In this document: in pieces, positions 1 through 64,000 of the stretch
Position numbering within the stretch: the stretch's first letter is position 1
Layout of the letters: each line of letters begins with the position of its first letter
Origin: Paraspadella gotoi
Lineage: Eukaryota; Animalia; Chaetognatha
Length of the DNA stretch: 64,000 nucleotides
Assembly (NCBI GenBank): GCA_051294375.1
Contig: CM119263.1
Location: 30,629,376-30,693,375, forward strand
Direction: 5' to 3'
Notes under the pieces: model-generated
What the model saw: the letters and a program-made list of their open reading frames with translations, nothing else
Databases searched by the model: none
Told to the model about the DNA's origin: nothing
Made by a program: the position numbers and the translations under genes

Positions 1-2868
1 CTGTCGCTACTCCAGGTTCCGCGTTGCCGGCTCCTGTCGCTACATCAGGTTCCGCGATGGGGGCTCCTTCTTCCGGTTATCCCATGGCGCCACCTACTGC
101 CGATTCCGGTTCCATTCAAGAGGCGCCCACATCCGGTTCAATCAGAGACACGCCTACATCTGGTTCCATGAGAGACACGCCCACACGCAGCGCCGTTTCC
201 TCTTTGTCTACATCCTCTTCGGACGATGCCCTTTCCTCCATCCCTCCCCCGATGCCCGTGCTGGAGAAAAGGAGCAAGAACGTCAACGCCGTCGGCTCCA
301 ACAGCAACCGAGGAAGCAGAGGGAGCAACAGCAGCGGCGGTGGAGTCAGCGTCAGGAGCAGCTTGGAGGCGCCCATCGCTCGGAGCAGCGGAAAGCCGAG
401 CAGCAGCGCTAGCAGCAACGAGGATCAACCGCTGCAGCAGAAGCAACCGGAACTACCACAGAAACAGCCTCTACCTAGAGACGAACTGCTGGAGCAACCA
501 CTCCAGCAACCGAAACCGATGCAATCCAGTCTTCAACAGCAGCAAACGCCGAGTATGCCTCTGCAACATCCGCAAGCGTCTTCCCAGCAAACATTACAGC
601 AGCCGGAACAACAACAACAACAAGAACAACAACAACAAAAGTCTCGACCAATCAGCGGCGAGGATTCTTTCAAAGACATCGATCTGGCTTTGCAAGAAGT
701 CATGTCCGGCATTGAAGCTTTGAGTCACGTCCAACCAAAGGAAGAGACGGGTAGGTTTTTTGGTTTTATTTTCCCAGAACGCCCCGTTTTATCTTAAATT
801 CAGAATTAGGTTAATTTTTTTAGTTGAAGATTATGGTTAAAGGTTAAGGATAAGGATTTTAAAGTTTAAGAATATATTTATATTAAATAATAAATTAAAA
901 TTAATTAATGCGATAAATGAACAGAAATGAGGCAATCTCGGAAAAGAGAGCCATTCTCTGACTTATTTCTCAGCCATTTAATTTATTAATGTTCTCTCTC
1001 TCTCTCTCTCTGCTCCCCTCGATCCCCAGTTCAACCCGTCATTCCCCTCCGCTCCCCTTCCCCCGTAAAGGATTACTCCCTTCCCCCTCGCTCACCTTCT
1101 CCTCCTTCTCCGCTCCTGCACCCGCAAACGGCGGCTCCTATTCCCCGCTCCTCTCCTCAACCCATCGTCGCTCCTGCTCCTCCTTCGGATCAACAACCCC
1201 GTCGCCAAGGCAACGCGTTTCCCCGTAACACGCCAGACCTGGTCATTGACTTGCCGATCCACGGCGGCGGCGGCCGAACGCCGCCGCCGCTGCAGCAGCA
1301 AACGGCGTCGGCCAATCAGCATCCGCCGCACCCGCCGCAGCCTCCGATGAAACCTCAGCAGCAACAGCAGGGGCCGCTGCTCGAACGTCCGCCGCTGGGG
1401 ATGGAGCATCCGCTGCAGCGAGCGGCGAGAGAGCAGAGGGCGCTGTTGAGCGGTGAGAGGGATTGATTGAACGATTGGTGGATAGAAATTGATTGGTTGA
1501 AATATTGATTTGGAGATCGAGTTGAAGATTGAGATTGTTGGATTGAATAAATGACTGGTAGATTGATTTGAGTAATTAGTCGATTGATTAGTAGATTTTG
1601 ATTGATAAGTTGATTCAATGGTACTAAATTGTTCAATTAATCCATTCATCCATATTTGTTTCATTTGTTAGCACTGTTGATTGACTGGACAGACTACCTC
1701 TCATTAATCAATAATAATACAATTATCAGTTAATCACAGTAAATATGACAATAATTATTTAAGGAATAACAGATTTTTAATGTGTGACAACGAATTTTTA
1801 TTTCATAGGGACATGTTTCGACTCAACCACAGAGTTGAAATTAAAAATATGTTATTCCTTAAACTTAAACACAACGAAAAAGAAAGAATCATACCAATGA
1901 CAATAATTATATATTTTAATAATATAATAACAAAGTTGATTCGGTACACAAATCAAAGAGAGTAGTCTGGAAAAAGAAAAGAAGAATAAAATAATTATAT
2001 TTAACAATATTATAATTTTTTAAATACATTAAATCTCCTCCTCTTATATAGGAGGAGTCGCCGTGGGCGGATCTCCACCTCTCAGCGGCGCCGAAACTTT
2101 CGCCAAAGCGGACAACACCATCAAGAAAGGCGGCGGCGGCGGCGGCGCCCGACCCGCTTCCTCGTCAAGCAACAACAGTTCCGAACACGACTACGCTTCT
2201 CCTCCATTGTCGCCGATGACGGCGGTGCCAACGCCGGGAGCGCCTCCAATTCAGAGCCGCGCCGTCACCACTCCCGGCGCCGAGCTCATCTCGCCTCCCG
2301 TAGACGAAGCGCCGCTTCCCGGCGTCAAAAAGTCGGCATCTGCTTTCGGCGCCGTCGGTTTCGCTCGAGATCCGCCGATAATTCCGTCGGCGCTGCGGTC
2401 CAACGCTGCGTCGGCCAGCGGCGGCGGGCGCGTCGCCTCCGCTCCGCCGACGCAGACTTTTAAGATTCAACAGCACCGACTTCAGAATCTCTCCTCGCCG
2501 ACGCATCTACAGCAACATCAAACGAATCTGCAGCAACATCCGCATCTGCAGCAACAACAGCATCAACCGCAGCCTTCACATCAGACGCAGCATCAACCGC
2601 AGCAGCAATTGCAGCATTCTGGACCGCAGCATCAATCTCCGACTTCCAACGTTCATCGGCGTCAGGATCAGGGAATCTCGCCGGTGCACAGGACTAAAGT
2701 CGGCAACGTCGGCATCGGGCCAGGCGGCGTCGGCATCGGGCCTGGTGGCGTCGGCAATCCCCTCCGGCCCTCGGTCGCCCTCGCCGGAAAATCGCCGGAA
2801 CTTTTGCGGAAATTCGCTTCGATGAAGAATCGTGGAGACGACGAAGGAAAAGAGACGGCGAGGTTTTG

Positions 2869-2869
<1 letters not shown>
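1..2869 (+). CDS. srGAP: 3' exons of a SLIT-ROBO Rho-GAP (srGAP)-like gene (exons <1-750, 1030-1452, 2052-2869)
   Basis: Three GC-rich ORF segments are joined in frame by phase-1 GT/AG introns (G|GTAGGT at 751, CCAG| at 1029, G|GTGAGA at 1453, ATAG| at 2051), with the stop at 2867-2869. The low-complexity P/Q/S-rich protein contains motifs I recall from invertebrate srGAP C-termini: DIDLALQEVMSGIEAL, TPDLVIDLP, AETFAK..TIKK. The catalytic domains would lie upstream of the window. Confidence 0.6.
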
Positions 2870-2923
<54 letters not shown>

Positions 2924-4231
2924 CAACACTTTAGCAAGCGTTTATCACATATTTAGCTACGTTTTCTTTTTAAACAAGATCACCCCCCCATTTTGAAAAA
3001 TCTTTATCACAAAAAATCCGATGGCTACATAAAAAAACAAACCTAATTGCTCATTTGTTCTCTTGACCGAAATTCGCTTAAATATTTGTTCCGTTGTGAC
3101 CGCGAGACGGTTACAATCCAGGTATATATACAATCCAGATTTATATATATATATTTTAATCCAGTAAAGAAACGAAATCCGTTTATCTTTGCTCACGAAT
3201 TTTTATTATTTTTTTTTCAAATCGCGAGATCTGCTTTGCCAAGCAAAGCTTGTGACCGAAACGGGTGCTTGTTTGTTAATTTATGATGTTGTTGTTAAAT
3301 GTTCAATGTATATATATGTTGACAAAATGAACCAATGGATGGGGAAAAATGTCGTTGTTTTTGTTTTATTGTCAACAAATAAACGTTTTGGTCTCAACTC
3401 TGCTTGGTTTTATATTGTTTTTCTCAAGTACAAAATCGCTATATTTTTGTGTTATTTTGCTTAGTTTGTTGCACAAAAAAAAAAACAACAAAAAACTGTT
3501 TCATGACAAAAGAGTGAGATCCTTGATGTCCGATTGAAAATCATGACTCTCGCGTGTAAATGTGAATGAATGTTTTCTAGTTTGACAGCTCCCTTTATAT
3601 ATTCCCCTCTTCAATTTATTACTTAAATTAATTGAAAAAAATAAACCAAAACAAGAATCGTTTGTTTATCAATTATATCTTTGAAATAATTCTCATTCAT
3701 TGCGAATATATTTTTTTTTGTACAAAAAATTAACCATAAAGAATGTATATTCCGAGCTGTCTCCAGTGGCTTCGCTAATTTTGCCTGAATCTGTGAAATT
3801 TTTTATCTTCACTCAATATTTTTTAGATTTTGTTGATTTTTTTGTTTTTAAATTTCGTGGCGCTTGATGTTTTGTACTGAAATTATTATTTTTATTATTA
3901 TTGTTCTTTAATAAAAAAAAATATGTCAGTTATATTTTGGTTTTATTTGTCATTGAAAGAAGTTTAAAAGTGTCAAATATAAAATTAATTATAGCTCGTA
4001 AATCAGTCTTTAAAAATCATGAAATGTGTACAAAGAGGTTTTTACAGAGAGTCAAATTTGAATACAATTACTTCATGAAAACATTTTCAAACAAAAAGAA
4101 GAAAAGATAATAACAATAAGTGATATTTTTGTGGTTAAGAAAATCAAAACCAATTATTAATTATATATTAATGATAATAATAATTTATGATAATGCAAAA
4201 TATTAAATAAATAAATAAATAAATAAATAGG

Positions 4232-4401
4232 AAAAACTTGTTTAATGTTTCAGTAACGATTTATTTTTGTATTACAACGGACATGTTTCGGCTTTAGTTT
4301 AAACTGTTAAACTGTTGAACCGATGAAGGCTTGCACTAACGCCGAAACATGTCCGTTATAATACAAAAATAAATCGTTACTGAAACATTAAACAAGTTTT
4401 T
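4232..4401 (+). mobile_element. Tiny Penelope-like insertion: inverted pLTR arms with a degenerate minimal hammerhead
   Basis: Inverted arms of ~61 bp (4232-4292 and 4341-4401). The sense arm reads cCGATGA-AGGC-ttgcactaac-GCC-GAAA-CATG-TC, a hammerhead core with CUGA changed to CCGA. Same architecture as 54365-55421. Confidence 0.6.
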
Positions 4402-4561
4402 ACTTTAAATCTACAAAAGTAACGAAAGAGAAAGGATCATATCGTAATTTGACATCAAAAAAGTTAATACAGAAACTGAAAAGCATAGGTATTATTTCAT
4501 GAAAGCTCCCAGTAACTATATAGTGATAGATTTATAGATAATGATTTAAAAAAACTAAGAC

Positions 4562-6278
4562 TCATGAACTTGGATCCAATTCAAAATGTACAGTTAAGCT
4601 GTTGTTAGGCACCCCAAATATGTTAAAATCACAATACTTGACATTGATTTTAAATTTTTTCTCTTCAAAGTAAGCTAGGGCAAATTTCTTGAAAAACTTT
4701 TTTCCCAGCTGTCGGTTGATGGCTCTGACTAAATCTAGCAAGAGAGGAGCTTCTACTGGTGGTAGGAACCGTTGATGTTCTTGAGCAAATGAAGCATACT
4801 CACGCTGATAATCTTCCAAAAGTGGGAGCAATTTATTTCGAGGAGGATAGTCGTAAGGAGTAGCTCCATAGACGTATTCTGAAAGATCTTTAAAAAATCC
4901 AATGTGAGCTGATAGCACAACAAATTTTATGAGCTTCATCTGGATTCAAGTAACTGAGACAGTTGGCCCAATGAACCGTGTTCACTGGCTGTTTTTTCAA
5001 GTAACTCAAAATGCTTTCATTTTTTAAAGATACTTCTTCGCAATGAAATTCGCACTCTATACGACCGTGAATAAGGTTTTGCTTTAAGACATCCACTTGG
5101 TGAATTAATTTTCTCTGCAGAGACTTGAGAATAGGAACACCTTCTTCAAGAATATCTTCGGGCGCGATGGTGTTATAAATGTTTTCATTTTTCCCACGAC
5201 TTACACAATAAGGCCCGTGTAGATCTGCTGTGGTGATGTTGCCGACTTCACCATCTTCTTCTGACACAAATACTGATCCGTTAGAGAGATAACGGGCGTA
5301 ATCAACTCGATCTACTTTGTTTTTTAAAAATAACATTTGTTTTAAAACATAACTTCCCTGAGTATTAGCTTCTTGATTGCTTTGCCAACGTTCTACACCA
5401 CTGGACACCTTAAGTTTAATGTCCAACCATACACGAAGGAGAATGTGTATTTTTGGGATATTCCTGTATTTCAGTGCCATCTTAGCACAACACATGCAGA
5501 ATTCAAGCAAAGTTGGTTCGTCCCAAATAGTGGAGAACATGACTTGTAAAATGCTTTTGGATCGACAATTTTCCATCATCATTGAATGAACAACAATGCT
5601 TTTAGCAATGTAAACTGGTGACATATTGATTGCGATCAACTTGAACGTCTTTTGAGTTTCGCCCTGTTCTTTTAAATTGGTCATGATTAACTGGTGAAGA
5701 TTTTGCAAGCCTATCATCAACATGGTATCACCTCTTTTTACATTCATTTCATTCACGCAGTGGTCATTCATGGTGTTGAAATATTTATGATCTCCAGCTA
5801 TGTAGCCATCGTTCACCCAAGGTGCAATTTCCCCCACAGCTGGATCTGACTCCAAAAATGAATTAAATCTTGGATTCAAAAATTTTTTCCCCCAACGTTC
5901 ATACAATCCATAATTCTGTTGGTCTAATACAAAAGATTCTCGAGGTTCTGCGTGTTCTGATATTAATAAATCGCAAGCTACTTTGTGATAAACAGAGAGA
6001 ATTTGAAAGTGATTTTGATCCATGGGATACTCTGTCTTGTATTCCTCGTGAAAATTGAAAATCTTTTTTCTGTGTAAGTTGCTGAAGACAGATTCGAGGC
6101 GATCAGGCGTCGAACTGCTCTGAGCAGGCGACACTTGACAGGCGTCTTTATGTCGTCGTCGCCAGTCGCGTCTTTGACAAGCCTTGTCGCAATATCTCGC
6201 TGAGCGACATCTGGTGCAGAGTAAAAGTTTGGAAGGATCCGTTCCTTTGACGCAGCCTTCGTTGTAGCACAATGACAT
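4562..6278 (-). CDS. Intronless MYND zinc-finger protein with a large uncharacterised C-terminal domain; single frameshift near 4905-4915
   Basis: N-terminal CxxxxC...CTRCRSARYCDKACQRRDWRRRHKDAC is a zf-MYND signature. ORF 4890-6278 continues in overlapping ORF 4562-4939 (…CAISSH / IGFFKDLSEYVYGAT…), consistent with one indel (sequencing error or recent pseudogenisation). Confidence 0.75.
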
Positions 6279-7211
6279 TCTTGAATCAAAGAAAAAATTG
6301 TTAAATGTAGTTTGGTGTTATAACAATGAAATAACAATGAAATGTATCATCTTGTAAGAGAGTCTTTATTAAATTAAAGAATGATCTTTATATTAGTTGT
6401 AAAAAGTGAGAAAAAATATTATGAATTAATTATAAACTGTTTATGAAATGTCTGCTAGAGTGGGCAAAAGAAATTACAAATAGGAATTTTAATCCAGCTT
6501 AGGCCTCATTTATAGTTGTTTCACAATTCATCATATTTTAAATTCAATTTAAAGAACAAAAATGTAAAAGCAAAATGTAAAAGCTAAAGGCTTACCTTAT
6601 GAATTGGGTCGATTTCGTTAAAAATGATCCAGATTTTTAAATTTGTCCAAAACCAAATCTGAATACTGAAATAGGAATTAGTGATTTCTGAGAAACATTG
6701 AAACTTGTATGAAAATTGGATGATTGAGGCTGTTTTGTTTGGAAAATTCTTCAGACTTGCTCCCTCTGTCTTTTAGTTATTTTGAGCTCAAGAAAAAAAC
6801 AAAGTTTTTGGAGTAAAAAATAAAAAATAAGTGAAAAACTAAAGAAAGGATAAAACTGTGGATGGCGTGGGGTGGCGCTGACGTTGAAGCTCGTTCATTT
6901 TTGACCCACTTAATGAAATAATTTTCTAAAAAGAGTTAATTTCCTTTATCAACTTTTCGTGAGAAATTCGAATCTGCTTTTAAAAATAAGAAAAAAAATA
7001 AAATTTTGACATTTTCTATGGTAAGAACTATGTACAAATATGGGCGTATACGAAAATTGAAAAATAAATATTAAATTTGTTTTTATTTATAAATGTTCAC
7101 AGGTGCAAGCCTGTTCGTGATCTACTATTTGAATTTTGATTCTACTTGATTTTAATATTTTTGCTACTCTTTACTTATTAGTGATTTCTGTCTGATCTTA
7201 TTTTACTCATA

Positions 7212-8166
7212 CATGGTGACAATTTTACAAGCGCCGGTAGAAATACGCTGTCATTTGCAAACCAGTGGTTATTTCAAGGATTTTAAAATTTAGTTAAGTA
7301 GAAAATACTAAAACTATTAATGTGTTAAATTTTAATATTGATCAGTTAAGATATGCCTTGACAATGAGTGGAGAAAGTTGGCTTTTCAAATCGGGTTTCA
7401 TTTTCCAACTCACTGTTTTTAAATTCAATTTTTTTGGGGAACTTTCAGCACTTTTTTAAACAAAGTATTTATTAAAATATTAACAATATTAATATCCTCA
7501 GAAAGCTTTTAAAAATATGAAGAGAACTATATACTTACGAATACTGTAGTATAAAATTTAACTGGCCCAGCTTTAATTTAATTAAGATATTCAAAAACGA
7601 GACATCTTTTTAAAAATCAATAGCTGGAGAGTAAATTTATGATTTTTATCAAATTGTGATTGGCTATCTTAAATCCTTTTTTCTCAGGCTCTTTCATGAT
7701 ACTTATATAAATAATAATATTTTTTGTTATAATAATTTAAACAGGTCATATATTTTGAAAAAAAATTTAAAATTTTAAATATTTCACTTTTGACACTCTT
7801 AATTGAACCAAGGCTGGGCAGCTTACTTTTTATGTTAGAGCTTTTGTAAGTCTATTAATCTCTTCATATTTTTAAGGGCTTTCTTAGGATAATAATATTG
7901 TTCTTATTTTAATAAATACTTTGTTTAAAAAAGTGCTAAAAGTTCAAAAAAAAATTTGAATTTAAAAACAGTGAGTTGGAAAATGAAACCCGATTTGAAA
8001 AGCCAACTTTCTCCACTCATTGTCAAGGCATATCTTAACTGATCAATATAAAATGTTAATACATAAATAGTTTTAGTATTTTCTACTAATTTTTAAAATC
8101 AATGATAATAACAGCATATGCAAATGACAGCATATTTCTACCGGCGCTTGTAAAATAGTCACCATG
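7212..8166. mobile_element. Fold-back MITE, Tc1/mariner-like (TA TSD)
   Basis: Long terminal inverted repeats (CATGGTGACAATTTTACAAGCGCCGGTAGAAAT… / …ATTTCTACCGGCGCTTGTAAAATAGTCACCATG, >300 bp of complementarity) flanked by TA on both sides; no ORF. Confidence 0.8.
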
Positions 8167-8640
8167 TACTTATTTTCTTAATTTTAGTTTTCAACAAGGG
8201 TCACTTTTTGGTCGTTCTGTCTTTCTTATAATATGTTAAATTTTTTTTTATTTTAAATTTTTTATAGATAAAGTACCAAATGATGTTTCTTTTACATATA
8301 TTATTTAATAACCTGTATACAGTGTATACACTATCCAGTATCCACTGTATCCAGTGTCCACTGTCCACTGTCCAGTATCCAGTGTATAACTAGGTGATCA
8401 TCTGTAAATCCAATCACATAAAAAATAAATAAAAGCGTCGCAATAACTTGGAATTGATATTCCTTTTTTTCCTTCTCCTTTCTTCTTTCTTGTCCTCAAT
8501 TTTCTTTTCCTTTGTTTTCTTTTTCATTCTTCTTTTAAATTTTGAGACTTGGATTCGAATCACGGGATCCCAGGAGGGCTTAACAAAAGATTCCCCATTT
8601 TCTCTTTCTTTGTTTCTTTGTTTCCTTCTTTTTATCATAG

Positions 8641-8800
<160 letters not shown>

Positions 8801-9277
8801 TCTATCTTTGAACTTTCGTCCCTTTCTTCTCCCATTTAACATTCGGACCTTCCACACTACTTCTTTTTAGCCGGATCTGTTTACAGTCGGTCCGTCGATC
8901 CCACCCCAAAATATGTCGGTAAGTAACTTGGATCATGTCAGAATATCAAATTATGATAAATTATGCAAAAAAATCGATGTCCTTCCGTCCGTCTGTCTGT
9001 CCATCTATCTGTCCGTCCGTCCTCCTTGTTTTAGACCAATGTCAAATTAAATGAGATCATATTGCAATAAAATTCTATACTAATTAGCCGAATAAATAGA
9101 ACTGATTTAATTGGACTTTTTAAACGTAATCCATTTTGATCGTTGACTTTGCTACAATTTGAAGAGTTGATTAAAAAAAACTCTCAACAGGTTTCAAAAT
9201 TTTTAACTTTCTTTTAATGTCCTTAAGTTTTTTTGGGTCTTTTATCTCACGAGAAAAGAAGTTTTAACGCGGTTTCA

Positions 9278-9397
<120 letters not shown>

Positions 9398-9576
9398 AAT
9401 TCAAGAAAAAACCAGTTTTGACTCCTTGTCCATATAACGCCATCAAAATCAAAAGTATGTAGTCCTGGTGAATAAAACGTTTCTCATAATCGTATTTTTT
9501 TTCGTGCTATTTAGCGTGAACTAAATTAATTAATTAACTTTGTTTAAAAAATGTAAATTTATCCTGAATACAGGTC

Positions 9577-12500
9577 ATGAAGAAAACTGTTCATCCTGAT
9601 TTGACGGTAAATCTTTTTGTTATTTGAGATGTAATATAATACTAAAGAGTGTAATATAATAAAATTAGTTTTACTTTTTATCATAGTTTATTTTATGCTA
9701 ATAAGCAACTAAAAAATTCCTATCATACGTTCATTATGCAAAATCTCATAAAAATAGTTATATTCCAAGTTTCTCAGGCATTTAATTCAATTTGGTATTA
9801 TTATGTAGCGTTTTACTTAATTTTCATTTTTTTTGGATGATAAGTTTAAAAAAAATGTATAACCTTTTTAGGAAAGTCCCCCGGAATCAACCGGACGACC
9901 GTGGACGGAAGGAAACATCTACGTGGATTTGCCGGAAAAACGAGTCTCCTTCTCTGATTCGCCGGAAAAACGCGTTTCTCATCGGGATTTGCCGGAGAGG
10001 GAATATTTAAAAGTCGCTCCTCTGGTAAATCACTGTGGAGATTTTTTTTGGTAACTTGTAATTAATAAATTTTCACAAATTATTTATTGATAAAATTTGA
10101 ATTAATAAAGCGAACCAACTGTACTTTCAAGATACTACTGAAATTTTTTATAAACAATATTTAACTGGATGCCTGGCAATAGAAAAAGCCTCAGAGTCAT
10201 GATTACAAAGTTAAATCACAAATAGCAGATTTTAAACTAAAATTAAATATAAAAACAAAGAATTAAAAATATAGGAACAAAACACAGAGGAAATAAAAAT
10301 AAAGAAAGAAAAAAACGAACGCAAAACATTTTTTGACAGAGTTAAAAAAGACTGACAGAGTTAAAAAAAGAATGACCGAGTTAAAAAATAGAATTACTGA
10401 GTTAAAAAAGACTGACAGAGTTAAAAAAGACTGACAAAGTTAAAAAATAGAATGACAGAGTTTAAAAGGATGACAGAGTTTAAAAAAAGTCTGACAGAGT
10501 TTTAAAAAATACTGACATTCTCTCTGAGTTTCAGTAAAAATATTTTCGGTCCGGAATTTGCCGAAAATTGTGTCATTCAACAACATTTTTTTTTCAATAA
10601 ATGATCACGTTTTTTTCCCCGCAGCTCAAGGATGGAGCATCCTTCAGGCCGGCGCCCACCCCGCCGACGCCAACACCTTCAAAGCCGACTGACGCCGCCC
10701 CCACAGAACCGAAAGTTGCCCTTCGTTTGCCTCAGAAAAAGAATCGTGCCTTGGCGGTCGCGTCAGCCTTTGTTGGATGTTGCCCTATCGGAATCGCGGC
10801 TTGGATCATGGGTTGTCGGTCAGATGAGAGCGAAAAGAGAGGTGATCGATGAATCGAGGAGAAGTGCAATATTTTCCAAAAGCGACCATTTTCTGTTCCT
10901 TAATCTCAGAACTTAATTTTAATTTGTATTATTAAATTTTTTTATATATTTAACCTAATCTTTTATATTAATATATGTATAAGTTTTCTGTTCCAAATTT
11001 AAGAAATTAATTTTAATTAATTTTTATTCTTAATTTTTTTTTACATATTTAGCTTACACTAATCTTTTATATTAATACTATCATAACCCTAACCTTATTC
11101 CTTTACTAAACCCTAATCAAAAAGCAAATTCTCAACTATGACTTTAACCTTACCATTAACTTTTATTCTTAACCTAACCTAACCTTTATCCATAACCCTT
11201 AACTCTAATTCTTAACCTAACCTAACCTCTATCCATAACCCTCGACCTAATCATTAAATTTAAAAACTTATTTAATTCTAAATTTAAACTGTAAAGGGGC
11301 CCTTTTGGAAAACATGTCCAAAAAAAATTTGCAGGTACACAATGACGGAAACGACGACGACAACAACAACAAAATTAACGACCACCACCACCTTTTTTTT
11401 TAACATCAGGCGAAGAAAAAACCGCGCGACAAGAAAACATCGCCTCACGTCGTCTCGCTATTGCCAGTTTCGCTGTATTCGCCGTCGTGTGCGTCGCCGT
11501 CGCCGTCGCTTTACTCGTCGTTTACGGTAAGGCTCTTTTATTGGTTATTAGTTATTGTTTATCTGGTGCATAGTCAATAGTACAGGGTATAAAAAATTGA
11601 GCTTTATAGATAAATTATAATTTCATCAAATTATTATTTTGTTAGTCGTTTATCCACCGTTAGATGTCGACGATTTACAGTCATTGTGCCGAAAAAATGA
11701 CACGAAAGAAATCCAGGTATTGACTGACTGACTGACTATGTTAGATGGGAATGTTTTAAATTTTTTATAATAAAAAACCGTCAACAATATAATTCTTTTG
11801 TTTATTAATTCACTGTATTCACGAGTGAAATTATTTTTTATAATTGATATATATATAATATAAAAAATGACTTAAACATTTTTTTTTCTCAAATTGTAAT
11901 TTTTGAAAAGCGAATTCAAAAATTAAAAAACCCTTAAAAGATCATATGGTAAATATAATAATTTTTACTGACAAAATATTAAAAATTGATAATAACCTTT
12001 ATCTAACTAAACTAAACTTTGTCTAAATCGTAATATTTAAACTAAATCCAACCCCTCCCCAACCGAGGCTCTGATGCTTCGCCACGGCAACGACTCAGTG
12101 ACCGGCGCTCGATTCAACGACGGACGACTCTGTCTCCATCTCGCAATCATCTTCTCGACGAGCCTTTCCAAACTTCTGCTAGAAGCCGGAGCCGACGTCG
12201 ACGCGATTGAGGCGCGAGACGGGAGAACGCCGCTGGCGGTGGCGGCGTCGGAAGGCGGCGGAAAAGGTGAGGAGGAGGAGGAGAGAGAGGGGCAGGTAAT
12301 TCTAATATATTGTGCCGCAGTGATAAAATTATCATATGTATCTCCAGGTGATGTTATTCTTTCATAACTATGAAATATATGTATAATAAATGTCCTATGG
12401 TTAATAAATAATCATATATATGTATAAAGTTTAAACTAAAATAGAAAGTATGATATGTATGCATATTTAAGGTCTAATGGTAGGGAAGTCTGGCGTTAAG

Positions 12501-15229
12501 CGTCCGAGATAAAATTTAGCGAATAAAAAAGTTGTTATTTTACTCACTGAATAAAAATACTTAAAATACTTACAAAATACATAAAATTGATAAAATTATT
12601 ATTGCGAAAACATTGTTCAATCACATGCACTATATCTAGTGCCTTTTTTTCATTGAAATCGATAGATATTAACTCAAAATATTAGAATTAATTTTTCTTT
12701 TTGATATAATAAGAGAACCAAACTTCCGTCACTTGATGTCGTCAGGTTACTAGTAAATATGCGTTTGAGGATTCCAAATCTGTTTTTAAAATTGACCTAT
12801 GTAGACGCGCATAGACGCGATATGCCTTGAAAGCAAGTTGTTTGGTTTGGTTCCACCTAAATTTTTAGCTTCGGTAATTAAAAAATTGATTTTCTTTGAT
12901 ATCTTTTGAACCCAAAATGCACAGCTTCCACGCTTTTCTTCATTTTTACTCCCATTAGACCAAGCTTTCCCTCTTCCCCCAATCTGCAGCTTACAAGCTA
13001 CCCTCCATTCTTCAACCCATTTAACCAAGCCTTCTCTTCCTTTCCCTCCCTCTTAGCATACAAGCTTCTCCTCTCACATCCCGACCTCCGAATCGACGCG
13101 AAAGACTTTGACGATCGAACGGCGCTGCGTCTAGCGATCGAGTCCTCTAGATCCGAGATGGTTCGAGATCTGGCGGCATCGGGTGCCGCCTTTGTCCAAG
13201 CCGAAACCGCGGTTGAGGGCAAGACTGAGTTTTTGGCTGGAATGGCCAAGACCGAAGTGGAAGGGGCGTTGAAGGCCGGACTGACGGGTGAGACGGGCGC
13301 CTATGGAATTAGAACCAATCTCTGATGGATGTGAAAAAGATCGATCCTGATGTCAAATTCTTTTCTTTTTTTGGGGTAGAATTTTGCGATTCTTGTCTCT
13401 CAGAACTGAGATGTTCAGTGGAGGATTACAAATGCTTCTGCCGTTTGGGATGGGAGGGAAAATTATGCGACAAAGGTTTGGAAATAATATTAAAATTCAA
13501 ATTGAACAGAAAAATAGTTAATTACTAAAAATTTTTAAAAGTCTTGAAACACACTGTGAGTCGTAAAGGCAATAGTTATATTGTCATCATCGGTAAAATC
13601 ATCTTTGGAATATTTTTTTTTCTGCAGACGTGGATGAATGCTTGCAGGTTCCATGTTTGAACCACGGAAATTGCACCAATCTAAAAGGATCTTTTAATTG
13701 TTCTTGCAATGAAGGCTGGAAAGGAAAACTCTGCGCTCAAGGTTTTTTATTAATCGCTACAATGCCAGATTTTCTGATTCTGTCTGATACAATTCTTTTT
13801 TTTCTAGTTAAAATTATATAAAATAAGTAATATTATTAATAATAACAATAATAATAGTAATAATAATGATACTAATAATGATAATAATAAAGTAATAATA
13901 ATAAAACTACGCTTTATTTCAGATATTGACGAGTGTAAATCATCCCCTTGTGTAAATGGAGGATATTGCAATAACACTCAGGGATCCTTTTATTGTTCCT
14001 GCCAAATTGGATGGAAGGGAAAAACTTGTTCAGAAGGTTTACATATTTAATTTAGGTGTCAAAAATATGGGCGTTTTTCAACTTGTTATTTTTTTGTAGA
14101 TATCAATGAGTGCCAGCAAGAGCTTTGCAAAAATGGAGCCACATGCACGAATACTTTAGGCTCATATTTTTGTAGCTGCTCTGACGGTTGGATTGGGAAA
14201 ACTTGTGAAGAGGGTAATGATTGGCAGGCTATTTAACTTCCATTTAGTATCTACTAATACTATGTATAATATTTTTTTTCCTTTATATATCCCTTTATCT
14301 ATCTAAAACTAGGAGAAGCTTTTATTAAACTAAACAACAACAAATGTATAAATTCTTTCAGACATAAATGAATGCCATTCGTCTCCATGTCAAAACGGAG
14401 GAATTTGCAACAATACATTAGGATCCTTTAATTGCTCATGCAAAAAAGGATGGGTAGGAAATACGTGTCTAGATGGTATGTCTTCCTTTGAATTAATCTC
14501 GCATTGAATGTTAAAAGATGAATTTTGATTAGATGTTAATGAATGTCTCGGGACTCCATGCAAAAATGGAGGAGCTTGCAACAACACACATGGATCTTAC
14601 ACCTGTAAATGTACAGATGGCTGGTCGGGGGATGTATGTGAAAACGGTAACTTTGAAATGTTATACCACTTCATTGATAGGGAGGCCGGGTGCTATGGAG
14701 AGAATAAACGAGACAGAGAGAGTTTTGATTGAAAGCTTGCAGGGTCCTGCTATGTCATTATCTTGTAAGTGTGATGAAGGCTTCAACCTCTGTCCAAAGT
14801 CAGGGGCAAGATAGCTTATTTTTTTTTCTGAATGGATAATTCTTATGTTTGTTGTACCAATTTCTTAGATCTATTACAATTTTTTTTTTAAATTTAAAAT
14901 AAACTTTGTCCCACAATTTTCGTAGATGTCGATGAGTGCAAAAGTTTTCCCTGCAAAAATGATGGAACCTGCAGCAATCTCAATGGCACTTACACTTGTA
15001 ATTGCAACGTTGGATGGAGTGGGATGAATTGCCTACAGGGTATCAATTTTACATACTCTTTTTATCCCAAATATCAGAATTGGTGCCAAATTCAAATATA
15101 ATTTTTTATTATTAGATATTGACGAATGCCGATCCAATCCTTGCAAAAATGAAGAGACTTGCGTAAACAACATTGGAAGTTTTACTTGCTCTTGTGGCTC
15201 AGGATGGAAAGACACAAATTGTGAAAAAG
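9577..15229 (+). CDS. CD225/dispanin-anchored protein with ankyrin repeats and EGF/cbEGF repeats (multi-exon; 3' end uncertain)
   Basis: Phase-consistent GT-AG exons: 9577-9606 (ATG); 10625-10841 and 11410-11526 (CD225 pattern [13 protein letters not shown]…G|EEKTARQ…RLAIASF + TM); 11646-11716; 12068-12266 and 13057-13287 (ankyrin: [34 protein letters not shown]); 13380-13475 (atypical EGF); seven 114-bp phase-1 cbEGF exons at 13628-13741, 13923-14036, 14100-14213, 14362-14475, 14533-14646, 14926-15039 and 15116-15229 (D[IV][DN]EC…PC.NGG.C.N..GS[FY].C.C..GW.G..C). A possible terminal exon at 16338-16360 is unverified. Confidence 0.8.
10330..10517. repeat. ~19-20 bp minisatellite (AAAAAGACTGACAGAGTT)
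   Basis: About 9 degenerate tandem units in an intron. Confidence 0.8.
14665..14820 (+). repeat. Short interspersed repeat in an EGF intron; reverse-complement copies at ~21260-21340 and ~21500-21596
   Basis: GAAAGCTTGCAGGGTCCTGCTATGTCATTATCTTGTAAG…GTCCAAAGTCAGGGGCAAGATAGCTTATT matches the nested insert in the 21094-22080 MITE on the opposite strand. Confidence 0.6.
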
Positions 15230-15619
15230 GTACTGTATGTATGCTCCTGTATGTACTGAATCAACCTTGTTGAATTCGAAATAAAACGCATTATAATAAA
15301 CTTGATAAAGATATATTGGAAAACGTACATGAACTAAAAAGTATATGTTTTAATTCATTATGAAATAAGTTGTTCAGCCCCAAGAAAAAAATCGTCATTC
15401 ACACATTTTTTTAACAGAAAATTCTGGACCACGTCAGAAAGTGACATTATCTCATTACGTATGTTTCATTATCATGATATGTATCTTGAACATTGTTCGG
15501 TTCTAGATAAAATAAAAATGCTTTGCTTATACATATTGTGTAAAATGAACCAAGAATGTTTTTTATAATGTTCATATAATGAATTAAAATTAAACATTTT
15601 TTGAAGCTGAAATCGAATA

Positions 15620-17167
15620 CGACGCAGAGACAGATCACGCTTAATTTCAAGTGCACGAAAAAAAAATTATCGGTTATTGAATTTACATTGTCTAACCATT
15701 TGTTCTAACAAGCCATCCCTTCCTGACAGTTATGCTGGACAAATATATGCAAAATTTGATTCGGCTAGAATGATACAGTAAAATACAGTATAAAAGTCGA
15801 AATTTGGACTGAAAAAGTAAATTGTTGTAACTTTTTTTTTAAATACAGTTATGAAAAAAAAACCACATTACCAGTATCTCTTATGTTTCTGCTCTTATAC
15901 GATATCAAAAAGTTTTCTTATTCATACAAGTATTTGTAGTAATAATTTTTTTAAATAACATATATTTTTTTAGTTTTATTTATTTTCAAGCTTACTGCTT
16001 TCATGCATCCCTTGTTCGAGCCCTGAGGTTGTCATGTAGAAAGTGGGATGGACCGGGTAACCCGCCTGTAGGCATGGGCCTACTGCCAGATCCAAAGCTC
16101 TGGACTACATGAACATGCTGTCTCGCTGTCTCCACGAGGTGACACCGCTGCGGGTGTGGCGCCCTGTACAACCAGCCTCTTCAATGTTTTATTTAAGCAT
16201 TTTTTTTCAACGAATCATTAATAATTTGTAATTTTGGTTATGAAATCAATCACTTCTAACTTCTAATGATGCATAACTATAACAAAAATTTTTAAATAAC
16301 TAACTAATGCTATAATAAATTTTTTTATTCCCTTCAGAGTACCATCATCAAATTGATTAACTTTATGTGAAGAAAACAAACAAATAACAAGAATTAACAG
16401 AAATAAATATGTTATGATAACAGCCGGGTGCGGTCACCCGAGGACGGTCTCGCTTTGCCAACGCAGAGAGAAGTCGTTAGAACTGTGGACGGAACTCAAC
16501 ACTTAGGATGGTGCGTTCCCGATGGGATTGGCTGAACGATGTGAGGCGGTGTGAATATACCACCACAATATTTACTTTTCACTTTTCATATCATTTCAAG
16601 AGCTTTAATATATCAACGTTGAATGTCCTTTGGTATTGAAGCCAAGCGGGAATCTTTTTTCGTATTTCCCAGCAGGAAAACGCTTGACTTTTTTATGGCA
16701 GAATACTTGTTCTCCGTAACCCATTTCACCAATACACGGTCATTGATGATGATGGTCTATTACAATGAACAAGTTCAAATATAAATTAAAAAAAATTATT
16801 TTGTAATTCAAGTATCATAATTCATTTACATATTTTGTACTATTCCCAGGTAAAAAATTATTTACTAATGGGTCTGAAATATTGCTCTTTTTCTGTAGAT
16901 AATGAATATCTATTGTTAAAGCTCATTATGTACATTCGTAAGGTAACCAAGGCTCTTAACATAACGCTACTATAATTTTTTGTAAACATTTTTCTGGACT
17001 TGCCCTTCTTGTGGGCGGTTGACACTCATGGAGACAGTACCTTAGATCTCCGAGTACCAAACAACAACTATAGCTAAAAGATTATGAATCAAATATGGCG
17101 ACGAGTGAAGTAAAAATGATCATAAGTAGGCTGGGAAGCAAATTAAGCGTGATATGTCTCTGCGTCT
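15620..17167. mobile_element. Non-autonomous TIR element (TA-flanked); its right ~430 bp recur at 49474-49900
   Basis: TIRs CGACGCAGAGACAGATCACGCTTAATT / AATTAAGCGTGATATGTCTCTGCGTC, flanked by TA. 16742-17167 is near-identical to 49474-49900. Confidence 0.6.
16032..16112 (+). ncRNA. Twister ribozyme (type P5 permutation, minimal P1), in a partial solo LTR (16004-16183) of retrozyme family 2
   Basis: P5 TCATGTAG/CTACATGA; AAA; P2' G(T)GG; GA; T1' TGG; ACCGGG; UAA (predicted cleavage U16058|A16059); P2 CCC; T2 GC; P3 GTAGGC/GCCTAC; P4 CCAGA/TCTGG with loop T-CCA-AAGC. All twister core positions are present. Confidence 0.85.
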
Positions 17168-17540
17168 TACCTCGTTTTTGTTAATAATAAAAAAAATTTA
17201 AAAAATTAATTACATATAGAACTGTGATATAATTGATAATAGCCATATGTTTTCGCTGTGACGCTGTGTTAAATGTTCTTAATATCATTCTGCAAACATG
17301 TCTAAATTTATTGTCTAATTGTTACCACAAATTTATTAAAATCAAGATAAAAACAATTTTACCTTTTTTTTATCTTTAAAGATAAACCAGGCCGAGTTTT
17401 AAAACTATTCTTTAGGAGCTATGTGAACATGTTAAACAGATAGGTTTAATAGAAGAAATTCACAGAAAAAAATAAGTATTTACTTGTAAATCCAAATTGG
17501 TGTAAGCAATACAAAACAATTATATTCTCTGGTCTGCGTT

Positions 17541-17615
<75 letters not shown>

Positions 17616-18108
17616 CCCTTAATCAGTGTCACGCTCTGAGCCTCTCTTATTTACTCTTATCATCATCTCTCAACTTGTCTCTTTGAGTTGCCTATAAATA
17701 ATTATTATCCATAAATAAATTTATATGCATCGACGGTGCTTTTAAAAAAGAAGCTTACAATTAAAATTTTAAACTGGCGAGTAGAAAAAAAAAGAATTCT
17801 GAAATTTTTTTCAAAGTTGCAAAGTTGAAAAGCGTCAAACACTAAAAACAAAAACTTTTCCTGGTAAGTATCCCGATGTTAACATATAATTCTACTCTGC
17901 AGTCTGCAGTCTTAACCCTCAACAATAACGAATCATAAATAACCTTAATCCTATAACAAATTACCCCCTCCTACTAACCCTCTTCCTATTACATTATTAA
18001 ATTTGAATAAATTAAATAAGAATCAAATTGAATACTTAATACTCGTTTAAAAATCTAGTTTTAAATCATAAATTATAGTAAAACAAGTAATCTTGTAATT
18101 TTTCACAG

Positions 18109-21100
18109 GATCAAGTGGATTCTTGGCATGAATCTTATGTTATTCAGGTCAGTTCCAATCTTATGGTTTTTGTTTGGTTAGATTTTATTATGTTTTTATC
18201 ATGTTTAGTTGATATCTTATGTGAAAGACGCCAAGGATGGGAACGTCCAATACTTTTGCCGAAGAGATTTATTGCGAGATTATGAAGGTAATACCTCAAC
18301 ATTAAAAAAAAAAGAATTAGTATGAGAGGCCATTTCCAGCAATTAATTATTACCTCCCTAAGAGAAAAAAGCGAAGAATCTTTTAATACATTTAGGATAT
18401 GAAAAATTGCAAGATTACTTGTTTTACTATGAAAATTTGCAAATTACTTGTTTCACTATTTTCTATTTTTATATTTTATGAAGGATTTAGTATTTAATCT
18501 ATATTATTTAAACAATATTTATTGCTTTCTTTATGAAAAAAATTTTACCAATCATTATATCTATTAGACTAAATTTTAAAACAAATTTAAAAGTTTATTA
18601 TATTTCACTATGTATTGGATTTAATTATTATTTCTTTCGAAATTAAAATAAAATAAATTAAAATAGTTTATGATTCCACCGTGATGGCTTATTCAATATT
18701 CTACACTATTTATCAACTAATTTTCCCATCACTTCCTAGTTACTTATCATTAAAAACGGCATCCATACAAGTATAAGTGAGGCAAAAAAGAAAAGTACTT
18801 TTTCCCTTCAGGTTTCGGAAGGAAAGAAATTTAAAAAAATAGAGAAATTTAAAAAAAAGAAAAGTTGTGGCATCAGGTATTAATATTAAAATTGGCTTAA
18901 GAAACATTAATATTAACATTATTAACATTAATATTGATCTGCTTATGAAACATTTTTGTAAGACTTTTGTGATTGGTATTTAAATTAATTGATTATTAAA
19001 CTTAGCATGATTTAATAACGCAGGCCTTCATCAACAACACCCACCCTACCCCTGACCCTAAAATTGACAATAAACTACCCATAAAGTGCACAACCCTAAC
19101 CCTAAACTTAACCTAACTCAACCCTAACCCTAACCATGAACTACTCAACCCTAACCCTGGCTATGACCAACTCAACCGTAACCATAAACCAAACCACCTC
19201 ATCCCTAACCCTAACCCTAATCTGAGTTTAGTTTAGGCGAAATCGCCATAACTAGAACGCTAGATGTAGTCAGTGCGAAATCGCCAAATCGCAACTTAGC
19301 CATGACGACCTCGCCATTTAGCGTTTTTGTGATGGCGATCTGCCTAAACTAAATTCGGATTAGGGTTAGTGATCAACCAGAATTAACGCAATAACACAAT
19401 TAACACATTGGAATTAACACAATTAACACATTGGAATTACCGTTCTTCTCTCCTCAGACGAATACTTTTGTCAATCGCCAATTTTCAATGCATCCAATCA
19501 GACCATTCCGCTTGCATCTTTTTAAGGCTCTTGGAATTGCCCGTGTTTCTGTGGTGAGTAATTTATAGTAATTGTCTGTTTGGTTTAATATTTCATAACA
19601 GATGATAGATATTTCTTATTCAGGACCCAAACCACTGTCTTCTTAATGTATTGCGTCAACAATCCTGAAGGACCAGTCTTGTTCATGGATTTTTGGAATG
19701 AACGGGAAATTAACTATTATTTTGAGGTCACAACATTTCTACCTTAAACAAAGCAAAATTGTAAAAAATTATATTGTCAAAGTCAGTTTCTGTGCGGTAA
19801 TTTTAAATCAATCTTTTTTTTCACAAAGAACTTTTTGTTAAATTTTCTCTAGATGTAGCCTTTAATTTTTCTATTTTTCTTATTTAGTGCCTTTATTCAA
19901 TAGCCTTTAATTTTTCTATTTTTCTATTTTTCTTATTCAGTGCAAAATAGAGAGAGAGTTAGATCAAAGAAAACTGTTAAAGTGAAAAGGATCATAATGT
20001 CCGTCAGTCCGTTTGTCTGTCTGTCAGTCCGTCCCCTTTACCTTTGAAGACAAATTACTCATGAGTGGATGGGGCGATTGACATGAAAATTTATTATGTG
20101 TGGAGAAATGTGTGATTGAGCAGGAAATCAAGTTACGATGGAATCGTCCAAGTGGAAATGATTTTAAATGGAAAAAACAAAAAAAAACACGTTTCACTAT
20201 TTGATTTTTCCTTTGTTTCCTTTTATTTTAAATGTAAATGCAAGTTGTAACTACATCGATTATCAAAATCACCAACATCACAACTACCAACATAACTATC
20301 ACAATAACCACAACAACCATAGTTACTATAAAAACGACCATAACCTGCATAATAAATTAATTAATTTATCATGTGATAAGCTTCTTACCGCGAAATGATC
20401 TTGAGTTCATCATATCCGGCATTGTTTGCTTAAACTTGTTTCATTCTTGGTTGGATTCTTTGACTCTTTCTCTCGCGGTGATTTAATTTAAGGTCAGAAA
20501 ATACAACTATATTTTACTTTTTCTTCCTTCATAGATTGATTATAATGGACCCAAAAAAGCTTTATACTGGAATGGAAATCAAAACCCGGATATTATGAAG
20601 CCTGAACTTATAGCTAAGACTTGGAAAATTTCCAACAGAGTATATTATCATGTAAGAAAAGGATATCTGTAAAAAAAGATTGCTGACCGACGGTCATTGG
20701 TCATTGGTCAGTGACCAATAAGGCTTTTTACAAGTAGCTGTAAGAAAACATGGTTATGGTCTTAAATTAAAAAAAAAGCTCTTGCAGCATTGACAGCTTT
20801 GACTTGAAAAAACCAAAAAGTTTTGGGGACTCTCTTTTAACTGAATCCTTAACACTAATCGTTAACCTTAAATCCTAACTTTGACCTAATCCTAAATTCT
20901 AACCCTAAATATTTATCCCTAACCCTATTTACTAAGCTAATCATTAACCTTAATGACAAACCTAATCCCTAACCTAATCCTTAACCTTTAACCTAATATT
21001 TTACTGAACAAGAACGGTAATTCAAATTTGTTGCGCCAGTGACTGACTTATCACGTATATTTCTCATGACATGATATGTCATGACATGACTACTAAGGCG

Positions 21101-24100
21101 TAGTGAAAGTTACATACGAAAATTCTAAAAGTCAATTATGAACAACATACCATAGTGAACATTAATTTGTAAAAAAAATTAATTTTATGTTTTTTAATAT
21201 ATTTATGCTATTTATGAAATTAGTACAACCAATATAAAAATTATCCATTCATTTAATAAATAAGCTATCTTGCCCCTGACTCTCTCACAGTCTCGTTTAT
21301 TCACTCCCAGAGTACCTGGCTTCCCTATCAATGAAGTTAAAAATATTTCAAAGAATGTTTCAATTGTATGAAAAGACCACTCCCTTAAGTATTAGATCGG
21401 GGAATACTTAGTGTACTCCGCACTAGCATCAAAATACAAGGAGCTGAATTTTATGAAATTGGTACAACCAATATAAAAATTATCCTTTCATTTAATAAAT
21501 AAGCTATCTTGCCCCTGACTTTGGACAGGCTTTGGTGGTTTAAGGCCTCCATCACTCTTACAAGATAATGACATAGCAGGTCCCTGCAAGCTTTCCTGCA
21601 TGCTATCCTTATAAAATCGAAAAATTTCAAAATAGACTTTTCTCTTAATTCTATAGCAGATTTGAATTCCTCGTCAAAAGTTGATAAAAGAAAATATAAA
21701 TAATTTTAAAAATTCTTTCATTAAGTGGGTTAAAAATTAATAAAACTATATTTAGTATATAAAAAGTTAATTTTCAGCTTAAAATATAGATTTTTTTAAT
21801 TTTTGACCCATTTAATGAAGGAATTTTTCAAAAAGAGTTATATTTTCTTTTTATCAACTTTTTACGACGAATCCAAATCTGCAAAAAAATCTTAGAAAGA
21901 ACTGTTTGGAAATTTTAACAATTTATTGGTTTAGTACTAGTATAAATATGGCCTACTGCGTAAATTGTAAAATTTATTAAAAATTTTTTTATTACATAAA
22001 TGTTCATAAGTATAATACTGTTCGTTCCTCACTTTTAGAATTTTAATTAAAGTTAAATTTAGAAATTTTACTACGCTTTAATGACTACAATGACTTTCTT
22101 AGCCCATATATTTCTGACACGCACTGAATCGGAATTTTGTTTTTTATTCTTTATAGATTTAGGATTTCTCTAAGGCGGCGCTAGCAATCCTTTAGATTTT
22201 GTATTTTTTCCTTTCTTAACAATGAGAAACCAACTATATGTAAGTTATGAGCATTTTTAACGTAAGTGGGACAGACCAATGGACGGACTAATGGACCAAC
22301 CGACGGACACACCGACTGAAAAGTCACATATAGAAAAAAACTAACCTTTATTCCTAACTTAAGATGGAATGCGGCGTTCTGAGAAATTAAAGCAAACAAA
22401 ATGAAAAGAGTTTTCAACTAATTTTTAGATCTTCCTTTTGATTCGTCTCACTGCAAGTTGTTTTGTTGGTTTTACTCAATATGATAAGAACAACTGATTT
22501 TAATCGAGTTTTACATCACGTTGTAACGAAGCAGTTAACAAAATATATTTTTGTGGTCCTACCTATTTATCTATTAGAATTGTGGTTAAAGATATCTATT
22601 GAACCAATTTTGCAGTGTGTTTTGCGTGGTTTATTTGACTGTTACATCTTCGAGCAGATTTTATTTTATAATAAGAAATGATTATGGATTAAGCGATACT
22701 TATTTGTTGACAATGTTAGTGAGACACATTTTGGGCCTTACGTTAATCATTTTAAACCTGACTTTGATATGGACTTTATTGCCTTACGTTGAATGTCGAG
22801 AGAGTTTCCCAGCGAAGAAGTTAAACTTTCTTGATTGTTATGATTATGAATGCACTTTTGTGAATTTTAATTTGGATAAATGTTTATATCGTACATGGTT
22901 AAGTTTAGTGAAAAACGAGTTCGCCCAGTTTCCATTTGTTAATACAAACAATTCCACCAAAAAATTGGTTGATATAACAAAATATACTATGGGTTTTCCA
23001 AATATCATTTATCATTCAGCACTTTTCACAGTTTGGTGCATGATACATCGTGTTGGTATGAATAAAGTTTATTCTATGAACTTTCTTGAAAATATTTATT
23101 TTCTTTTTATTAGCTGCTTTTGGTTATGCGGTTTATACTTTGTATATGGCTGGTTTAATATGTTCTTACTTTTACAATAAAAACCAAGAAAATATGTCAT
23201 ATGGTGACAGATTAAGCATACTTGATTCTTATTTCGACATAAATAATTTTGAAGAAATACAAAAGAAAATATTCCGGAAGTATTTTCTCTTAAAGGTTTA
23301 AAAGAAATTTTGTTAATGAAATATAAATGAAGCATAAAATAGATATTTAATGAATATGAAATTGGTTCAACAAGTATAAAATGATACAAACCAAGTGAAA
23401 ATATTTGATAAGCTATTCTTAAATAAATCTTCATCATCACTGGTTAATAAGGCGTAGTGAAAGTTAAATACAAAAATTCTAAAAGTCAATTATGAACAAC
23501 ATACCATCAGTGAACATTAATTTTGTAAAAAAAAAATAATTTTATTTTTTTAATTTTCCGCAGTAGGCCATATTTAATATAGTACTATCTTATAAAACGN
23601 NNNNNNNNNNNNNNNNNNNNNNNNAAATATAGTTTTTTTTAATTTTTGACCCACTTAATGAAGGGATTTTTTAAAAAGAGTTTTCATGGTATAAAAAGCG
23701 CTGATGAAGGCTCGAATTTATGAGCCGAAACATGTCTGCTAAGAAGTAAGATACAAAAATAATATCGTTGTACAAATTAATTCAAAACTTTGTTAAAAAG
23801 AGTTATATTTCTTTTTATCAACTTTTTATGACGAATCCAAATCTGCAAAAAAATTTTAGAAAAAACTGTTTTGAAATTTTAACATTTATTGGTGTAGTAC
23901 TAGTATAAATATGGCCTTCTGCGTAAATTGTAAAATTTATTAAAAATTTTTTTATTACATAAATGTTCATAAGTATAATACTGTTCGTTCCTCACTTTTA
24001 GAATTTTAATTAAAGTTAAATTTAGAAATTTTACTACGCTTTAATGACTACAATGACTTTCTTAGCCCATATATTTCTGACACGCACTGAATCGGAATTT

Positions 24101-27100
24101 TGTTTTTTATTCTTTATAGATTTAGGATTTCTCTAAGGCGGCGCTAGCAATCCTTTAGATTTTGTATTTTTTCCTTTCTTAACAAATGAGCAACCAACTA
24201 TATGTAAGTTATGAGCATTTTTAACGTAAGTGGGACAGACCAATGGACGGACTAATGGACCAACCGACGGACACACCGACTGAAAAGTCACATATAGAAA
24301 AAAACTAACCTTTATTCCTAACTTAAGATGGAATGCGGCGTTCTGAGAAATTAAAGCAAACAAAATGAAAAGAGTTTTCAACTAATTTTTAGATCTTCCT
24401 TTTGATTCGTCTCACTGCAAGTTGTTTTGTTGGTTTTACTCAATATGAAATAAGAACAACTGATTTTAATCGAGTTTTACATCACGTTGTAACGAAGCAG
24501 TTAACAAAATATATTTTTGTGGTCCTACCTATTTATCTATTAGAATTGTGGTTAAAGATATCTATTGAACCAATTTGCAGTGTGTTTTGCGTGGTTTATT
24601 TGACTGTTACATCTTCGAGCAGATTTTATTTTATATTAAGAAATGATTATGGATTAAGCGATACTTATTTGTTGACAATGTTAGTGAGACACATTTTGGG
24701 CCTTACGTTAATCATTTTAAACCTGACTTTGATATGGACTTTATTGCCTTACGTTGAATGTCGAGAGAGTTTCCCAGCGAAGAAGTTAAACTTTCTTGAT
24801 TGTTATGATTATGAATGCACTTTTGTGAATTTTAATTTGGATAAATGTTTATATCGTACATGGTTAAGTTTAGTGAAAAACGAGTTCGCCCAGTTTCCAT
24901 TTGTTAATACAAACAATTCCACCAAAAAATTGGTTGATATAACAAAATATACTATGGGTTTTCCAAGTATCATTTATCATTCAGCACTTTTCACAGTTTG
25001 GTGCATGATACATCGTGTTGGTATGAATAAAGTTTATTCTATGAACTTTCTTGAAAATATTTATTTTCTTTTTTTAGCTGCTTTTGGTTATGCGGTTTAT
25101 ACTTTGTATATGGCTGGTTTAATATGTTCTTACTTTTACAATAAAAACCAAGAAAATATGTCATATGGTGACAGATTAAGCATACTTGATTCTTATTTCG
25201 ACATAAATAATTTTGAAGAAATACAAAAGAAATATTTCCGGAAGTATTTTCTCTTAAAGGTTTAAAAGAAATTTTGTTAATGAAATATAAATGAAGCATA
25301 AAATAGATATTTAATGAATATGAAATTGGTTCAACAAGTATAAAAATGATACAAACCAAAGTGAAAATATTTGATAAGCTATTCTTAAATAAATCTTCAT
25401 CATCACTGGTTAATAAGGCGTAGTGAAAGTTAAATACAAAAATTCTAAAAGTCAATTATGAACAACATACCATCAGTGAACATTAATTTGTAAAAAAAAA
25501 TAATTTTATGTTTTTTAATTTTCGCAGTAGGCCATATTTATATATAGTACTATCCTTATAAAATCGAAAAATTTCAAAATAGGCTTTTCTTAATTTTGAT
25601 TGCAGATTTGAATTCCTCGTCAAAAGTTGATAAAAGAAAATATAAATCATTTTTAAAAATTCTTTCATTAAGTGGGTTAAAAATTAAAAAAACTATATTT
25701 AATATATAAAAAATTAATTTTCAGCTTAAAATATAGCTTTTTTTTAATTTTTACCCACTTAATGAAGGAATTTTTCAAAAAGAGTTATAATTCTTTTTAT
25801 GACGAATCCAAATCTGCAAAAAAAATCTTAGAAAAACTGTTTTAAAAATTTAACATTTATTGGTTTAGTACTAGTATAAATATGGCCTACTGCGTAAATT
25901 GTAAAATTTATTATAATTTTTTTTATTACATAAATGTTCATTAGTATAATGTTGTTTATTCCTCACTTTTAGAATTTTAATTAAAGTTAAATTTAGAAAT
26001 TTTACTACGCCTTACTGGGTAGGGAAGCGTGTGATTGAGCTGGACATGAAGTTTCGATGGAATCGTCCGAGTGGAAATGAGTTTATATGGGGAAAAAATA
26101 TATATTTCACTATTTGAACACCAATTGCTAATGAGTGGAAGGGGCAATTGACCTGAAATTTTGTATGTGGGTAGGAAAGTTTGTGATTAAGCTGGAAATG
26201 AAGTTTTGATGGAATCGTCTGAGTGGAAATGAGTTTAAATGGAAAAAACAAAAAATCTGTTTCACTAATTGATTATGCTTCTTTTTATTTTTATATTAAA
26301 TGTAAATGCAAGATATATTAATTAATAAAATAATTAATCAGTTAATTAATCAATTAGTCAATTAATTAATCAATAATTAAATAATCAGTCAATCAATTAA
26401 GTCATTCGTTATCGGCATTATTCTCATCGTCATCATTGCTTTTGTCGTGGTTAGTGACGAAAAGACCTAAAACAAACAATTGAGATCAAATTAATGATTA
26501 ATTAATTAATTATTTATTATTTAATTATTAATTAATTAATTACCGATAAAACTTGTTGTTATTATAATCGATATGATTTTAGTAATTGTTGTTGCTTCAG
26601 CATTCGTAGCCATACATATTTATATTAAAAAGAAAAAAAAATTTAATTGTAAAAAATGAAAAGCGTATTTTGTTTTTAGATGTATTGATTTCATTTTCAT
26701 TGAGAATCTTTCTGATAGCATCTTCATAACGATATAGTATTTAAAAATGAGCTGCTGGCCCGCTTACCACGACGTCATAAAGAAACAATCATATATTTTT
26801 CATACGTAAATATTTTAAAATCAACAAGAATATTTCACAATATTGACGATGATTTATTATACAGTTTATCATATTTTTTAAAAAACAAATACTATTTGGA
26901 AGGAGAAACTATTATGAATCCAGACACTGTTCCTGCTGGCCTTACAATTATTAGAAAGGGTACGGCTCAAGTGATCGCTCTTAATGAAGCTATTATGTGC
27001 CAACTCGAAAGGGGAGAATGTTTTGGAGAATTGAATATATGCAAACAATTAGCAACACCTCTTTTAATTATTGCCAAGTCTGACTGTCACGTTTGGAACC

Positions 27101-30100
27101 TTTCAAGAGAACATTGTTCGAATGTATTTAATGTTGCTCCAAATTATTTACGAAAAAAATTACTTTTGAATCATTATGAAATATTGAAAAGTGCTAGATA
27201 TAAATTTCAAAAGTCATTGAACGTAATTTCACCTTATGGTTTAAAAAAAGCAATTGATATTTACGGCTCAAGTCAACCCACTCGCTTCCCTTTTGAATAT
27301 TGTACAATTCCGGCGGAAATAGAAGGTTATGTTTGTGAATTTGATAAAATAAAATATTATCATATATACATACATTAAAGCCATCTATCTGTATTGACGC
27401 TCGTGGCGGCATTTGGGCATGACTGTAGGGAGAGATAAGAGGGTCGAAGTCCGACGGCCGTGGATTCGATATCGGCGTCTTAATTTGCCCCGTTTCTCGA
27501 GATAAATATGATATTAAGGATTATAAGGACGATGAAGAAGAGGGAAAAAGGGTTGAGGCTATCTGTATTGTTTTAATAAACGTTTGAAAATTAAATTCAA
27601 ATAATCTTCAGTTTTGAAACCACGATCGTTGCCATCTTGAAAAAACAGCCAGAAAGTTGAGCCACCTCGAACACTAGCTATAAAATATATTAACAAAGAT
27701 ATTATACATCTTGTAGTCGGTCAATGAATAAGTTCACCCCGCCTATAAGAACTCCTTTGCTCATGACCATAAGGTAACAGGATTGATCTCCAATGGTACC
27801 TACCTTGCTGGAAGCGTAAGGATGGCCTTAAACCGCCTTGGGGGCCAGGAAAACCCTCAAGCCTGGTTCCAAGCCCAGGACCCATTCCACGGCTGCTAGA
27901 GAGGGTTAAAGAAGTTACGGATAGCACTCTTCAGTCCATTTAGCGCCTTATATACAATCTTATACATTTTAAAAATCTAAAAAATATTATAGTATTGTAA
28001 GCAAATTCACAAATTTAATCAGAAAAACATTCTTGGACTGATGAATCAACTTTCTTTATTGCTTGGAATTATTTTCTGGCTTTATTTGCTTTTTGCCTGT
28101 GGGTTATGATATTCTTTATAAGTTACGTTCCAGTATCTTCCTATGACATATTTATTGTAAGTTATAACCACTACAACCAGGTATATTTTAAGAAAATATA
28201 TTAGAAACGAAAAAAAATTGTTTCAACAACGATATATTTTTTAGAAAAACACATGTTTCAACTCTTTTTGCTGAAGAAGTCTCACAAAGAGAGTCTGTTT
28301 TTCTAAAAATATATAGTAAGGCGTAGTGAAAGTTACATACGAAAATTCTAAAAGTCAATTATGAACAACATACCATCAGTGAATATTAATTTGTAAAAAA
28401 ATTAATTTTATGTTTTTAAATTTTCGCAGTAGGCTATATTTATATATAGTACTATCCTTATAAAATCGAAAAATTTCAAAATAGGCTTTTCTTAATTTTG
28501 ATTGCAGATTTGAATTCCTCGTCAAAATTGATAAAAGAAAATATAAATCATTTTTAAAAATTCTTTCAATAAGTGGGTTAAAAATTAAAAAAACTATATT
28601 TAATATATAAAAAATTAATTTTCAGCTTAAAATATAGCTTTTTCTAATTTTTGACCCACTTAATGAAAGAATTTTTCAAAAAGAGTTATATTTCTTTTTA
28701 TCAACTTTTTATGACGAATCCAAATCTGCAAAAATATTTTAGAAAAAACTGTTTTGAAATTTTAACATTTATTGGTTTGGTACTAGTATAAATATGGCCT
28801 ACTGCGTAAATTAAAAAATTTATTATAAATTTTTTTATTACATAAATGTTCATTAGTATAATGTTGTTCATTCCTTACTTTTAGAATTTTAATTAAAGTT
28901 AAATTTAGAAATTTTACTATGCCTTAATATATAGTTCTTGAAAAAAACATTTTTTTTTTCGCTTTTAATTCTCAAACACATCGAAAAAAATGTTTAACAC
29001 CAAATAAAATATATTAAAATAAAACTTTTTAATGTAGAACTAATGGAATTATAGTCTTGCGCAAAATAAAGGACACTCATAAATCTTAAATTAAGGTTGT
29101 CTTACGTATAACATTTTTAAATGGGAATCCATACTAGAGCGTTGAAAAATAACAAAATATAACAAATCAAGTGAGGTACATAGCTATTTTAGTGTAATGT
29201 AGTCTGTAGAATTCGATGGTGATGACCATTTTTTTGTATAATTTTATCTTTATTGTCGGAAATGACGGTTTTTAATGTATATAAAATTGTTAGAAAATAA
29301 CAAAACTATTATAAGTTATGATAAATCATATTATTTAAATTTTATAAAATTTATATGAGCTTTTGAAATATAAAAATAAAGACTTATAAAAATATTTTGG
29401 TAAGTTTATTTCTAAATTTTATGTTTTATAAAAAGTTAGTTAACTATATTTATTAATAATTATGAGTAAAAATTGGGCTAAAGTTAAAAAATAATAATTT
29501 CAAAATTGTTTTCATGGATTTGCATTCTTTGCAAAAAGTTGATATAAAAAATATAATTTTTATATCAAAATTATGTCATTAAGTTGGTCAAAATTCAGAA
29601 AAACTATAATTTTAAGCCAAAAATTGAAAAATTAAACAAAAATAATAAATTTTAATATTTTTAACCTACTTAATGAAATAATTTTTTTAAATGGATTATA
29701 CTTTCTTATATCAACTTTTTGTAAGGAATTCAAATCCGGTTTTAAAATTGTAAAATTTTATTTTTTTACTTTAGCTTATTTTTATTATTATTTATTAATA
29801 AATATAGCTTACAAACTATTAATGAAATATAAAATTTGTAAATAAACTTACCAAAATATTTATATTGGTCTTTATTTTCATATTATGTCAGTTAAATATG
29901 GCTTTTATAAAATCTTAATAATTTGAGTTTCTTATACTTTACAATGTTTGCTCCATATATGCTGCAAAAATCGCCATTTCCGACAAAGAAGATGAGACTA
30001 TACAAAAAATGGTTATCATCATCGAATTCTACAGACTTTATTACACTAAAATAACTATTTACCTCACTTGATTTGTTATATTTCGTTATTTTTCAACGCC

Positions 30101-33100
30101 CTAATCCATACGTATAAGTTAAAAGAAACTTGGTTCAGCCATTTAAGAGAAGTGGACAAAATCAAAATAAGAAATACTTATGGTGGACTAAAATCCACCA
30201 ACTGTTCATTAGCGGCTATTGGTGCCGGAGCCAAGTCGTTTGCCTCCCAATCAAAAGGTCCGGGGTTGTAGCCCGGTGGTCGCCTGATCCGAAGCTCGGC
30301 GACTGCTTATATCGAACGGTTCTGTCACTTACACATAACAATTCTTACTGTTTTTTCAATAATAAATTTTCCAATTTACGCAGTAAGTCATATTAAGTTG
30401 ATCAAATATTAACAAGTTTGAGCAAACAATGTCGGATCTGCCTACGAAAATTAATTATTTAATTAATTAATCGATTAATTAATTAATTAATTTTAATATT
30501 TAATAATTAATTATAAATTTATATACAGCTTATCATCATCGATGTCCTTAAAATAAAGTAAATGTGACTTATATTTTTTCCATTTAAACTCATTTCCACT
30601 GGCACAATTCCGTCAAAACTTTATATCTAGCTTCTTCACAAACTTTCCTTCCCGCTCACAAAATTTCATCTCAATCTATTATGGGTTAAAATAATTAAAA
30701 AGAGTCAAGTAAATGTGACTTATATTTTTTTCATTTAAACTCATTTCCACTCGTACCAAAACTTTATATCAAGCTTCGTCACACATTTTCCTACCCACAC
30801 ACAAAATTTGAACTCAATCTATCCATCCAATTATGATTAATTAGAGTATTTATTGGTTAAAATAAGTAAAAAGATTTTAGTAAATGCGACTTATGTTTTT
30901 TCCATTTAAACTCATATCCACTCACATGATTCTATCGACACTTTATATCCAGCTTCAACACACATGTTCCTACCCATACACAAAATTTCATTCCGATCCA
31001 ACCAGCCAATCACGAGTTATTGGGGCTTTTTGCTAAGATGGACGGATGGACAGATTGATTGACTGATTAATTAATTAGTGATTAATTAATTGACTAATTG
31101 ATTAATTAACTGATTAATTATTTGATTTATTAATACATCCTGCATATACATTTAATATAAAAGGAAAAAAATCATAATCAATTAGTGAAACAGGTTTTTT
31201 GTTTTTTTTCCATTTAAACTCATTTCCACTCAAACGATTCCATCGAAACTTGGTTTCCTGTTCAATCACACACTTTCCTACTCACATACAAAATTCCAGG
31301 TCAATCGCCCCATCCACTTGTAAGCAATTGGTGTTCAAATAGTGAATTATATTTTTTTGTTTTTCCATTTAAACTCATTTCCACTCGGACGAATCCATCG
31401 AAACTTTATATCCAGCTCAATCACACACTTCCCTACCCACACACAAAATTTCATTCAATCCATCCATCCATCCATTGGATTGCATCCATCCATCCATCCA
31501 TCCATCCAATCACGAGTAATTGGTGTTTTTTGCTAAGGTGGGATGAACGGACGGACGGATGGACGGACGGACAGACAGACGGACATCATTTTTTTGGCAT
31601 AATTTATCATAATTCGATGTTCTGACATGATATAAGTTAGTGCCCGACAATATTGAGGGGGCGGACCGACGGACCAACTAAGTGAATTATAGAGTCGGGA
31701 TCTGCTGATAAGCAGATCCGACTAAAAAAACCTATATTTTAAGCTGAAATTTAAAATTTTATATATTAAATATAGTTTTTTAAATTTTTCACCCACTTAA
31801 TGAAAGAATTTTTAAAAATGATTTATATTTTCACATATCATCTTTTGACGAGGAATTCAAATCTGCAATTAAAATTAAGAAAATCCTATTTTGAAATTTT
31901 TCAATTTGATAAGGATAGTACTATTGATAAATATAGCCTACTGCGAAAATTGAAGAACATAAAATTATTTTTTTTTACAAATTAATGTTCACTGATGGTA
32001 TGTTGTTCATAATTGACATTTAGAATTTTTGTATGTAACTTTCACTATTAGATCTACCTAAAATCGCTCACTAAATCAGCTTTAACAACTTCTTTTATTT
32101 TGTTTCTTATTGTCTTAAGNNNNNNNNNNNNNNNNNNNNNNNNNTGATTTGTTATATTTCGTTATTTTTCAACGCCCTAATCCATACGTATAAGTTAAAA
32201 GAAACTTGGTTCAGCCATTTAAGAGAAGTGGACAAAATCAAAATAAGAAATACTTATGGTGGACTAAAATCCACCAACTGTTCATTAGCGGCTATTGGTG
32301 CCGGAGCCAAGTCGTTTGCCTCCCAATCAAAAGGTCCGGGGTTGTAGCCCGGTGGTCGCCTGATCCGAAGCTCGGCGACTGCTTATATCGAACGGTTCTG
32401 TCACTTACACATAACAATTCTTACTGTTTTTTCAATAATAAATTTTCCAATTTACGCAGTAAGTCATATTAAGTTGATCAAATATTAACAAGTTTGAGCA
32501 AACAATGTCGGATCTGCCTACGAAAATTAATTATTTAATTAATTAATCGATTAATTAATTAATTAATTTTAATTTTAATAATTAATTATAAATTTATATA
32601 CAGCTTATCATCATCGATGTCCTTAAAATAAAGTAAATGTGACTTATATTTTTTCCATTTAAACTCATTTCCACTGGCACAATTCCGTCAAAACTTTATA
32701 TCTAGCTTCTTCACAAACTTTCCTTCCCGCTCACAAATTTCATCTCAATCTATTATGGGTTAAAATAATTAAAAAGAGTCAAGTAAATGTGACTTATATT
32801 TTTTCATTTAAACTCATTTCCACTCGTACCAAAACTTTATATCAAGCTTCGTCACACATTTTCCTACCCACACACAAAATTTGAACTCAATCTATCCATC
32901 CAATTATGATTAATTAGAGTATTTATTGGTTAAAATAAGTAAAAGATTTTAGTAAATGCGACTTAATGTTTTTTCCATTTAAACTCATATCCACTCACAT
33001 GATTCTATCGACACTTTATATCCAGCTTCAACACACATGTTCCTACCATACACAAAATTTCATTCCGATCCACCAGCCAATCACGAGTTATTGGGGCTTT

Positions 33101-36100
33101 TTGCTAAGATGGGACGGATGGACAGATTGATTGACTGATTAATTAATTAGTGATTAATTAATTGACTAATTGATTAATTAACTGATTAATTATTTGATTT
33201 ATTAATACATCCTGCATATACATTTAATATAAAAGGAAAAAAATCATAATCAATTAGTGAAACAGGTTTTTTGTTTTTTTTCCATTTAAACTCATTTCCA
33301 CTCAAACGATTCCATCGAACTTGTTTCCTGTTCAATCACACACTTTCCTACTCACATACAAAATTCCAGGTCAATCGCCCATCCACTTGTAAGCAATTGG
33401 TGTTCAAATAGTGAATTATATTTTTTTGTTTTTCCATTTAAACTCATTTCCACTCGGACGAATCCATCAAGAAACTTTTATATCCAGCTCAATCACACAC
33501 TTCCCTACCCACACACAAAATTTCATTCAATCCATCCATCCATCCATTGGATTGCATCCATCCATCCATCCATCCATCCAATCACGAGTAATTGGTGTTT
33601 TTTGCTAAGGTGGGATGAACGGATGGACGGATGGACGGACGGACAGACAGACGGACATCATTTTTTTGGCATAATTTATCATAATTCGATGTTCTGACAT
33701 GATATAAGTTAGTGCCCGACAATATTGAGGGGGCGGACCGACGGACCAACTAAGTGAATTATAGAGTCGGGATCTGCTGACAAGCAGATCCGACTAAAAA
33801 AACCTATATTTTAAGCTGAAATTTAAAATTTTATATATTAAATATAGTTTTTTAAATTTTTCACCCACTTAATGAAAGAATTTTTAAAAATGATTTATAT
33901 TTTCACATATCATCTTTTGACGAGGAATTCAAATCTGCAATTAAAATTAAGAAAATCCTATTTTGAAATTTTTCGATTTGATAAGGATAGTACTATTGAT
34001 AAATATAGCCTACTGCGAAAATTGAAGAACATAAAATTATTTTTTTTTACAAATTAATGTTCACTGATGGTATGTTGTTCATAATTGACATTTAGAATTT
34101 TTGTATGTAACTTTCACTATTAGATCTACCTAAAATCGCTCACTAAATCAGCTTTAACAACTTCTTTTATTTTGTTTCTTATTGTCTTAAGAACACGTGT
34201 GATCCAAAAAAACGACAAAAAACTGACCGGAATAAAACCCTCCAGAGCGATCTAATAATATAGTACTCTCTCTGCTCACACGAAAACTTAGGAAATCAAG
34301 GAATTTGAAGTTTTTTTGTCAATTAAGTCTTTATAAATGATATTGTTTAACATAAGTTTATGAATAATATTACTTAATCTTTCCAAATTTAATATTATTG
34401 CTATTATTAATATTAATACTATAAATATAATAAATTTATGAATTTTTCTAATTTTATTTAAAATATTGTTTTAATTTCGCCATTAAATTTTTGTCAGATT
34501 TTTAAAAACAAATTTTGTTCTCACCTAATAACAGAATGCATGTTGGAATAATAACGACTGGCAGTAAAACAAAAAATATATTTGAATAGCAATTCGGGAA
34601 AATAATGCACTTTTTTTTTCTTTCTTTTTCTATCTCTCACTCATACTCGCACTTGTTTATTTTATTTATGATGACTCATCGCTTCAATGAATGACTATCA
34701 TCGCTTCAATGAATGACTATCATCGCATCAATGAATGACTATCATTGCATCAATAATTTGATTATCATTGCATCAATATTTGGTTATCATCGCATCAATA
34801 ATTGGTTATCATCGCATCGCAGATGGAATCAGAACCAAAAATGGGAATCGGATCGGCGACTCGGATAAAATTTACCAAGGACTCTGTGATTTGCTGAATT
34901 ATCATCGAAACGGACCAATGAGAAGAGAGGCTTCATGCCATCGGGAAACGAGCCCATGTCGATGATCCGATTGTATTGTAAAAATACCAGACCATTTTGT
35001 ATTGAATGCATTCTGCCTGAAATTCTGACACCGTCTTTGCCTGTGACTTTTCTGAGAATAAAATCCATTTTGGTTTCATGTTGAAATCTCTGTCTACTTA
35101 CTTAAATGTGGTGACAGGAGAGGATTCGACAAGCCACGACTCCAAGTAGAAGAAGAAAAGCCTCTACCACCCCAGCCACGCCAACCCCTAAGAAGATGGA
35201 CTTCGCCGTCAGACGAAAGACGGCTCCAGCCATTCCAGCTTATGGTGCCGGAAGCTCCACCGAAAGCGAAGGCGGTAACATTGAGCGCGAACTCGACTTC
35301 CACACTTTCGAAGTGTTGGGAGCATTACGCCAACAATGCCTAGAAGAAAACAGACAAGCCGAAAGCATTCGTCAGATCCATCAACTGATGAATAGCAACA
35401 ACCTCAAACAACAACAAAATTATCAATAGATGAATCAGCGCCTCGACGAAAGTGAGGTCGCTATCGGAGAAAAACTCGGAGCCCTCAACGAACGCCTTGA
35501 CCAAACCAAGACGCAACTGTGCTCCAAGTTGGGTGAACTTCACAGCATGATGAAGGACATGATGAAGGAGAATCGCGACATGGCAAAGGAAAATCGCGAG
35601 TACCGGGAAAAACACGACAATCGCGGTATCAGTGCCCGGTTGACCGGGCTCGCCCAAACCGCCCCACCTCCATCTTCACTCTACCCCAACTTGGCCGGAC
35701 AACAGCCACCCCAGAATCCTTACCTCGGACAACCGTCTGACAGAGGGAGTCTACCAATCCTGGAGGACTCCCCATCGGAGAGTGGTTGAAGCGATCCGCC
35801 ATCCTACGCGCCAGCTGATCAACCCATCAAGTTAGAAAAAATGAGGAACGACGAGAGCCCCGAACAATTCCTACGTAGCTTCAATGAGGCCTTTAAGGAC
35901 TCCCCGGCGACCGACAAAGTTGATCAACAACTCCGGGCCCTCCTCACCCGCGACAAAATCGCAAGCAGATTTGTCGACCCAATAAACCAATCAATGTGGT
36001 TAGGCCTCCGCGCCCTCTGCGAGGGATCTTCCTTCAGCATCGCCAAGGCCCTCGCCGAAGCCAAGGTCGAAGTAGACCCACATGTCCACGCAAAATACGG

Positions 36101-39100
36101 CCTCGCCCTTGTAAATGCAGCCAGGGAAAACTTCGAAGCCGTTAGGGAAAAAGACAGAGTCTCCATCCCGGATTATGTTGCCCAGATGCTCGTCGAAGCT
36201 CTAGAACCATATCTACCGGGCATAACCTCTGAAACCCTTGAGTGGACAAATCTACTCGAAACGGGCCAAACTCGCCAACTCGGGAAGGCCATCGAATACA
36301 AGCTGCGCGGATATTTGAAAAAGGCGTCCGACGGCGCCATTCGGAAAGTTGTCAAGACAGTCTCCGACGACGACAAGGAGAAATTGGTTAATGCCCTGAT
36401 ACAGAAGGGCCAGACGGACAAGGATCCCACCAACAGCGCTACTTCCTTTTACCAAGGATCCATGTTACAAGAAATAAATAACATGAGCGAAATGGTAAAG
36501 GAAATTAGGAAGGAGATCGGGAAACCCAGCCGAAACGGCCAGACGGAGCGTTGCTACGATCGCCGCGATGACCGACGTGAATGACGCAGCCCCGATCGCG
36601 CGTACGACAAGAAAAACTGAAAAAAAAACCCGCGATTGAAAAAACGACAGAAAAACCAATTGGCGTGACGACAGAAAAGGCAAAAAAGGCCCAAGCTTCG
36701 GTAGATGTCGCGATATTGTAGATTTAACTGATAACCTTGAAATTTATTCCTCTGATGATTTTGATGACAATTAAGATAATTACTATTACAACCGTGTAAT
36801 AAATGAATCTAAAATCGAGTTAAGACAAAAAAAGCTAAAGGACAATTATCAATCCCTCGGGGACAAAGTAATGAAAGTAGAAACAGCTGACATCAGTGAA
36901 TCAGAGAAACAAAGGGCAAAAACCCTCGCCGAGACAGCACATCAGCTAAGAGGGAAATCTACAGCATCCCAACTACACAGACTTCTCAAACCGCTCAACG
37001 CGAAAGAGATAGCCCTCACGAACAAATTCTTACACAAGCTGGGCTGGAGAGATTGGGCCAAAATCGATGCAGGCGAAAAGAAGGTCAGAATCTCCAGATC
37101 GAGGGCCTGTGCCAAGCTCACACGCAGAGCAGATAGAGCCAAAGCAAACAACTTCACGCCGGGTAATTCCAACGTCCAACCTCGCGAAGAGCTTCCAACC
37201 GGGAAGCTGATAATCCAATCCCCCCCCCGCCAAAAAGCAGAACAATAGGCAAAACCCGGATAGGAGAAACAGTAGACCAACCCTGCGAAAACTTCGGCCA
37301 ATGGGAAATAAGGGCAACCCCACGTACACAATAATCGCAGAACAATCAGGCGAGTCACTCCACCAGGCCACCATCAGGCGAGTGGAGCTGGAGTGCCACC
37401 AGCCGGAACTATTTCTCCAACCATCAGCAAAACCGGAATCTACCAAGGATGAAAAAGATTTGCCTTCTCTTCCCGAAAAAGCAACAAACATCCTCAAAGG
37501 TGACAAAGGCCCGGAGCCCAGAGATGACACTGGAAAAGCCTGCCACTCTGGCAAAAACAGCTATATTCCTACAGTCATCGCGGGAGTACCAGCAAGTTGC
37601 TTGTATGACACTGGAGCATCAGTGAATACAATCCCGAGAAAGTTCATAGACAAATGGTCATTGAACAATAGGATTTACCATGGATCGCCACTACGCCTGT
37701 CAACAGCTACAGGCACGCTCACACTAATGGAAAGAATCGACTTAAGAGTAATGTTCCAGAAATGGGTCCTGAAGACGGTTTTCTACATTTCAGCCAATGA
37801 GGATGACCAGGACATAATCATCGGCACAGCAATTACAAACCCAGGCCCTCCTGAACAACTCTGGGTTGTACAATGTACAACCATCGGGACAAAAAGACAA
37901 CTTGCAAATCGCTTCGATAGCAGGAAAACCGGTCACCCACCTTTTTGGAGACAAACACGAGGCGTTGAAAGCTGCGAGATGGTTAGCCAGAGGAAACCTG
38001 GACGAGCAGACTTCCTTACCAGTCGAGCTTGACCCTGACAGAACCACAAAGCTCACGTCCAGCAGGCCATACTGGAAAACGCTTGCTGGCTCAAGATGGA
38101 TTGTGGAGTCTCTAAACGACGACAAGGCTTATATCATCGACGGCGACCAACTCTGAGGAGTAGAAATAAATGCCCAACCCGGAGCCTGGGGATTTGCTCG
38201 CCCATTGATCACAAATGAAGCAAATTCCGAATTAGGTCTAGAGACAAAAACCACAGCTGACATGTCTGAAGAAAAACCCCTACTCAGGAAGATCAGAAAA
38301 GACAACATCCCCGCCACAACGATCATCCACCATAAACTGTCAGAAGAGGAAATCCGAGCGGTGGAGGATGCGCGCAAAAAAAGGCGCGAAAAACACGACG
38401 CCCGTGGAAAAGAGGCGTTCCTAAAACCTTTCAAGGATGTTGATCCCAGCCTACAAGAAAAGGCCCACCTCATCTGGGAAATCGTCTGGGACTACAGAGA
38501 TGTCTTTGGAGAAACAATCAACGATTGTAAGGACCTCGGTTTCACAGAAGAGGATCTGCCAAAACCAAGATTTGCAAACCAAGGCCCGGTAAAGAAGGCA
38601 GCCCTCAAAAGATACTTGGAGGTTTATGAGAAAGCTGGCATCGTCTCCCAAACTAGGAATGAGGCCTACTCAAACGCTTTCCTCATCAAAAAGCCAGGAC
38701 ATATTGCTGAAGGTCAAGACAAAATGAGTGATGAGACATTCGCGAAATAATGGAGACTTATTTGTGACTTATCAGCCGTAAATAACATTTCAACATACGC
38801 CACTGAACCACAAACAATCACCTCCATCCTCAAGCAGTATAAACCGCATGAGCTACAATGTTTGGTTGACATTCTCGCTTGTTTTCACCAAGTGAACCTG
38901 TCGGATCGCTGCAAACTGGTTACAACGTTTGCAGGGGCAGGCCACAACTGATTGATGAACAAGCTGCCCATGGGAGGCGTCAATAGCGTCAATGTGCTGC
39001 AAGCCATTCTCGATGAAATTTTTCAGGACCTGGGCACAGATGTCAAGAGTTTTCTCATATATGTGGACGATCTGATACTGACCGCCAAATCGCCCGAAGA

Positions 39101-42100
39101 TATGGTGCAAAGACTCCACGACCTCCTCCAGAGATGCAGGGATGAAAATGTCGTCCTCAAGTGGACCAAAAGAGTGCTCCTCCGGAAGGAGGATTTAAAG
39201 ATCCTTGGGTTCAACATCTCAAGGAGTAAGCTCATGCCACAAAAAGAGAAGCTTGAAGCAGTTGAAGTAAAGTTGAAGAAGCTAAAGACTCAAAAGAAAC
39301 TTAGAGCGATGCTAGCCTCTCTCAACAGATGTTTCACACACCGCTTCTCTTACATCGCCCAACCACTACACGCCCTCACATCGCTTGACAAAAAGAACTT
39401 CAAACTCACCAAAAAACATACCGACATGTTGCAAACCTTGATCAACGAGATCAAATCGTCACCAGGTCTAAATTTCCTCAACGATGCCAGAATAAAACAT
39501 GGCACGTACAGAATCTACGCTGATGCAAGTACCAGCGCAATGGGAGGACTCATCACCGTCACAGCAGATGGCATTGAGTATCCACTCTCCTTCCACTCAA
39601 AATCATTCCCGGAAGAATATAGGATCAAACATCAACATTCTCGAAACCCTGGCTTTCAACATGATGGTTAGGAAGTTCAAGGGGTACACATGTGGAAGAA
39701 GGGTGACTCTGGTAACAGACTCAAAATACTTCAAAAGAATCATGGACTTACAGCACGACAGACAGCAACTCCTGCCCACAAACGTGCTCAGATGGATAAT
39801 GGAAATCCGCCAAGAGTGTCAGCCGAAAGAAATAATCCTCGTGAAGAGCGAGGACAACCCGGCCAACTTCCTCACCCGCTTTACCAAACAGGGACAGGTC
39901 ACCCCACTGGACACCCCTTTCTTCCCCCCCTTTTTGACGTGGAAGGCAACTACGAACCCGGTTTCGCCGAAAACCCAATTGACAGCCAAGAAACCCAAGA
40001 ACTCGAGATTGACACCAAAACATTCAGGGAAAAATTCATCTGGCAGAAGTTCGGCGAAAAGAAAAATTACAGAAAAACTGTATGGCAAACCCAAAACCAA
40101 GGATGCCGACACTTTCATCAGAACCGTTGCTGCCAAGGACTGGAGCTTAGGTCACCCAGAGCTTGAGTTACTCAGTGAAATGACCGACATCACCATGATG
40201 GAAGAGGAATTCGTCAATCAAACGGGCTGTAAATATGAAAGAGTATACGGGAAACCCGGATACAACAGAAAGATAAAAATATTCAGAACGATAACGGGCC
40301 AAGTCAGCCTCATCAGCAACATCAACCCACAACGGCCCCTGCACCCCCCCGCCGGAGGTCCGATCCAGACCATCAAGGTCTCCGACCTCCGCCCGCCAGA
40401 GCGCCGCGGAAGGCCCAAACAACCAAGAAACGACCAGTACCAGACGAAACAACCCCCCCAGGACCTTGTCAACATAAAACTCAAGCACAAGAACATGCGT
40501 CCACCAACCCCAACGGCAGCTATGGACATGGTAGAAACAACGTGGCCAGGAGCAGACATGGAAGCCATGGTCGATAGCGCACTGGAGGCAGACGTCGACG
40601 CTTCAGAGTCGGAAATCGCCCAGGAAGTGAGGCAGCCTAGTGCCAAACAAGAAAAATTACTCCCTATGGCAGCCACGGTAAAGGATTGGCAACAAGAAGA
40701 AGAATTGTTCAGAACCGTCATAAGCGCCTTACTAGAACATGACCGTGAAGCCGCAGAGGTGCTCCTAAACAAAAAGATGGAAAAGCGAAAGACGCTAACA
40801 GAAAGATACCTCGCCAACAGTCTCACTGACCTCGACGTGACAGAAGATGGCATCCTCGTGATCAAAGGATACAAAAATAACAATCAGACAACCAAATACG
40901 TCGTGCCCCCAAATAAGGCCGAGGAAGTCGCGACAAAACTGCACGAGCATTTCGGCCATCCTGGTTGAGACAGGACAGCTTTCATAACGGCACAATATGT
41001 TTCAGCACCAGGGTTATCAACCGCAGCCGCCAAATGCGTCAGAAATTGCAATAACTGCGCAAAATCAACAGATACCCAGAGACACAATGAAACACCGTCT
41101 GCACCAAACCTGGCCCTCACACCATGGGAATCACTCAGCATCGACGTAATGCACCTCCCCCCTGTATCCGGATACAATTACATCCTCGTAGCATCAGACA
41201 ATGCTTCGGCTTATACCTGGGCCATTCCCCTACGCCGAGCCAATGCAGAGAGCCTTGTCCAAGCCCTTGACCAGAATATATTCCTCCGACACGGGTCATA
41301 CATGGAAGTAAATTTCAACGGAGCAACACAACTAAACGGAAAGACAATGAAGTCCATTCTCGACGCGTCTTAGTAGGAAGGACAGTAACAGGGCCAAAAG
41401 GGACATCGGCAGAATCCGGCAAGCATTGAGAAAGGCAGTGGAAGATCAGCCAAAGAGATGGCTGGAACAGCTCCCACACTTAATGCTGCTACTAAACGCC
41501 ACACCAATAATCGGTTGGAAAAGCAAAATGTCTCCTCACGAAATTCAATTTGGACACAGGCCAAGAATCGTTGAGGCGGCGGACGATTACACAAAAAGAA
41601 ACTTAATAGACTTCATCCGAAAAAGGGCTGACCGACAAGAACAGGCAAGATCCAAACTTGCAGATCAACGCACAAAGCTCTATAAGCAGTCATCTCGTAA
41701 CAACCCATACAGGAAACCCGAAAATATCAAAGTGGGTGACCTAGTCCTGGCCAGACGAGACCTCATCATGACAGGAACCACGAAAGCTGAGAACAAGGTC
41801 AAACGTATCAATTCAATCAAGTCATTGAAAGGGACGCCAACCATTTCGTCCTCTCTATCAGCTGCGATCGAAAGATCGCGACGACGATAATAACGAAGAA
41901 ACCGCCGAGAAGCCAAACCGAATCAGCGAAGCCTCCTCCTCCTCCTCATCGGAGTCGAAGAGACGAATATAAAAAGAACGAAAATAGAGGCAAAGAAATC
42001 ACGTTTCGACGCAGAATCCTGAGCCAAACCACGCGCAAAAGGAGAATTAAATAAAAACCAAAACAGTCTTTTTTAAGGCTAAATCTAAAAAGATCCTAAG

Positions 42101-45100
42101 TAAAAAAGAAATAAACCAAAAAGTTTTTTTTAAAAACTCGGCCAAAAAGTCTTTTTAAAGACGGGCGATAAACAGAGACAAAGTGGTGCATGTGTTTGAT
42201 TGCAACAAGACTCGCCACATCGCTACTGGACCCCCATCACTGTGACACACTCAAGCCAAAAAGTTGTACGGGGTGAACTGGTCTTCATCCCGGACAAAGA
42301 AGAACACAACGGAAAAGGCTGTGATCTAACCATCTCAGTAAAGGGAGCTGTCTGCGGATGGTGGTCTATCCAATATCCCAAAATCAGATCGGTAGACCAT
42401 TTTTCCCTCACCAGAGCCCAATGTCTGATTCTGCACAACGGAAGGAAGCTAACTCTGGATAATCTGCCCATAAAAACATCAGACAGAACAGGGCTAATGG
42501 AACCACTCACACTATCCGGCGGAAAACTTGGACTCAATCAAGCTACTTTCGAGATCGGACGGAAAAACTCCATGCAAAGAAAGTCCCGCGGTGAAGAGAA
42601 GCCTCGAAACATACTGGAAGGCCTGTCTTAGTAACTTTGTACGGCCAAACATGTCCAACAACCATGAGAGATGCGCTCCAATATGCGATGCCAACCAGAA
42701 GGTCCTCTTCACACTACAGCTTACAGGAGAAAGTATGCAGGTCCCGGGTTGTGGAATCAAAGTGGAAGGAAAAAGCTCCTCGAACTTTTATTTCACAAAC
42801 CAAATTACGAAGGAACAAGCCCAGAAAAACCAGGCAAGCCTGGAGGCCCTGACCAAATCATTGCGCAAGGAGATCTGTGCCCTAAAAGTCACCGAGGCAA
42901 GAAAAATAGCACAAATCGCCCACAAAAACCCAACGTCGACAGCCTTTATCAAAAGAGGGCTAGTCGCCGTAATCCGTGGAGAGCTGCTGCTTACGGCACA
43001 ATGTGATCAAACCCTGGCACACGTGAGGAAGACTAAAGAGTGCTACCACGACCTACCAATAGACTTCCGCGGCCAACAGACTTTTCGACACGCCATCTTC
43101 CACCACGTCAACCCAAACAAGCTGCTCGCCGCCACCAGTCTATTACCAGAACAATAAGTACAGAACGACGGACAACAGCGTGCAGCAAAATTACAAAGAA
43201 ATCACAGCAAACATCCCCGATGCACAGGAACGCATCTCCGTCGAAGAGGACCCCTACGTCCAGATCGGAGCCTTTCTCAAACACCATGACAATTACATAA
43301 CGGACCAACAGAACTTCAATAAACATGTTGGAGAAATCGCTTCGAGCACGCCTTACTCAACCGCCAAAAAAATATTTGGCGACATACCAAGGTGGACATG
43401 GCTGGCAGACATGACGAACGTTATCCCCTTCGCTGTCGCCGCCATTATCATCATCATAAGAATAGTGATCGCATACTGCTGCCCCCTACGAATGCCCGGA
43501 CTGACGCAGAGGCAGACACCCACACCGACGATCACCTGGGAGCAGGCACAAAGTAGGATATTCGTACCTATCCCAGTCCCCACTCGTGCTTCAGACTGAC
43601 CACATACGCCGTCGTCAGAGGAGGGGGCGACGCATTGCAGATGGAATCAGAACCAAAAATAGGAATCGGATCAGCGACTCGGATAAAATTTACCAAGGAC
43701 TCTGTGATTGGCTGAATCATCATCAAAACGGACCAATGAGAAGACAGGCTTCATGCCATCGGGAAATGAGCCCATGTCGATGATCCGATTGTATTGTATA
43801 AATACCAGACCATTTTGTATTGAATGCATTCTGCCTGAAATTCTGACACCGTCTTTGCCTGTGACTTTTCTGAGAATAAAATCCATTTTGGTTTCATGTT
43901 GAAATCTCTGTCTACTTACTTAAATGATCGCATCACTAATTAGTTATCATATCAATAATCAATTACTATTATATCAATCAATTACTATTACATCACTCAA
44001 ACAATTACTATTATATCAATCAATAAATTAATATTATATCAATCAATCAATTACTATTACATAAATCAATTACTATTACATTAATAATTTGTTATTGCAT
44101 CAATCATTTGTTTGTTTTTTTTTAATTTTTTCATTAATTCTTTTGATAGTAACGTCTGGCAAGATCACTAGACTTTTAAGATTTGTTGTCTCATGGTTAT
44201 TGGTCTTGTGACTTACGTATTTGACATTTGAATTTTTAACACTAATTTTAATTTTAATCCAAAAAATTGTAAAATATAATTTTTATTATTTCATTTTGTT
44301 TTATCTTTACTGAATAATTTTTTGTTTTTATCATAGTTTTCGATAATTTTTCCAATTTTATCATTCATTTGTATTGTGGATTTTATCATTTGGATGACAA
44401 TTAAAATTTGGTCAGATCAGCTTCTTCTGTCGGGCACCAAAGCATTGAAGATAAAATTTACAAAATACATTTTAAAAACTATTGAAAAAATCGTTTCAAC
44501 CTTTCTCTTTGGGTACAAGATAATTATTCCAATGGAAATTTGTTATAAAAAACTTCCATGGAATTGTCATCATTGGATCATTATTATTTTCATGTGTCTC
44601 TTAAATTTAACTACTATGTATTATTCTCTCAGGGCTTATATTTTTATCAGAAAATCTCGAAACTACTGCGCTTATTACCAAAAAGCTCTTGATTCAAGAG
44701 TTTGTTTAAAATTAAAGCAAGCAGTTGATGCTAAATGTTTAGAAGAACAGTGCCGGCTCTTGTATAATAAAACAAACAATTCTATCTTTTTGTCAAAATC
44801 TTGTTCAAATATTTCAGCTCTCACATGTAGGATCTTCTCTTTTGCTTTAAATAGCATAACAGTATTATATAATAGAACAATGAATATTAAATATTGAATA
44901 TTGAAGGACCTCCATTATAGCATTTAAAAAGAACGAATTAAAAGATATCAAATTGAGTTCTTAATTAGATTACTGTTATATAGTCCGAAGAATTTGGTGG
45001 TGATGACCATTTTTTGATAATTTCATATTTCATGTCAGAAAGGAGCATATTTTAAACATATAAAAGGGTAAAAGGGTATGTCAAAAACAAATTGTTTAAT

Positions 45101-48100
45101 TTTTTTAGAAGTCATATTTAGTATAAAAAGTAGTAGAAGGAAAAAAGAAATTTTTTTGAGAGAACTAGAAGTTATAAAAAGTGTTCAATTTTGGCCCGCC
45201 TTACTAGATATATTGCATGTGATTAAACAATGTTATCGGAATAATAATTTTATCAATTTTAAGTATTTTGTAAGTATTTTAAGTATTTTTATTCAGTGAG
45301 TAAAATAACAACTTTTTTATTCGCTAATTTTTATCTCGGACTCTCTCTTTCTCTCTCTCTCTTTGCAATTGCGACGATCCTTATGCTCATTTTTCTGCTC
45401 TTTCTCTCTCTCTCTCTCTCTCTCTTTTTCTGCAATTGCGACGATCCTTATGCTTTTAGGATTTTTTTAACTTGCATCATTTTTCTGCTTGCATCATTTT
45501 TTCAACTTGCATTTTTTTTAAATTGCATCATTTTTTCACATTAATTAATTAATTAATTAATTAAAACATTTATTAGTAATCATAAATTAGTAATCATAAA
45601 TAATAAAGATTCAAATAAATGTGACTTATGTTTTTTCCATTTAAACTCATTTCCACTGGCAAAATTCCGTCAAAACTTTATATCTAGCTTCTGCACACAC
45701 TTTCCTACCCGCTCACAAAATTTCATCTCAATCTATTATGGGTTAAAATAAGTAAAAAGAGTCAAGTAAATGTGACTTATATTTTTTTCATTTAAACTCA
45801 TTTCCACTCAGCCAATCACGAGTTATTAGGGCTTTTTGCTAAGGTGGGACGGATTGATTGATTAATTAATTAGTGATTAATTAATTGATTAATTAACTGA
45901 TCAATTATTTGATTTATTAATACATCCTGCATATACATTTAATATAAAAGGGAAAAAAATCATAATCAATTAGTGAAACAGGTTTTTTGTTTTTTTCCAT
46001 TTAAACTCATTTCCACTCAAACGATTCCATCGAAACTTGGTTTCCTGTTCAATCACACACTTTCCTACTCACATACAAAATTCCAGGTCAATCGCCCCAT
46101 CCACTCATGAGCAATTGGTGTTCAAATAGTGAATTATATTTTTTTGTTTTTTCCATTTAAACTCATTTCCACTCGGATGATTCCATCGAAACTTTATATC
46201 CAGCTCAATCACACACTTCCCTACCCACACACAAAATTTCATTTAAATCCATCCATCCAATCACGAGTAATTGGTGTTTTTTGCTAAGGTGGGACGGACG
46301 GACGGACGGAGGGAGGGACGGACATCATTTTTTTTGCATAATTTATCATAATTCGATGTTCTGACATGATATAAGTTAGTGCCCGACAATATTGAGGGGG
46401 CGGACCGACGGACCGACAAAGTGAATTATAGAGTCGGAATCTGCTGATAAGCAGATCCGACTAAAAAAAAAAGAATTCAGCAGAGAAAATAAAGGGACAA
46501 AAACTGAGGCGAGTATCGCGACATTGAAATTTTAACCACTCCTTGGACTCCACTTCCACAAACGATGGCACCGCTAACTACAGACGACGCTGACGCCGCC
46601 GTCACCGTGGATTAATCATAAGAGAATCATCGCGACCGTAAATATGCGGCGACAACGACGTCTCTCTCTTTCTTTCTGTCTCTCTTTCTTTCTTATTTTA
46701 TCTCTTTCTTTCTTTCTTCTCTTTGTCTTTTTTATTCCTTTTAGTTTTACTCTTTATTTTTTTCTGAATTATTTATAAATAAATTCTTTAGTTTATGGTC
46801 AAAATAATTCGGTAACTCGAGATTTTTTTTTTTGATTTTGGTTGCTTAGCAGATTTAGTAAGTAATTTAATAATTATTCCTAAGTTGCCTCACTAACAAA
46901 ATTAAAAACGTCATATACTTTCATGTATCTCCAAAAGCATTTTTGAAGATCCAAAATAATGTGTTTTTTAGATTCTGAGGTATCATTCGAAGAAAAGTTG
47001 CTAAATTTAAACTCAGCAAAGGCATATAGTTACATGTTATCAACCCAAATGCTCTTGAAATTTTGTCAAGAATATTCAACTTGGTATTCTTGGAGAAATT
47101 TAGTTCATAGTAATTTTGTTAATATACTTATTTATTTTATGGATTTTAGTCTTTTTTTTGGAAACCAATTTTGCTATACATTTCAAACAGATAATTTTAG
47201 TTTATTTCCATTATTAGTGAGTTTATTATTTAGTTTTTTTGCTACTGCTGTTATAAATGCAAAATATTCAAGTTACTCAATGGCTTGTTTTTATTATTAT
47301 AAGGAATATAATATCACAGTTAAAACAGTAAAGAATCTGTTACCAAATTCAGAAAATCTTTTAAAAAAACAATGCTTATCATACCTTCGACTTAATTATT
47401 TGGTTTACAATCGTATTTCATTATTGCTTTCTGATGATTTGATTGATCTCCCACAACACTTAAAGCTCTCTGGAAAAATAAAGAAAAAAATACTAAGGAA
47501 GAAAAGTATTTTTTCATATTATGATTACAATTTAAAGCAATCTGTTACAGCCTCTGGAATGTATGTATTCTATCCTCCAGGTCAGTAAACATAATTTATT
47601 TCAAGGAACAACCCGGTAATGATGATGAAGTTTATAAGAATTTTGATCAACCCCAATAATTTTTCCCTTTATAATTTTTTTAAAACTTTGACTCAAAATT
47701 TCTTTTTTTTAAATTAAGTAAGAATTTATATGTTTAATTATTCAATAATCAAAATAAAGCATTTTTTCGGCTCTATGTATGTAGTCGGGCATTGCATAAG
47801 TTCTCCCCGCCTATAAGCATGATACCTTAACTCGTGACCCGGTGGCTTCCCTACTGCGTCGAAATGCCTGTCGGCGATGGCGGCCAGTTCCGCCGCTGTC
47901 AATGATTCGGCGCGTTCGATAACGTTCGCATTGACCGCTGGAGGGAGGCTTCTAATGACGAGCTACTTCCTGATGTCGTCAATGTTGACCGTCGACGATT
48001 TCACTACCAAGCGGGCGAGGGGTTGCGACGGTCGCATGTCGTCACTGGAATTCTTGGCCTTAGGTAGGGGTAGCCGCACTCAATGGGGTGAGTCAAAAAT

Positions 48101-51100
48101 TTAGAGTGAGTACATGCTCAAACGAATATTTAGACATTTTTAAGAATACTTTCAATGGACAAAAAATTTCTAATATGGCTCTATACCCTAGTAATTAATT
48201 TTTTAATATTTATTTATAGATAGGAAAGGTCAAAAAATTTTTTTTGAATTTTTTAATTTTAAGATCAGATTCAGATAGCTCATAAAAAGTTGTCTACACA
48301 AAGTATGATTCTTTTTTAAATATTTTTATGATAAGCGTGTCAAAAATAAGAAAAACTATAAAAAATCATCATCATCATCATCTTTCGATGATTTTATCAG
48401 TTTTTCTATATTTTCACTTAGAAAACGTAAGAATTTTTAAAAGCTGTAATTATATTTCTTGTTTAACTTTTTATGCTCTATCAGAATCCATCAAAAAATT
48501 TTAAGATTTTAAAAAAATATTTTTTGCTCTATATAGTAATATAATATTTTTAATTAGGCGAGTACCTTCAGAAGAAAGCATTTTTGACAAAAAATATTTT
48601 AATACCATAATCTATGTTCATGATAGATTATTTTAACGCTGTATACATTAGCATTTAAATTTCATCGGCTATGGCTACCTTAGGGAGCGTCTCGGCTTGC
48701 TGGCGCTTCGTCAAACAGTATTCGGAACACAGATATTCGATTAAGGCCGACCGCCACTGCCATTGTCGAGGGCGCGTCCGCGAAGGCGTTTGTGTTGGCG
48801 GAAGGAAAAGTAAATAGTAGCATAGTAGCATGATAAAATGTTATTTTAAATATATAAAATTATAAATTAAAAGTTATTTTCAGTTTAATATAAACAGTTT
48901 GGATGTCTACCTTTTTGTCTGTGAAAAAATAAATAATAATAATCATTTTTCATTAAGTTTAACTGAAACAAAAAGCTTGACCCACTGCTTGTTTATCATA
49001 TTACAATTTTAAATAAATACAAATGCAAACATATATTTTTTAAATTTTATTTTATTTTAAGCTTTTATCATTTTTTTAATATTATATATATATATAATAA
49101 CATCTAATATTCTCAATTTGAGCAAAGCTTTACTTCTTTAAAGATTTTGAAAAAAATATTTCACTTGACCAATGGTCATTCAGAATTTTAGTTTTGCATA
49201 AAAAATAAAGATATCAAAAAACGAAAAACATCAGATTGTTCCAAAATCGAATGCCTTGAATCTGATATTTTTCAAAATGCAAAATTTTGGTTCATAGTCT
49301 AGATCTAAAATTCTGAACACAAAAATGTTTTTTTTCAAAAATTGAATTATTCTATCTTCTTCAATAATTAAAAATTAATTAAGCATATTATTCTTGTATA
49401 TTAAGCAGCCAAATTTATCATGCATATTGGCAAAAGATTGCTTTTTTGAAAAATCTTTTTGAAAATCTTTGCTATTGATGATGATGGTCTATTACAATGA
49501 ACAAGTTCAAATATAGATAAAAAGAAAAAAATATTTTGTACTATTCCCAGATAAAAAATTATTTACTAATGGGTCTGAAATATTGCTCTTTTTCTGTAGA
49601 TAATGAATATCTATTGTTAAAGCTCATTATGTACATTCGTAAGGTAACCAAGGCTCTTAACATAACGTTACTACAATTTTTTGTAAGCATTTTTCTGGAC
49701 TTTTTGTCAGATTTCTTCTTTTCCTGACCCTATTGCCCTTCTTGTGGGTGGTTGACACTCATGGAGACAGTACCTTAGGTCTCCGAGTACCAAACAACAA
49801 CTATAGCTAAAAGATTATGAATCAAATATGGCGACAGGTGTAGTAAAAATGATCATAAGTAGGGTGGGAAGCAAATTAAGCATGATCCGTCTCTGCGTCG
49901 TAACAAAATAAATTTTTGTTTTCACTAAACCACTAATCAATAATCCATTATGATTTATAGTCAAAAATTATTACCCGCCTTTATTTGTTAGGATTTACTG
50001 TATGGTCTTCAGACTCGCAGTTTTCTGTACTCCATATTATAAGAGGTGTTTGTGTATCTATAGATAAGATTGGAGTTATGACAAAATATACTGCAGAAGA
50101 TGTAGTTGGAATGAGTAGTTATTGGTTTAAAAAACAACCATCAACTCTCATTTGTAAAACTTATGTTTTTGGTTTTTTTATTGGGAAAGAGGTATATCTC
50201 AAGAGTTTTCTAGAATCATTTTTTTCAGATACAATTCAGGTTTACATGAGAATTGCCCCAGTTATTGAATTTGAGTCAAACACATTAAAAAGCATCAGCA
50301 CAGAACAAAAATATGTAGAGAACAAATTAATTTCAGAATTCTCTCAAACTTATACCTTAAATATAAAAGAAAGAAAAAATCGGTTTACTAAACATTTAAT
50401 TCTTCAGAATTGTATCCAGAATTTGCAAATACAATTATTTATTCACTGTTTTTTAATGGGAATGTTATATATAGTATCTGTAGTATTATCTATTATTCAA
50501 ATACAGTTTTTAGATTATCCAAGATATTTATGGCTTATACACTCCGTTTTAGATAGCTTAATAATTATGGATGGGTATTTCATATTTCAGCAAAACCTTA
50601 AATATTCCCTCTCATCAATAAAATTTTCATTTATTTATTACACTTTTTTGGTCTTTCCTTTAGATATTTTCTTTGTGAATAGTTCGTCAAAATTTTTCAT
50701 CTTATTACGATCATATCGGATAATTAGATTACTTGAACCATTTAGAAGAATTTCTGCTTTCAAAAAGTTATGTCCTGAATACTTGAATCTTATCTTTGGT
50801 TGGGAAGTTATTTTAAGAACAATATTACACATATTGGTTTTATCGTTTTTTATAGATATTTATTGGTGTCGTTTGGATAATTCAATATCATGTAAAAATA
50901 ATATCATAGCGAGTTATTTTCTTATACCTAATGGAATAAAAAATATTAAAAAGATATTAGAAAATTCATTTAAAACTACAGATTTGAATGAAAAATATTT
51001 TCCTATATTTCAGGAAAATGACAATAATTATTATTTGCTTGGTTCTTTACAAGAATACATAAAACTGATAAATCAAAGTATTGTTTCTTATAGTTTGCCC

Positions 51101-52003
51101 ATATTATATGGACAAGCGATTCACACTGTCATATTAAGTGAATCTGATTTGACTTTTTATTCGATTGGTATTTATGAAGCTATAAATATCTTTACCTTTA
51201 CTGGATTGCCTATCAGCCCATTTAGTAAAGAAATGTTTGTATTACCATCAATTTTAATGTTTCTCGTGATCTTTTTTTTAAGTTATTTCCATTCTTTGTA
51301 CATACTTGGAAGTATAGCAGGAGTGTTCACTTCAATTGATCACACAAATTTAAAACGACAAGAGAAAGTAAAAAACCTTAAATTTTTTCTTGAATCTAAA
51401 GAAATTGAAAATTGTTTAATTAAAGAAGCAATTTCTTGTCTGGAACTTTATTTTTCTACTAAAGAATACTTAATTTCCTTACTGACTTATGAAGCCATAA
51501 ATCCAAGAACATGGTCATCAATTAATTTTAATTCCCATCAAATAATTTTTAAAAAGTTGGGATTTTTCAATACAGTCCCTTGTGATCAACTTTACTACGC
51601 TAGTAGTACATTGAAAAAAATTTCAATTTGTTCTAATCAAGTAATTTTAAATGAAGGTCAAATAGTAGACTTTATAAAGATTCTTCTCACTGGAACCTTG
51701 ATATTTGTTCCTAAGGTACCTCATAAGTCAAACATATCAACATTAAAGGATACAAAAAATCTTCCTTCATCTTATTGTTTAAAGCCCGGGGAATGCCTGG
51801 GACTGCGAAACATAAATCCAACTCTATTTAAACTGGAAATTTGGCCTTACCAAATAGTAACCGCTGAAGATTGTGTTTTTTTAAAAATATCTTATAACGA
51901 TTTAAATGCACTTGAAGAAAAAGCAGAAATTTTTGTAAAAAAATTGTATGAAGCTTCTGAAAAAACTTACTCCAACATAACAAATTTTAATCAGGCTGAC
52001 TAG
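18109..52003 (+). CDS. Highly divergent cyclic-nucleotide-binding-domain channel-like protein with three tandem 6TM+C-linker+CNBD modules (CNG/CNGK-like); 5' end not resolved
   Basis: Phase-consistent exons: 18109-18147, 18209-18287, 19458-19553 (needs +1 T in a T-run), 19624-19726, 24393-25259 (duplicate with indels at 22429-23295), 26719-27325, 28023-28156, 44337-44826, 46972-47580, 49992-52003. CNBD motifs: YYLEGETIM…LTIIRKG…LERGECFGE; VFYPPG|FTVW…LHIIRG; ILNEGQ…ILLTG…LKPGECLG. C-linker-like stretches LARLPRRHKETI and LIDLPQHLKL. S4-like LLRSYRIIRLL in module 3. Confidence 0.75.
21094..22080. mobile_element. hAT-like MITE (TAAGGCGTAGT TIR, 8-bp TSD ATGACTAC) with a nested insert
   Basis: TIRs TAAGGCGTAGTGAAAGTT / AATTTTACTACGCTTTA; TSD at 21086-21093 and 22081-22088. 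Confidence 0.85.
21780..25565. other. ~1.9 kb near-identical duplication straddling an N-gap (23600-23624); likely uncollapsed overlap or haplotype
   Basis: 21780-23599 matches 23625-25565. The left copy has 1-bp indels that break the channel exon that is intact in the right copy. Confidence 0.8.
23697..23740 (+). ncRNA. Minimal type I hammerhead ribozyme (Penelope-type) in a 110-bp insertion with a 12-bp TSD
   Basis: AGCG-CTGATGA-A-GGCTC-gaatttat-GAGCC-GAAA-CATG-TC-TGCT: intact core, stems I and II, palindromic ACATGT stem III. Insert 23683-23792 is flanked by TTAAAAAGAGTT at 23671-23682 and 23793-23804. Confidence 0.9.
25414..26014. mobile_element. hAT-like MITE (same family as 21094-22080)
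   Basis: TAAGGCGTAGT…ACTACGCCTTA termini; imperfect 8-bp TSD CTGGTTAA/CTGGGTAG. Confidence 0.8.
28317..28926. mobile_element. hAT-like MITE with 8-bp TSD ATATATAG, inserted in a Penelope-like hammerhead remnant
   Basis: TIRs TAAGGCGTAGT / ACTATGCCTTA; TSD at 28309-28316 and 28927-28934. The host sequence has an inverted arm (ACATGTTTCAACTC) and a CTGAAGA…GAGTC core lacking GAAA. Confidence 0.85.
29135..30103. mobile_element. hAT-like fold-back MITE with 8-bp TSD ATCCATAC
   Basis: Long TIRs TAGAGCGTTGAAAAATAAC… / …GTTATTTTTCAACGCCCTA; TSD at 29127-29134 and 30104-30111. Confidence 0.85.
30178..30358 (+). mobile_element. Solo LTR of twister-retrozyme family 1 with internal deletion (duplicate at ~32254-32435)
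   Basis: Matches the LTR of 57626-58267. The tRNA-like module (GCGGCTA…CTCCCAA…CCGGGGTTGTAGCCCGG-TGGTCGC) is retained, but only the P4 half of the twister (CCTGATCCGAAGCTC) remains. Confidence 0.7.
30411..31729 (+). mobile_element. Helentron/DINE-1-like non-autonomous element (other copies at 32487-33795, ~45330-46462, 57074-60122 (-), 60353-63482 (-))
   Basis: 5' AACAAG… with subterminal GTCGGATCTGC, internal ~130-140 bp tandem subunits, a (GGAC/AGAC)n microsatellite, and a 3' stem-loop GTCGG(G)ATCTGCT-GATA-AGCAGATCCGAC followed by an A-run; no TSD. Confidence 0.65.
34815..35108 (+). repeat. 5' LTR
   Basis: Direct repeat of 43633-43926; contains AATAAA; followed immediately by a TGG-initiated PBS. 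Confidence 0.9.
35196..36720 (+). pseudogene. gag: gag-like ORF with in-frame stops
   Basis: ORFs 35196-35429, 35430-35789 and 35841-36584 share one frame and are separated by single stops. Coiled-coil region, Pro-rich PPPSSLYP, basic C-terminus; located just after the PBS. Confidence 0.7.
37301..41890 (+). pseudogene. pol: pol (protease, RT, RNase H, integrase) with stops and frameshifts
   Basis: Protease LYDTGAS; RT WRLICDLSAVN…FHQV…LPMG…YVDD; RNase H YADAS…E…VTDS…DNPANFLTR; integrase HEHFGHPG…CNNC and PWESLSIDV…ILVASD. Confidence 0.92.
42200..43599 (+). pseudogene. env: env-like glycoprotein resembling class III fusogens (herpes gB / chuvirus G), frameshifted
   Basis: Three consecutive ORF pieces with Cys-rich motifs GCDL…VCGWWS…AQCLILH and EIC…IAHKNPT…VAVIRGELL..QC…RKTKECYHDLPI, and a C-terminal TM helix (VIPFAVAAIIIIIRIVIAYCC) just before the PPT. 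Confidence 0.75.
43633..43926 (+). repeat. 3' LTR
   Basis: Direct repeat of the 5' LTR, preceded by the PPT and followed by the ATCG TSD. Confidence 0.9.
47781..48810 (-). mobile_element. Gypsy gag remnant interrupted by a MITE
   Basis: Minus-strand translation across the MITE gives …AETLPKAKNSSDDMRPSQPL…IRSLPPAV…LTAAELAAIADR…, resembling Mag-type gag. A related end sequence occurs at ~27712-27770. Confidence 0.55.
48063..48679. mobile_element. PIF/Harbinger-like MITE (TTA TSD)
   Basis: TIRs GGTAGGGGTAGCCG / CGGCTATGGCTACC, with TTA on both sides. Confidence 0.7.
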
Positions 52004-53278
52004 ACAATTGTTCCTTCATTTTATAATTCAAATATTTAAAATGACAGTTTGTATATTTGTTAGTTTGCTTCAGTTTATAATTACATCTTGTTTAATGGTT
52101 AACATTTTAATAATTTTTAATTTATTGTAAATCGCTTTACTCGCTCTAATCGCTTTACTCACTCCGCGAGTACTCGCGGCGCAACTAAAAATGTCACGTG
52201 TTGAAAAATTAGTTAATTTCATTATCAAATACATTTTTTTGCACGTAAATAGTTTTTATTATCTAGTACGACCTCCCTAAGACTGAATAACTGGAAATTA
52301 AGTTTCGATGGAATCGTCTGAGTGGAAATGAGTTTAAATAGAAAAAACAAAAAACCTGTTTCACTAATTGATCATGCTTCTTGCATTTACATTTAAAATA
52401 AAAAGAAAAAGATGTATTAATAAATCAAATAATTAATCAGTTAATTAATCTATTAGTCAATTGATTATTCAATGAATCAATTTATCTAGTTATCTATTAA
52501 TTAATTCAATCAATTAATTTATAAATTAATTAATTATTTAATCAATCAATCAAGTCAAACGTTATCGGCATTATTGTCGTCGTCGCCATCATCGTCGTCG
52601 TTGATTTTGTAGTGGTCAGTGACGAAAAGACCTAAAAACAAACATTTTGGATCAAATTAATTAATTTATTAATTAAATTATTATTTTAGTTTATATAGTT
52701 TGTATTGATTAATTAATTGATCGTGGGCAGTTCCGACATTGTTTGCTCAAACTTGTTTTTTCATGCATCAAAAAAAAATTAAAAAAATTCTCTATAATAT
52801 GAATAATACTTGATCATTAGAGCGTTCAAAGATAACAATAAAAGAATTCTGAATGGATTAAATATTTTAGTATATATTTTGTTACCTTTTAATGTAATAA
52901 GGTCCAAAGAATTCGATAATGATAACCATTTTTTTGTATAGTTTCATCTGCCTTGTCGGAAATGCCGATTTTTGAAGCATATATGGCCTCTCGAGGGATT
53001 TAAATCGTTTAAGAAAGAAATCCGCCGTTCCGGGTAGCGAACCCGGGCTCGCGTCTGGGACAGTAAGATTTCCAATCAAGAGCCACCCAGGCTGCTACAA
53101 AAACGCGACTTTGATTCTAAACTTAATGATTGAACAAAATGAAACATTTTGTTTTTACAATGTTTTAATATCTTTTGTTATTCACTGTTTACTTTATCAA
53201 TTGTGGTCTCAAGAAATTCTGTTGGATTTTTATCTTGATGTAAAATACTACTTCATCACAACTCGTTTTTATTTCTAT

Positions 53279-53875
53279 TGAAGAGGCTGGTTGTACAGGG
53301 CGCCACACCCGCAGCGGTGTCACCTCGTGGCGACAGCGAGACAGCATGTTCATATAGTCCAGAGCTTTGGATCTGGCAGTAGGCGTTTGCCTACAGTCGG
53401 GTTACCCGGTCCATCCCACTTTCTACATGTCAACCTCAGGGCTCAAACCAGGGACACACATTGGGATGGTGCATTAGTCCACTGAGCCACTGCGAAAGAA
53501 AAAGCTTTAATCCATCTGTGGTGATAGGGCCACCAGACAGCAGCCCCCAGGACTGTCACATATGAGAGTATGAAGTAGGGGATGAAACGCATGTCTCTCC
53601 GCTGAACCTCTCTTCATTCTGGTGGCCTTGCTTTGAGTGGCAGCTGCGTAGCTCAAACCACATCAAGGGCAGAGGAATATTATCATGCCCGGTTTGCATG
53701 TTTAGATCACGTCGGGCTCACCATTGAAGAGGCTGGTTTTACAGGGCGCCACACCCGCAGCGCTCAGGGCTCGAATCAGGGACGCACATTGGGATGGTGC
53801 ATAAGTCCACTGAGCCACTGAGGCGCAGCGAAAGAAACAGCTTTAATCCATCTGTGGTGATAGGACCACCAGACA
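53279..53875 (-). mobile_element. Twister-ribozyme LTR retrozyme/TRIM, family 2
   Basis: On the minus strand: 5' LTR 53875-53725 (TG…CA, internally deleted), 18-nt PBS TGGTGAGCCCGACGTGAT (53723-53706; tRNA-Trp-like), ~165-bp non-coding interior, G-run PPT, 3' LTR 53539-53279 containing the tRNA-like module and twister. No clean TSD. Confidence 0.8.
53351..53429 (-). ncRNA. Twister ribozyme (type P5), T2 mutated (GC->GA)
   Basis: Reverse complement: CATGTAG-AAA-GTGG-GA-TGG-ACCGGG-TAA-CCC-GAC-T-GTAGGC-AAAC-GCCTAC-T-G-CCAGA-TCCAAAGC-TCTGG-A-CTATATG. Confidence 0.75.
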
Positions 53876-54364
53876 ATCATCAAATTTAAGAAATACATTA
53901 ACTCATGATATGAAAAGTTTCATTGAATTAAAAACTTATTCTTCATATTACTCAAGTGAAACGCCATCTATTAATCTATAATCGAATTAATAACTTATTT
54001 CTACAAATAATGTAATCAGCAAATAAGTGATTAAATGAATGACACGCCTTTCCTACAACTTCGATATATAAAGAGAACCAAGACTTTATATCTCATCGTC
54101 TTAGAACCGTGGCATTCTAGTTGTCACGCTCACGTCTCACTCTGTGGCGGCAACGTGACCGCGCTACACATATAAGGTGCTATTAAAATGGCGCAAACAT
54201 TGAAGCATATGAGAAACTCAAATTATTAAAATTTTATAAAAGTTATATTTAGCTTCCATAATATAAAAATAGAAACTGTAAAGTACTTTGACGCTTCATG
54301 CCCGCAGAGTAAAAATATTTTAGTAAGTTTATTTATAAATTTTTTATTTTAGATTATTAGCTAT

Positions 54365-54530
54365 TGTATTTTGACTTTCTTTTTTGCTATTTAGAATAGT
54401 TAGAGATGAAACGAAAAATTCGTTGTAATAGCAATTTTATTTTTATTAATGTACATGTTTCGACTCTTAGTTTTTGCGAGTCTTCATCAGCAAGTGAATT
54501 CAATAGACCAAAATTTTTAAACATTAGTTT

Positions 54531-54561
<31 letters not shown>

Positions 54562-55421
54562 TTTCCAACAAAGAATTGAGCAAGGATAGTGGTCAGATGT
54601 GAGGACAGGTGAAAGTAGGGAAAGAGAGAGTAAATGATTTTTGAAATTGGTGAAAAGAAAAAGAGAGAGAGAGAGAGAGACACAGGGATCAATACATTAG
54701 GCAATGTACAACAGTGAAAAATTTTTTAGAAAAACTAAATATTTAACAAAAGTAATAATAAATTAATTGTTAGCTGATGATTGTTAGTAAGAGAAAATGA
54801 AATAAAGAATAAGTGATGAGGGATAGATAAGTTAAAGATAAGTGAAATAGTAAGGTAAGAAAAAGAGCTCAAAAATGAGCTGCCCCCCCCCAGCCGGGCA
54901 AATGTGGGACGTTAACGATGTAGTCGGGTCATTGGCCTGTCATAGGCTGAGATGATATTGTGGTGGAATGGGACAGGGCTGGATCTGGTAATGATCCGGC
55001 TGGAAAAATGCCTAGTGCCACTCGAATATCTCTCTGACCTGATAGGCCTGCCGAAGGCCCTCCTCTCACCTGACAGTGAGGTGGGCGATTGCCTGTTCGG
55101 GCCTGTTTGGGGACAGGTGATACAGACTCCTCTCCCTCCTCTTGTAGCTGTCGTTTTGGGCGACGCTCAGCACGAGAAGAGTCGCGCCAAGTTGCTGCAA
55201 GCTCGGTTGAGGCATCGGACGTCCATTGCCTGCTGAGAGCCTCCGCCTGACCCGTTGAGTGAGGACAGGGGAATCACCGTGCGGCTGAGGTGGCGTTGGT
55301 GCTCCACCACAGTTTTGATAAGCGAATCATAGCTTGGAGGGAGTTCGAATCGTTCGAGTCGAAACATGTACATTAATAAAAATAAAATTGCTATTACAAC
55401 GAATTTTTCGTTTCATCTCTA
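54365..55421 (-). mobile_element. 5'-truncated Penelope-like element with inverted pLTR, hammerhead and 14-bp TSD
   Basis: TSD AGATTATTAGCTAT at 54351-54364 and 55422-55435. Inverted arm 55356-55422 matches 54400-54466. Degenerate minus-strand coding remnant (NLARLFS…CITCP). Confidence 0.75.
54450..54492 (-). ncRNA. Minimal type I hammerhead ribozyme
   Basis: Reverse complement: TG-CTGATGA-A-GACTC-gcaaaaactaa-GAGTC-GAAA-CATG-TA-CA; intact core, short stem I, palindromic stem III. Confidence 0.8.
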
Positions 55422-55875
55422 AGATTATTAGCTATATTTATTATTAATTAATAGTAAAAAATAGAATAGAATTCTTTGCAAAAAGTTGATGAAAGAAAAT
55501 ATAATCTTTTTTAACAAATGCTTTCATTAAGTGGGTTAGAAGTAAAAATATTAAAAACTACGATTTTTTTTTAATTTTTTCATGTTTAACTTAAAATTAT
55601 AGTTTTTTCTTTAAATTTTGACCAACTTATTTTCTTACATCAACTTTCTGCAAGGAATGCGAATTCGGGTTTAAAATCTTAAAATTATCATTTTTTAACT
55701 TTTGCTTAATTTTTACTCATAGTTACTATTTACTAATAAATATGGTAAATAACTTTTAATAATCATAAAATTTAAAAATAAACTTACCAAAATATGTTTA
55801 TAGGTCTTTATTTTTACATTTTATTTTATTTGAAATTGTATAAAATCTTAATAATTTGATTTATTTTAATTTATA

Positions 55876-56553
55876 CAGAATGCTTCATATTATATTTTTT
55901 GTGACCAGAAATCATTCCGAGAAAACTACTGGACCAAATTTATTGAAATCCCTATGTGAATACTAATAAAACTATAGAAGCGAATTTCAATATTTGACCG
56001 CTGAGCCGAGATATGGGCCCCCCGGGGGGTCACCCATGGGGGCAAAAAATGGTCAAAAATTTTTTTACATTTTTTTCATTATTTTTGTTTTGAACAGTCG
56101 CACAGACGTTTACTCTCCCACAAAAACGTATTTATTACCTCAAAAATATTCATTTACCTTAATTTTTAGCTTCATGAACATCAGCAGTTAAAGTCAGATT
56201 TGGAATAATTTGGGAAAATTGGAAGTAAAACCATGCTTAATTATTGCAAATTTATCAATTTTAGTTCTAAAATTTTTTTTCTTATGTTTAAAACGTCAAT
56301 GCACCTGATGCTACTAAAAATTTTGAAAAATGAAACAAATTTTTTTTAGCATTTTTAGGCCCCCCAGGGGTCCACCCCCAGGGCCCTGTATCTCCTGTCA
56401 GGGGTTGAATATCAAATTCGCCTCGATAGTTCCATTTATATAGTCATTATTACTCTAAATGTAAAATTTCATTAAATTCGATCAGGTAGTTTGGTGGGAA
56501 CAGATTCTGGTCACAAAAAAGGGGTACCACATTTTATAATATGAAGCCTTCTG
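55876..56553. mobile_element. Tc1/mariner-like MITE (TA TSD)
   Basis: TIRs CAGAATGCTTCATATTATA / TATAATATGAAGCCTTCTG flanked by TA, with further internal inverted similarity. Confidence 0.75.
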
Positions 56554-57677
56554 TAATGTTTTGCGTTTTATTAGCATTTTATATACATTAAAAATCGTCA
56601 TTTCCATCAAGAAATATGAAACTATCCAAGAAAATGGTTATAACCATCGAATTTTTCAGACCTGATTACAGTAAAATAATTATGAATGAAATTTATTATC
56701 TTATATCTTGTTATCTTTAAACGTTCTATTGATCATAATCATCACGCTTTCCCTTTAAAATCTATTGAAAACAAAAATTTCAACTTGAAAAAAAAAATTG
56801 GTTGATTTATTATAATTATCATAGTAAATAAGTTAGGATTTACATAATAATTTTTTATAATAAAAAATCAACAAACTGACTTTTTATCGCCCAATTTTTT
56901 ATTTTTATATCAGATAACTTCACAATCAGCGTTAAAAATTAACTTAAAATTTTGAAGAAATAACTACGCGCCTGAGAGTAACTGTGATTATTAAAGCGTA
57001 GCAAAAATATTAAAATCAAGTAGAATCAAAATTCGAATAATAGATCATGAACATGCTTGTACCTGTAAACATTTCAGCAGATCCCGACTAGTGTTCCGTT
57101 AACCGTTAATTTTTGAGGAACTTCGCTTAACCGTTAAAACTAACGTTTTTAACGGTTAACCGTTAAAATCGGTTAATTTTATAATTAAACATTAAATTTA
57201 AAATATTAATATTTAAAACTTACTAAAGTATTTACTGGTATTTTCTCCTTAACTCCGGCTACTGAATCGTCTTTATCTTTTATTTCAGATAGATGAGGTA
57301 CACATTATAGTTGATAAATGAGAAAATTGGTTTGAAAAAACAGCATTATAATAATTTTTTTTGCCTCATAGCTTAATAAAAATATGAAAAAATACTGAAA
57401 GAAAAAGCACAATGTAATTTTAATTCTGTATATTTTGTTTTCTCTTTCTCTCTTTTTCTTTCTTTCTTTCATTTTCGCTTTTTCTTTTTCTCTTCCTCAT
57501 TATTTTTATAGTTGTTAGTATTTCATTGAAAGCATGTTTTCTGTTGTTAGTCTTTCAATAACCCATGACTATAAAATAATAATATGAATATTAGGTTAAG
57601 ACTTCTTTCAAGTTATCTTAACATGTGAAGAGACAGTAATTATTGATAAGTGTTAATGACAGAACCGTTCAATATAA

Positions 57678-57750
57678 GCAGTTCTGAGCTTCGGATCAGG
57701 CTGTAACACCATGTTACAGGCGGGTTAAGCGCCCCGTCCCTCTTAACTGC
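57678..57750 (-). ncRNA. Twister ribozyme (type P5) in the 3' LTR; one G missing in P4
   Basis: Same sequence as 58086-58159 except TCAG for TCAGG. Confidence 0.75.
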
Positions 57751-58085
57751 AGACGACCACGGCTAGAACCCCGGACCTTTGGTGGGAGGCGAATGACTTG
57801 CCTCGGGCACCAATGGCCGCTGATGAAGGTTGGTGGATTTTAGTCCACCATACATCCCCCTCCCATAGGGAGAAGTCTGTTGCGTCTCTTCAGTGAATTG
57901 TTGTTGGTGGAAAGTTCGTCACCAAGTTGAGGCATGTCGCCTGATGTGTTGTGGGCGGAAAGTGCATCGCCAGGTTGGGCATGTCGCCTGAAAGTGTTGT
58001 TGTTGCTGTTGTGTTCGGAGTCGGGCTCACCAATGAAGAGACAGTGATTATTGATATATGTTAATGACAGAACCGTTCAATATAA

Positions 58086-58159
58086 GCAGTTCCTGAGCTT
58101 CGGATCAGGCTGTAACACCATGTTACAGGCGGGTTAAGCGCCCCGTCCCTCTTAACTGC
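58086..58159 (-). ncRNA. Twister ribozyme (type P5), intact, in the 5' LTR
   Basis: Reverse complement: GCAGT-TAA-G(A)GG-GA-CGG-GGCGCT-TAA-CCC-GC-C-TGTAACA-TGG-TGTTACA-G-CCTGA-TCCGAAGC-TCAGG-A-ACTGC; T1 pseudoknot CGG/CCG, T2 GC/GC. Confidence 0.88.
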
Positions 58160-61085
58160 CAGACGCACACCGGGCTAGAACCCCGGACCTTTGGGTTGGG
58201 AGAAATGACTTGCCTCCGGCACCAATGGCCGCTGATGAACGGTTGGTGGATTTTAGTCCACCATACATGGAATAAAAACCCATTGTTTGTAAACAAATAA
58301 ACTTTGTTTTCTTTTAATTATGAATATCAATTTATTAATTGAATGGTTGAATGATCGATTGATCAAAAGACTTATTAATTAATAAATATTTTTTTAAATT
58401 TTATTAAAGTAAAGTATATCATCATTGAAGGATAGTTTTAGTTTGCCTTAATGTCTTTTCAAAGATTCATTCCTTCTGTTGTTCATTTTTTAAATGTTTT
58501 TCTAATAATTTTTTTATTTTAGTTTTTTTAATTTTTTCATTCATTCGGCTTTATTTATTTACTTCTTTGTTCGTTTTAAAAATTGAAAGAAAAATCTAAA
58601 AAAAGTAAAATAAGAAAGATCTTTTTTTATTTAGCAAAATAGAATATTATTGCATGTAAAAATTTGATTAGCAAAAAAATATATGTAGATGCATATTATA
58701 TTTCAAAATATTCTTTGATGTAAATGTATAAAATTAGCTGAAAGTAAAAACGAAAACAATTGGGAGAAAGTAAAAAAATTACCGGAAGGGCAGAAAAAAA
58801 TGATAATAGATTAGGAAAGAAAAAGATTAAAAGGGTTGAAAATAACAAAGAAAAAAAAGGGGAAAATATAAAACAGAGAGAGGGGCAAAAATAAAATGAG
58901 AAAGGGAGAGGAGAATAAGGAAAAAAAATTTTTTTCTTAAAAAATCAAAGTTTTCATAACAAAAAATAACAAAAATCATACTTGAAAATTAACCGAATTT
59001 AACCGTTAAAATAAATATATTAACGGTTAAGTTAAAATTATTTTTAACCGTTAATAACCGTTAACTGTTTACGGTTATTGGAACTCTAATCCCGACTCTA
59101 TAATTCACTTTGTCGGTCCGTCGGGCCGCCCCCTCAATATTGTCGGGCAATCACTTACATCATGTCAGAACATCAAATAATGATAAATTATGCAAAAAAA
59201 TGATTTCCGTCCGTCTGTCTGTCTGTCCGTCCGTCCCACCTTAGCAAAAAGCTCCAATAACTCGTGATTGGGTGGTTAGATTGGAATGAAATTTTGTGTG
59301 TGGGTAGGAAAGTGTGTGATGAAGTTGGATATAAAGTTTCGATGGAATCGTGCGAGTGGAAATGAGTTTAAATGGAAAAAACATAAGTAGCATTTACTAA
59401 AATATTTTTACTTATTTTAACCAATAATTACTCTAATTAATTATAATTGGATGAATAGATTGAGTTGAAATTTTGTGTGTGGGTAGGAAAGTTTGTGCCG
59501 AAGCTTGATATAAAGTTTTGATGGAAACGTGCGAGTGGAAATGAGTTTCAATGAAAAAATATGAGTCACATTTACTTCAATCTTTTTACTTGTTTTAATC
59601 CATAATTACTCGAATTAATTATAATTGAATTAATAGATTGAGATGAAATTTTGTGTGCGGGTAGGAAAGTATGTGAAGAAACTAGATATAAAGTTTTGAT
59701 GGAATCGTGCCAGTGGAAATGAGTTTAAATAGAAAAAAAAATTAAATTTACTTGAATCTTTATTATTTATGATTACTAATAAATGTTTTAATAAATAAAT
59801 TAATTAATTAATGTGAAAAAATGATGCAATTTAAAAAAAATTTGCAAGTTAAAAAAATTATGCAAATGAAAAAAAATGATGTAGGTTAAAAAAATGATGC
59901 AAGATAAAAAAATGATGCAAGTTGAAAAAATGATGCAAATTGTAAAAATGATTCAAATTGAAAAAATGATGTGAGTTGAAAAAATGATGTGAGTGGAAAA
60001 AAGTATTAGGAGTTGAAAAAATGATGCAAGTTATTTAAAAAAATATTGTGATTTATCATCTGATTAGCTGATTACCGCTTAATTATCGTAGGCAGATCCG
60101 ACATTGTTTGCTCAAACTTGTTATTTTTCAATTTTTGCATACGCTCTTATTTTTACATATTACTTACCATAAAAAAATGTTAAAATTTTCAAATGTTTTT
60201 TCTTATTTTTAAAAGCAGATTCGAATTCCTCATGAAAAGTTGATAAAAGGAAACTCTTAGTAAGCCTATTCCATTAAGTGGTCCCAAATTCCTAAAAAAA
60301 CTATTATTATTAACCTATAATTAAATTTTATTATATAAAAAATATAGTTTTTTAGTCGGATCTGCTTATCAGCAGATCCCGACTCTATAACTCACTTTGT
60401 CGGTCCGTCGTCCGCCCCCTCAATATTGTCCGGCACACACTTATACATGTCAGAACATCGAATTATGATAAATTATGCAAAAAAAAACGATGTCCGTCTG
60501 TCCGTCGTCGTCCGTCCGTCCGTCCGTCCGTCGTCCTCCGTCCCGTCCGTCCCACCTTAGCAAAAAACTCACAATTACTCGTGATTGGATGGATGGATTG
60601 GTATGAAATTTTGTGTGTGGGTAGGAAACAGTGTGATTGAGATGGATATGAAGTTTCGAGGGAAATCGTGCGAGTGAAATTGGTTTAAATGGAAAAAACA
60701 AAAAAAATATATTTCACTATTTCAACGCCAATTGCTCATGAGTGGATAAGGCAATTGACTTGAAATTTTGTATGATGGTAGGGAAGTGTGAGATTGAGCG
60801 GATATAAAGTTTCGATGGAATCGTGCGAGTTAAAATGGAAAAAAACAAAAGTCTATTACTTGAAGTATTTTTACTTAAATTTACTCATCAATTATTATGT
60901 TTATTAAAAATTGGATATGATGATCGAAATGAATTGTTGTGTGTGGGTAGGAAAGTATGTGATAAAGCTGGATATAAATTTTTTGATGGAATCGTAGGAG
61001 TGGAAAAGAGTTCAAATTAGAAAACCAAAAGACACATTTATTTGAATTTTTAAAGTTTCTCTCTCTCTATCTCTCTCGATGATTG

Positions 61086-61114
<29 letters not shown>

Positions 61115-61122
<8 letters not shown>

Positions 61123-61610
61123 CAAATTATGCCAATTGACAAAAATATGCCAGTTGACCAAATTCTTAAAGTTCAACCAAATTATGCCAGTTGACCAAAT
61201 TCTGCAAGTTGATCAAGTTCTGCAAGTTGACCAATTATGCCTGTTGACCAAATTATGCCTGTTGACCAAACATGCGTTGACCAATATGCCAGTTGACCAA
61301 ATATTATGCCAGTTGACCAAATTATGCCAGTTGACCAAAATTATGCTAGTTGACCAAATTAGGCAAGTTGAATACATTATTGCCATGGCAAATTATGCGT
61401 GATTGACCAAATTATCTTAATTGATTGCACAATTATGTCAGTTGACCAAATTATGTCAGTTGACCAAATTATGTCAGTTGACCCAAATTATGTCATTGAC
61501 CAAATTATGTCAGTTGACCAAATTATGTCAGTTGACCAAATTATGTCAGTTAACCAAATTATTCAGTTGACCAAATTTATGCATGATTAAAATTATGCAA
61601 GTTGAACAAG
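61115..61610. repeat. 18-bp minisatellite (GTTGACCAAATTATGCCA)
   Basis: About 25 degenerate tandem units; produces the repetitive ORFs 61118-61402 and 61399-61590. Confidence 0.9.
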
Positions 61611-62398
61611 TTAGCTTATTACCACTTAATTATCGATTGACCTGGAATTTTTTATGTGAGTAGAAAAGTGTGTGATTGAGACAGGAAACCAAGTTTCGAT
61701 GGAATCTTTTGAGTGGAAATGAGTTTAATGGAAAAAAACAAAAAACCTGTTTCACTAATTGATTATGATTCTTTTTCCTTTTATATTAAATGTATATGCA
61801 GGATGTATTATAAATCAAATAATTAATCAGTTATAAATCAATTAGCTAATAAATATCAATAATTAATTAATCAGTCAATCAATCCGTCCATCCGTCCCAC
61901 CTTAGCAAAAAGCTCCAATAACTCGTGATTGGCTGGTTGGATTGGAAAGAAATTTTTGTGTGTGGTAGGAAAGTGTGTGATAAGCTGGATATAAAGTTTT
62001 ATGGAATCGTGTGAGTTTAAAAGGAAAAAACATAAGTCGCATTTACAAATATTTTTAATTATTTTAACCAATAAGTACCTTAATATCATAATTGGGATGG
62101 ATAGATTGAGTTCAAAATTTTTGTGGTGGGTAGAAAAATTGTGTAACGATGCTTTGATATAAAGTTTCGGTGGAAACGTACGAGTGAAATGAGTTTAAAT
62201 GAAAAAAATATGAGTCACATTTACTTGAATCTTTTTACTTATTTAACCCATAATAGATTGAGATGAAATTTGTGAGCGGGTAGGAAAGTGTAGTGAGAGA
62301 AGAACTAGATATAAAGTTTTGACGGAATTGTGCCAGTGGAAATGAGTTTAATGGAAAAAACATAAGTTACATTTACTTGAATCTTTATTATTTATGAG

Positions 62399-62452
<54 letters not shown>

Positions 62453-63208
62453 AAGAGAGAGCAGAAAATGAGCATAGGATCGTCGCATTGAAAGAGAGAG
62501 AGAGAGCAGAAAAATGAGCATAAGGATCGTTGCAATTGCAAAGAGAGAGAGAGAGAGAGAGAGAGAAAGAAAGAAAGAGAGAGAGTCCGAAATAATGTCC
62601 GAAGTATTTACATTGTTAATCAACCAAATGTAGAAGAGCATTGAGGTGACAAACGGCATTGAACGGCATGATTGAACGACATGAAACGATAAACGGATGG
62701 ACGGATTGGAACGCTGTGGACTATAAAAGATAATATAAACGAATTAATAAAAACCTTAATATAAAATTAAATCAAGTAAAGAAACATTAAAACAAACCTG
62801 CTTCACGCTCGTAAAGCTTGAGAAACTACTAATATTAATTCTTACTTTCTCTCACACAAGGTAAGTTTCTCTCACTCAGATATAAGTAAACGTTTTAGGC
62901 AAAAAGAGACAACGATTTTTGGGAAAAAAAATTTTTTTTCCTTTTACTACTAAATCGATTTTCAATGTAACTTTTTTATTTAGTTCATTGGGTTGTTGCA
63001 CTGAAGCTTTTAAAATTTATTAATATATAATAATTATATAAAGTTTTGACGGAATTGTGCCAGTGGAAATGAGTTTAGATGGATAAAACATAAGTAACAT
63101 TTATTTGAATCTTTAATATTAATGATTACTAATAAATGTTTTAATTAATTATTAATTAATGTGAAAAAATGATGCAAGTTAAAAAAATCTTTAGATGTCG
63201 CAATTGAT

Positions 63209-63246
<38 letters not shown>

Positions 63247-63702
63247 GAGTGAGAGAGACAAGGAGACATAAAATAAAATAAGGATATTTTTGTTTTGATA
63301 AAATGTAAACCAAAACATCTTTAATAACTGTCCTAACCCAATTTTAAGGACATCGATGATGATAAGTTGAATATAAATTTAAAATATAATTATTACATAT
63401 TAAAATTATAATTAATTAATTAATCGATTAATTAATTAATTAATTATCGTAGGCAGATCCGACATTGTTTCTCAAACTTGTTTCTTAAGGATTAAGATTT
63501 AAAAATTCAAAGAGATTAAGAATTAAGGTTTAAAAATTCATAAACTTAGTATATAATAATGTGTGATAATGGTAATAAATAATAAACCAATAAAAACTAA
63601 TGTATAGTGACGCTACTAACTCAATTCAGTAGTCTATAGTAACTAATAATAGTAATAATAATAGTAATAATGATAATAATAGTTTTATACTAATAATCAT
63701 AG

Positions 63703-64000
63703 CATTTAAGTAAGTAGACAGGGATTTAAACATGAAACCAAAGTGGATATTTATTTCAATAAGAACAAGCGCAAGTCGGTGTCAGATTTGAGACAGAGTG
63801 AATCAAAGCAGAAACAGAGGCTATTTATAATGGGCAAGTAGACGAAGCCAGATTCCTCTTCCGGAATCCTCCTCTTCCTCTTCTGGAACCTTCTTTTCCT
63901 CTTCCGGAAACTATTGTTCCTTTTCTGGATTTGGCTTCCAAAATCCCGTTCGAAATCATTCCAGAATCTTCTTCCTCTTCCGGAATCCTCTTCCTTAATC
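63703..64000 (-). mobile_element. 3' end of an LTR related to the 34815-43926 element (runs off the window)
   Basis: CATTTAAGTAAGTAGACAGGGATTTAAACATGAAACCAAAGTGGAT is the reverse complement of the LTR end …ATCCATTTTGGTTTCATGTTGAAATCTCTGTCTACTTACTTAAATG. Confidence 0.7.

What the first reader, a model, noticed from the sequence alone, without database searches (positions are those of the whole stretch)
16032..16112. Twisters with P1 reduced to a 6-nt near-palindrome, suggesting dimer-dependent cleavage
In both families only 6 nt (ACCGGG; GGCGCT) link T1' to the UAA cleavage site, too short for a stable P1 hairpin but self-complementary. Established: twister can cleave without a stable P1, and minimal hammerheads in Penelope elements use palindromic loops to form active dimers between tandem copies. 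Inference: the two LTR twisters in one transcript may pair through these palindromes, coupling cleavage to full-length two-LTR RNA.
Basis: inference. Interest (0 to 1): 0.7.

Follow-up and report, generated by a model that had tools for sequence, protein, structure and literature searches.

The report
Palindrome-paired twister ribozymes in animal retroelements
Small repeated elements in this animal genome carry a twister-type self-cutting RNA fold in which one helix is replaced by a six-letter self-complementary stretch, which likely lets two copies pair and help each other cut, although neither pairing nor cutting has been tested.

Summary
16032-16112 is a type-P5 twister fold whose P1 hairpin is replaced by a 6-nt linker (ACCGGG). 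The window holds four such families (ACCGGG, GGCGCT, AGGCCT, TGGCCT). A metagenome contig with a terminal repeat gives a fifth (CAATTG). In all 7 aligned copies linker positions 2-5 and 3-4 are Watson-Crick complementary, each with three pair types. Neighbouring bases 3-4 cannot pair within one strand, so the pattern points to pairing between two RNA copies. Controls: 4 of 116 chance matches are palindromic; 26 of 26 intact phage P5 twisters have a 15-26-nt P1 hairpin instead. Family B is a 640-nt LTR element (PBS-like site, PPT, 4-bp TSD) with a twister in each LTR. Best model: a strand-swapped double twister cuts out a 409-nt unit. Against strict dependence: P1 is dispensable in published twisters, the hatchet ribozyme's palindrome is not needed for catalysis, and in the full element the swapped fold wins by only 2.4 kcal/mol. 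The flagged copy is solo and has no partner in cis. Cleavage is untested. Earlier scan notes report a similar fold in Naiad elements of other genomes.

The parts
16032..16112 (+). Family A type-P5 twister fold (copy A1) in a solo, 5'-shortened repeat 16008-16183
16052..16057 (+). 6-nt linker ACCGGG in place of P1; central CCGG palindrome; predicted cut between U16058 and A16059
   Evidence: cut site by homology to known twisters
53279..53873 (-). Family A two-LTR element: 5' LTR 53873-53725 with the twister deleted, PBS-like site from 53723, 3' LTR 53537-53279 with twister A2 (linker 53410-05; one T2 pair broken)
57626..58265 (-). Family B 640-nt non-coding LTR element: LTRs 58265-58034 and 57852-57626, PBS-like site from 58032, purine tract 57863-53, 4-bp target duplication CATG
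   Evidence: loose contig ends pile up at 58265, 58034 and 57626 in three runs
58085..58160 (-). Twister B1 (5' LTR), linker GGCGCT 58142-37, predicted cut after U58136
57678..57750 (-). Twister B2 (3' LTR), linker GGCGCT 57733-28, predicted cut after U57727; 409 nt from B1
21504..21568 (-). Family C twister without P3, linker AGGCCT 21548-43 (perfect palindrome); T2 changed on both sides (AC/GU)
27808..27884 (+). Family D twister, linker TGGCCT 27823-28; T1 changed on both sides (UCC/GGA); A at the general-base G position; repeat ends in the same CTCTTCA as A and B
30179..30358 (+). Family B solo LTR with the 5' half of the twister deleted (second copy 32255-32434)
14731..14867 (+). Decayed family C copy in an intron between EGF-like exons; T1', UAA, P2 and T2 damaged, linker AGGCTT

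Best explanation
These are type-P5 twister folds in the terminal repeats of small non-coding retroelements, with the P1 hairpin replaced by a 6-nt palindromic linker that likely pairs with the linker of a second copy, giving a predicted strand-swapped double twister that would cut more efficiently than a single copy. In the swapped form the 5' half of copy 1 (P5 strand, P2', GA, T1') completes the 3' half of copy 2 and vice versa, and the two linkers form a shared 4-6-bp P1 between two active sites; in a two-LTR transcript these pairings are nested and so topologically allowed (inferred). In family B the two cuts would release a 409-nt unit that could be ligated to a circle and reverse-transcribed from the PBS, as plant LTR retrozymes are (inferred by analogy). 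A circle or a solo LTR holds one twister and would cut poorly, which would protect the circle and host transcripts (inferred). Shown: fold, linker, covariation, LTR anatomy. Not shown: transcription, cleavage, dimer formation.
For: Linker pairs 2-5 and 3-4 are Watson-Crick in 7 of 7 rows, three pair types each, all changes double-sided; pair 1-6 holds in 4 of 7. For linker plus P2 pairs 0 of 500 shuffles reached the covariation score 0.667, best slid control 0.302 (rows are related, so this is not a probability). Background: 4 of 116 distinct chance matches and 7% of window hexamers (20% if the core is all G/C) have a palindromic core. Two new core types (GGCC, AATT) were found after the hypothesis was set, roughly 0.005-0.014 by chance (my arithmetic). 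All 26 parses of phage P5 twisters with a 4-bp P2 have 15-26-nt hairpin linkers; 11 other parses with weaker P2 were set aside. Isolated cores: swapped dimer 6.8-13.1 kcal/mol below two monomers at 1 M, observed linkers in the best 0.3-4.2% of 4096 hexamers. Precedent: Penelope hammerheads with a palindromic short stem III likely cleave as dimers (PMC6765202, passages); axolotl retrozyme dimers cleave much better than monomers (PMC7229834, passages).
Against: Twisters lacking P1 cleave at almost wild-type rate (PMC5408937) and P1 length did not affect cleavage in over 2600 candidates (PMC11662667); those constructs may have open P1 ends rather than a closed 6-nt loop, which I could not check. 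The hatchet ribozyme dimerises through a palindrome that catalysis does not need (PMC7357161). In the whole B element the swapped fold is -187.7 against -185.3 kcal/mol for two monomers, within model error; both lie 22-24 kcal/mol above the unconstrained fold, in which the linkers do not pair (probability 0; pseudoknots are not scored). Only five families, four from one genome and probably related. L004's AU-rich linker gives a weak duplex (-3.0 kcal/mol). The flagged copy has no partner in cis.
Confidence: 0.5

Rival explanations
1. The twister cuts well as a monomer with a 6-nt loop; the palindrome is kept for RNA-RNA pairing of another purpose, such as dimerising the element's RNA for packaging or strand transfer, like the 6-nt palindromic dimer-initiation loop of retroviral RNA or the hatchet palindrome.
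For: P1 dispensable; hatchet and HIV-1 precedents (PMC7357161); LTR anatomy of family B.
Against: The palindrome sits exactly at the P1 position with a fixed length of 6 in all five families, including L004, in which I saw no LTR features.
Confidence: 0.25
2. The linker is the shrunken remnant of a P1 hairpin (one or two pairs closing a tiny loop) in a monomeric ribozyme, and its symmetry is a by-product or chance.
For: Loss of a hairpin's loop leaves a palindrome; pair 1-6 can close a tetraloop in 4 of 7 rows; few independent families.
Against: Adjacent bases 3-4 stay complementary through three states, which an intramolecular loop does not need; the outer pair, which a monomer would use, is the least conserved.
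Confidence: 0.15
3. The palindrome acts after the cut: it ends up at the 3' end of the released unit and helps ligation, circle formation or priming.
For: The predicted 409-nt unit ends with the linker plus U; L004 has a 123-nt terminal repeat, as circular templates give.
Against: No circular junction or RNA end data; metazoan retrozyme circles are thought to be closed by a protein ligase (PMC7229834, abstract).
Confidence: 0.1

Closest known systems
Type-P5 twister ribozyme (Rfam RF02684)
   Same: Strand order, UAA cut site, G-A of L1, loop L4 with both pseudoknots, P2, P4, P5.
   Different: P1 hairpin replaced by a 6-nt palindromic linker; P2 has 3 pairs and a bulge; all copies score below the gathering threshold or not at all.
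Minimal hammerheads of Penelope-like elements and amphibian retrozymes that cleave as dimers (PMC6765202, PMC7229834)
   Same: A helix next to the cut site is reduced to a palindromic stub, in tandem or repeated retroelement ends.
   Different: Different ribozyme class; dimer dependence tested there, not here.
Plant LTR retrozymes (PMC4918200)
   Same: Non-coding element with a ribozyme in each LTR, PBS, PPT, 4-bp TSD, solo LTRs.
   Different: Twister instead of type III hammerhead; animal host; shorter unit (409 nt against about 600-1000); metazoan retrozymes were described as lacking LTR, PBS and PPT.
Schistosoma twister variants at Perere-3 5' ends (PMC8501958)
   Same: Twister in an animal retroelement with a weakened P1; similar P3 letters.
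   Different: Non-LTR host element, P1 completed by target DNA-derived flanks, no palindromic closed linker in the rows I saw.
Hatchet ribozyme dimer (PMC7357161)
   Same: Palindrome-driven strand swap in a natural ribozyme.
   Different: There the palindrome is not needed for catalysis and is not at the cut site.

Membership tests
Twister ribozyme, type P5 | N-A-A at the cut site and G-A on the other strand of L1 | tested here: met
   A1, A2, B1, B2, C, L004 have both; D has A for the G
Twister ribozyme, type P5 | Pseudoknots T1 and T2 | tested here: met
   T1 CCA/UGG, CCG/CGG, UCC/GGA; T2 GC/GC and AC/GU; one T2 pair broken in A2
Twister ribozyme, type P5 | Stems P2, P4 and closing P5 | tested here: met
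   P4 4-5 bp, P5 6-9 bp (3 in D), P2 3 bp with a bulge in 7 of 7
Twister ribozyme, type P5 | Intramolecular P1 hairpin | tested here: not met
   6-nt linker only; 26 of 26 intact phage parses have 15-26-nt hairpins
Twister ribozyme, type P5 | Rfam RF02684 gathering score 37.6 | tested here: not met
   best 25.8 bits (C), 24.2 (L004); A, B, D not listed at E<=10
Twister ribozyme, type P5 | Site-specific self-cleavage | not testable with these tools
   needs an in vitro assay
LTR retrozyme / TRIM | Two LTRs round a short non-coding core, 4-bp TSD, fixed ends | tested here: met
   family B: 232 and 227 nt LTRs, TSD CATG, contig ends pile up at the LTR ends; family A flanks match 3 of 4
LTR retrozyme / TRIM | PBS and PPT | tested here: inconclusive
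   TGG-starting site one base after the 5' LTR in A and B and a purine tract before B's 3' LTR; the match to tRNA-Trp is recalled, and a pattern search for such a tRNA found nothing
LTR retrozyme / TRIM | Hammerhead ribozyme in the LTR | tested here: not met
   twister fold instead; no hammerhead listed by Rfam
LTR retrozyme / TRIM | Circular RNA intermediate | not testable with these tools
   only assembled contigs could be laid
Penelope-like (Naiad) pseudo-LTR | Partial tandem repeats, variable 5' ends, linked RT and GIY-YIG gene | tested here: inconclusive
   B has fixed ends and a TSD, which argues against; C is arranged like a partial tandem; ORFs were not scanned against protein families

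The most novel reading that the evidence does not exclude
An obligate-dimer twister subclass, convergent with the double hammerhead, that works as a copy counter: only RNA carrying two terminal repeats (or a multimer of a circle) is cut, while circles and the many solo LTRs stay uncut; it equips the first animal LTR retrozymes and is shared with an unrelated circular replicon.
Probability: 0.28. Interest if true: 0.85.

Novelty: new variant of a known kind. Interest (0 to 1): 0.66.

Why it matters
If right, twister has reached the same two-copy switch as the hammerhead, which suggests a general rule for ribozymes in retroelements: cut the precursor, spare the product and the host. It also points to a twister subclass that Rfam misses, and to animal retrozymes with true LTR features, which the papers I read describe only in plants. 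The test is cheap, and a ribozyme that needs two copies would be a useful logic part.

Tried and rejected
No whole genome was held, so no genome-wide count. Pattern scans for more short-linker twisters: metagenomes 23 loci plus 1 viral locus gave one convincing case (L004); L016 (T1 and 4-bp P4, 3-nt linker) had no Rfam twister hit and was rejected. Prokaryote genomes 0 of 33 and viral contigs 0 of 1 and 0 of 27 passed T1 plus P4; the 120 loci were chance matches, used as a control. Sequencing runs: no RNA holder listed; X9 is only guessed to be RNA, and contigs cannot show ends or circles. One search listed variants only in P3, but apparently only for places at least 31 bases from an end, so it does not test family A's linker. 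One search showed no variant in B's linker among the 40 rows shown, but 63 rows were hidden. Unconstrained folding does not recover the twister. The 409-nt circle folds only mildly better than shuffles (z -2.2), L004 not at all (z -1.2). A search for a tRNA matching the PBS found nothing; no tRNA gene in the window. Deletions of the twister in several copies lie at short repeated letters and were read as ordinary decay. Roth 2014, Lunse 2017 and Kosutic 2015 were not held; the supplement of PMC11662667, which lists the tested twisters and might hold short-linker P5 forms, could not be read.

Full report
Setting. The window is eukaryotic: EGF-like exons with introns at 13.6-15.2 kb and A+T-rich repeats, read as an animal. 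No whole genome was held.

Observation. The flagged stretch folds as a type-P5 twister: P5, bulged P2, G-A, T1', a 6-nt linker ACCGGG (16052-57), UAA, T2, P3, P4 and loop UCCAAAGC. Family B repeats this with GGCGCT, twice, 409 nt apart. Rfam lists neither. Scans that did not ask for a palindrome found two more families in the window: C (AGGCCT; T2 changed on both sides) and D (TGGCCT; T1 changed on both sides; general-base G replaced by A, a change that only partly lowers cleavage in PMC11662667). A metagenome scan with linker length free from 3 to 14 returned 23 loci, of which one was a convincing twister: L004, with the same bulged P2 and the perfect palindrome CAATTG, on a 1097-nt contig with a 123-nt terminal repeat, as a circular template would give.

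Is it more than chance? In 7 aligned rows linker pairs 2-5 and 3-4 are Watson-Crick in all, with three pair types each; pair 1-6 holds in 4 of 7. Palindromic cores occur in 4 of 116 chance matches and 7% of window hexamers, 20% if all G/C. Ordinary P5 twisters from phage contigs are different: 26 of 26 parses with a full P2, out of 37 distinct parses from 46 loci, have 15-26-nt P1 hairpins. The informative point is pair 3-4: adjacent bases cannot pair within a strand, so their covariation is expected from pairing between strands and not from a vestigial hairpin. Limits: five families, four from one genome; a dead family C copy at 14.8 kb has a decayed linker.

The carrier. Family B (58265-57626) has 232- and 227-nt LTRs, a TGG-starting site one base after the 5' LTR, a purine tract and a CATG target duplication. 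Contigs of three runs of the same coded organism break off at the same LTR ends, for example 149 at 58265 and 119 at 57626 in X4, so the family has many insertions with fixed ends. Family A has the same site and LTR end; here one copy is solo (the flagged one) and the other has lost the twister from its 5' LTR. The primer match to tRNA-Trp is recalled and untested. Plant LTR retrozymes have this anatomy with a hammerhead, whereas animal retrozymes are described as lacking LTR, PBS and PPT (PMC4918200, PMC7229834). Family C looks more like a partial tandem.

Mechanism. In a two-LTR transcript the swapped pairings (5' half 1 with 3' half 2, linker with linker, 3' half 1 with 5' half 2) are nested. 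For isolated cores the swapped dimer is 6.8-13.1 kcal/mol below two monomers at 1 M, against 3.1-3.7 without the linker helix. In the whole B element the margin shrinks to 2.4 kcal/mol, and the unconstrained fold pairs the linkers elsewhere; these models ignore the two pseudoknots. Two cuts would release a 409-nt unit. That a one-twister circle or solo LTR would be spared is inference. Against strict dependence: P1-less twisters cut at almost wild-type rate according to PMC5408937, inefficiently according to PMC8501958; P1 flaws were tolerated at large scale; and the hatchet palindrome serves dimerisation, not catalysis. I put linker-mediated swapped dimers that aid cleavage at 0.5, and strict dependence at about 0.28.

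Literature. Searches for twister with retrozyme, Penelope, palindrome and dimer, domain swapping, type P5 and LTR retrotransposons listed no paper on a palindromic-P1 or dimeric natural twister or on twister-bearing LTR elements in animals; the library lacks most subscription papers. Seen as passages: PMC6765202, PMC5408937, PMC7229834, PMC4918200, PMC7357161, PMC10085705, PMC13725137, PMC12542633, PMC8557442, 10.1101/2022.07.19.500677, 10.64898/2026.07.22.740005. Seen as abstract plus named sections: PMC11662667 (section 32; supplement unreadable), PMC8501958 (sections 17, 19). Not read: Roth 2014, Lunse 2017, Kosutic 2015. Earlier AI notes of this scan describe a similar P1-less or palindrome-armed twister in Naiad elements of other genomes; they are unchecked and not counted as support.

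Verdict. A real, more-than-chance feature; a new variant of the twister class in what looks like an animal LTR retrozyme; the dimer mechanism is plausible, cheap to test and unproven. Interest 0.66.

Noticed in passing
window 35.4-43.7 kb (+): A gypsy-like LTR retroelement in several broken frames, with protease-, RT-, RNase H-, integrase- and env-like pieces (labels from recalled motifs, not from a family scan) and a purine tract near 43.62 kb; no shared ends with families A or B were seen.
   Followed up: no
L004:1-1097: Metagenome contig with a 123-nt terminal repeat (974-nt unit), one palindromic-linker twister, longest open frame 129 aa, no second ribozyme found by Rfam.
   Followed up: partly
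window 16030-16105 (records 14, 21, 26): A divergent relative of twister A (14 differences in 76 nt) lies on 2.2-3.6-kb contigs in three runs; in X9 that contig has depth 160 against 2-19 for most other listed contigs.
   Followed up: no
window 30179-30358, 32255-32434, 53762, 21281, 14780-14790: Several copies have lost part or all of the twister core by deletion.
   Followed up: partly
window 30.4-34.1 kb: A 2072-nt near-identical duplication across the N gap at 32120-32144; may be an assembly artefact, so the two solo B LTRs may be one copy.
   Followed up: no
window 13.3-15.2 kb (+): Run of EGF-like exons; ankyrin-like frames at 12.0-13.3 kb (label recalled). Copy A1 lies 0.8 kb downstream on the same strand, the decayed C copy inside an intron.
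   Followed up: partly
L146-L191: 46 phage loci with canonical type-P5 twister patterns, used as control.
   Followed up: yes

Follow-up and report, generated by a model that had tools for sequence, protein, structure and literature searches.

A non-coding LTR mini-retrotransposon with a covarying twister fold in its LTRs is a probable retrozyme of Paraspadella gotoi

An abundant LTR mini-retrotransposon without coding sequence, hereafter family 2, is represented by a damaged copy on the minus strand of the window analyzed here, a 64,000-nucleotide stretch of the Paraspadella gotoi genome (contig CM119263.1, assembly GCA_051294375.1). Intact copies of family 2 probably replicate as an LTR retrozyme. 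The anatomy of the element, the occurrence of copies with distinct flanks, a twister fold that covaries over four families, and the intact ribozyme letters of other copies are established; from these features we infer the cleavage and the circle that the label retrozyme implies. The coordinates of all features are given in Table 1.

Table 1. Positions of the family-2 element, its parts, and the other twister-bearing sites of the window.
Feature	Position	Strand	Description
Family-2 element	53279-53873	-	595 bp; damaged copy of a mini-retrotransposon with LTRs and no coding sequence; ends set by the break points of contigs
5′ LTR	53725-53873	-	149 nt; without 118 nt holding the ribozyme; junction 53763/53762
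A box, 5′ LTR, TGGCTCAGTGG	53807-53817	-	motif as in PMC10886601
B box, 5′ LTR, GATTCGAGCCC	53767-53777	-	
PBS, TGGTGAGCCCGACGTGAT	53706-53723	-	18 nt, tRNA-Trp type; one base after 5′ LTR
Interior	53538-53724	-	187 nt
TGAAGAG	53610-53616	-	complement of LTR end; family-1 counterpart 57892-57886
Polypurine-tract-like G run	53540-53548	-	followed by TG, then 3′ LTR
3′ LTR	53279-53537	-	259 nt, TCTGG...CTCTTCA
A box, 3′ LTR	53479-53489	-	
B box, 3′ LTR	53439-53449	-	window letter at 53445 differs from most copies
Type-P5 twister fold, 3′ LTR	53351-53429	-	T2 disrupted at 53397, P5 at 53354
Putative general-base G, 3′ LTR	53415	-	
Six-base P1, 3′ LTR	53410-53405	-	
L4, 3′ LTR	53371-53364	-	
Predicted twister cut, 3′ LTR	53404/53403	-	between U 53404 and A 53403
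Family-2 solo LTR	16008-16183	+	5′-truncated, no A box, 95% identical
Intact family-2 twister fold in solo LTR	16033-16111	+	predicted cut 16058/16059
Family-1 element	57626-58265	-	640 bp, two LTRs, twister fold in each, same part order
Family-1 predicted cuts	58136/58135 and 57727/57726	-	409-nt unit
Third twister family	21504-21566	-	T2 AC/GU; first P2 pair A-U; no P3
Fourth twister family	27805-27888	+	T1 GGA/UCC; A replaces putative general-base G; within LTR-like remnant 27712-27933

Results

The family-2 copy of the window is crippled

The first-pass annotation of this DNA had described a twister retrozyme with LTRs, an 18-nt PBS, a G-rich polypurine tract (PPT), and a tRNA-like module. 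The repeats ending in CTCTTCA (53731-53725 and 53285-53279), the PBS, the interior TGAAGAG, the A and B boxes, and all the helices that it listed are present in the sequence. The G run proposed as the PPT is there too but is weak in this copy, with five G (53548-53544) followed by CTGC. What stands of the tRNA-like module is the promoter boxes only, as ARAGORN found 0 full tRNAs in the 64-kb window. The 3′ LTR ribozyme had been called a T2 mutant, and the break in T2 (53397) is real, but a second break in P5 (53354) had been overlooked, as had the deletion of the whole ribozyme from the 5′ LTR (149 nt, against 259 nt for the 3′ LTR). With the 5′ ribozyme deleted and the 3′ ribozyme broken in both T2 and P5, this copy is crippled, and a unit-length product is impossible from the copy itself. 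The family-2 copy that had been proposed as intact does contain an intact fold at 16033-16111, but its carrier is a 5′-truncated solo LTR without an A box.

The genomic setting is AT-rich eukaryotic DNA. Other features of the window include a gene with at least 6 calcium-binding-EGF-like exons, one repeat each, with short introns between them (13923-15230, plus strand), degenerate TTAGGG-like repeats (20900-21000, minus strand), and a Gypsy-type element (approximately 34813-43926, plus strand) whose LTRs are 97% identical and which includes pieces of protease, reverse transcriptase (RT), RNase H, and integrase in several broken frames, as well as a viral fusion glycoprotein domain (PF24664). 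The EGF-repeat gene and the Gypsy-type element with its fusion domain point to an invertebrate animal as the likely host.

Family 2 is abundant and most of its copies have intact ribozyme letters

The stretch is present in nine runs of one organism from three studies, and copies were studied through the contigs of four of these runs (X1, X2, X4, and X9). Contigs with unrelated flanks break at position 53873 of family 2, with at least 10, 8, 4, and 3 of them in X1, X2, X4, and X9, respectively. The family-1 end is TATGG at 58265, where 149 X1 contigs break, with 47 more one base further and 119 at the other end, and the flank most frequent at family-1 ends, as read from the contig break points, is ATAT. 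Ends at 53873 and 58265 give a putative target duplication of 4 bp, namely CATG/CATG for family 1 and ATTG/ATAG (one mismatch) for the 53279-53873 copy. The LTR had been said to start with TG; the break points place the integrated end at TCTGG (53873) and not at TG (53875), and they rule out a 2-bp target duplication with TG...CA ends. End trimming by integrase is an established retroviral mechanism, and the TG that separates the purine tract from the 3′ LTR is best interpreted as the dinucleotide that integrase would remove.

In X1, 911 contigs matched the family-2 stretch and 15,850 matched family 1. At the two positions where the ribozyme of the window copy is broken, T2 (53397) and P5 (53354), more than 99% of the summed contig depth per run, in 4 of 4 runs, has the letter of the intact 16-kb copy, and at position 53445 of the B box the letter of the window copy likewise disagrees with more than 99% of the summed depth of every run (summed contig depth is not equivalent to copy number). 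One X9 contig across the ribozyme has a depth of 872, compared with 11-23 on its flank. In addition, contigs link the interior to 77-91 letters of the LTR end (joint 53703-53277), indicating that other family-2 copies retain ribozyme sequence in the PBS-adjacent LTR. The predicted self-cleaving motif occurs in both LTRs in family 1, and family-2 contigs keep at least part of it in the LTR beside the PBS; the 53279-53873 copy has lost the 5′ one. Altogether, family 2 is abundant and most of its genomic copies have intact ribozyme letters.

Four families share a twister fold that covaries

A twister descriptor with a six-base P1 detected 5 sites in the window, while the 10 shuffles used as control gave 0, 0, 0, 0, 1, 0, 0, 0, 0, and 0; an exact pattern matched 3 times in the window and 0 times in 100 shuffles. 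Of the 5 descriptor sites, one is a family-2 copy and two are family-1 copies; the remaining two, at 21553 and 27818, each represent a new family. Placed on the Rfam Twister-P5 consensus, the parts follow the order P5, AA, P2 3′ strand, GA, T1, P1, UAA, P2 5′ strand, T2, P3, P4, L4, P4, P5. All 4 families have GA-T1-six bases-UAA-P2-T2 plus a U-NNN-AA-G(C/U) loop, family 4 with A for G, and the conserved letters of L1 (UAA, G, and A) and L4 are kept at 8 of 8 positions in four intact copies and at 7 of 8 in family 4.

The 5 descriptor sites and the window copy were aligned (alignment A1, 6 sequences of 4 families). In A1, 88.5% of 139 cells are paired and 11 of 24 pairs show two-sided change, a result matched by 0 of 500 shuffles in a control that ignores relatedness, with a structure drawn from the same sequences and four families only. 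Slid-register controls gave 22-41% paired cells. Pairing is 100% in P2 and T1, 92% in T2, 93% in P4, and 80% in P5, each with two-sided changes, and the pseudoknots occur as CGG/CCG, UGG/CCA, and GGA/UCC (T1) and as GC/GC and AC/GU (T2). Covariation between families 1 and 2 had been claimed for P5, P3, P4, and T1. When these 2 families are compared alone, there are three clean two-sided core changes, one each in P5, P4, and T1; in P3, 0 of 3 aligned pairs change on both sides and the stems are too different to count, so the evidence from 2 families had been overstated. The broader proposal of selection on the ribozyme fold fared well: the two-sided changes in P2, P4, P5, T1, and T2 over four families and the intact letters of most copies support selection on a twister fold inside an element with LTRs, PBS, and PPT.

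Families 1 and 2 were not recognized by Rfam even at E 10, and the sole Rfam twister match in the window was family 3, with 25.8 bits and below the 37.6 cut-off, likely because P1 has just six bases. The pair that closes L4 is A-U in families 1 and 2 and G-C in families 3 and 4; the part of PMC5408937 used here calls a G-C pair at this place essentially invariant in twister. P2 consists of three pairs with a bulge, and its predicted probability is zero when pseudoknots are left out. A pattern scan for relatives returned 0 and 2 matches in viral contigs, 0 in prokaryote genomes, and 13 in metagenomes. The 13 metagenome matches were rejected as chance (P4 is unconvincing, T1 pairs fully in 6 of 13, and the best score under R1, a model derived from A1, is 15 bits). 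In the 2 viral-contig matches, the upstream GA-T1 part is absent by eye. Within the 64-kb window, R1 matches a degenerate third-family copy (14660-14880, plus strand) located within one of the introns of the EGF-repeat gene (match at 14760-14814, 27.5 bits); beyond this copy and the members of the model, nothing scored above 10.2 bits.

The element could also be a GC-rich TRIM whose hairpins merely look like a twister, a reading that draws on the small sample and the negative Rfam result. Such a coincidence is highly improbable, since the descriptor finds 5 sites here and a single one in 10 shuffles, both pseudoknots covary, and the metagenome matches reach at most 15 bits, compared with 27.5 for a degenerate copy that stands outside the model. 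The covariation in A1 largely refutes chance resemblance.

The third family sits in a minus-strand element (21205-21606) with a partial tandem repeat and a 7-bp repeat, ATAGCAT, on its flanks; neither a PBS nor a B box was found in this element, which is perhaps a non-LTR element. The LTR-like remnant of the fourth family has a CTCTTCA end. The first 38 bases of an element at 47780-48110 (plus strand) are shared with this remnant, as is an A-box-like word, but R1 found no twister in that element. Two family-1 solo LTRs (30179-30358 and 32255-32434, plus strand), with the ribozyme mostly deleted, both sit inside a 2072-bp near-identical duplication that is either recent or an assembly artefact. 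The family-1 interior (58020-57893, minus strand) contains four small hairpins with CAA-rich linkers between them, possibly a packaging signal; the hairpins of family 2 are different ones.

The six-base P1 may pair between two ribozymes

The spacer between T1 and UAA is exactly six bases long in all 4 families (GGCGCU, ACCGGG, AGGCCU, and UGGCCU), and all four six-mers are self-complementary (inner words GCGC, CCGG, GGCC, and GGCC). Their self-pairing energies, -8.1 to -9.1 kcal/mol, lie among the best 0.5-1.3% of all six-mers; when the comparison is limited to six-mers with a GC-only core, they rank in the best 6-15%. None of the 4 folds into a hairpin, and the energy cost of forming one with two pairs is +1.6 and +3.8 kcal/mol. 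If two ribozymes exchanged halves in a dimer, their P1-P1 pairs would contribute -7.2 and -8.6 kcal/mol (sums without pseudoknots), and by energy terms the unslid P1 register is the only one workable for both families 1 and 2. The P1 palindrome alignment has 83% of its cells paired, a value as high as that of 9 of 500 shuffles and also reached by the register slid by one, so this alignment does not tell the two registers apart. In the family-2 circle, the P1 bases can instead pair with P2, and the small hairpin that results spans the cut site. Taken as a whole, the properties of the six-mer suggest that the short P1 pairs between two ribozymes instead of folding back. We tentatively put forward a double-twister model in which the ribozymes of the two LTRs would exchange halves, cut only jointly, and release exactly one unit with its ends pre-aligned.

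Dimer-initiation signals of LTR elements carry self-complementary six-mers, and P1 is like them in this respect. The fold could then be real and yet cut inefficiently in the host, serving as a twister-derived structure for dimerization, packaging, or RT recognition, with which the lack of a proper P1, the non-standard A-U pair closing L4, and the silence of Rfam would agree. We regard this as quite unlikely. In 3 of 4 families, the catalytic G is retained together with the UAA and the letters of L4, which are not needed for a purely structural role. Moreover, P1 is reported to be dispensable in twister in the sections of PMC5408937 considered here, and in another account cleavage is less efficient without it (PMC8501958, likewise in part).

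The primer site, the promoter boxes, and the predicted circle

The PBS agrees with the complement of the honeybee tRNA-Trp (Helenus supplement, PMC10886601) at 17 of the first 18 positions, and the odd letter occurs in families 1 and 2 alike. X2 and X9 each have two contigs in which the PBS complement runs on into a tRNA T-arm-like stretch; hence, the apparent mismatch likely matches the host's own tRNA. TGAAGAG had been suggested to pair with the LTR end and close a hairpin around the PBS, and a helix of this kind is indeed predicted in both families. It extends into the first PBS bases, CACCA (53624-53620) pairing with the first five of them, and it belongs to the long arm of the predicted circle. 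Pair probabilities of this U5/PBS helix are 0.89-0.99 in family 2; in family 1, 8 of 9 pairs reach 0.99-1.0. The chance of such a complement to the LTR end in shuffled interiors is 0.021 for family 2 and 0.007 for family 1.

The promoter boxes fit the Helenus motifs TRGCY..YGG and GGTTC; the B box is one letter off in each window LTR and reads GGTTC in most family-2 copies and in family 1. No run of four T occurs in family 1, compared with its presence in 88% of shuffles. A single T5 run is found in family 2, interrupted in approximately 93% of the X1 depth, and a lack of T runs in this family is expected in 47% of shuffles.

Folding the monomers in circular mode, a check proposed by the first-pass annotation, predicts a structured unit in which the ribozyme is blocked. 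Against 60 shuffles each, the one-unit circle of 446 nt, which is 65% paired, has a z value of -2.9, and that of 409 nt, which is 53% paired, has a z value of -2.4; both values are modest. In the family-2 circle, the interior (53616-53542) pairs with U5, both ribozyme flanks, and the B box. P5 and P2 are broken in the predicted circle, while P5 and P4 are formed in the isolated ribozyme.

These folds bear on the main alternative, a linear route in which the twister would form the 3′ end of a Pol III transcript, taking over from the T-run terminator of ordinary Helenus, the 5′ ribozyme would stay off, and the stretch from start to cut would act as the R repeat of a normal strand transfer. In several Helenus LTRs the B box is followed directly by a T run, at the place where our element and two wasp families have a ribozyme core, and P5 has a probability of only 0.03 in the nascent 5′ LTR of family 1. 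We nevertheless consider the linear route unlikely: the two LTRs have identical sequences, and transcription would produce the ribozyme-blocking interior later than the 5′ copy but earlier than the 3′ copy, an order that would favor the opposite asymmetry. In addition, the interior pairs with both halves of the ribozyme in the circle fold.

Discussion

The replication cycle that we consider probable for intact copies would begin with Pol III, initiating in the 5′ LTR at a site immediately ahead of the A box and reading through. The ribozymes of both LTRs would cut at U/A, probably while their six-base P1 strands pair with each other, and release a unit of 446 nt (409 nt in family 1) with a 5′-OH, a cyclic phosphate, and no terminal repeat. 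Since a unit of this kind has no repeat for strand transfer, circularization would be expected, as in plant retrozymes. A host ligase would close the unit, and the long arm of the circle would block the ribozyme and hide the start of the PBS. tRNA-Trp would then prime reverse transcription round the circle, rebuilding two LTRs, with copying supplied by a Gypsy-type helper as putative partner. Finally, the Gypsy integrase would trim two bases per end (TG at the left), producing TC...CA ends and a 4-bp duplication at ATAT-like sites. The neighboring Gypsy-type element of the window was considered as the helper, but its primer site, which is not of the Trp type, does not support this role.

Plant LTR retrozymes, as described in the consulted part of PMC4918200, are the closest parallel to this cycle. 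They are likewise non-coding, with a ribozyme and an internal cut site in each LTR, a PBS, a PPT, and a 4-bp target site duplication (TSD), which is putative in our element, and they also have a Gypsy-type helper and a predicted circle in which the ribozyme is blocked. However, they have a type III hammerhead instead of a twister (Rfam scans of the window element gave no hammerhead match), they are primed by tRNA-Met and not by tRNA-Trp, and their unit is about 660-1030 nt long, compared with 409-446 nt here, where the circle is predicted from sequence. The element described here is also likely animal and has tRNA-type promoter boxes.

With Helenus/TRIMp3, as far as PMC10886601 was covered, the element shares a TRIM size below 1 kb, A and B boxes in the LTR, a PBS, a PPT, an animal host, and, putatively, a 4-bp TSD; by its sequence features it falls within the Helenus definition. 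Helenus-2_SyJa uses tRNA-Trp, like families 1 and 2, and Helenus LTRs start with TG, whereas the LTRs here start with TC or TA (same source and extent). The covered text of PMC10886601 mentions neither twister nor ribozyme in Helenus, and the twister motifs did not occur in twister context in its consensus file as retrieved, in which line breaks can hide a motif. In the retrieved Helenus sequences, Helenus-2_SyJa and Helenus-2_SyUm, both from gall wasps, appear on visual inspection to have a type III hammerhead core, its loops complementary to each other, behind the B box, a feature that the covered text does not mention; none of the other 8 matches to the CUGANGA word in the retrieved supplement is similar by eye.

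The ribozyme itself is closest to the type-P5 twister (RF02684; PMC5408937, in part), with which it shares the part order, the L1 and L4 letters, T1, T2, and P2 to P5. It differs in a P1 of six self-complementary bases, a three-pair bulged P2, the A-U pair that replaces G-C in closing L4 in families 1 and 2, and a score below the Rfam threshold. The twister T-variants of Perere-3/RTE (PMC8501958, in part) are also weak-P1 twisters of an animal retroelement, but there the twister occurs once, at the 5′ end of an autonomous non-LTR element, and P1 depends on the flanking target duplication, whereas here there is one twister per LTR and no ORF. The minimal hammerheads of Penelope-like elements have the same short palindromic stem by the cut site and two copies per transcript; these elements are non-LTR and their dimer cleavage is shown, whereas for the twister here dimer cleavage is only predicted (PMC6765202, in part).

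In the portions of the reviews considered, animal retrozymes are described without LTR, PBS, and PPT, and twister is tied to RTE-type non-LTR elements; portions of PMC7761336, PMC5680766, PMC10085705, and bioRxiv 10.64898/2026.07.22.740005 also belong to the literature compared. A search of full-text literature, with subscription papers, Roth et al. 2014, and Lunse et al. 2017 outside its scope, returned neither a twister-bearing LTR element nor a dimeric natural twister among the matches listed. This negative is bounded by the supplementary twister list of Roth et al. 2014, which may include short-P1 or LTR-linked cases.

In the literature compared, LTR retrozymes are described as plant elements with a hammerhead. 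If the cycle proposed here is true, an animal LTR element with a twister would extend the circle strategy beyond one type of ribozyme, and the twister class would gain a concrete job. It would also mean that Rfam-type searches miss a short-P1 form of twister. Should cutting moreover take place only in the dimer, the element would contain a natural AND-gate ribozyme. Together with the hammerhead-bearing Helenus of wasps, it would then define a class of LTR retrozymes that had been overlooked in animals, one that combines a Pol III promoter with a ribozyme of interchangeable type.

Follow-up and report, generated by a model that had tools for sequence, protein, structure and literature searches.

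A small non-coding LTR retrotransposon with a predicted twister ribozyme fold in each LTR

Retrozymes are usually divided into LTR retrozymes, which belong to plants and carry type III hammerhead ribozymes, and non-LTR retrozymes, which belong to animals and carry type I hammerheads. To our knowledge few biological roles have been found for twister ribozymes, and we know of no ribozyme described in the Cassandra and Ajax TRIMs. These two resemble the element reported here, called family A, in having the remnant of a Pol III promoter inside the LTR but differ from it in that their remnant is 5S-derived and that Ajax makes a target-site duplication (TSD) of 5 bp. Family A lies in a window of 64 kb, the whole stretch of DNA that was analysed. 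The Helenus TRIMs, or TRIMp3 (Kojima 2024, PMC10886601), in a paper that reports no ribozyme, are likewise short non-coding LTR elements of less than about 1 kb with a primer-binding site (PBS) as well as a polypurine tract (PPT); family A is 640 bp long. They have tRNA-derived A and B boxes in the LTR (in family A box A is degenerate and there is no cloverleaf), TSDs of 4 bp in the animal families, Gypsy-type PBSs including that of tRNA-Trp, and solo LTRs, and some of their consensus LTRs begin with TA as family A does. The difference is that the tRNA remnant of family A is more decayed, lies within the LTR's 5' half and precedes a twister. In the wasp families Helenus-2_SyJa and Helenus-2_SyUm, which have a Trp PBS, inspection by eye found a hammerhead-like sequence after the tRNA module at the same position as the twister; this putative hammerhead is not remarked on in the publication (PMC10886601).

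The LTR retrozymes of plants (Cervera 2016, PMC4918200) share with family A a ribozyme in each LTR, a PBS, a PPT, a 4-bp TSD, the absence of an ORF and a monomer, predicted in our case, without an R region. They have a type III hammerhead, a Met primer and a monomer of 600-1000 nt, whereas family A has a twister, a Trp primer, a predicted monomer of 409 nt, an animal host, internal Pol III boxes and a circle that is predicted only. Judged from its sequence, family A would thus be retrozyme-like in function but outside the literal definition of an LTR retrozyme, which includes the type III hammerhead. Nor is it a non-LTR animal retrozyme, that is, tandem units with a type I hammerhead and neither PBS nor PPT, since family A has a PBS, a PPT and a TSD. 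The dimeric hammerheads of Penelope-like elements and of animal non-LTR retrozymes (PMC6765202, PMC7761336) have a short stem and a palindromic loop and are completed between tandem copies, which is a likeness, but they are another class of ribozyme in elements without LTR, PBS or PPT. The type-P5 twister (RF02684) has the UAA site, the GA, the two pseudoknots and the U-NNN-AAGC loop seen here, and the twisters of Schistosoma mansoni Perere-3 (PMC8501958, Table 1) are similar by eye in P3, P4 and L4. Family A differs from both in having a 6-nt palindrome in place of P1, a 3-bp P2 with a fixed bulge, and P3 and P5 together, and from Perere-3 also in that its twisters are in LTRs and not at the 5' end of a LINE.

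Family A, on the minus strand, is a small, many-copy, non-coding LTR retrotransposon with a predicted twister fold in each LTR. Its parts are as follows.

57626-58265, minus strand: whole element, 640 bp, ends TA…CA
58034-58265, minus strand: 5' LTR, 232 bp, TA…CA; contig loose ends at 58265
57626-57852, minus strand: 3' LTR, 227 bp
57853-58033, minus strand: internal non-coding region, 181 bp
58266-58269: TSD CATG, 5' side, identical to 57622-57625
57622-57625: TSD CATG, 3' side
58245-58263, minus strand: hairpin at the LTR start, z -3.6, present in family B too
58020-58032, minus strand: PBS of tRNA-Trp type, 12 of 13 nt identical to the Trp PBS in Fig S2 of PMC10886601
57855-57864, minus strand: polypurine tract GGGAGGGGGA, 2 nt ahead of the 3' LTR

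An earlier note on this DNA had described a non-coding LTR element of about 640 bp at 57626..58267, and this was correct except for the right edge, which is at 58265. The TG…CA termini it gave are in fact TA…CA, because the TG at 58267-58266 is part of the CATG of the TSD, which it had overlooked and which is perfect over 4 bp on both flanks. The direct repeats of about 230 bp were confirmed on the minus strand; their alignment spans 234 columns, of which 218 are identical, 7 are mismatches and 9 contain gaps. The absence of an ORF was confirmed too, the longest ATG-started one having 37 codons. In sequencing runs X4, X5 and X9, loose contig ends accumulate at 58265 (134, 102 and 27 contigs, respectively) and at 57626 (105, 72 and 24 contigs), and among the loose-end positions listed, beyond which there are 762 further rows, none is at 58267. 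More than 100 distinct family A insertion junctions are present in the reads. Of 13 sequencing runs, 11 contain part of the window, and none of these is listed as RNA. Run X9, which we guess to be RNA, did not differ from the DNA runs in its many-flank pattern and is uninformative on expression. The junction of a family A circle would look like an LTR in reads. Sequence joints around the cut site were considered as a signal and judged weak (single contigs among 83), and so was the finding that no identical stretch shared by the LTRs is longer than the twister (P 0.37).

A PBS starting one base past the 5' LTR had been reported and was found at 58032-58020; the Trp PBS with which it was compared is that of a wasp Gypsy (PMC10886601, Fig S2). 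The PPT is also there, at 57864-57855, but it does not abut the 3' LTR as had been stated, being separated from it by 2 nt. Gypsy elements of the CsRn1 clade have both a Trp PBS and a 4-bp TSD (PMC2582038). The sole full Gypsy in the 64-kb window carries a PBS different from that of family A. A fragment at 47741-47962 is possibly gag-like by its motif; Pfam and atlas searches gave no support for it. On the host lineage, a search with a MYND protein had 0 matches among 1941 candidates, and the atlas returned nothing beyond generic cNMP clusters. Two further candidates were judged weak. One was base pairing between the internal region and the LTR end plus PBS (shuffles: 73 of 500 in family A, 14 of 500 in family B), the other structure in the internal regions (z about -0.4).

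The predicted ribozyme features of family A are the following.

58086-58159, minus strand: type-P5-like twister of the 5' LTR, general-base G58147, predicted cut U58136|A58135
57678-57750, minus strand: twister of the 3' LTR, predicted cut U57727|A57726, with 66 nt the same as in the 5' copy
58137-58142, minus strand: 6-nt self-complementary linker GGCGCU, replacing P1
57727-58135, minus strand: predicted monomer between the cuts, 409 nt, inferred product

Each LTR of family A thus has a predicted self-cleaving ribozyme motif. The fold had been called a complete type-P5 twister, and P5, the bulged P2, GA, T1 (58145-58143 in the 5' LTR, pairing with L4), UAA, T2, P3, P4 and L4 are indeed present in both LTRs, but the P1 hairpin is missing, since a linker of 6 nt separates T1 from UAA and cannot fold into one. 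The UAA cleavage loop, the general-base G followed by A, and the L4 consensus are all found, with the exception of a G->A change in family C (see below). A strict twister descriptor matched three times in the window and in 0 of 3000 element shuffles and 0 of 40 window shuffles, and among the 40 variant rows listed of 66, none falls at G58147, A58146, the linker or UAA. The Rfam twister covariance models, which the earlier note had proposed as a check, gave no match on family A even at E<=10, an outcome that the note had named as refuting its reading; we do not take this as a refutation because a relative, family D, matches Twister-P5 and because the pairs covary. Rfam gave no hammerhead match on the family A element, and pattern scans of metagenome contigs gave 0 matches.

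Related copies in the window fall into family A itself and three other families, B, C and D, the last two located with a model built from A and B.

53279-53873, minus strand: family B element, layout as family A, perfect box A
53705-53723, minus strand: family B PBS, 19 nt, Trp, 17 of 19 nt identical to the published Trp PBS
16008-16183, plus strand: family B LTR, 5'-truncated, intact twister core, predicted cut after U16058
30179-30358, plus strand: family A-like solo LTR, catalytic half of the twister deleted
27710-27933, plus strand: family C solo-LTR-like piece, twister at 27800-27889, general-base G->A
21506-21571, minus strand: family D twister with its core intact and P3 lacking, inside a repeat that has neither PBS nor PPT
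about 14650-14870, plus strand: family D decayed copy

In the family B element the 3' LTR twister has a point change in T2, the 5' LTR twister is deleted, and the TSD is imperfect (ATTG/ATAG, 3 of 4 bases shared). The solo LTR at 30179-30358 recurs at 32255-32434, beyond an N gap, and the family C piece ends in CTCTTCA like families A and B. Of the window's 11 copies, counting LTRs or units, four have an intact twister core (both family A LTRs, B at 16 kb and D at 21.5 kb), three have a point-damaged or decayed one, and four have lost the twister by deletion, two of these being possibly one duplicated copy. Between A and B the twister core is the part that aligns best while the other LTR sequence has diverged, and there are compensatory changes in T1 and P4, with 94% of the cells paired as against 19-43% in slid controls in four rows from two families. 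Families C and D add further compensations (P2 C-G -> A-U, three distinct triplet pairs in T1, and GC/GC -> AC/GU in T2), so that pseudoknots T1 and T2 and stems P2 and P4 all covary across the families; the P2 bulge is constant in position and variable in base. Family D matched Rfam Twister-P5 with 25.8 bits, which is below the gathering score of 37.6 bits (E 7.7e-4 when 151 bases were searched, with a P1 loop of zero length), and family B matched no Rfam twister model even at E<=10. The architecture of LTRs, Trp PBS, PPT and a twister in each LTR is supported by the TSD, the junctions and the covariation in four families.

The Pol III module of family A consists of two boxes.

58222-58231, minus strand: Pol III box A, degenerate, one base shorter than the family B box, aligning with the perfect box A of B
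58172-58182, minus strand: Pol III box B, 1 mismatch against the consensus

Box A of family A is outside a 2-mismatch pattern and was assigned by homology to family B, whose A-B box pairs were matched by only 0.1% and 0% of 2000 shuffles. A tRNA cloverleaf had been claimed in each LTR and was not borne out: ARAGORN predicted no gene anywhere in the window, Rfam gave no tRNA match on the module, and the module's folds have z -0.5 and -1.3. The predicted tRNA-derived remnant is therefore the A and B boxes only. A Pol III module in an LTR is of a kind already known, since Helenus TRIMs have tRNA-derived LTRs (PMC10886601), which the earlier note had overlooked. The sense strand of the family A element has no T4 run, which is a weak point because 14% of shuffles have none either. 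Family B has a T5 run immediately upstream of box A in its 3' LTR and none in its 5' LTR, and at this T5 Pol III would terminate ahead of the second twister.

All four families have a 6-nt palindromic linker where P1 would be, a feature overlooked in the earlier note. It suggests a double twister built from two copies. In natural twisters that have been assayed, P1 is dispensable and imperfections in P2 are tolerated (PMC11662667). The nested fold of the precursor gives a linker-linker pairing probability of 0, and this is neutral on a dimer because pseudoknots and the swapped fold are beyond its model.

We consider family A to be probably an LTR retrozyme with a twister: cleavage would release a 409-nt monomer, which would be closed into a circle and serve a Trp-primed Gypsy element as template. 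The length of this monomer agrees with the earlier note, which let it run from U58136, but its first base would be A58135 and its last U57727. The best model of the cycle, and on balance a likely one although each of its steps is inferred, is as follows. Pol III would initiate by the A and B boxes of the 5' LTR and, meeting no T4, transcribe through the whole element. Cleavage by both twisters at U|A would follow, and the two may act as one double twister whose paired linkers provide P1. The monomer, with a 5'-OH and a cyclic phosphate, would be closed into a circle, either through a host ligase or through the ribozyme; it would have to circularise because cleavage strips the terminal redundancy required for strand transfer. 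With the circle as template, a Gypsy reverse transcriptase that is primed by tRNA-Trp and likely belongs to the CsRn1 type would restore both LTRs, and the integrase of this helper would insert the new copy. The use of a circle as template follows the logic given for plant retrozymes (PMC4918200, Discussion).

An active twister may instead cleave only one LTR per molecule, either trimming the 5' end or generating the 3' terminus of a linear Pol III RNA, and the redundancy left would then serve ordinary LTR strand transfer without any circle. We consider this unlikely, although Perere-3 twisters process 5' ends (PMC8501958), box A of the family B 3' LTR has the T5 run upstream of it, one LTR of family B is twister-less, and the predicted circle is only modestly structured (409 nt, 53% paired, z -2.3, as against more than 70% reported for metazoan hammerhead repeats). 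Palindromic linkers in 4 of 4 families indicate paired rather than single cuts, and the family A cores are identical in both LTRs with no terminator between them. It is more unlikely still that the element is an ordinary Helenus TRIM that once acquired a twister from a SINE or an RTE element and now carries it as a passenger without a role in transposition. The damage or deletion in 7 of the 11 window copies, the lack of a twister in the animal Helenus LTRs inspected by eye and the lack of an Rfam match in families A and B would fit this, but a passenger is at odds with a core that is the best-aligned part of a diverged LTR, with compensatory changes in four families, and with the variant-free G58147, A58146, linker and UAA among the 40 of 66 rows listed. 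A tandem pair of units, either SINE-like or of the non-LTR retrozyme kind, that imitates LTRs is highly improbable and for families A and B already largely refuted by the PBS, PPT, 4-bp TSD, CA end, distinct internal region, solo LTRs and the PBS shared by a second family, even though schistosomes have SINE-like repeats that contain both a hammerhead and a Pol III promoter (PMC6765202) and the family D repeat lacks PBS and PPT.

Returning to the retrozyme with a twister in each LTR, a wider proposal can be made tentatively, and we would not yet bet on it: animals have LTR retrozymes, in which Helenus-type Pol III TRIMs acquired self-cleaving ribozymes on two or more occasions, a twister in the present element and a hammerhead in families from gall wasps, and travel as small circRNAs, the twister here being a natural double twister. 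P1 would have been reduced to a palindrome so that the LTR copies pair and cleave jointly, which would couple cleavage to full-length transcription and keep both ends of the monomer within the active site, ready to be ligated. If this is true, the split between plant and animal retrozymes is gone and the ribozyme class is interchangeable, twister gains a concrete biological role, TRIMp3 elements are tied to circular-RNA replication, and the P1-less palindromic twister kept in four families is a dimeric form of twister. Since standard Rfam scans miss a P1-less twister, similar elements may go unnoticed elsewhere.

The 640-bp non-coding element with a predicted twister in each LTR, family A, lies on the minus strand, and its LTRs are identical in 218 of 234 alignment columns. 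The PBS lies one base past the 5' LTR, as the earlier note had claimed, and the claimed lack of an ORF was borne out, the longest ATG-started ORF being at most 37 codons. The PPT does not abut the second LTR as claimed because 2 nt separate it from the 3' LTR. The termini had also been placed 2 nt off, and once the ends are set at 58265-57626 (640 bp, TA…CA) a perfect CATG duplication flanks the element. Contigs aligned to family A in all four sequencing runs (three studies), with loose contig ends at 57626 (105, 72, and 24 in runs X4, X5, and X9, respectively) and at 58265 (134, 102, and 27); 45 were at 58266 and, among the matches listed, none at 58267. These clustered ends mark family A as a real family, for which about 100 distinct junctions is a lower bound; summed contig depth over it does not equal copy number. 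The consensus of the flanks beside both ends leans to ATAT.

A tRNA cloverleaf had been claimed in the LTR and none was found by tRNA gene, Rfam, and folding searches. Pol III boxes are there: in family A box B is good and box A, one base short, is degenerate. A second element, family B (53873-53279, minus strand, with a truncated LTR at 16 kb), has the same layout, and its perfect box A lies 40 nt ahead of box B. With 2000 shuffles, the rates at which this box pair was matched by chance, scored against the box A and box B consensus, are 0.1% and 0% for its two LTRs. The assignment of the PBS to tRNA-Trp holds for 12 of 13 nt in family A, compared with the Trp PBS in Fig S2 of PMC10886601, and fails at position 7, while in family B 17 of 19 nt are the same; position 7 is G instead of C in both. 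Helenus TRIMs have tRNA-derived LTRs, a 4-bp TSD in animals, and a Gypsy-type PBS (parts of PMC10886601), and to judge from sequence families A and B follow the Helenus design.

The Rfam twister models, suggested earlier as a check on the fold, had no match on family A and none on family B. A strict twister descriptor matched both family A LTRs and the family B copy at 16 kb, whereas shuffles of the element (3000) and of the window (40) gave 0 matches. T1 and P4 differ between A and B by compensatory pairs, with a compensation score that 16 of 500 shuffles reached in an alignment of only 4 rows. A model built on the four A/B copies recovered two unrelated-looking variants, family C (27710-27933, plus strand, solo-LTR-like) and family D (a repeat at 21.5 kb).

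27800-27889: family C twister, 25.6 bits with the model of A/B copies
21506-21571: family D twister, 18.9 bits with the same model
21211-21620, minus strand: family D repeat, with an intact P3-less twister and a perfect palindromic linker
about 14650-14870, plus strand: decayed copy of family D

Across the six copies P2 opens with a C-G or an A-U pair and keeps its bulge (A, U, or C) at a fixed place, the T1 pairings are CGG/CCG, UGG/CCA, and GGA/UCC, and those of T2 are GC/GC or AC/GU. P3 (absent in family D), P4, and P5 vary in sequence and keep their pairing. Family D had an E of 7.7e-4 against Rfam Twister-P5 in a 151-base search, under the gathering score. A relaxed descriptor (linker 3-12 nt) found exactly the same six copies in the window and 0.33 per shuffled window. 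We consider it very likely that the twister fold is present, and the predicted cleavage activity of the family A twister is probable; twisters are reported to do without P1 and to tolerate bulges in P2 (parts of PMC11662667). The family D repeat showed neither a PBS nor a PPT nor Pol III boxes, and a second unit downstream has its twister deleted; family D is possibly a non-LTR tandem twister element.

At the position of P1 all six copies have a 6-nt linker, which is GGCGCU, ACCGGG, UGGCCU, or AGGCCU over the families. None of the four folds into a hairpin and each has a palindromic core; their self-duplexes have energies of -8.1 to -9.1 kcal/mol, and 4.7%, 5.5%, 1.7%, and 0.4% of equal-GC hexamers, respectively, do as well. 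The palindrome idea arose from A and B and was recorded before C and D turned up. Because the C and D linkers have one common core and the two families may be related to each other, together they make one forward test, for which a harsher null (GC-only cores) gives odds of 1 in 4, and 1 in 64 for three cores. Penelope hammerheads have a short palindromic stem III that is completed in dimers (parts of PMC6765202), and by analogy the chances are about even that two LTR copies would pair via their linkers, so that two swapped cores have one P1 in common. This double twister is kept as a hypothesis because cleavage is possible in monomers that lack P1.

In the proposed cycle a Pol III transcript would start in the 5' LTR of family A, and cleavage behind U58136 and behind U57727 would release a 409-nt monomer without a terminal repeat. 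Once circularised, the monomer would serve as template, and tRNA-primed reverse transcription of it would restore both LTRs, or give solo or tandem forms. The absence of a T4 run along the transcript path in family A is weak support for readthrough. In plant retrozymes the circle has been argued to be the reverse-transcription template (parts of PMC4918200). A Trp PBS and a 4-bp TSD mark CsRn1-clade Gypsy elements (parts of PMC2582038); the PBS of the Gypsy in the window (34.8-43.9 kb) is unlike that of A and B. Counting against the cycle are the twisters damaged or deleted in 7 of the 11 copies in the window, a T5 run ahead of box A in the family B 3' LTR, the pairing of the predicted circle (only 53%, z -2.3), and the degenerate box A of family A.

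Three independent deletions remove the predicted cut site.

30179-30358: family A-like solo LTR with a twister deletion
53725-53873: 5' LTR of family B with a twister deletion
about 21211-21355: family D unit with a twister deletion

These deletions, whose ascertainment is biased, could have been left as scars when reverse transcriptase jumped a cleaved template, or they could be an escape from self-cleavage. An internal stretch is complementary to the element's own LTR end beside the PBS at 57870-57890 in A and 53595-53620 in B (minus strand), and this complementarity is weakly significant in B alone (14 of 500 shuffles).

Family A shares the TRIM frame with Helenus, and it has a P1-less twister where LTR retrozymes have a hammerhead. 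Its sequence reads as a Helenus-type TRIM frame with a predicted LTR-retrozyme mode, and such an element would join these two known kinds. Parts of a 2020 review (PMC7761336) and of a 2026 preprint (10.64898/2026.07.22.740005) describe LTR retrozymes as chiefly plant elements with type III hammerheads, and twister circles, viral ribozymes, and insect type III hammerheads appear without LTR context in parts of 10.1101/2022.07.19.500677, PMC13725137, and PMC7936874. Neither a twister-bearing LTR element nor a dimeric twister was found in the portions of the open full-text literature covered. No twister was seen by eye in the Helenus LTRs in part of PMC10886601 DataS1, where fungal entries were covered by motif search only. 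Two wasp entries in that part, Helenus-2_SyJa-LTR and Helenus-2_SyUm-LTR, have what reads by eye as a type III hammerhead core after the tRNA module, with complementary loops; their PBS is Trp and their internal parts have T4 runs. These hammerheads go unremarked in parts of PMC10886601, in which ribozymes are named in one reference title only. Both Ajax LTRs (DataS1) have, upstream of the 5S part, an 11-mer that is the UAA-P2-T2 stretch of twister A; a full twister around it could not be completed by eye and the match may be chance.

The window also has four calcium-binding EGF exons in tandem and one larger element.

34818-43927, plus strand: broken env-bearing Gypsy with protease, RT, RNase H, and integrase

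This Gypsy carries a Monjiviricetes-type fusion-protein domain (E 1e-10) and has LTRs of about 300 bp. Together with the EGF exons, an env-bearing Gypsy makes an animal host likely. At 47780-47962, 38 nt match the start of family C (89%) and adjoin an opposite-strand ORF fragment that was taken for gag-like, with no Pfam or atlas support. Near-identical duplications of 2.0 kb and 1.8 kb around two 25-N gaps (30069-34191 and 21824-25563) are likely assembly artefacts. An abundant repeat (59089-61000, 30500-34000, and 45800-46470) contains stretches of CCGT/CTGT microsatellite as well as subrepeats of 178-179 bp and resembles DINE-1/Helentron-type elements.
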